DNA of 32,766 nucleotides, taken from the NCBI GenBank assembly GCA_003990765.1, contig RBNJ01000336.1, forward strand, positions 1 through 32,766, read 5' to 3'. Shown piece after piece: positions 1 to 32,766 of this stretch. The notes under the pieces are model-generated. The model was not told the origin of the DNA. It made no database searches and saw nothing but the letters and a program-made list of their open reading frames with translations. Within the stretch, counting starts at the first letter, position 1; each line of letters begins with the position of its first letter. The DNA is from Jimgerdemannia flammicorona. Lineage: Eukaryota. Both the position numbers and the translations under genes were made by a program.

Positions 1-3000
1 CCCCCCCCCTACCTCTTCTCGATAAAAGATCACTTTATCAAACACCATCTCCACCTGCCCACCACTCTATTTACAGATCCCTTCCACCAGACAGCAATGT
101 TGCCCACCTTGGGGTCCCCATCCAACCCACTACCCAGTCAGCAGATCCTCCACCAACTCCTCCTATCTTAACAACTTCTCCTATATCTCTATCTGTTACC
201 CTTCCTCAAAAACAAAGAGCCAATATCCAGTCAACTCCACCCATACTGCCATAACTCACCCTAGAGTAAGCCACCTATTGCTGATACCTTCCATAAGTCT
301 AGATTCCAAATCTTCCCAGTGACCTCTCTCTCCCTCTGGTCTCCTTTCAACCCCTAGCCAGTCCTCTATAGCTATCCAAAAGTCCCCCAGTACATCACAT
401 TCTCCTAGCCAATGTTCTGGCATTTGTACAAATCCCCCAGCTTGCCCAACATTATAACACTCCTCACAATCCAGCTGACTACTATCCACCAGATGCCCAG
501 CATGGAAATTCAACATAACATTCCTTCACAATATTCACCACCACACTACCCAGAACTTAGCAGGAATCTACTACCATACCTCCATACTCCAAGACCAGAT
601 CCCTGCCCAGTCCCACTCCTCACCAATCCTCACTGCCTGCCAACTACTTGACCAAAGATCCTGGCCAATTTGCTGTTGACATTCCACTCCATCCTCAATA
701 TCAAACTCAGCAAGTGGAACTCTCCCTAGAAGCAGATGGTCCCATCTCCATATAGGTGGGCCCCATACTTCTCCCCCTCATTGCCACGCCAGTGCAGGCC
801 TATCTGGTGTGCTCCATCAACCACTCCCCACCAGAAGCCCTTATACCATAGCCATTGGCTTCCATTCAGACCCACCAAAGAGAGTAGATCCCCCGAGGAC
901 CCCCAGGGGGAGACTCTCATCTCCTACACCTTCTGCATCAGCAGTACCCAACCTCAACCCTGTAGATCAACAGCCCTTCTCAACCACCAAGCTCGCAGGC
1001 AGTGTAATCGCTTAGGGAAATCAACAAGGCTCTGGCCTCCCCTAAGCACTGGCTTGGCAAGGGTATCCCAACTGATCTGGGCCCTTTTACCTGCCCAAAT
1101 CCAATCTCTAGCCAGTTTCATCAGTCTCTTCACCATCCAAGCCGGAAAGTCTAAGTGATATACCACATACCACAGCTTGGAGAACCAGTAAACATTCAGA
1201 ATTGCCACCTGTCCCACCAGGGAGATGTGACGACCCCCCTAACCTTTTAGAGCCTCCCCCCAAATGTCCACCCTCCTCTCCCACCATATCTATAGCAGGA
1301 CTGATCCATATACAGAGAGGAAGATACCTAGATACTGCACCACCTCTCCTGTGGAGACAATTGTTCCAATGACATCCCCTCCCACTAGCCCATTCCCCAA
1401 CACCATCATCTCACACTTATGCCAGTTGAGCTTTGCTCCAGAGTGTGCCTCATACCACTCTACTGTTTCCCAAAGAGCCTCTACATCTGCTACTGATTCA
1501 AGTCCAACTACCATATCATCTGCAAAGGCCCCCTCCTTCCACTCCACAATATATACAGAGAGCCCTGCCACCCTCCTACAGATTCTATCCATCAAAGGTT
1601 CCAAGGAGAGTGCATAAAGGATAGGGGACAGCAGGTCCCCTTGAGGGACTTCTCTCCCCAAGGGAAATGCCAAACCCCTGTGACTATTACACATTAGCAC
1701 CACTCTACTCCCTTCCAACAAGCTCAACATAGAGGCCTGAAACTGTGGTGGAACACCAATTCTCTCCAGCACCTTGCCCAGCCAAATCCACTAAATATGG
1801 TCATAGGCCTTCTCCTGGTCCAAAAAAACCAGTCTACCATCCAGTCTGCAGGTCTGAGCTCCTTCAATAATGCCATGTACTCAGGCAGTTCCATCTCTAA
1901 TAAGTCTACCTCCTACAAAGCCCTGCTGCTCCTCACCCTACACCTGTTGAGCAACCTTCTGTAGCCTCCCAACAATCACCTTAGTTACCAACTTCCAATC
2001 CATATCCAGAAGCATGATTGGCCTGCAGTTCTTCCAATCCTTGTACCTGCCCTTATCTTTGTACAATAGGGCCACCAGCCCTAAGTTCTGCTCTCCAACC
2101 CACATGCTATTTAGAATAACATAGTCACAGAGGGCAGCCATCTCTCCCAGTATTCCAGGGACTTTTGCCATCTTCTTCCAGAAGTCCCACAGTAACCCAT
2201 CCTCCCCTGGTGCTGTCCTAAGCTTAGTTGCTGCCAGGACTCCTTGGATCTCCTCCTCCTGGACTGATAAGATGAAGTCACCCAGTCCCTCTACCTGTGG
2301 TGGCTCCCACTCCTCCAGCATGTCACCAATCGCCTCTGTATCAGTACCCCCTTCTTTCTTACTCCACAGACCCTACCAATTCTCCTTCAATACTCCCAGG
2401 ATCTGCTGTATACTATACACCAACTCTCCCTCAGCATCAAAGACCCCATCCTACCAGTGTCTCACCCACCTGGCTTTGAGGAGCCTAGACAAGTACCTAG
2501 TAGGCCGCTCCACCTCCTCAAGTCCCTGCCACCTTAGCCTGGCAGCCATTCCTCCCATATGAGTCTCCTCCTCCTCTCTCAACACCTGTTGCAGTTCCAC
2601 AACTTCCAATTACGCCCTCTATAATCTCCAATCCTCTACCTCATTAGACGTAAGCAAATCCGCCCACTCCAACTATAATCCCCTCAGCCTATTTGAAGTA
2701 CACCATACTTACCTCCTCCACTATCTCCCTGTCTCTCTATGAGCTCCACCCCAATAGACCCTCACAGCCTCCTTCAACCTCATTCAATGGATACCCACAG
2801 ACAAACCCTCCTGCCTCCAGAGAGGAACCTTTGCCTGGATATCCTCTACCCATAAGTCCTACAACCCCTACTCAGTCAGCAAGGAGGAGTTAGGGCACCA
2901 ATATCCGGATCTATCTCTACTCCCCCCAAACTGCCCCTGTCCAAACAGTTCCCAGTGATCATACCACAGATACCACACCACCTCCAAAGTCTTCCAGACA

Positions 3001-3625
3001 TCAGCACCCCAACATTTGGCTGTCAGAATCCAGTCAATCCACATCTCTAAGCCATTCACCCAGTGTGTATAGACCCTGGAGTCACCCCACCATGTTTGGC
3101 CCATATCTCCTAAGGAGCTAAGGTTTTCTACCTCCTCCCATTCATCTAGACCACCACTCCTCTCACCTGCATTCCTCCCTCCATCAGTTCTATCTAGCTG
3201 CAAATCTCGAACCATGTTAAAATCACCACCAAGAACATTAACCACTTCCTCCAAGAGAATACCCTCCTCCAGTAGCTCTTTAATCCATTCAATTCTCTCT
3301 CCCCTAGCTGCCGGACAGTAACAAGAGCCCACCCTCACTGATTCCCACCCTGGCTGGTGCCATTTACCCCAGACCAAGTGATCTCCCCAGTTCCTGATTC
3401 TCTCCAAATCTCCTCTACTCTTCTTTACCAGAATCACCACCTTTCCAAACCAAGTGGTAGCCCCACCCCATTTCTTAGTCCACTCTACCCAATCATTCTC
3501 ATTCTCATACTGTACATTCTGCAGTAAGAAAAGATCAGCCTCTAATCCCTTTAGCCATGTAAAAATGTTCTTATTCCACCCAGATCTCAAAGGTCATTCA
3601 CATTGAGAGAGAAAATGTTAGTTGT
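1..3625 (-). pseudogene. Family A ORF2: APE endonuclease + reverse transcriptase + C-terminal CCHC finger, disrupted
   Basis: APE motifs FSLNVN, DLFLLQ, YCPA, LGGDFN, IDWI, YDH. RT motifs APGEDGL, NCRPIMLLDMDWK, FLDQEKAYD, PQGDLLSPILYALSLEPL, AFADD, SGAKLNWHKC. C-x2-C..H-x4-C (CEEC...EHWLGEC) in ORF 256-516. Confidence 0.93.
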
Positions 3626-3665
3626 ACTATTTATAAGGAATATTGTTAAAGATTAAACTTCTCCT

Positions 3666-5692
3666 CTACAAATCCACACTCAAGTCCTCCTGTACCAAAT
3701 CCAAGATGTGTTCTACATCGAGTTCCTTCTTCTCAGCTTCCTGTATCTCCAACCCCCCCAGAAGTTCAACCATTGCCCCATCTTCTTTCTCCTCAAAGTC
3801 CTTCTGATACTCTACACAGGCCTCCTGCCAGAACTGCAAACCATGGCATTCTGCCTAACTGTAGGCAGCCCGCTCATCAGCAATGACCACCAGCTCTACC
3901 TTCCTCACCTCATCTACCTCATATCCCTCTTCTTCCAGTAAGATTGCAAGAATCTCTACCTTCAGCACCTCCACCACTCCATCATCTTGCAGAATCTGTG
4001 CCCAGTGCTCCTCTGGCATGACCCTCAGATCCACTTCCCCCAACACCTCAGCTGCAAGATTATCCATCATCTTGCTCATCCACAGCAGATTCCCAATCTT
4101 CTTCCCTCCAGGGGTCCCTGGCCACCCTATATCCAGCATCATAGTATCAGCACCTACACTGGCATTCTCATTCCACTCCTCCTCTGGGACATCTACCAGC
4201 TTGTCCTTACCAACTGCCACCACCTGGCCCCCTTTCGCCATATCTGGGACCCCAAAGGTAACTTGCTGGGCCCCCTGCATCAGTATATCCTCTGCCACCC
4301 CTCTCCACTCCACCGAGCCCCTCCTGACAAGTGGGGGGGGGGTGCTATCTGACTCCTTCTGCTAAACTTCAAAAGAACCATCTGTATAGGGATTCTTGCC
4401 CAGCACCTTTGCAGCCTATTCTTCTGTCACCACTGCCTCCTTTCCTCCTTCACTAGCCCATACACTGGCTTTGATGCCTCCAGACTCCTCCACTCCATCT
4501 ACCTTCCTCATCTCACCTCCTGTCATACTTACCAAGAGCTCTCTCTGCCTCAAGCACCCCTGGGCCCACTCCCACTGCCTCTTATCACTGCGGATACACT
4601 TCCTCTCTACAATCTCCAGGTACGTTGACTCCTCATAGAGCTTCCAGGCCTTTGCCTGCCATTCCACCACTCCACTCATCTCCTCTAATGCTTCCAACAA
4701 GTCCTCCACCTCCTCCTCATTCCCCTTTACCTTCAACACTTTACAAACAAAAGCCTCCCACATCAACACTGTGGGCCAGTCACCTGCCTTCCCTGTAGCC
4801 TCTCTCCCTGCCAGCCAAATCCTGATATCAACATCATCTATTGTAATCATCATCCCCTCTCACACCTGGAAGCCAATATCTACCACATCCCCATACTCAG
4901 CCATGACCTCCTCTACCCTCCTCCTCATCTCCTCTTTTATCACTGTAGGTACCCCCTTCACTAGCAGCTGTACCACCCTGGGGTCCCACCTCAAACAGCA
5001 CACTATTGTGACCACCATCTCTCCAAATGCCACTCCAGCCCTCAGAGTCTCTTCTAGTGGGCCCACCTCCTCAAAGCCCACCTCAACTCCCTTCAAACCC
5101 TTCAGGAATTTCACTGAAGCCATTCCAGCCACCTGCTTTGAGATAAGCCCCAAGACCATCCTCGCCATCACTCTTAAGCCTTTGAAGCATAGTGTCACTG
5201 CAAACTCCAAGATCAATTTCTTGAGTAATGGCACTACTGCCAGCCCCATTACACCATCAGCCAGGTCTCTCTTCTGCATCGGGAACCCCTGCACCACTCT
5301 ACCATCAGCCATCACATCTCTTTTTTTTTCCTGATCCTCCATCACACTCCTATCAATAGTCACACCCCCAGCCACAGCACCATCAGCCCCTATGCTCACT
5401 GCTCCCTCTGAGGGCCACTCTCCCTCCTGACACTAGCCTTGTCCTTCCCCTCAGTAGTGCCAGCCCTGGTTTCAGTAGGCCATCCACCTGCCTTCACCTT
5501 GTCAGTAAAGCTGGAGAGACCAGACCTTCCCCCAGATCCACTAGACACCAGTCCATCTCCAGAGCCTTCTCCCACCTTTGACCCTCCAAAAGCCCCCATC
5601 TCCAATCCAAAATCTCTCCCCACCTGCTGCTAGCCAAAAGCCCCAGATCCACCCAACCCAGTATGCCCATCAGAACTCTTGCTTGATGACAT
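3666..5692 (-). pseudogene. Family A ORF1 (putative RNA-binding/chaperone protein), disrupted
   Basis: ATG at 5692 (MSSSKSSDGHTG) is homologous to A2 MSLSKSSNGHTG. ORF fragments 5396-5623, 4860-5399, 4416-4853 and 3855-4313 match A2 fragments. Lies immediately upstream of APE-RT; stop TAG at 3666-3668. Confidence 0.8.
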
Positions 5693-5777
5693 TCTTATAA
5701 TATCTTTTCTCCGAGTTATGTTGGAAACTGTTGTCTGAAGTTTGTGTAATATGAATAGTATAGGAGAAAAGAGCATG

Positions 5778-7450
5778 CAGGGCTCTCTCCTCTCCCCTTA
5801 GCTTTTTGATGTCTTTATCGACCCCCTTGCCGCCTCCTTTGTTAATCAGTTCAAGGAGTACAACTTCTCCCTCAGGCTCTTCTTTGCTGATGATATCGCT
5901 CTCACCCCACGCACTACCATGGAAGGGCAGAGGATGATTGACTTTTGTGAGAATTGGTTTCTGGTAAATGGTATAGAGCTCAACCCCAAGAAGTGCAGTT
6001 ATGTTGGCCCTGCTGACTGTACTGTGCAGATTAGGGGTGAGCCATGCCCCTGACCCCCCTCCTACATGTATCTGGGCATGTCGTATACCAACAAAGGGTT
6101 TGATTTTGTCAGCCTCGCATTGTAGAATGCAGTAAAGACAGAGTGAACTCTTGGGTTCTGCTGTGCCCATGGTCCCCTCTGGTCACCAATGGTCAAGCTG
6201 GCCATCATATGGACATTTATTAGGCCTCAGCTAGAGTATGGCCTCTCCCTTCTATAAGCCTCCTGCCCAGCAACTACTATGGGGCTTCAGTTATTGAAGT
6301 GTCCCGAACAGATCTTTGAAGATGCTGTTGCTTGGGTGGTCAGATTTTCTGACTGTCCCTTGCTTGGCAGTTCAATTCTTGGCCTCCCTTCCTTCCTTTA
6401 TCATATTTCAGACCTCTGCTGCATGTTCTAAGCCCATCTGGATTGGTGTAGTAAGTCCAGCAACAACCCCATCAGTCCCCTTAGTGAGCACTTTATCATG
6501 CATCCCTCGGGTTCAATCATTGACAAGTTCTGGTGTTGGACCTCTTGGCTTGACTTTCTCAACTAGTACTGGGACCTCTATCCCTAGGTCCACAAGACTC
6601 ACTAACTCTACTCCTTCCTCCAGTCTTTCCTTCAGGATTAACTACTTCAGGAATGGGCTTCCTCCTCTCCGGCTCTCATTCAGTATATCACCCCAAAGGC
6701 TGCTTGTGGTTGCAGGGTACCAATCATATCCTCTCCTTCCCCCCCCAGCTTACGTGCTCTGCCCTTGCCTGGTGCTATGACTATTTTGGCCAACCCCACC
6801 CCTGCCTCTGTGGAGATAAGTTTTATTGTGGCCATCTCCTCAGGTGCAGTCTTCTTACTAGTTCATATTCCACATTCCGAGATACTTCTGATTGAGATGA
6901 ATAACTCGATTGGTTTACCAGTGATGAATGGTAGGAGGAACTTTATGTCTACCTTCTTCATATTCTTCATGAGACAGCCTATCACACTATCAACACCATA
7001 TATAATTCTGGTGGCTATCTCGCAGTTGGGTTCTACCTGACCGAGATTACCAAGATGCTTGGGTGATCAAGCGATCGCATATTTTATTTATTCTCTTCTC
7101 TCCCCTCATTTGCCTCAGTTGGTTCCCTTGTTGTTGAGAGTGCATTGAGTTACTCATCTCATATTAGTCATTTGGTATTTGGGTGTCGATATGGTTCCTA
7201 TAGTTGATATTGGGCATTTGTATATTTTACTTAGTTTCTCTCTTTTTTGCTTCTCTGCATTTTATTATCTTTACAGCTATGATAAAATGGTTTTATTCAG
7301 TCCATCTATAGGGTGGACATCTCTCTGGCCTTTGTTTTGTACTTCTTAGCTAGTTGTTTACTTCACTGGTCTGGTTTTGCTTTTCTCATCTTAGGAGTCT
7401 TTGCTGTTTGTTGCTCTGATATACTACAATGAATAAATCCTTACTTAAAG
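5778..7450 (+). mobile_element. Family B non-LTR retrotransposon copy B1, 5'-truncated inside RT
   Basis: Begins at cagggctctctcctctcccct (QGSLLSP), followed by LFFADDIAL and the C-terminal Cys/His region; ORF2 stop at 7064-7066. The T-rich 3' UTR ending aatgaataaatccttacttaaag is colinear with B2 and B3. Confidence 0.9.
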
Positions 7451-7460
7451 CCTAATCTAA
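7451..7460 (+). repeat. Degenerate telomere-type repeat (cctaa tctaa) at the B1/B2 junction
   Basis: Same position relative to the B 3' end as the perfect CCCTAA tract at 19532-19548. Confidence 0.6.
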
Positions 7461-7671
7461 GCCACTCACATGATTTCCCATTCAGCTAGACTTGGCTTTA
7501 TAGCCCGAAGCTATTCTAAATTAGGAAATCAGTCACTTTGATTAGCTAAGCCTCTCATCAGGTATAAATACCCCTTTCTTCATTATTTTTTCATTGTATA
7601 AACAAAGGTCATGTGACCCATATTTCTCAATTTCACAAATAAAAACAAATACACCTCTACCTATTTCGGCA
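7461..7671 (+). promoter_or_regulatory. Family B 5' UTR with TATAAATA box and two E-box-like sites (TCACATGA, GGTCATGTGACC)
   Basis: Motifs at about 7466, 7563 and 7607 are all retained in B3 (about 14403, 14500, 14545). Function is inferred. Confidence 0.45.
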
Positions 7672-10376
7672 ATGTCGGTCACCTCCACCATTATAGGTGA
7701 TGATAGCAATGCCACCCATCTCTTCACATGCTTCGGCACCTCGCTCCACTGTACTGAATGTCACGGCATCGGTCTTCTTTCCCTCAGCTTCAGTGAGAGT
7801 AGCCTTATGGTGATGTGTAGGTTGTACAGGGATGTATGACTAATATCAGCATATTTATCTTCCTTGTATGATGCGGAAGATGACAAAGAGATCATGATCT
7901 CTTCTGATTTGGACCATGAAGCTCAGTGCACTCCCTTCTCTCCCATGCCCCCGCCCCTCAATCACAATAGGCACAGTTGTCTGAACACTAGTTTGGGCAT
8001 GACCCTGACTGCTAGTTGTGTGGACCCCTCAGCTGATCCTGATCTAATCATAGAGATAGCCATGATGAGAATGCAGATCTTGGATCTACTGACTCAAGTG
8101 GCCAAACTGGCCAAGATCAATACCCAGCTGATGGCACAGCTTGCTGCACAATCTACACCCACCACCCTCTCATCATCTGGTGCTCTTTCAGGAAGTACCC
8201 CCACTGCCTCTTCCACATCCACCCCACTCAAGTCCTCAGCCCCCCCTCCTACTGGTCCTGCTACCAACATGTGGTTGAAGGCCCAGAAGTGAGTGGATAA
8301 GCAGGCCACTAAAGCTACCATGTCACAGTCAGGTGTGCTGTCAAAGGAGGTAACTCATTTTTTTTTTTTTGTTTAACGGACTCTATGTCCTGCAGATTTT
8401 TATTGGAAGGGAATCTAGACTATATAGGCCAAAACCCTCCCCCACTACCCATCAAGTACTGCCCCCTCATTAACCTAGACTAGCTATTGTCCAGCAGCTT
8501 GACCATGCCAGGCGCAGTAGGGCAAAGGAGCCCAAACCTCATTCTGTACACCATGCTCTCCCTACTACCAGGGGAAAACCCAGCCATATGCCAATGACTA
8601 AAAGCGCATGCCCGAGAACCCAACGTATGCACAAGGCCATGCCCGAGCTGAATAGAATAGCCTCTGCCACCTCAAAGAGAATGACAGGCAAAGAAAAAAC
8701 CCTCATCAAAGTACAACATGGTGGGTAGGGCCTGGTTCTCCCAGTCAAGGTGAGTAGAGGACTTACATATGAGGTGGGAGGAGACCCCAATACCCCACTA
8801 CTCAAGCCTGCGGGCCTCGATCACATTGCCGTGTCAGCTCCCAGTTCCAGTTGAGTGCAGCCAAGATGCCTGAAATGGGTAGCCTTGGGCCTCCCGACCC
8901 CCCACAATGACCAGGGCTCAACCCCACGAATCACCAAAAGACGCTGAGAGTGACACCTACCACCTAACTATACTGCACTAATCAAAAGGCCCCACCAAAG
9001 CAGCACCCGCCCCAGCCCTGATGACCGCCCCTAGCCTGGTACCCTACTGGTTCACCATAATTGCCCTTCCTCCTATCTATGATGGCCATCTCTTCTTCCA
9101 TCCCAACAACACCTGAAAAACAGTCACCTACGCCAGAACTATGCTCGCCGAGAAGCTCACCAAAGCCAGAGGGCCCCACCACAGGCACCAAGGACCTGCA
9201 GGTAACCTAAACTGAGCACTTGATGCCCAAGGTCAGCCAACTCCCTATGTAGCCCGAGACACACCAAGACAACTCCTTGTTAGCAATGGCAAAAGGAAGA
9301 AGGCACCACACCAAAACAGGTACACCCAGATGTAGCTGAAGGCACCAGAATCTATGAAAAAGTAGAGGAAGCACCGATCCGATACCGATAAAGGGGCAAC
9401 TCATCACCATTGCTCTCCTCCCACTATGCCCCTATAGGCACAGCAAACCAACCTGAGGTAGAGGGGGTAATAATAGGGGAAAGGGAACTTGGAAGGTCGC
9501 CAACCAAACCTTGTGACCGGTAAGGTAGCAGAGAAAGGAGCTATTTGACAAAGGAGGTAACTCCCATGGCCACACCTCCAGCTACCAAAGCTGCACCCCC
9601 TAAAAAGGGTAAGGCCAAGGCCCCCAGACCAGTGCCCCAGGTTATGCCTGTGGGACCCAGTGTCACTGGTCTGTCTTCATCCCCTGCTTTGACCCCACCC
9701 CCCCCAAATTATATGCTGCCACTGCCAAGAAGATCTCTATCAAGGATAGGACACAGGCCTTCTCTAAGATGGAAAGAGCAGCTGCCGCTGCCACCCTTTC
9801 ACACATGACTCACAAGCTGACCTTTCATTTATCACCAACTGAGAAGCACACTAGGCTGCAGGGCATTTACATCAACAGATTTGCCCATCTTAAGATCAGG
9901 CAGATCTGGAAGAATTTTACGATGTCCATGTGATGTTGTCAAAAGTTCTCAATATATTGTATGTCTCGGCATCGACCATCGAATTCCTTCTCTACTCTGA
10001 TTATATCACAGCATTCTAAAAAAAGATGAAGGTACTTAGATTCTTGGTACTGATGGCCTGGGACCCTGCACTCCCCTGCAACAAGAATATCATGGAGGCT
10101 GTAAAGACATGGGTACTCCAATTATTCCACGCTCAGGTCCAGCAGCTGGCTAGCAATTCTACTGCAAAGAGGCCTGAGGTGCAGACCTTCTACAGAGCTT
10201 GGGCTGTGGAACTCAGCCTCACTCACCCCTCCCCCACCTCTCCATTGACTGGCTCTGCTTCGAAGGCAGGTGGTACTGTAGCTGTGACTAGTGAGATGGT
10301 GATATATTTGGAAGCCAAAGCTTCCTCCTCAGGTGCTTCCCAAGCTGTTGGCACTAATGCACCCAGCCCACAATGA
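7672..10376 (+). pseudogene. Family B ORF1 (copy B2), interrupted by the 8357-9548 insertion
   Basis: ATG 7672 is in frame with ORF 7864-8292 across a TGA (likely ex-CGA). Homologous to B3 ORF1. Ends PSPQ* at 10374-10376. Confidence 0.8.
8357..9548 (-). mobile_element. 1.19-kb poly(A)-tailed insertion carrying the family A 3' terminus (A3), 15-bp TSD
   Basis: T13 tract at 8358-8370 with AATAAA on the minus strand (8399-8404). TSD caaaggaggtaactc at 8342-8356 and 9549-9563, present once in B3 near 15280. The terminal ~190 bp match 31125-31309. Confidence 0.9.
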
Positions 10377-11379
10377 GAGTCAGGTTCCTCAATGTACACA
10401 GACTACTACAGGACAAGTTCGATATACTCAGTCAGTTGATTCATCCTGCCCTTGACATTTTTTTCATATATGAACCATGGCACATTCTGCTGCATCCCTC
10501 TCTGCTTATTCATATTTCCTCTCCTCCGGCATCACACAGGATCATGAGTCACCAGAATGGTTCTCTTGTGGTCCTTGTATCAAACCATTTCGCCCCCCTT
10601 ATTTCCAGGTTCTCTGCTGACTCCTTCCATATCTGGCTCATATTCCAGAGTCTGGCTTTAGTCGGTATTTACACCCCCCCCTCTCTCCCTATTGGTGGCT
10701 TCTATGATCTTGTTTCTGATCCCTTTCTGAGTAAGGCTCTTCTGATCAGTGACATCAATCCCCACTTTGGTGCCTACCTTAGTGATGTCAACTCTGGTTC
10801 TTGGGATTGGCTGGATGTTATCGACACCTCCTTAGTGATGTGATCATTGAACCACCTGACCCCGGTGGCTGGCTCTACATGTATTGATCATGCATTCACC
10901 ACTATATCCCTCTATGCATCTCTCACCTGCACCACTCCCCCTGTTGCCACTGACCACCCTTTCCTCCTTATCATCTCCTTTCTCTTCTCCCCCTCATCAG
11001 TTGCTGCCTTGGCTACTGTCTGCCATTACTCTGCGAAATACCTGACTGATCCAGTCATCCAAGCCCATCTTCAGGAATCAGTGGATATCATTTGCGATAC
11101 TATTGTCAGATCCATCTACTCTATTCGGGACCACATCACTGGCTTTCACTCTGTGGAAGATCACCAGCAGTTTGTAGATTCTCTCGATGCCCTTTTGACC
11201 TCTGGTCTACAGTCAGTTTGTGAGGACATTCTTGGCTCATATAACACAAGAGAAATTAGAGTGGCACTGCTCCCTCGGTGGGACCTTCTTCACAGTGCAT
11301 CATCGATTTCTGATTCTATTTGTGGCTTCAAGTATGCATACTGCTCCACCCCCCCCACTCCTCTCCAATCTCACTCCTC

Positions 11380-12054
11380 CCATCTTTGAGGATTTTGATT
11401 CATTTACAACAATGCTATGCTGCCCACTAGGATCATCAACAAGAATGCACAACAAGATTCCCCGTACCCATGCAACAACTATACCATGATCATCCCACAC
11501 CTTGATCATGGATCCAAGGAATTCTGAAAGATTTGGGCATAGGACTTCGAAATTGCCTGCACAAACTTGAGCATTTGGTCGCAGACCTTGTCTTGGTTTG
11601 CTTTCATTTTATTGATATCATTTATTCCTTGTGTGAACTGTTCTGCCATTTTGGAGAATCGCTGTTCCATGAGAGTGTGAACAATTTCTTTGATCTCCTC
11701 CACGCATTGTTTCATCTGTGAGAACAGAGAGTCCATCTGCACCTACACATTGTTATAATGATCTTGAAGCTTCTCCTGCAGCGGGAGTTGATTGAATGGT
11801 GCCAGTGGGCCCAGGCCCAGGCCTGCCGACTGAGTATCTTCTCCGTGGGCCTCGTCTTGATCATTACTGTCTCCTCCAGTAAGGTTCGCACTATCATTTG
11901 GGTTGGAGTCCATGAGTTTGCCTGGTGTAGAGCCGGTTTGAGAAGAGGTTGTTGATTGATGTGTTGACATAGAGTCAGGAGTGTTGTATACTAGTTAGTC
12001 ATTGTTGATGCTGGTCATTGACACCATGGTTCATATTGAAGGGGAACCAGTCCG
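11380..12054 (-). mobile_element. 675-bp orphan insertion with 16-bp TSD (retrocopy or non-autonomous element)
   Basis: TSD tccaatctcactcctc at 11364-11379 and 12055-12070. Absent from the equivalent B3 site near 17085-17100. No poly(A) or terminal inverted repeats seen. Confidence 0.85.
11506..11970 (-). pseudogene. 154-codon ORF (S/T/D-rich N-terminus, coiled-coil-like C-terminus) with one in-frame TAG
   Basis: ORFs 11743-11970 and 11506-11742 are contiguous and in frame, separated by a single TAG (plausibly ex-CAG). The ORF fills most of the insert. Product not recognised. Confidence 0.65.
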
Positions 12055-14381
12055 TCCAATCTCACTCCTCTGCTATCTTAGTGTTTGATGACGTGGTTGC
12101 TCACTTCACCACTATCTTCAGATAACTGAACATCTCTCTCTGCCTCAATGACTCTGAGGACATCTTCCCCCTTGGCATGGAGACCCTTAGACTGCAGAGT
12201 TGGTTTGACCAGCCTGTGGTTTGGAGGGCCATCTATAGCTACCCCCTCTCTAAGGTCTGTGGGGCTGACTCCTTGTACATCCGGATCCTTTGGGTGATGG
12301 TGGGCAAGAAGGATGCTCCCTGTAGCCTGTCCAAAGCCTTGTCATTTTTCTTCCAGATGTGTGTGGTATGGAGGCTCACTCTCTGCTGCTAAAACTCTGC
12401 CATCATTACCCCAATTCCCAAAAAGGAGGAATTCTGGACCATCAATGGTTTCTGCCCTATCACTCTTACTGAAATGTTTCATAGACTCTTTGAGCAGTGT
12501 TTAAAAGGTTATGTGAAGAGCTAAAGTGGCCTGACAGAAATATCTTGCTGCCAAGGGGGCTTCTGAACCCGCTTCTCATCCCTCTCCCATGTCTTGCTTT
12601 TGCATAAGATATGGGCTAAGGGATGGAGCTGCCATGTCTTTCTTGATCTCCAGTAGGCATATGATAGAGTCCCCCTTAAGCTTATTCTATCCCAACTTGA
12701 GATGCAAGGAGCTGATGCAGCCCTCCTTAGCATTATCCATAGTCTGTCCAATCACTGTCCCTATCAGGTGGTTGTTAATGGCCTCATCACCCCCCTGGTC
12801 CCTACTTAGTGTGGCCTCTTCCAAGGCTCCCTCCTCTTCCCCTGGCTCTTTGATATCTTTATCAACCCTCTTGCCATCTCCTTTGATGAACAGTTTAAGG
12901 AGTATGACTTTTCCCTCAGGCTCTTCATTGCTGATGATATCACCCTCACCCCCTGTACTGCTGCAGAAGGGCAGAGGATGATTGACTTCTGTGAGGATTG
13001 GCTTCTGATGAACAGTATGGAACTCAACCCCAAAAAGTGCGGTTATGTTGGCCCGGCTGACTATACCATGCAGATTGAGGGAAGGCCCTGCCCGTGACCC
13101 CCCTCCTACATATACCTGAGTATACTATATACTAACAAAGGGCTTGACTTTGTCAGCCTTGTGTTATAGAATGCGGTGAAGACAGAATCAACTCTTGGGT
13201 TCTGCCATGCCTGTGGTCCCCTCTGGTCGCCAATGGTCAAGCTGGCCATCATATATATATTCATTAGGCCTCAGCTGGAGTATGGCCTTCCCCTTCTACA
13301 AGCCTCCTGCCTGACTACTACTATGGAGCTTCAGGTGTTGAAGCATCCCATGCAGGTCTTTGATGATGCTATTGCTTAAGCAGTCAGATTTTCTAGCTGT
13401 CCCTTGCTTGGCAGCTCTATTCTCAGCCTCTCTACCTTCCTTTGTTAAACATCAGACCTCTGCTGCATGTTCCAAGCCTATCGGGATTGGTGTAGCAAGT
13501 CTGGCAACAATCCCATTGACCCCCTTAGCAAGTGCTTTGTCATGCATCCACTGGGTTCTATCATTGACAAGTTCTGGCATTGGACCTCTTGGCTTGACTT
13601 CCCTGACTGGTACAGGGACCTTCGTCCCTAGGTCTGCAAGACTCGCTTGTTCTGCTCCTTCTCTCCCTGACTTGTGCACTCTGCCCTCACCTGGTGCTAT
13701 GGCTACTTTGGCCAACTCTGCCCCTACTCCTATAGAGATAAGTTTCACCATAGACATCTTTCAGGTGCAGTCTTCTTGACAGTTCATATTCTTCATTCCA
13801 AGGTACTTCTGATCAAGATGCTCAACTTGATTGGTTTACCAGTGATGAATGGCAGGAAGAACTTCATGCCTACCCTCTTCATGCTCTTTACGAGGCAGCC
13901 TACCATGCTATCAATACTATGTATATCTCTGGTGGCCACCTCATGGTCGGGTTCTGCCTGACTGAGATTATGAAGATACTTGGGTGATTGAGTGATCACA
14001 CATTTTCTTTATTTTCTTCTTTTCCCTCATTCGCCTCAGTTGGTTCCCTTGTTGTTGAGAATGCATTGAGTTATTTATCTCATGTTAGTTATTAAGTGTT
14101 TGGGTGTCAATACAGTTCCTGTAGTTGGTGCTAGGTATTTGTGTATTTTACTTAGTTTCTCTCTTCTTTGCTTTTCCACATTTATTATCTCTATGGCTGT
14201 GACAAAATAGTTTTATCCAGTCTATCCATAGGGTGGTCACCTCTCTGGACTTTGTTTTTGTACTTCCTAGCTAGTTGTTTACTTTGCTAGCCTTCTTTTG
14301 CTTTTCTCATCTTAGGAGTCTTTATCATTTGTTACTCTAATGTACCTTGTCTTCTCTACAATGAATAAATCTTACTTGAAG

Positions 14382-14397
14382 CCTAACTCTAATCTTA
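14382..14397 (+). repeat. Degenerate telomere-type repeat (cctaa ctctaa tctta) at the B2/B3 junction
   Basis: Differs from cctaa ccctaa cccta only by C->T changes. Confidence 0.7.
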
Positions 14398-14609
14398 GCC
14401 ACTCACATGATTTCCCCATTTTGCTAGACTCGGCTTTATGGCCCAAAGCTATTCCAAATTAAGAAAGCAGCCACTTGATTAGCTAAGCCTCTCATTGGGT
14501 ATAAATATCCCCCTTCTCTATTATTTTTTTGTTGCACAAACAAAGGTCATGTGACCCACATTTCACAATTTCACAAATACAAACAAATACATCTCTGCTT
14601 ATTTTGACA

Positions 14610-16107
14610 ATGTTGGCCACCTTCTCTATCATTGGTGATGATGGCAATACCACCTGTCTCTTCATACACTTCAGTGCCTCACTCTGCTGCACAGAATGTC
14701 ACAGCATTGGTCTTCTTTCCCTTGACTTCAGTAAGGGTAGCCTTATAGTGATGTGTATATTATACAGGGATGTATGACTGATATCGGCATATTTATCTTC
14801 CCTGTGTGATGCAGAAGATGATGACGAGATCGTGATCTCTTCCAATTTGGACCATAATGCCCAGTGCCCTCCCTTCTCTCCCATGCCCCCACCCCTCAAT
14901 CAGAATAAGTACAGTCATCTGAACACTAGTTTGGACATGACTCTAACTGCCAGTCATGTGGGCCCCTCAGCTGATCCCGATCTGGTCACAGAGATGGCCG
15001 CAATGAGGAAGCAGATCTCGGATCTGCTGACTCAAGTGGCTGAACTGGCCAAGATCAATATCCAGCTAATGGTACAGCTTGCTGCACAATCTGCGCCCAT
15101 GGCCCCCTCATCATCTGGTACTCCTTCAGGAAGTACCTCTGCCACCCCTTCCACATCTGCCCCCCCCAAGTCCTTGGCCCCCCCTCCTACTGGTCCTGCC
15201 ATAAATATGTGGTTGATGGCCCAGAAGCAAGTAGACAAGCAGGCCACTAAACCTGCTGCATTGCAGTCTGGTGCACTGCCAAAGGAGGTAACTCCCAAGG
15301 CCACACCTCTGGCTGCCAAAGCTATGCCCCCTAAAAAGGGCAAGACTAAGGCCTCCAGGCCAGTGCCCCAGGTTATGCCTGTGGGACCCAGTGTCACTGG
15401 CCTATCTTTGTCCTCCGCTTCAACCCCCACTCCCCCAAAATCATATATCGCTGCTGCTAAGAAGGTTTCTATCAAGAATAGGACCCAGACCTACCCTGAG
15501 ATGGAAAGGGCAGCCACCACTGCTGCCCTTTCATGCATGACCTGCAAGCTGACCTCTCATGTCGCCGACTGAGAAGGGTGCCTGGCTGCAGCACATTTAC
15601 TTTGATAGATTTGCCCATCTTAAGATTTGGCAGATCCAGAAGAAGTTGTATGATGTCCATGTGATGTTGTCAAAAGTTCTCAACATATCATATGTCTTGG
15701 TATTGACTATTGAATTCCTTCTTTGCCCTGATTATGTCATGGCATTCCAAAAGAAGATGAAGGTACTCAGGTTCTCAGTGCTGTCAGCCTAGGACTCTGT
15801 ACTCCCCTGCAACAAGAATGCCATGGAGGCCATCAAGGAATGGGTACTCCAATCATTCCATGCTTGGGTCTGGCAGTTGGCTGGCAATGCCAGTGCGAAG
15901 AGGCCTGAGGTATAGACCTTCTACAGAGCTTGGACCATGGAACTCAGCCTCACTCTCCTCTCTTCTACCTCCCCATTGGCCGGCCCTACTTCAAAGACAG
16001 GTGGCACTGTGGCTATGACTGGTATAATGGCGATGGATTTGGAAGCCAAAGCTTCCTTCTCAGGTGCTTCCCACACTATTGGTACTAATATATACAGCCC
16101 ACAGTGA
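14610..16107 (+). pseudogene. Family B ORF1 (copy B3)
   Basis: ATG 14610 is in frame with 14832-15572. N-terminal CTEC motif, coiled-coil segment (MRKQISDLLTQVAELAKINIQL), P/A/S-rich linker, KSYIAAAKK, then a conserved block (LYDVHVMLSKVLNISYV..TIEFL..DY) after a frameshift. Confidence 0.8.
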
Positions 16108-19100
16108 GAGTTGGGTTCCTCAATATACATGGACTACCCCAGAACAAGTTCAATATACTCAGTAAGTTGATTGGTCCTGCTCTCAACATTCTTTTCATAT
16201 GTGAAATGTGGCACATTCTGCTGCATCCCTCTCTGCTCATTCACATGTTCTCCCCTCCAGCATCATACAGGATCGTGGATCACCAGAACAGTGGTCTCAT
16301 GGTCCTTGTGTCAAACTGTTATGCCCCCCTCATTTCCAGATCCTCTGCTGACTCCTTTCATATCTGGCTCATATTCCAGAGCCTGGCTTTGGTTGGGGTT
16401 TACGCCCCACCCTCTCTTCCTATTGGTGGCTTCTGTGATCTTATGTCTGGCCCCTTCCCAGGTAAAGCCCTTTTGATCAGTAACCTCAACACTCATTTCA
16501 GTACCTGCCTTGGTGACATCAACTCTGGTCCTTAGGATTGGATGGATGTCATCAACACCTCTCTGATGATATGGTCATTGAACCACCTGACCCTGGTGGC
16601 TAGCTCTACACATATTTGCCACTGTGTCCCTCCATGTGTCCCTCACCTGCACTACTCCCCCTGTCACTACCGACCACCCCTTCCTCCTCACTGTCTCCTT
16701 TCCCTTCTCCCCCTCACTGGTTGCCACCCCGGCTAGTGTCTGCCGCTACTCTGTAAAGTATCTGACCAATCCAGTTGTTCAAGCTCACCTTTGGGAATCA
16801 GCAGATATCATTTGTGATACCATTGTCAGGTCCATCTACTCTGTCAGGGACCATGTTGCCAGCTTTCAGTCTGTAGAAGATCGCCAGCAGTTTGCAGATT
16901 CCCTCAACACCCTTTTGACCTCTGATCGTCAGTCAGTTTGTGAGAACATCCTTAGCTCATATGACATAAGAGAAATCAGAGCAGCACTGCTCCCTTGGCA
17001 GGACCTTCTTCACAATGTATCTTCAGTCTCTGATGCTATTCATGGCTTCAAGTGTGCATACCACTCCACCCCCCCTGCCCTTCTCTAATCTTGCTCCTCT
17101 GCTGTCTCAGTGTTTGACAATGTGGTTGCTCATTTCACAACTGTCTTTGGTCAACTGAACGCCTCTCTCTGCCTCGATGACTCTGAGGACATCTTTCCCC
17201 TTGGCATGGGGGCTCTTGGACTGCAGGGTTGGTTTGACCAGTCTGTGGTTTGGAGGGCCATCCACAGCTACCCCCTCTCTAAGGCTTATGGTGCTGACTC
17301 CTTGTATGTCCAGATCCTTCAGGTGATGGCAGGTGAGAAGGATGCTCCCTGCAGTCTGTCCAAAGCCTTATCATTCTTCTTCCAGATGTATGTAGTGTGG
17401 GGGCTCACTCCCCACCACTAGAACTCAGCCATCATCACCCCAGTTCCTAAGAAGGAGAAATCTCAGACCATTGATGGATTTCGCCCCATTGCTCTTACCA
17501 AAATGTTTCATAGACTCTTCAAGCAGTGTTTGGAAAGCTATGTCAAGAGCCAAAGTGGCTTGACAGAAATGTCTCACTGCCAAGACAGCTTCTAAACCCG
17601 CTTCTTCTCCCTCTCTCATATCTTTCTTTCGCATGAGATGTGGGCTAAGGGATGGGGCTACCATATCATACTTGACCTCCAGTAGGTGTATGATAGAGTC
17701 CTCCTCAAGTTCATTCTTTCCTGACTTGAGGCGCAAGGTGCTGATGCAGCCCTCCTTAGCATTATCTGAAGCCTGTTCAATCACTGTTCTTATTAGGTAG
17801 TTGTTAATGGCCTCATCATCCCTTTGGTCCCCACTGAGCACAGCCTCTTCCAAGGCTCCCTCCTCTCCCCCTGGCTCTTTGATGTCTTTATCAACCCACT
17901 CGCCACCTCCTTTGATGAACAGTTTAAGGAGTATGACTTTCTCCTCAAGCTCTTCTTTACTGATGATATTGCTCTCACTCCCCATACTGCCGTGGAAGGG
18001 CAGAGGATGGTTGATTTCTGCAAGGACTGGCTTCTGGTGAATGGTATGGAACTCAATCCTAAGAAGTGCAGTTATATTGGCCTCGCCAACTGTACTCTGT
18101 GGATTGGGGGCAAGCTCTGCCCACAACCCCCCTCTTATATATACCTGGGCATACCATACACTAACAAAGGGTTTGACTTTGTCAACCCGGCATTACAGAA
18201 TGTGGCAAAGGCAGAATGAACTCTTGGATTCTGCTATACCTGTGGTTCCCTCTGGTTGCCAATGGTCAAGCTGGCCATCATATGGACATTCATTAGGCCT
18301 CAGCTGGAGTATGGCCTTCCCCTTCTATGAGCCTCCTGCCCAGCCACTATCATGGGGCTTCAGATACTGAAGCATCCCAAGCAGGTCTTTGATAATACTG
18401 TCACTTGAGTGGTCAGATTTTCTGGCTGTCCCTTGCTTGGCAGCTCGATTCTTGGCCTCCCTTCCTTCCTTTGTCATATGTCGGACCTCTGCTGCATGTT
18501 ACAAGCCCATCTGGATTAGTGTAGCAAGTCTGGCAACAACCCTATCAGTCCCCTCAGCAAGCACTTTGTTATACATCTCCTGGGTTCTATCATAGACAAG
18601 TTCTGGCATTGGACCTCTTGGCTTGACTTCCTCGACTGGTACTGGGACCTCTGTCCCCAGGTCCACATGACTTGCTCGCTCCGCTCCTTCCTCCAGTCAT
18701 TTCTCTGGGATCAGCTGCTGCAGAAATGGGCCTCCTCCTCTCAGGCGCTTGTTCGGTATATCACCCCCAAAGGCCACTTGTGGTTGCAGGGTGCCAACCA
18801 TGTCCTCTCCTTCCACTCCCAGCTTGTGCAATCTGCACTTGTCTGGCACTATGGCTACTTTGGCCAACCTTGCCCCTGCCCCTGTAGAGATAAGTTTCAT
18901 CATGGCCATCTCCTCAGGTGTGGTCTTCTCGACAGTTCATATTCCATATTCCGAGATTCTTCTGATTGGGAACAACTCAATTGGTTTACCAATAACAAAT
19001 GGCAGAAAGAACTTCATACCTACCCTCTTCACGCTCTTCACGAGATAGCCTACTATACCATAGATGCTATGTATAATTCTGGTGGCCACCTTGCAGTCAG

Positions 19101-19137
19101 GTTCTGCCTGACTAAGATTATGAAGATGCTTGGGTGA
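16104..19137 (+). pseudogene. Family B ORF2 (copy B3): APE + RT + C-terminal Cys/His finger
   Basis: FLNIHGL, FICEMW, GVYAPPS, TDHP; FRPIALT, LFQGSLLSPWLFDVFI, FFTDDIAL, MELNPKKC, YIYLGIP; CPCPCRDKFHHGHLLRC near 18870-18920. Multiple stops and frameshifts. Confidence 0.92.
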
Positions 19138-19531
19138 TTGAGTAATTACACATTTTCTTTATTTCCTTCTTTCCCCTCATTTGCCTCAGTTGGTTCTCTT
19201 GTTGTTGAGAGTATATTGAGTTATTTATCTCATGTTAGTTGTTTGGTGTTTGGGTATTGATACAGTTCCTGTAGTTGGTGCTGGCCATTTGTGTATTTTA
19301 CTTAGTTTTTCTCTTCTCTGCTTTTCCATATTTATTATCTTTATGGCTGTGACAAAATGGTTTTATCTAGCCCATCTATAAGATGGTCACCTCTCTGGCC
19401 TTTGTCTTGTACTTCTTAGCTAGTTGTTTACTTTGCTGGTCTTATTTTGCTTTCCTCATCTTAGGAGTCTTTGCCATTTGTTACTCTGATGTATCTTATC
19501 TTCTCTACAATGAATAAATCCTTACTTGAAG

Positions 19532-19548
19532 CCTAACCCTAACCCTAA
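19532..19548 (+). repeat. Telomere-type repeat cctaa(ccctaa)2, i.e. TTAGGG on the minus strand
   Basis: Read directly: gaag-cctaaccctaaccctaa-agtcatt. Confidence 0.85.
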
Positions 19549-20272
19549 AGTCATTGATAGTGATATCATTGAAGACTATCTAGATAGCATCTAAATCTGT
19601 AGATAGTCTAGCAGTTATTAGAATAGTTAGATTAGTCTTATATGATATGACTGTGAACTGATGCAGTAGTCAGATAGTCTCTTAATATGTCAGATCAGAC
19701 TTGTACTATGTGACTGCATTCTGACTTAGTAAGGTACTAAGTACTATATCTATATTTAGCATAGTCCAGATAGCCTCCTATTAGTATAAATACTCTTTCT
19801 CCCAGACCTCAGAATCTCAGACTCAAATAAGATAAGTACAATCCTAAATACTTCTCCACAATATTTCTTCACATAACTACTCCTAGTATAGCAATATTAT
19901 AAATATTGAATATACCAATTTAATAACCCACAAATGACTCTTAAGTAAATCTGAACCCCATTAGTTCCCACTCCTAACCATATTATGAAATTTTCTAATT
20001 GGATATTATCTATAGTAATATGCTAATTTAATGAAGCTGGTCTTAGTTTCTTGAACTTCCTGAAATACACAAAATCCTGAACATCTAGAACTAGTCTGAA
20101 AAAGGACTTTGGTTGAGATATCAACCTGATCTTGAAATCAATAAGCATAGAGGACATACTCTATATAAAATTAATCTTGATCTAAAGAAAACAGTCTTTC
20201 AGAATATCCAGAACTTCCAGAAACCTATTCAAGAACTATATAATGGTTACTCTAATAAGTAACCCTCTTACA
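19549..20272 (+). repeat. Putative 5' LTR
   Basis: Non-coding, with TATAAATA near 19785; ends ...ttaca just before a PBS-like motif. No second LTR in the window, so the boundaries are uncertain. Confidence 0.55.
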
Positions 20273-20275
20273 ACT

Positions 20276-20287
20276 TGGTAGTAGTGG
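20276..20287 (+). promoter_or_regulatory. Putative primer-binding site (tggtagtagtgg)
   Basis: TGG-starting motif 3 nt after the ...CA LTR end. Resembles a TGGTAGC (tRNA-Met-type) PBS with a C->T change. Confidence 0.5.
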
Positions 20288-20299
20288 TTTACAATCAAT

Positions 20300-22260
20300 A
20301 TGCTTCTTCACCCTGCTACAAACCTCTATAAGAATTCCTATAAGTTGGTATAAAGTCCAACCTCTGAACTGAAATTTATCCTGAGCCATCTGACAATCTG
20401 AAGAGAATTAAACCTGACATACAAGGACAATTTGACCTCAATATCTGCAATAAGTGAGACAAACTTCATTCAAAGAAAGAAGTACTCCAGTTAAATCAGC
20501 AGATAGGTTAAACTCTATACATCAAACTCCTTGCACTATACCCAGCAAGTCAGAATGAAGAAGGTCTTATAGAAGTCTTCTTTACTTTTCTCAACAAGAG
20601 TTTTGTCAGCTCCACAAATCCAAGTGACCTAGGACAACCAGCAGTGGTCTTTCTAGCCTTAGTTCCTCATGAAGTCCAAGTCTCCATAGCCAAGTGGCTC
20701 AACTTTACTGACTTTCACCACACCAGGACCAAGACTGCATTATACTACTGCTTTCAGAATTGTAAGGCCCACTATATTCTTAAGGAAGAAGCAAGGGAAA
20801 CTCTCTGCCAACAATCTGACTCCAAACCAGAAGCAGGCCAAGCTACAGCTTTATCTGAACCTGAAACTAATACTGAACCAGAACTTGACATTGAATTAAG
20901 TCCTTCCAAAATCAGATATACAACTGATTCTATCTCTTTGATGCTGAGCAAACCCAATTATATGGAGACCAAAGTCAAGAGGAGGAGAAGTATCTCAGTG
21001 AATTTGATCCTAGATATACTACCGAAGGAGATATATCTCCATCAGGACAGAATACACCTACATAGCAACAGATGGCTATTTATCAAGCCCTCACTCCAGA
21101 CCCACAACTACTACTCCAGCAACTTATACAGACTCAAAGAACCCCATCACACTCTGCACCAGTACCTCAAGTAGTACCAGTAACACCACCACCAGTAGTC
21201 CAACTGCCTCTAGCAAACAATATTGCAAACCAACAGATTCTAGATCTCACAGCCCAAATAGCTATAATGGCAGCAACTATTACTACATTAGCTGAACAGA
21301 TCTGATCTACCAAAAATCAAAGCCTATCTACCTTCAATGGTACTACACAAGAAGTCCAAAGCATCATTTATATAGTTGAAACCAACTTTGAAGCCAATCA
21401 ATAGACCAATGAGTGAGTTGCTGACTACCTTCTTATAAATAATCAAGACCACACTCTGGAATAACCCTTTGCTACTACTACAGCCTATGTCTGTTGAGTT
21501 GTTATATTCTTCTGAGGACCCACCAAAGAATGGTAGTGAATCCTTCCTGAAAAACCCCCCCCCATGGGACACTCAACCTGCAGTTGTTGCCCAGAATGCA
21601 GCAAATAATACTCTAGAATATAGAGCCCACCCTGCAGCCCCTGGACTCAATCAGCTCATGATTGCTCAATACTGCAGCAAAACTATGATCACTGAATCTC
21701 AAGTTAAACTCTGTAACATCAAATTTGATATAAGGAATTCAAAACCTTCTATACAAAACTTAAGTCACTTCTGAACACCATTGGCCTAGGATATTGCTGA
21801 TGATGAAGCATGAAATGGTATAAGAGCAGACCCTCTATTCAATGCACTACCTGAATGGCTTATAAGAAAAATCCAAAAATAGGAACACCCAGTTGGTTGT
21901 GATCACCAACAATAATACTAGGCAAGAATCAAGACTATGGTCAAGTGAATCCTAACAGCTGGACCAATTCTGCCCCAAAGACAATTCAACAACAAGGAAA
22001 AGACTTGGACCAAGAAAGAAGAACCCAAGCATGAAGCATCCTGAGCTCCTGCAACATCCACCTCATGGACATCCAGAAATCATAAACCCATCCAGTCAAA
22101 TACCTTTAAGCAACTCACTAAAGGAGAAAGAAATGAACTTCAAAGAAGTAGAGCTTACTTCTATTGCTGAAAGACAGGACACATGGCCAGTGTCTACCCT
22201 AATTGAAAAACCCAAACAGCTATATGAGCAACTGTTACTACTCTGCACTACCTCAATAAC
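20300..22260 (+). pseudogene. gag: gag-like region with degenerate CCHC zinc knuckle
   Basis: 22153-22200 reads AYFYC*KTGHMASVYP, restorable to ACFYCRKTGHMASVCP by transitions alone. Upstream P/Q-rich and coiled-coil segments. Start position uncertain. Confidence 0.7.
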
Positions 22261-22275
22261 CTGACTATCAGAATA

Positions 22276-22681
22276 CTGTACTTTGTCAAGTTAAGGCAAA
22301 CTGCCAAGGTCCCAATCAAAGGAAGTCAAAATGCAGCTGGATATAACCTAAATGCAGCTGAAGAAGCTACAGTTTCCAACCAAGAAGTCAGACAAGTCTA
22401 TACAGGAATCAGCATCCAAATCCCTGAAGAAAATTTCAGAAGAATATACTATTACAGCAGCCTAGCATTGAAAGAACTCTAAGTAGAAGGAGGAGTCATT
22501 GATGAAGATTATATAGGTGAAATTATTGTCCTCATCTGAAACCATATTTGGACACTCTTCAAGATCCCCATTGATTTCTGTATTGCCCAGATCCTATTTG
22601 AAAAAATCTAGTCAACTCTGATAGTCAAGAAAGTCTGAACTACTACCTACTATCTGAGGATCTAAAGGATTTGGCTCATCA
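22276..22681 (+). pseudogene. dut: Trimeric dUTPase domain
   Basis: Manual translation gives AKVPIKGSQNAAGYNL, TGISIQIP, RI...SSLA, GGVIDEDYIGEIIV, IAQILF and *GSKGFGSS: all five dUTPase motifs in order. Confidence 0.92.
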
Positions 22682-22899
22682 ATCAAGGCCTCAGCCCAAT
22701 CTACCATGAATTAAGAAGAACAATTCTATAAGAAAATCAAAGATGGATATGCACCCAGTGGCTAATACCCTCATGGTATTGGAATGTACTCTTCTGAAAT
22801 AATCAATGATTGCTTCTCTTATATCAATGAACTGGCTCAAAGAAGAACCAACAGAAGGAAAGCTCCTATAACCGAAATCACTACTATTGGATCAGACAA

Positions 22900-25420
22900 A
22901 CTGCTTACACTTCAAGCTTTTGTCAACTAAGCATCTGTCAAGATTATGATAGACTGTGGTGTCTCAGGCAACTTCATTAATGAAGAAACAGCCAACAGAC
23001 TCAAGGTCCTGACATCTCCAGTACAACAAACTTAAGCAGTTACCACAGCTGATAGAACCTCTCATGTCATTATCAAGGGAGTCTGCAACCTGTCCTTCCA
23101 AATTGGTGACTACTGAGTACATATTATCCTCCAGATCATGCCACTTCCTGACAACAAAATTATCCTTAGAACCCCATGATTAAAACAAGAGAACCCAATA
23201 ATCAATTGAATAAACCATTCCCTGACCATCAAGTAAGGATGCCACAACTTCAAACTGCAAGGTGAAAAGAACCCACTCAGTTCCAGTAACCCTGGACCAA
23301 AGATCACTCATATCAATAAGCTACAGCTCAAGAAATTGGCCAAGAAGTGCCCTCTCTTTGCCATCCCCATCTACCCATCCAAAGGAGAACCTGAGAACTC
23401 TGAAGAAGACTTTTCCAAAGTTGACAGCTATATTAGACTCCTACTTCAGAAATTCCAAGATATATTCCTAAAGAAACTCCCAAAAGGCCTACCTTCTAAA
23501 TGAGTAGTAGACCATACCATCAAGACTATCCCTGATGCCAAGCCAGCCTTCAAGTCAATCTACCACATATCTCTGAGAGAAATCAATGTACTCAAGAAAG
23601 AAATTGACAAACTTCTAGAACAAGGATTCATCAGACCCAGTGTATCACCCTATGGTACACCAGTCCTCTTTGTTGTAAAGAATGAAGAAGACCTACAAAT
23701 GTGTATTTAATACTGTAACCTCAATGAACAGACCATCAAGAACTGTTGCTCACTATCCAGAATTGATGAAATTTCAATAGGCTTACCAATCCACAATTCA
23801 TGAGCTCTTTTGACCTGTAAAATGGGTACTGGCAAATTGCCATAAAAGAAGAAGACATCTACAAGACAGTCTTCTGAACTTGCTATGGACATTTTGAGTT
23901 CCTGGTTATGCCCTTTGGCTTAACTAATACTTCTACAATATTCCAGATCCTGATGAATACTATCTTACACCCATATCTAGACAAATTTGTTATTGTCTAC
24001 ATTGATGACATTCTAGTCTTCAGCAAAACCCTAGAGGAACATCTCAAACTCCTTGAACTAGTACTACTGAAACTCCAAGAAAACTGACTCTTTGCAAAAC
24101 TCAGCAAATGTGAATTCCTTCTGAAGGAAATCCAATTCCTTTGGTACATTGTTACACCAAATGAAATCAATGTAAACTTCAGCAAAATCTCTGCAATCAA
24201 GGAATGACCCAGACCCAAGAAGCTGAAAACCTCTAGTCATTTCTAGAATTAACAAACTATTACAGATGATTTGTTACCAACTTTGCCAAAATCACTACTG
24301 CCCTTACCCAAATGACTAAGCACAGTAAGAAAGAAGAACAGTCCTGGACTATAAAATAAGAAAAAGACTTCAACAATCTTATAAATTAGGGACCTCATTA
24401 AGATACAGCCTTTCAAGTACTAAAATATATCTTGATAACCACTCTAGTACTTCAAGTGACAAACCCTGCACTACCATACAAAGTCACTACTGATGCCTCT
24501 GACTTAGCTCTTGGAGCAGTGCTCATGCAAGAAGGACACCCTATAGCCTATCACTCTTACAAGTTCAATGATGCCAAAATTAACTATGCAACTCATAAGA
24601 AGGAAATATTAGCCATTATAGATACTCTGATCAAATGGTGATCATACCTAGAAGGAGCACACTTCACTATATTGACTGACCACAAGTCATTAGTCAATAT
24701 CAAGACCCAGGCTACCCTTTCCTGAAAGTAAGCCAGATTGTTGAATGTCCTCACAAACTTTGACTATAAAATCCAGTATTGCCCTGGTAAGGAAAATATT
24801 GTTGCTGATGCAATCTCCAGACCACCAATTGAAGAAGTTATCTAAATCCTCACCTTGGTTATAAACTCCATCATAGAACAAATTATTACAGCATGTGCAG
24901 ATAATAAGAAAGCTCAAGCACTCTGAGAAATTCTGAGCAGTGACAATGCTGATAAGTTCATCCAGTACCATCAATATCAACTGAAAGATAATGCTATCTA
25001 CTACAAGGACAGATTGTATATTCCAAATAACCAAGACCTCTGAAAAACTATCCTATTCAAATGTTATGATACCCCTACCACTGGACATTTAGGATTTGAC
25101 AAATGCTATGAAGTAATCTCCCAAAACTTCTATTGGCCCTATATGGCAGATAAGCTCAAGATCTACATTACTTCCTATGATGCCTGCCAATGGAACAAGT
25201 TCTCAACTCTAGCAAAACCTGGCTTACTCCACCCTATCCCAGTACTATACACTAATTGGAAACAAATTTCTATGAACTTCATTGTACAACTACTCTGGAC
25301 CAAGAACAGGAAAGATGTATTTATTATCTTTATAGATTATCTCAGCAAACAAGCTAACTACTACTACTACAATAGCACCAAATATAGCCAAACTCTTATT
25401 TGACAATATCTTCCAATACA
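22900..25420 (+). pseudogene. pol: pol: aspartic protease, RT, RNase H, N-terminal integrase
   Basis: IMIDCGVSGNFI (22943-22978), [54 protein letters not shown] (23995-24024), TTDASDLALGAVLMQ, NYATHKKEILAI, GHLG..SYDACQ, WKQISMNFI. Confidence 0.95.
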
Positions 25421-25499
25421 CCTTTCTCCTGTAAAATTCACATTATACCAACTTCAAACAATAGTTTTCAACATAACTTAGAGAAAAGGTACTATAAAA

Positions 25500-27530
25500 A
25501 TGTCATTGAGCAAGAGTTCCAATGGACATACTGGGTCAGGTGGATCTGGAGCATTGGGCTGGCAGTATGTGGGGAGAGGTTATGGCCTGAGGATGGGGAC
25601 CTTTAGAGGGTTGAAGGGTGGAGAGGGATCTGGAGAAAGACTGGCATCAGGTGGAAGTTGGGGAAGACCTGACCTCTCTAGATTTTCAGACAAGGTAAAG
25701 GGTAGTGGATGGCCAGTTGGAGCTAGGGCTGGTGCTGCTGAGGGAAAGGACAAGGCAAGCATCAGTAGGGATAGTGGTTCCCAGGTGAGGGATTTGAGAA
25801 TAGGGGCTGGAGGTGCTGTAGCTGGGGATGGAACTACTGATGGGAGTGTGATAGGGAATTAGGAAAAAAAGAAGAGATATGATGGCTGATGGCAAGGTGG
25901 GGCAGGGGTTCTCAAAGCAGAAGAGAGACCTGGCAGATGGTGTAATAGGGCTGGTGGTATCACCATTACTCAAAAAGTTGATCTTGGAGATTGTAGTAAT
26001 CTTGTGCTTCTGGGGCTTTGCAGTGATAGTGAAGATGGTCCTGGGGATCATCTCAAAGCAGGTGGCTGGGGCTGCTTCAGTGAAGTTCCTAAAGGCTCTG
26101 GAGGGAATTGTGGTGGGCTTTAAGGAGGTGGGCCCACTGAAAGAGGCTCTGAAGACTAGAGTGGCAGTTGGGGAAGTAGTGGTCCCTATGGTGCACTGTC
26201 TTAGATGGGACTCTAGAGTGGTTCAGTTAATGGTAAAGAGGGTGCCTATGGTAATGACAGTTGAGACAAGAAGGAGGGTTGAGGAGGTAATGGCAGAGTA
26301 TGGCAATGGGGTTGATATTGGTTTCTAGATTTGAGAGGAGACCACCATCAGGACTAGAGATGTTGACATCAGAATTCAACTGGCAGAGAAGGAGGCCACT
26401 GGAAAGATGAGTTACTGGCCATCAGTAATTCTATGGGAGGCTTATATTTGTCAGGTGTTGAGGGTGAAAGAGAGTGAAGAGAAGGAGGAGAAGGATCTTT
26501 TAGAGGCTCTAAAGGAGATGAGTGGAGCTGTTGAGCAGAGAGTGAAGGCATGGAAGAAGTATGTGGAGTTGATGTATTTGGAAATTGTGGAAGGAAAGCA
26601 TATCTACACTGATAGGAGGCAGTGAGAGAGGGCATAAGGGCATAAGAGACAGAGAGAGCTGTTGGTGAGTATGAAGAGTAGGGTAAAGAGGAATGATGGT
26701 GGTGTTGAGGAGGCTGGGGGTGCTGGGTGAGTGTCTGGACTGGAAAGAGGAGGGGGGATGATGAGGAGGATCAGAAGGGAGCCGAGAAGTCACTACCCAA
26801 TGACCCATATGCAGATGGCACCTTCAAAGTCTGGGAACAGAACTTGAATGGCACTCCCCCCCGTCTTATTAGGAGGGGTCCTGCAGTGAGAAGCTGGGGG
26901 GTGAAGGATGTGCCAATGCATGGTACTTATCAAGTTCATTTTGGAGTTCCCAATGTGGAGAAGGGGGGTCAGTTGGTGGCAGTTGGTGAGGATGAGCTGG
27001 TGGATATCATGAAGGAGGAGTGGGATGAGTCTGTGAGTGCAAAAGCAGACATGATAATGCTGAGTACAGAAAGGCCAGCATCTCTAGGTGGGAAGGAGGT
27101 GGGGAATCTTTTGTGGATGAGCAAGATGATGAACAACTTTGTGGCAGAAGAGTTGGGCAAGGTGGACTTGAAAGTGATGAGTGAGGAGCACTGGGTGAGG
27201 ATTTTGCATAGTGATGGAGTAGTGGAGGTGCTGAAGGCTGAGGTGCTTGCAATTTTTCTGAAAGAGGAGGGGTATGAAGTTGATAAGGAAAGGAAGGCTG
27301 AGCTAGCAGTTGTGGCCAGTGAGAGGGCTGCATACTGTTGGGCTGAGCATCATGAGTTGCAGCTCTGGCAGAAGACATATCTGGAGTGTCAGGAGGAGTT
27401 TGAGGAAAAGAAGGATGGGGAGATGGCTGAACTTCTGGTGGGATTGGAGGTGAAGATGGCTGCAGAGGAGGGAGTAGATAGTAAATACAACCTAGATTTG
27501 GTGAGGAAAGAGATGAATATGAACTTATAG
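25500..27530 (+). pseudogene. Family A ORF1 (copy A2), disrupted
   Basis: Fragments 25500-25862, 25879-26328, 26407-26625 and 26727-27530 match A1 ORF1. Confidence 0.8.
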
Positions 27531-27571
27531 TGGAGGAGCAGAACTTCTAAACATTATTCCCAATAAACAGT

Positions 27572-30500
27572 ATGACTAACTTTTTTTCTCTGAATGTGAA
27601 TGATCTATAAGGCTCTAGTTAGTATAAGAACATTTTCACTTGGCTTAAGGGTTTGGAGGCTGATCTTTTTCTGCTACAGGATGTTCAATGTGAGGACAAT
27701 GAGGATTGGGAGAAATGGACTAGAGAATGGGGAGGATCTGCAGCTTGTATTGACAAAGTGGTAATTTTGGTAAGGGGTGATAAAGGGGACTTAGGTGGAA
27801 TAAGGAGCTGGGGAAACTATTTGGTATAGGGGGAGTGACATTGACCTGGGTGGGCACCAGTGAAGATTGAATCTTGCTACTGCCCAGCAGTTAGAGGTGA
27901 GCAGATTGCATGGATTATAGTTCTTTGGAAGATGGCACTCTACTGGAGGAGGGGGTCAATATTCTGGGTGGGGACTTTAATATGGTGCAGGATATTCAGT
28001 TGAATAGGACTGATGGAGGCATGAGTGCTGGTAGTAGGAGTGGTGGCTTGGATATGTGGGAGAAGGTGGAGAATCTTAGCTCTCTGGGGGATATGAGGAG
28101 GACAGAGTGGTGAGCTAGGAGAATTTACACACACTGGGTGAATGGATTGAGTACAAGGATTGACTGGATCCTGACAGCTGAATGCTGGGGAATGGATGTT
28201 TGGAAGACTCTGGAAGTAGTGTAGTGCCTATGGTCTGACCATTGGGGTCTCTTGGGACAGAGGCAGTTTGGGGGGAGTAGAGATGGACCTGGACATTGGT
28301 GCCTTAACTCCTCTCTGCTAGCTGAGAAGGTTTTGTGGGATCCATGGGTAGAGGATATCCAAGTGAAGATTGCTTGCTAGACACATGAGGGGTTGCCAGT
28401 AGGTATTCAATGGTTAAAGTTGAAAGAGACTGCACAGGTTTACTGAGGAGGGGCTGGTAGAGAGGCAGGAAAGCAGTGAAGGAAAAGAGTGAGGTGTGCT
28501 TCTAATTGGCTGATTAGACTGTAATGAAATGGGCTGATTTGCTAAATTCTGATGAGGTGGATAATTGGAGGTTAGTGCAGGCAAAATTAGAGGTGATGGA
28601 GTTACAACAGGTGTTGAGAGAGGAGGAGGAGATGCATATGAGAGGAATGGCAGCTAGGCTGCAGTGGCAGGGTCTTGAGGAGGGGGAGAGGCCTACTAGA
28701 TACTTGTCACAGCTCCTCCAGGCCAGGAGGGTGTGGCATCAGTAGGATGGGGTCCTGGATGCAGAGGGGGAAATGGTGTATAGCATGCAACAGATCTTGG
28801 GGATACTGAAAGAGAGGTGAAGGGGTCTGTGGAGCAAGAAAGAAGGGGGTGAGGATGAGGAGGCAATTGGAAACATGCTGGAGGATTGGGAACTACCATG
28901 AGTGGAGGGCCTTGGTGACTTGATCCTTCTAGTCCAAGAGGAGGAGATCCAGAGAGTCCTTGCAGTAACTAAGCTTGGGATGGTGCTAGGGAAGGATGGG
29001 CTATCTTGGGACTTTTGGAAGAAGATGGCGAAGGTTCCTGGAGTTCTAGAAGAGATGGCAGCCCTTTGTGACTATGTTCTTCTGAATGGTGAATGGGTTG
29101 GAGAGCAGGACTTGGAGTTGGTGGCACTGTTGTATAAAGATAAGGGGAGGAGGGAGGACAGGAAGAAATAGCAGCCAATTATGCTTCTGGATATAGACAG
29201 GAAAATAGTGACCAAGGTGGTGGTTGCAAGACTACAAAAGGTAGCCCAACAGGTACTGGGTGAGGAGCAGCAGGGCTTTGTTAGAGATAGGCTTATTAGA
29301 GACAGAACTGCCTGAGTTCATAGTATTATTGAAGGAGTGCAGGCTTGTAGATTAGATTGAAGATTGGTTTTTTTGGACCAGGAGAAGGCCTATGACTGTA
29401 TCCAGAGGGTGTTGCTGGGCAATATGCTGGATATAATTAGTGTTCCCCCATGGTTTCGAGTTTCTATATTGAATCTGTTAAAGAGCAGTAGGGCAGCACT
29501 GATGTGTAATGGTCACTAGGGTCTGGCATTCCCCTTGAGAAGAGGAGTGCCTCAGGGAGACCACTGTCTCCTATCCTGTATATCCTTTCTTTGGAACCTT
29601 TCATAGATAGGATTAGACAAAAGGTAGTGGGGCTCTCTATATATGGTATAGTGTGGAAGGTGGGGGCCTTTGCAGATGATATGGTAGTTGGACTTAGTTT
29701 GTTGGCTGATGTGGAGGTACTTAAGAAGATGGTTGAATGGTATGAGATACATTCCGGAACAAAGCTCAACTGGCTTAAGTGTGAGATGATGGTGCTGGAG
29801 AATGGGCTAGTGGGTGGATATATCATTGGAACAATTGTCTCTACAGGAGAGGTGGAGAGATACTTGGGCTTCTTTCTTTCTATCTATGGTTCTATCTTGC
29901 CATGAGTGTGGTGGGAAAGGAGGGTGGCTATTTGGGGAGAGGCTCTTAAAGGATGGAGAGGGTACCACATCTCCCTAGTAGGTCAGGTATCAATCCTGAA
30001 TGTCTACTGATTCTCTAAGCTGTGGTATATTGTGTATCATTTGGACTTTCCAGCTTAGGTGGTGAAGTGACTGATGAAACGGGCTAGAGACTGGATCTGG
30101 GCAGGAAGGCAGTCACAGATTGGTTGGGACACTCTGGTGACACCAGTGGTTCAGTGAGAACTTGGTCTAGTGGACTTTCCTAAGAGGCTATACTCCTTGC
30201 AAGCTTGGTGGTTGAAAAGGACTATTGATTTGCAGGGAAAGAGTTGGGTGCTGCTGATGTAGAAGGTGTGGGAGATGAGATTTTCCCCATGAGAGTCCTC
30301 AGGAGATTTGCTCTCTCTTGTGGGTCTGGATGGAAACTAACAGCTATGGTATAAGGGCTTCTGGTGTGGGGTGGTAGATGGCATACACTGAATAGGCCTA
30401 CACTGGCAAGGTAATGAAGGAGAGATGCTGTGGGGTCCAGCTTTGTGGCAATGGGACAGACTGCTTCTGGGGGGTGTTCTGCTCACTGAGTTCGATTTTG

Positions 30501-31132
30501 GTGATAGAGTGGAGGATCAGCAGGGACTTGGCCAGGATCTTTAGCCAAGTAGTTGGTAGGAAGAGAGGATTGGTGAGGAGTGGGACTGGGCAGAAGTCTG
30601 GTCATAGAGTGCTGAGGTACAGAGGTGGCATCCTCCTAAGTTCTGGGTAGTATGGTGGCAGATGCTGCAGAGGAATATCATGTTGAATTTCTGTGCTGGG
30701 CATCTGGTAGATGGTGGCTGATTTTATTGTGAGGAGTGTTATAATGTAGGGCAAGTTGGGGTATTTATGCAGATACCGGAACATTGGGTGGGAGAGTGTG
30801 AGGCTTTGGGGGACTTTTGGATAGTAGTAGGGGACCAGCTGGGTGTGGAGAGGAGGCCAGATAGTGAGAGAGGTTGCTGGGAGGATTTGAAATCCCATTT
30901 AGTGAGTGGTGTAGGCAATAGTTGACTCATGATAGGGTGGGTTTTAGCAGTATAGGTAGGGCTAGCTGGACATTGGCTATTTGTTTTTGAGGAGGGGTAT
31001 CAGATGGGTATATAGGAGAAGTTGTTGAGATGGAAAGAGTTGATGGGAGATCTGCTGACAGAGTAGTAGGTTGGGTGGGGTCCACAGAGTAGGTGACATT
31101 ACCATCTGGTGGAAGAGATCTATAAACAGAGT
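27572..31132 (+). pseudogene. Family A ORF2 (copy A2): APE + RT + Cys/His finger, disrupted
   Basis: LNVN, ADLFLLQ, ILGGDFN, RIDWI, SDH; FLDQEKAYD, AFADD, SGTKLNWLKC, RYLG. Confidence 0.92.
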
Positions 31133-31311
31133 AAGGGGTGGGCCACCATAGACCCTGCTGTGCCTAGTATAGTTGAGCTACTGGACAATAACTAGCCTAG
31201 ATTAATAGGGGAGCAGTGCTTGGTGGGTGGTGGGGGAGGGTTTTGGCCAATATAGTCTAGGTTCTCTTCCAATAAAAATCTGCAGAACTTTGAGTCTATT
31301 AAAAAAAAATA

Positions 31312-31332
31312 ATATATATATATATATATATA
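31312..31332. repeat. (TA)n microsatellite adjoining the A2 tail
   Basis: Read directly. Confidence 0.8.
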
Positions 31333-31596
31333 CTTTTTCAGTTTGAGTAATAGACATTACTATTTTTTTCTTAGTAATAACTAGAGCTTTCTTTGATTCT
31401 ATTTTATTTTTAGTCTTTTTTAGATATTTGGTAGTAATGTGTCCTTCTTCTTAATAGTAAAAACAGGATTTGCTCTTATACAATTTTTCTTTTTCTTTGA
31501 TATAAGTCTTGATTAGTACTCTAAACAAGTTAATTTAAATCAAATCTAGATTTGATTCATCATGTAATGGTTTGACCCAAATCTCAAATTTGAAAC

Positions 31597-31966
31597 AATC
31601 TGAATTAACTCAGATTAATCTAAATTACTTCATCTGAATTACTCTATCTGAATCACTTCATCTAAACTACTCTATCTAAACTACTCAATCTGAATTACTC
31701 AATCTAAATCACTTAATCTGAATTATTCAATCTGAATCACTTAATTCAAACTACTTAATCTAAACTACTCAATCCAAATTACTCAATCCAAATTACTCAA
31801 TCCAAATTACTCAATCTAAATCACTTAATCTGAATCATTCAATCTAAATTATTTAATCCAAATTATTCAATTTAAATTATTTAATCTGAATCATTCAATT
31901 CAAATTATCTCATTTAAATTATCCAATCTGAATTTTTTAATCTGAATCCTTCAATCTGAATTATTC
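31597..31966. repeat. 14-bp minisatellite, about 25 degenerate units (aatc[tg/ta/ca]aattactc)
   Basis: Three exact aatccaaattactc units from 31771 with period 14, and variants on both sides. Confidence 0.88.
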
Positions 31967-32742
31967 ATATAACTTATATATAGAATATATCTACATATAA
32001 ATATATATATATATAAATATACAAAAAATATATATAAGCATATATACAAATATATATGTCAACAGATCAGTCTTTAATAGTTCATAGTACCAATGATGCT
32101 TCAAGTTAAACATCTTCAATAGTTCCAAACTTTCTATGCAATCTTCATTCTAAAATCTGACAATATTGTGCTAAGACTAGAGATGATGTTATTTGTAATT
32201 ATTATAGGTAAAAAATTAAAAAAAAAAAAAAAATACATTTATGATATAACTAATGCTTTTATTTAACATATACATAATATTCCACTAACCTCTTTATACT
32301 ATATAGCCAGAAGTTTAAAATACTTAGTGAGTCAACTTCAAATATATATTAATATATAAAATACAAATACTCTAACAAAATTAAAAAGAATACAAAAATA
32401 AATAAAATTGATATCTGTATATTCATCTGATTGTCTGACTATTTCTGTATTTTTAACCCTATTTAATTAATAATATTTAGCTATATTTATCAGCAGAATT
32501 TTGAAATTGACTTATTTGTTAGATTGTATATATAGACCAACTATTCATAACTATTAAGAGTAACTAGTTGCATAGTATCTTTGGCTTCCTCAAGTATGAT
32601 TTATATCTGCTAAGTACCAATACTATTTATAAAGATATCCTAGAGGTCTATAGAAAAGAGTATAATAATCTTTACCAGATACTTTAGGTAAAATAAATGA
32701 ATAAGAACAATACTATGACTATTGTAAGCTGAATTATATATA

Positions 32743-32766
32743 TTTTTTTTTTTTTTTTTTTTTTTT
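32743..32766. repeat. Poly(T) tract at the window edge, possibly the poly(A) tail of another minus-strand retroelement
   Basis: 24 T running off the window. The interpretation cannot be checked here. Confidence 0.5.

Follow-up and report, generated by a model that had tools for sequence, protein, structure and literature searches.

Do the short telomere-type repeats that join the copies of a LINE in the present window (the whole 32.8-kb stretch of DNA analysed here) mark a former chromosome end, or do they belong to the element itself?

Three LINE copies joined by telomere-type tracts

Self-BLAST and a repeat search of the window revealed three copies of the element, termed family B, lying head to tail in one orientation and abutting one another, as the original prediction had described. 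B1 (5778..7450, + strand) comprises only the 3′ 1.67 kb, that is, the end of the reverse transcriptase (RT; Pfam RVT_1 within 5802-6050), the C-terminal region and the 3′ UTR. B2 (7461..14381, +) is a full-length copy that reaches 6.9 kb only because of two later insertions (8357-9545 and 11364-12054), and B3 (14398..19531, +; 5134 bp) is full-length and insertion-free. The common start base proposed for B2 and B3 is indeed present, both copies opening with gccactcac. Pairwise comparison shows the same degree of divergence between all three copies, at about 82% identity overall (B1-B2, 81.6% over 1558 aligned columns; B1-B3, 82.5% over 1679; B2-B3, 82.8% over 5021), and their joints are collinear, since a single self-BLAST HSP (6733-8356 / 13655-15294) crosses a joint uninterrupted.

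At each B 3′ end, AATAAA is separated by 13-14 bases from a CCTAA-type tract, which is 10, 16 or 17 bases long. Motif search placed the signals of B1 and B2 at 7432 and 14364 (+), and that of B3 (19513..19518, +) lies 13 nt upstream of its tail. The three tracts read exactly as first claimed. Joint 1 (7451..7460, +; cctaatctaa, 10 nt), which connects the 3′ end of B1 to the 5′ end of B2, is a degenerate telomere-type tract that requires one indel and one transition; joint 2 (14382..14397, +; cctaactctaatctta, 16 nt), between B2 and B3, equals on direct reading CCTAACCCTAACCCTA with three C-to-T changes and zero indels; and the B3 tail (19532..19548, +; cctaaccctaaccctaa, 17 nt) contains a perfect 2.8 units and directly abuts a Gypsy element. 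Sites resembling CCCTAACCCTAA with at most one mismatch occur in the window at the perfect tract alone, as two overlapping matches against 0.22 expected. The composite motif of AATAAA, up to 25 nt and a telomere-like 10-mer is found on the + strand of the window at 7432, 14364 and 19513, plus a loose match at 23209, with zero matches on the − strand; 200 mononucleotide shuffles of the window contained 0.675 matches on average and at most 3.

Family B encodes an ORF1 and an ORF2, the latter with an APE endonuclease, an RT and a Cys/His motif. In B2, the conserved ORF1 domain (9909-10262, +) was located by profile and alignment to the clade of relatives described below, followed by the APE region (10373-10960, +; one frame, one stop) and the RT (12060-13298, +). 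In B3, the ORF1 remnant (14778..15933, +) comprises a 264-codon open stretch (14778-15569) and the C-terminal domain that the clade's ORF1 shares with family B (15553-15933), and it matched no Pfam family. The APE remnant of B3 (16089..16680, +) carries a frameshift between 16532 and 16591 and a TDH motif from 16666. From 16591 to 19134, ORF2 is a single frame interrupted by 11 stops, with the RT domain at 17446..18150 (+; Pfam RVT_1, residues 286-520 of the read-through P0006) and the C-terminal Cys/His motif at 18871..18921 (+), in register with the clade's CxxC...F.R.H...C. The predicted domain composition of ORF2 holds; Pfam detected RVT_1 alone on the decayed copies, and the APE assignment comes from hhalign of the B2 N-terminal region against the clade profile (probability 99.9, E 2.7e-32). 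Every B copy is dead, with C-to-T decay at CpG as the main cause, and transposons in the window's host are nearly free of CpG.

The whole window is transposon debris. To the left of the array lies A1 (57..5769, −), a member of a second LINE family with APE and RT and of the poly(A) type, whose 5′ end meets the 5′ edge of B1, so that truncation of B1 at insertion is not required. The right-hand flank is a Ty3/Gypsy LTR retrotransposon remnant (19549..25422, +; GC 38%) with dUTPase, RT, RNase H and integrase zinc finger, interrupted within the integrase by A2 (25423..31312, +), the inverted partner of A1 (75% identical), which ends in AATAAA plus poly(A) near 31300. Of the insertions within B2, one (11364..12054, strand unassigned) is 691 bp long and has a 15-bp flanking duplication, CCAATCTCACTCCTC; the other is a 5′-truncated LINE A copy (8357..9545, −) that bears a poly(A) tail and is flanked by a target-site duplication of 17-19 bp (about 8338-8356 and 9544-9566), whereas family B has neither of these.

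A CCCTAA tail in a clade of APE-type LINEs

A search with the B3 read-through (P0006) found 251 proteins with an E of 1e-30 or lower, and the top full-length match reached 8e-89. In a tree of 61 rows, built with FastTree only and excluding 20 loci with ORFs <480 aa, B3 falls inside a 38-row clade with an SH-like support of 98; its placement there is uncertain (long branch, 1.49). The relatives are intact elements on metagenome contigs, which can mis-join repeats, and across the clade the ORF2s are only 25-40% identical. RVT_1 was detected in 27 of 27 aligned relatives and Exo_endo_phos in 16 of the 27, and the endonuclease residues are kept. Against human L1 ORF2p, the profile of the relatives gives a match spanning endonuclease to RT (E 8e-49), and against the L1 endonuclease alone one of about 1e-7. 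Although endonuclease chains of TRAS1 and R1Bm are present in the PDB, no chain so named was recovered up to E 10, whereas L1 endonuclease chains were. Family B is apparently a dead member of a widespread, undescribed APE-type LINE clade; full-text literature searches brought up no paper that describes a clade of this kind, which agrees with the earlier proposal of a candidate new system.

The tail is a trait of this clade. A strict motif was defined for the sense strand beyond the ORF2 stop: A[AT]TAAA, 0-25 nt and an 11-mer at most one mismatch from (CCCTAA)n. It is present in 17 of 37 clade loci. Of the 29 loci whose 3′ end is visible, in that they either show the motif or extend for at least 150 nt past the stop, 17 have it and the other 12 lack it. 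The motif occurs zero times on the antisense strand and in none of the 22 sister-group loci. Variant tracts occupy the same place in five further loci (L005, L014, L016, L031 and L033), and six clade loci show no tail at all (L004, L006, L008, L019, L035 and L039). Variant units comprise CTCTAA in L010, CCTAA in L031, CCTAC in L014 and CCCTAAA in L012 and L026. Over all 80 loci, 52 sense CCCTAA-like tracts compare with 10 TTAGGG-like ones. The relatives' terminus reads AATAAA, up to 25 bases, 2-4 sense-strand CCCTAA units and then unrelated DNA, which in most cases is non-telomeric. Always short in the clade, from 4 nt (L018, CCTA) to 28 nt (L015), the tail mostly has a fixed starting phase (non-C, then CCTAA), but its end may fall in any phase. 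Among 17 post-tail flanks searched, 11 had no nucleotide-level match to any other stretch of the fetched loci; one of these, in L005, encodes the next copy at the protein level.

At least eight unrelated loci have head-to-tail joints at such tails, a sample subject to ascertainment bias since arrays in relatives are recognisable only where a tail precedes. In L005 the tail is followed by the ORF1 and ORF2 of the next copy, in L016 by an RT fragment reading VFIDLKQAYDRVP, and in L047 a 5′-truncated copy begins within 30 nt of a tail; L018, L027 and L029 also belong here. In L017, an upstream 3′ end of the L018 type (98.9% identity), with its tail, is joined to a 74%-identical element and then to a copy of about 30 nt with its own tail, and this mixture of subfamilies shows that L017 arose by successive insertions and not by duplication. 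Together, the conserved terminus and the recurring joints identify the CCCTAA tract as the family's own tail. The telomere reading of the original prediction therefore stands as regards APE-type LINE 3′ ends joined to telomere-type repeats, but not as regards a telomere remnant, the tract being the terminus of the clade (17/29). The short telomere-like joints in the window are no proof of a former chromosome end, and the argument from orientation, which placed the chromosome end to the left with B1 as the truncated distal copy, has no footing, because the tract is a conserved terminus and not a shown telomere remnant; B1 is cut where LINE A1 begins.

With regard to the target, the ORF2s of L021 and L025 are only 40% identical, yet these two loci have the same downstream DNA (97.6% identical) and join it exactly at the CCCTAAC motif of the first 30-bp repeat unit. 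The relatives yielded neither a target-site duplication nor a 5′ junction to plain DNA outside the elements, so that insertion chemistry and TTAGGG-site preference rest on this pair and on the arrays. In the sister group, L044 and L050 end in a mirror-image tail (AATAAA, 9-11 nt, TTAGGG units); L050 lies between (TTAGGG)2.8 and a contig-terminal TTAGGG run of at least 11 units, that is, inside a terminal telomere array, and L043, of the sister lineage, also ends in a terminal array.

How the array may have formed

The explanation that we consider reasonably probable is that family B is a CCCUAA-tailed APE LINE priming on TTAGGG ends, and that the array grew by successive insertions into earlier tails. 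The clade's RNA would end in a short CCCUAA run rather than a retained poly(A), the units following an AAUAAA/AUUAAA signal by 0-22 nt and having the same sequence as the telomerase template. A DNA 3′ end terminating in TTAGGG could anneal to this tail and prime reverse transcription. Such ends would arise from a nick in any TTAGGG duplex. The most frequent source would be the tail of an earlier copy, next to telomeres and interstitial tracts, and a telomeric G-overhang could in principle serve too. Upon insertion into a tail, part of the old tract would stay 5′ of the new copy and a fresh tail would be laid 3′, and since each such insertion renews the tail, arrays with joints of 10-17 nt could grow at any site and would need no chromosome end. 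The array in the window would most likely have been built in this way next to, or inside, the Gypsy element, later followed by the two insertions in B2, the flanking by LINE A copies and C-to-T decay.

From the window alone, successive insertion, terminal addition and tandem duplication are indistinguishable, the copies being equally diverged. A real chromosome-end relic, in which copies were serially added to or inserted into a TTAGGG telomere with telomerase-made tracts between them and later internalised or buried, strikes us as rather unlikely. Such a relic would explain why all three joints carry the exact telomere unit in one orientation and why the last tract directly abuts unrelated DNA, as at a healed break; the sister-lineage loci L050 and L043 do sit at terminal arrays, endonuclease-less Penelope-like elements of Zymoseptoria with telomere-unit 3′ ends are described as strictly subtelomeric in an excerpt of PMC4522978, and many subtelomeres resemble the window in being transposon debris. 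However, no long telomere array exists anywhere in the 32.8-kb window, the DNA left of B1 is the oppositely oriented A1 and not a telomere, a long (CCCTAA)n is missing from the 5′ side of all 37 clade loci, and in the relatives the same short tail precedes DNA matching no other fetched locus. Chromosome ends would also be unneeded for insertion, since the endonuclease residues are conserved in the relatives.

That unequal crossing-over or replication slippage multiplied a single tailed B insertion appears improbable. The shared first base of B2 and B3 is also expected of independent full-length copies, and the uniform unit structure and equal divergence, which would suit such segmental duplication, are accompanied by joints of differing length (10, 16 and 17 nt). 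Nothing in the window demands independent insertions, but tail joints recur in the unrelated loci, including the mixed subfamilies of L017, and duplication cannot yield 5′-truncated copies right after a tail, as in L016, L047 and the mini-copy of L017. Simple-repeat tails are known from other LINEs, such as (TAA)n in the I factor and (TGTAA)n in eel UnaL2, and CCCTAA might be an ordinary tail of this kind with no functional telomere link, which we hold to be very improbable. The tail is short and length-variable, has the variant units listed above, and none of the clade's members was located at a telomere; on the other hand, its unit is the commonest eukaryotic telomere unit throughout a clade of such divergent ORF2s, the tails of L044 and L050 are the complementary strand, with L050 in a terminal telomere array, and two different families landed on the CCCTAAC motif. 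Three observations speak for a real telomere link, namely that the tail exactly complements TTAGGG, that the sister lineage carries the opposite strand, and that L050 occupies a terminal array.

Comparison with known telomere-linked elements

TRAS/SART elements (R1 clade, Bombyx and other insects) are, like family B, APE-type LINEs joined to telomere repeats, and their two lineages of opposite polarity are mirrored by the CCCTAA-tailed clade on the one hand and by L044 and L050, with their TTAGGG tails, on the other. According to excerpts of PMC7265360, their endonucleases recognise just 2-3 repeat units, which is the size of a B tail, so that one such tail would suffice as target. Unlike TRAS/SART, B and its relatives lack poly(A) and have 2-4 units followed by other DNA, and their origin is probably independent. 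APE-type telomere-specific LINEs, for which the original prediction named insect examples, also occur outside insects; Tx1-1_ACar of the green anole, an APE-type Tx1 LINE of the L1 group, is cited as telomere-specific, targeting TTAGGG repeats, in a portion of PMC10088271 that refers to a Repbase Report. As far as that description goes, it resembles B in being APE-type, telomere-repeat-linked and non-insect, and differs in its vertebrate host, B residing in one whose transposons are nearly free of CpG.

MoTeR, FoTeR and Cnl1 belong to the CRE/SLACS clade, with a C-terminal restriction-like endonuclease, and in the available part of PMC12857005 they share with B a non-LTR nature and short TAACCC-type flanking tracts, in fungal telomeric arrays. 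B has instead an N-terminal APE domain and an L1-like RT, which supports the predicted difference in architecture from these REL-type elements. HeT-A/TART/TAHRE of Drosophila also form head-to-tail LINE arrays with all 3′ ends the same way; as described in an extract of PMC5537684, their poly(A) joints lack telomerase repeats and they are added to chromosome ends in a telomerase-less host. Every B joint, by contrast, has telomerase-type repeats. Endonuclease-independent L1 insertion at dysfunctional telomeres was reportedly observed by Morrish and colleagues in 2007, an L1-type RT priming on the telomeric 3′ end; that element has no adapted tail, whereas the B tail looks built for such priming.

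By analogy, the B terminus would work most like that of the endonuclease-deficient Penelope-like elements (Athena, Coprina and the Zymoseptoria tritici 'family 4'), which likewise have 3′ telomere units, of reverse-complement polarity, and tandem arrangement with truncated copies. Excerpts of PMC4522978 give 'family 4' 1-3 TTAGGG units at 3′ ends, in tandem and strictly subtelomeric, and pairing of the tail with the G-overhang is proposed there and in part of PMC8557442. These elements have a Penelope-type RT, no endonuclease and a location at chromosome ends only; family B has an ORF1, an APE and an L1-like RT, and the tails of its clade relatives, unlike theirs, precede DNA that matches no other fetched locus.

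Structure and decay of the family-B array

Comparison of the window with itself revealed three co-oriented copies of a single element, family B, on the forward strand: B1 (5778-7450), which comprises only the final 1.67 kb, B2 (7461-14381) and B3 (14398-19531). The copies are 81.6-82.8% identical in pairwise comparison, and each is followed by a short CCCTAA-type tract, namely cctaatctaa at joint 1 (after B1), cctaactctaatctta at joint 2 (after B2) and cctaaccctaaccctaa as the tail of B3. Self-comparison and direct inspection of the joints confirm the three-copy head-to-tail array with telomere-type joints of the original prediction, including the joint sequences and the identical start base shared by B2 and B3. 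Joint 2 differs from CCTAACCCTAACCCTA by three C-to-T changes and no indels, and joint 1 needs one indel in addition. The inner joints measure 10 and 16 nt and the outermost tail, which is perfect, 17 nt; shorter inner joints would result if each incoming copy divided a tail already in place, a pattern that is only suggestive. The flanks of B2 and B3 are these repeat tracts themselves. Every B tract is preceded by AATAAA and 13-14 nt, and in the window this composite is found at the three B ends and as one looser match at 23209, with none on the opposite strand. The perfect tract is the sole such site in the window, where 0.22 are expected.

B2 is longer than B3 because of two later insertions inside it. 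One is a 5′-truncated, poly(A)-tailed copy of family A, a second LINE (8357-9545), with a 17-19 bp duplication. The other is a 691-bp insert (11364-12054) flanked by a 15-bp duplication, CCAATCTCACTCCTC, without poly(A), without an informative Pfam match and with no second copy in the window. To the left of B1, the minus strand carries the LINE A1 (57-5769), in which Pfam recognized APE and RT and whose 5′ end abuts the cut edge of B1. To the right of the B3 tail, a Ty3/Gypsy remnant (19549-25422) with dUTPase, RT, RNase H and integrase zinc finger is broken off in the integrase at the start of A2 (25423-31312, plus strand), which is 75% identical to A1 and inverted relative to it; no second Gypsy LTR is present in the window. 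The dUTPase domain of the remnant sits between gag/protease and RT, and its sequence has a GC content of 38% and a CpG observed/expected ratio of 0.01. Family A combines APE and RT with AATAAA and poly(A), and the A1/A2 pair, with 5′ ends facing inward, encloses both the B array and the Gypsy element. On the sense strand of family A the GC skew is extreme, from +0.36 to +0.52 across 5.7 kb, and CpG is nearly absent (observed/expected 0.03-0.08). After the poly(A) of A2, a stretch of 22% GC contains, at 31589-31980, a 14-bp aatctgaattactc-like unit repeated in tandem about 28 times. No long telomere array and no Rfam family occur in the window, and ARAGORN detected no tRNA in the window or in the 3′ UTRs of the related loci L024-L033.

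The array locus is a dead relic. Transitions outnumber transversions by about 7 to 1 among the B copies, CpG observed/expected is 0.01-0.2 in all window elements, (CpA+TpG)/(ApC+GpT) is 1.3-1.7 and TpA/ApT is 0.67-0.93. Between B2 and B3, CA stands against TG at 121 dinucleotides, which implies that CpG sites decayed independently on the two strands, and the TG/TA and CA/TA differences (111 and 90, respectively) show some CpA-to-TpA change too. Classic RIP was considered as the source of the transition bias and rejected, since the TpA/ApT, CpA+TpG and CpG indices do not fit it; the pattern points to CpG-directed decay of both strands, not to Neurospora-type RIP. On these CpG indices, the divergence of the B copies reflects hypermutation and not age. 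The same CpG-poor, CpA+TpG-rich composition extends to every transposon in the window and may help to place the host.

Protein make-up of family B and its relatives

The reverse transcriptase family RVT_1 was recognized by Pfam in B1, B2 and B3. In B3, ORF2 (16591-19134) is a single frame with 11 stops, and the protein obtained by reading through them carries RVT_1 at residues 286-520. Nothing beyond RVT_1 was detected by Pfam in 51 ORF pieces of the B region, and the APE region of these decayed pieces gave no match by Pfam or PDB sequence search. An exhaustive protein search with the B3 read-through retrieved 10,488 proteins at E<=0.001, 251 of them at E<=1e-30; most are about 1000 residues in length, with 25-35% identity. 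Among 27 aligned relatives, RVT_1 is found in all 27, Exo_endo_phos in 16 and an RNase H family in none, and the APE catalytic columns are invariant. The B2 segment 10358-11386 aligns to the profile of these relatives with a probability of 99.9, and its N, E, D-N, D and D-H motifs line up with those of the profile. The same profile matches human L1 ORF2p from the endonuclease through the RT (E 8e-49) and the isolated L1 endonuclease at about 1e-7. Among proteins of solved structure, L1 ORF2p is its best match over EN and RT, L1 ORF2p and R2 come closest to the relatives, and no chain named as an R1-clade endonuclease was matched up to E 10.

Upstream of ORF2, a C-terminal ORF1 domain is common to eight relatives and B (15553-15933 in B3, 9909-10262 in B2); it corresponds to no Pfam family, and the ORF1s of 13 relatives showed no informative Pfam family. 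The C-terminal region of B contains only the Cys/His motif of its clade. Given the N-terminal profile alignment of B2, RVT_1 and the shared Cys/His motif, the originally proposed arrangement of APE, RT and Cys/His finger was right. No terminal direct repeats of family B were found in the repeat search of the window. With an RT, an N-terminal APE, an ORF1 before ORF2 and no LTRs, family B has the predicted make-up of an APE-type non-LTR retrotransposon.

The CCCTAA tail as a trait of the clade

Scanning metagenome contigs, in which repeats may be mis-joined, with the alignment of the relatives yielded 80 loci. A FastTree phylogeny was built from B3 and 60 of these loci; the other 20, whose ORFs are shorter than 480 codons, were left out. 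B3 falls inside a 38-row clade with an SH-like support of 98, its branch being long and its exact place unsure. The B-type terminus was defined as AATAAA or ATTAAA followed, after 0-25 nt, by an 11-mer with at most one mismatch from (CCCTAA)n, in sense orientation and after the ORF2 stop. It is present in 17 of the 37 clade loci, or in 17 of the 29 that extend at least 150 nt past the stop or show the motif, so that 12 of these 29 visible 3′ ends fail the strict motif. It was found neither on the antisense strand nor in any of the 22 loci of the sister group outside the clade. Variant tracts occupy the equivalent place in five more loci (L005, L014, L016, L031 with (CCTAA)3, and L033); the tail is absent in six loci and consists of just CCTA in L018, and the L003 sequence breaks off. 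Across all 80 loci, where several tracts per locus are possible, sense CCCTAA-like tracts number 52 versus 10 TTAGGG-like ones.

Within the clade the tract is always short (4-28 nt), its starting phase is mostly the same, CCTAA after a base other than C, its end may fall in any phase, and no A run separates it from the 3′ UTR at the three B ends or in the relatives. In 11 of the 17 post-tail flanks searched, no nucleotide match to another stretch of any fetched locus was found, and one of these 11, that of L005, encodes the next copy at the protein level. The clade-wide terminus, the short length, the largely constant starting phase and the unmatched flanks show that the tract is a trait of the element, more than mere telomeric sequence at its insertion site. 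The telomere interpretation of the original prediction stands in part: the telomere-unit tail supports it, while the absence of a long array and the status of the tract as an element trait speak against it. Sixteen ORFs in post-tail flanks showed no informative Pfam family, and a Gypsy-like appearance of the L026 flank, noted by eye, was not confirmed and was set aside. The tail units vary, with (CCTAA)3 in L031 (3244-3258), CCCCTAACCTAA in L033 (about 4984-4995), and CCCTAAA and CCCTAAAA among L012, L026 and L027. These variants could reflect hosts with different telomere units, and the units, with CCTAA, CCCTAA and CCCTAAA in different loci, may track that of the host. Two intact elements related to each other share a conserved CCTACCTAACCCTAA-like word in their 5′ regions (L001 1-133, L002 1-275), tandemly duplicated in L002; this word either belongs to the 5′ UTR or is left over from the target.

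Arrays are a trait of the clade as well. The tail is followed by ORF1 and ORF2 of the next copy in L005 and by an RT fragment in L016, and L018, L027 and L029 have an upstream tail at their beginning. Upstream in L017 stands a tailed 3′ end, 98.9% identical to the L018 subfamily, after which come an element 74% identical to L018, the tail of that element, and a copy of about 30 nt with another tail; in L047, a 5′-truncated copy starts at most 30 nt from a tail. Such mixed subfamilies and truncated copies show successive insertions at tails. In addition, L021 and L025, whose ORF2s share only 40% identity, are joined to a common 3.3-kb downstream sequence (97.6% identical), with both junctions falling precisely on CCCTAAC in its first 30-bp repeat unit, which implies that two insertions chose a telomere-like word. 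This 3.3-kb shared sequence is headed by tandem units of about 30 bp (L021 8630-8850, L025 4464-4720), each with CCCTAAC(C/T)CT. The sequence may be subtelomeric repeat DNA or the beginning of a further element, and its ORFs showed no informative Pfam family. No target-site duplication was found in 19 relatives, whose 5′ ends lie mostly beyond the contigs, and no 5′ junction with plain DNA was found in the relatives, where 5′ junctions are recognized only through a preceding tail.

In the sister group, two loci with APE and RT (L044 and L050) end in AATAAA, 9-11 nt and TTAGGG units, the mirror image of the B-clade tail. In L044 (about 4016-4029), AATAAA and 9 nt precede TTAGGGTTAGG, which is followed by other DNA. 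L050 lies between (TTAGGG)2.8 (2168-2186) and a contig-terminal (TTAGGG)>=11 (8516-8586), and looks like a true telomere insertion. Its (TTAGGG)2.8 adjoins an upstream minus-strand ORF of 730 codons, unrelated to the L050 ORF1 and without a Pfam family. L043 has a contig-terminal TTAGGG array (5892-5977) 1.3 kb past ORF2, with no AATAAA nearby.

Origin of the arrays and relation to known telomeric elements

The sequences are probably best accounted for by a CCCUAA-tailed RNA primed by TTAGGG-ending DNA. The transcript would be cleaved a few bases past AAUAAA, with CCCUAA units near its end, and a TTAGGG-terminated DNA 3′ end would pair with these units and prime reverse transcription, any poly(A) being skipped. 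The endonuclease of the element could supply the primer by nicking any duplex that contains TTAGGG. Tract length would be set by the position of pairing, and slippage may renew the tract. For insect telomeric elements, a target of 2-3 units suffices (PMC7265360); on that account one tail would be enough as a target, which would explain self-targeting and arrays.

The window alone does not separate this priming model from its competitors. That the array is a true relic chromosome end seems unlikely: L050 of the sister group does lie among telomere repeats, but a long telomere array is absent from the window and from the 5′ side of all 37 clade loci. Tandem duplication as the source of the arrays is highly improbable, because it cannot yield the mixed subfamilies or the truncated copies at tails seen in L017 and L047. 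Hardly any weight can be given to a coincidental microsatellite tail, since related lineages use opposite strands of the telomere unit as tails, which makes chance an unlikely source. A wider reading, which we advance tentatively, would extend priming by TTAGGG-ending DNA to a widespread, undescribed clade of endonuclease-bearing LINEs whose RNA would end in telomerase-template-like CCCUAA. The primer might then be whatever DNA 3′ end finishes in TTAGGG, whether at a nicked tract, the tail of an earlier copy or a chromosomal G-overhang, allowing both internal integration and the capping or extension of chromosome ends, with a sister lineage using UUAGGG inside real telomeres. If so, the clade and its sister lineage would together have reinvented the TRAS/SART duality independently and outside insects, and would form a living intermediate that links target-primed reverse transcription by LINEs to end synthesis of the telomerase kind.

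The union of an intact endonuclease with a Penelope-style telomere-complementary tail in this clade would explain head-to-tail LINE arrays and short interstitial telomere tracts at transposon joints without old chromosome ends, and would warn against taking such tracts as scars of fusion or healing. The intact metagenomic relatives would allow direct tests of template-primer pairing in target choice and of LINE/telomerase kinship, and the AATAAA-N-(CCCTAA)2-4 terminus would be a usable family diagnostic for genome annotation.

Retroelements known at telomere repeats comprise TRAS/SART and a Tx1 element (APE, poly(A), inside telomeres), MoTeR/FoTeR/Cnl1, and endonuclease-less Penelope-like elements, in which a telomere-like tail pairs with the chromosome end. 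Elements of the TRAS/SART type are embedded in long telomere arrays, with repeats on both flanks, whereas to the right of B3 there are 17 nt and then Gypsy; embedding in a telomere array is found only in L050, in the sister group. TRAS and SART of the silkworm likewise use both telomere strands, as do the B clade and L044/L050. APE-type telomere-specific LINEs comprise TRAS/SART and, outside insects, Tx1-1_ACar (cited in PMC10088271), so that the restriction of such elements to insects in the original prediction does not hold, and target-specific APE LINEs are said to fall in the Tx1 and R1 clades (PMC4640811). The fungal telomeric LINEs MoTeR, FoTeR and Cnl1 have a C-terminal restriction-like endonuclease (PMC12857005), in agreement with the contrast to B drawn originally; compared with these CRE-clade elements, the endonuclease of B is N-terminal and of the APE type, and its C-terminus has only the Cys/His motif. 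In Zymoseptoria, elements of the subtelomeres whose 3′ ends carry 1-3 TTAGGG units are interpreted as endonuclease-less Penelope-like elements (PMC4522978). Full-text literature searches turned up no clade of APE LINEs whose members terminate in CCCTAA units. Endonuclease-deficient Penelope-like elements share with B a short telomere-complementary 3′ tract and a tandem arrangement, but they have a Penelope-type RT and lack any endonuclease, whereas the B clade has an APE domain and an EN and RT that match L1 ORF2p. Against the literature searched, what is new here is the combination of a clade-wide, telomerase-template-like tail with an endonuclease-bearing LINE.
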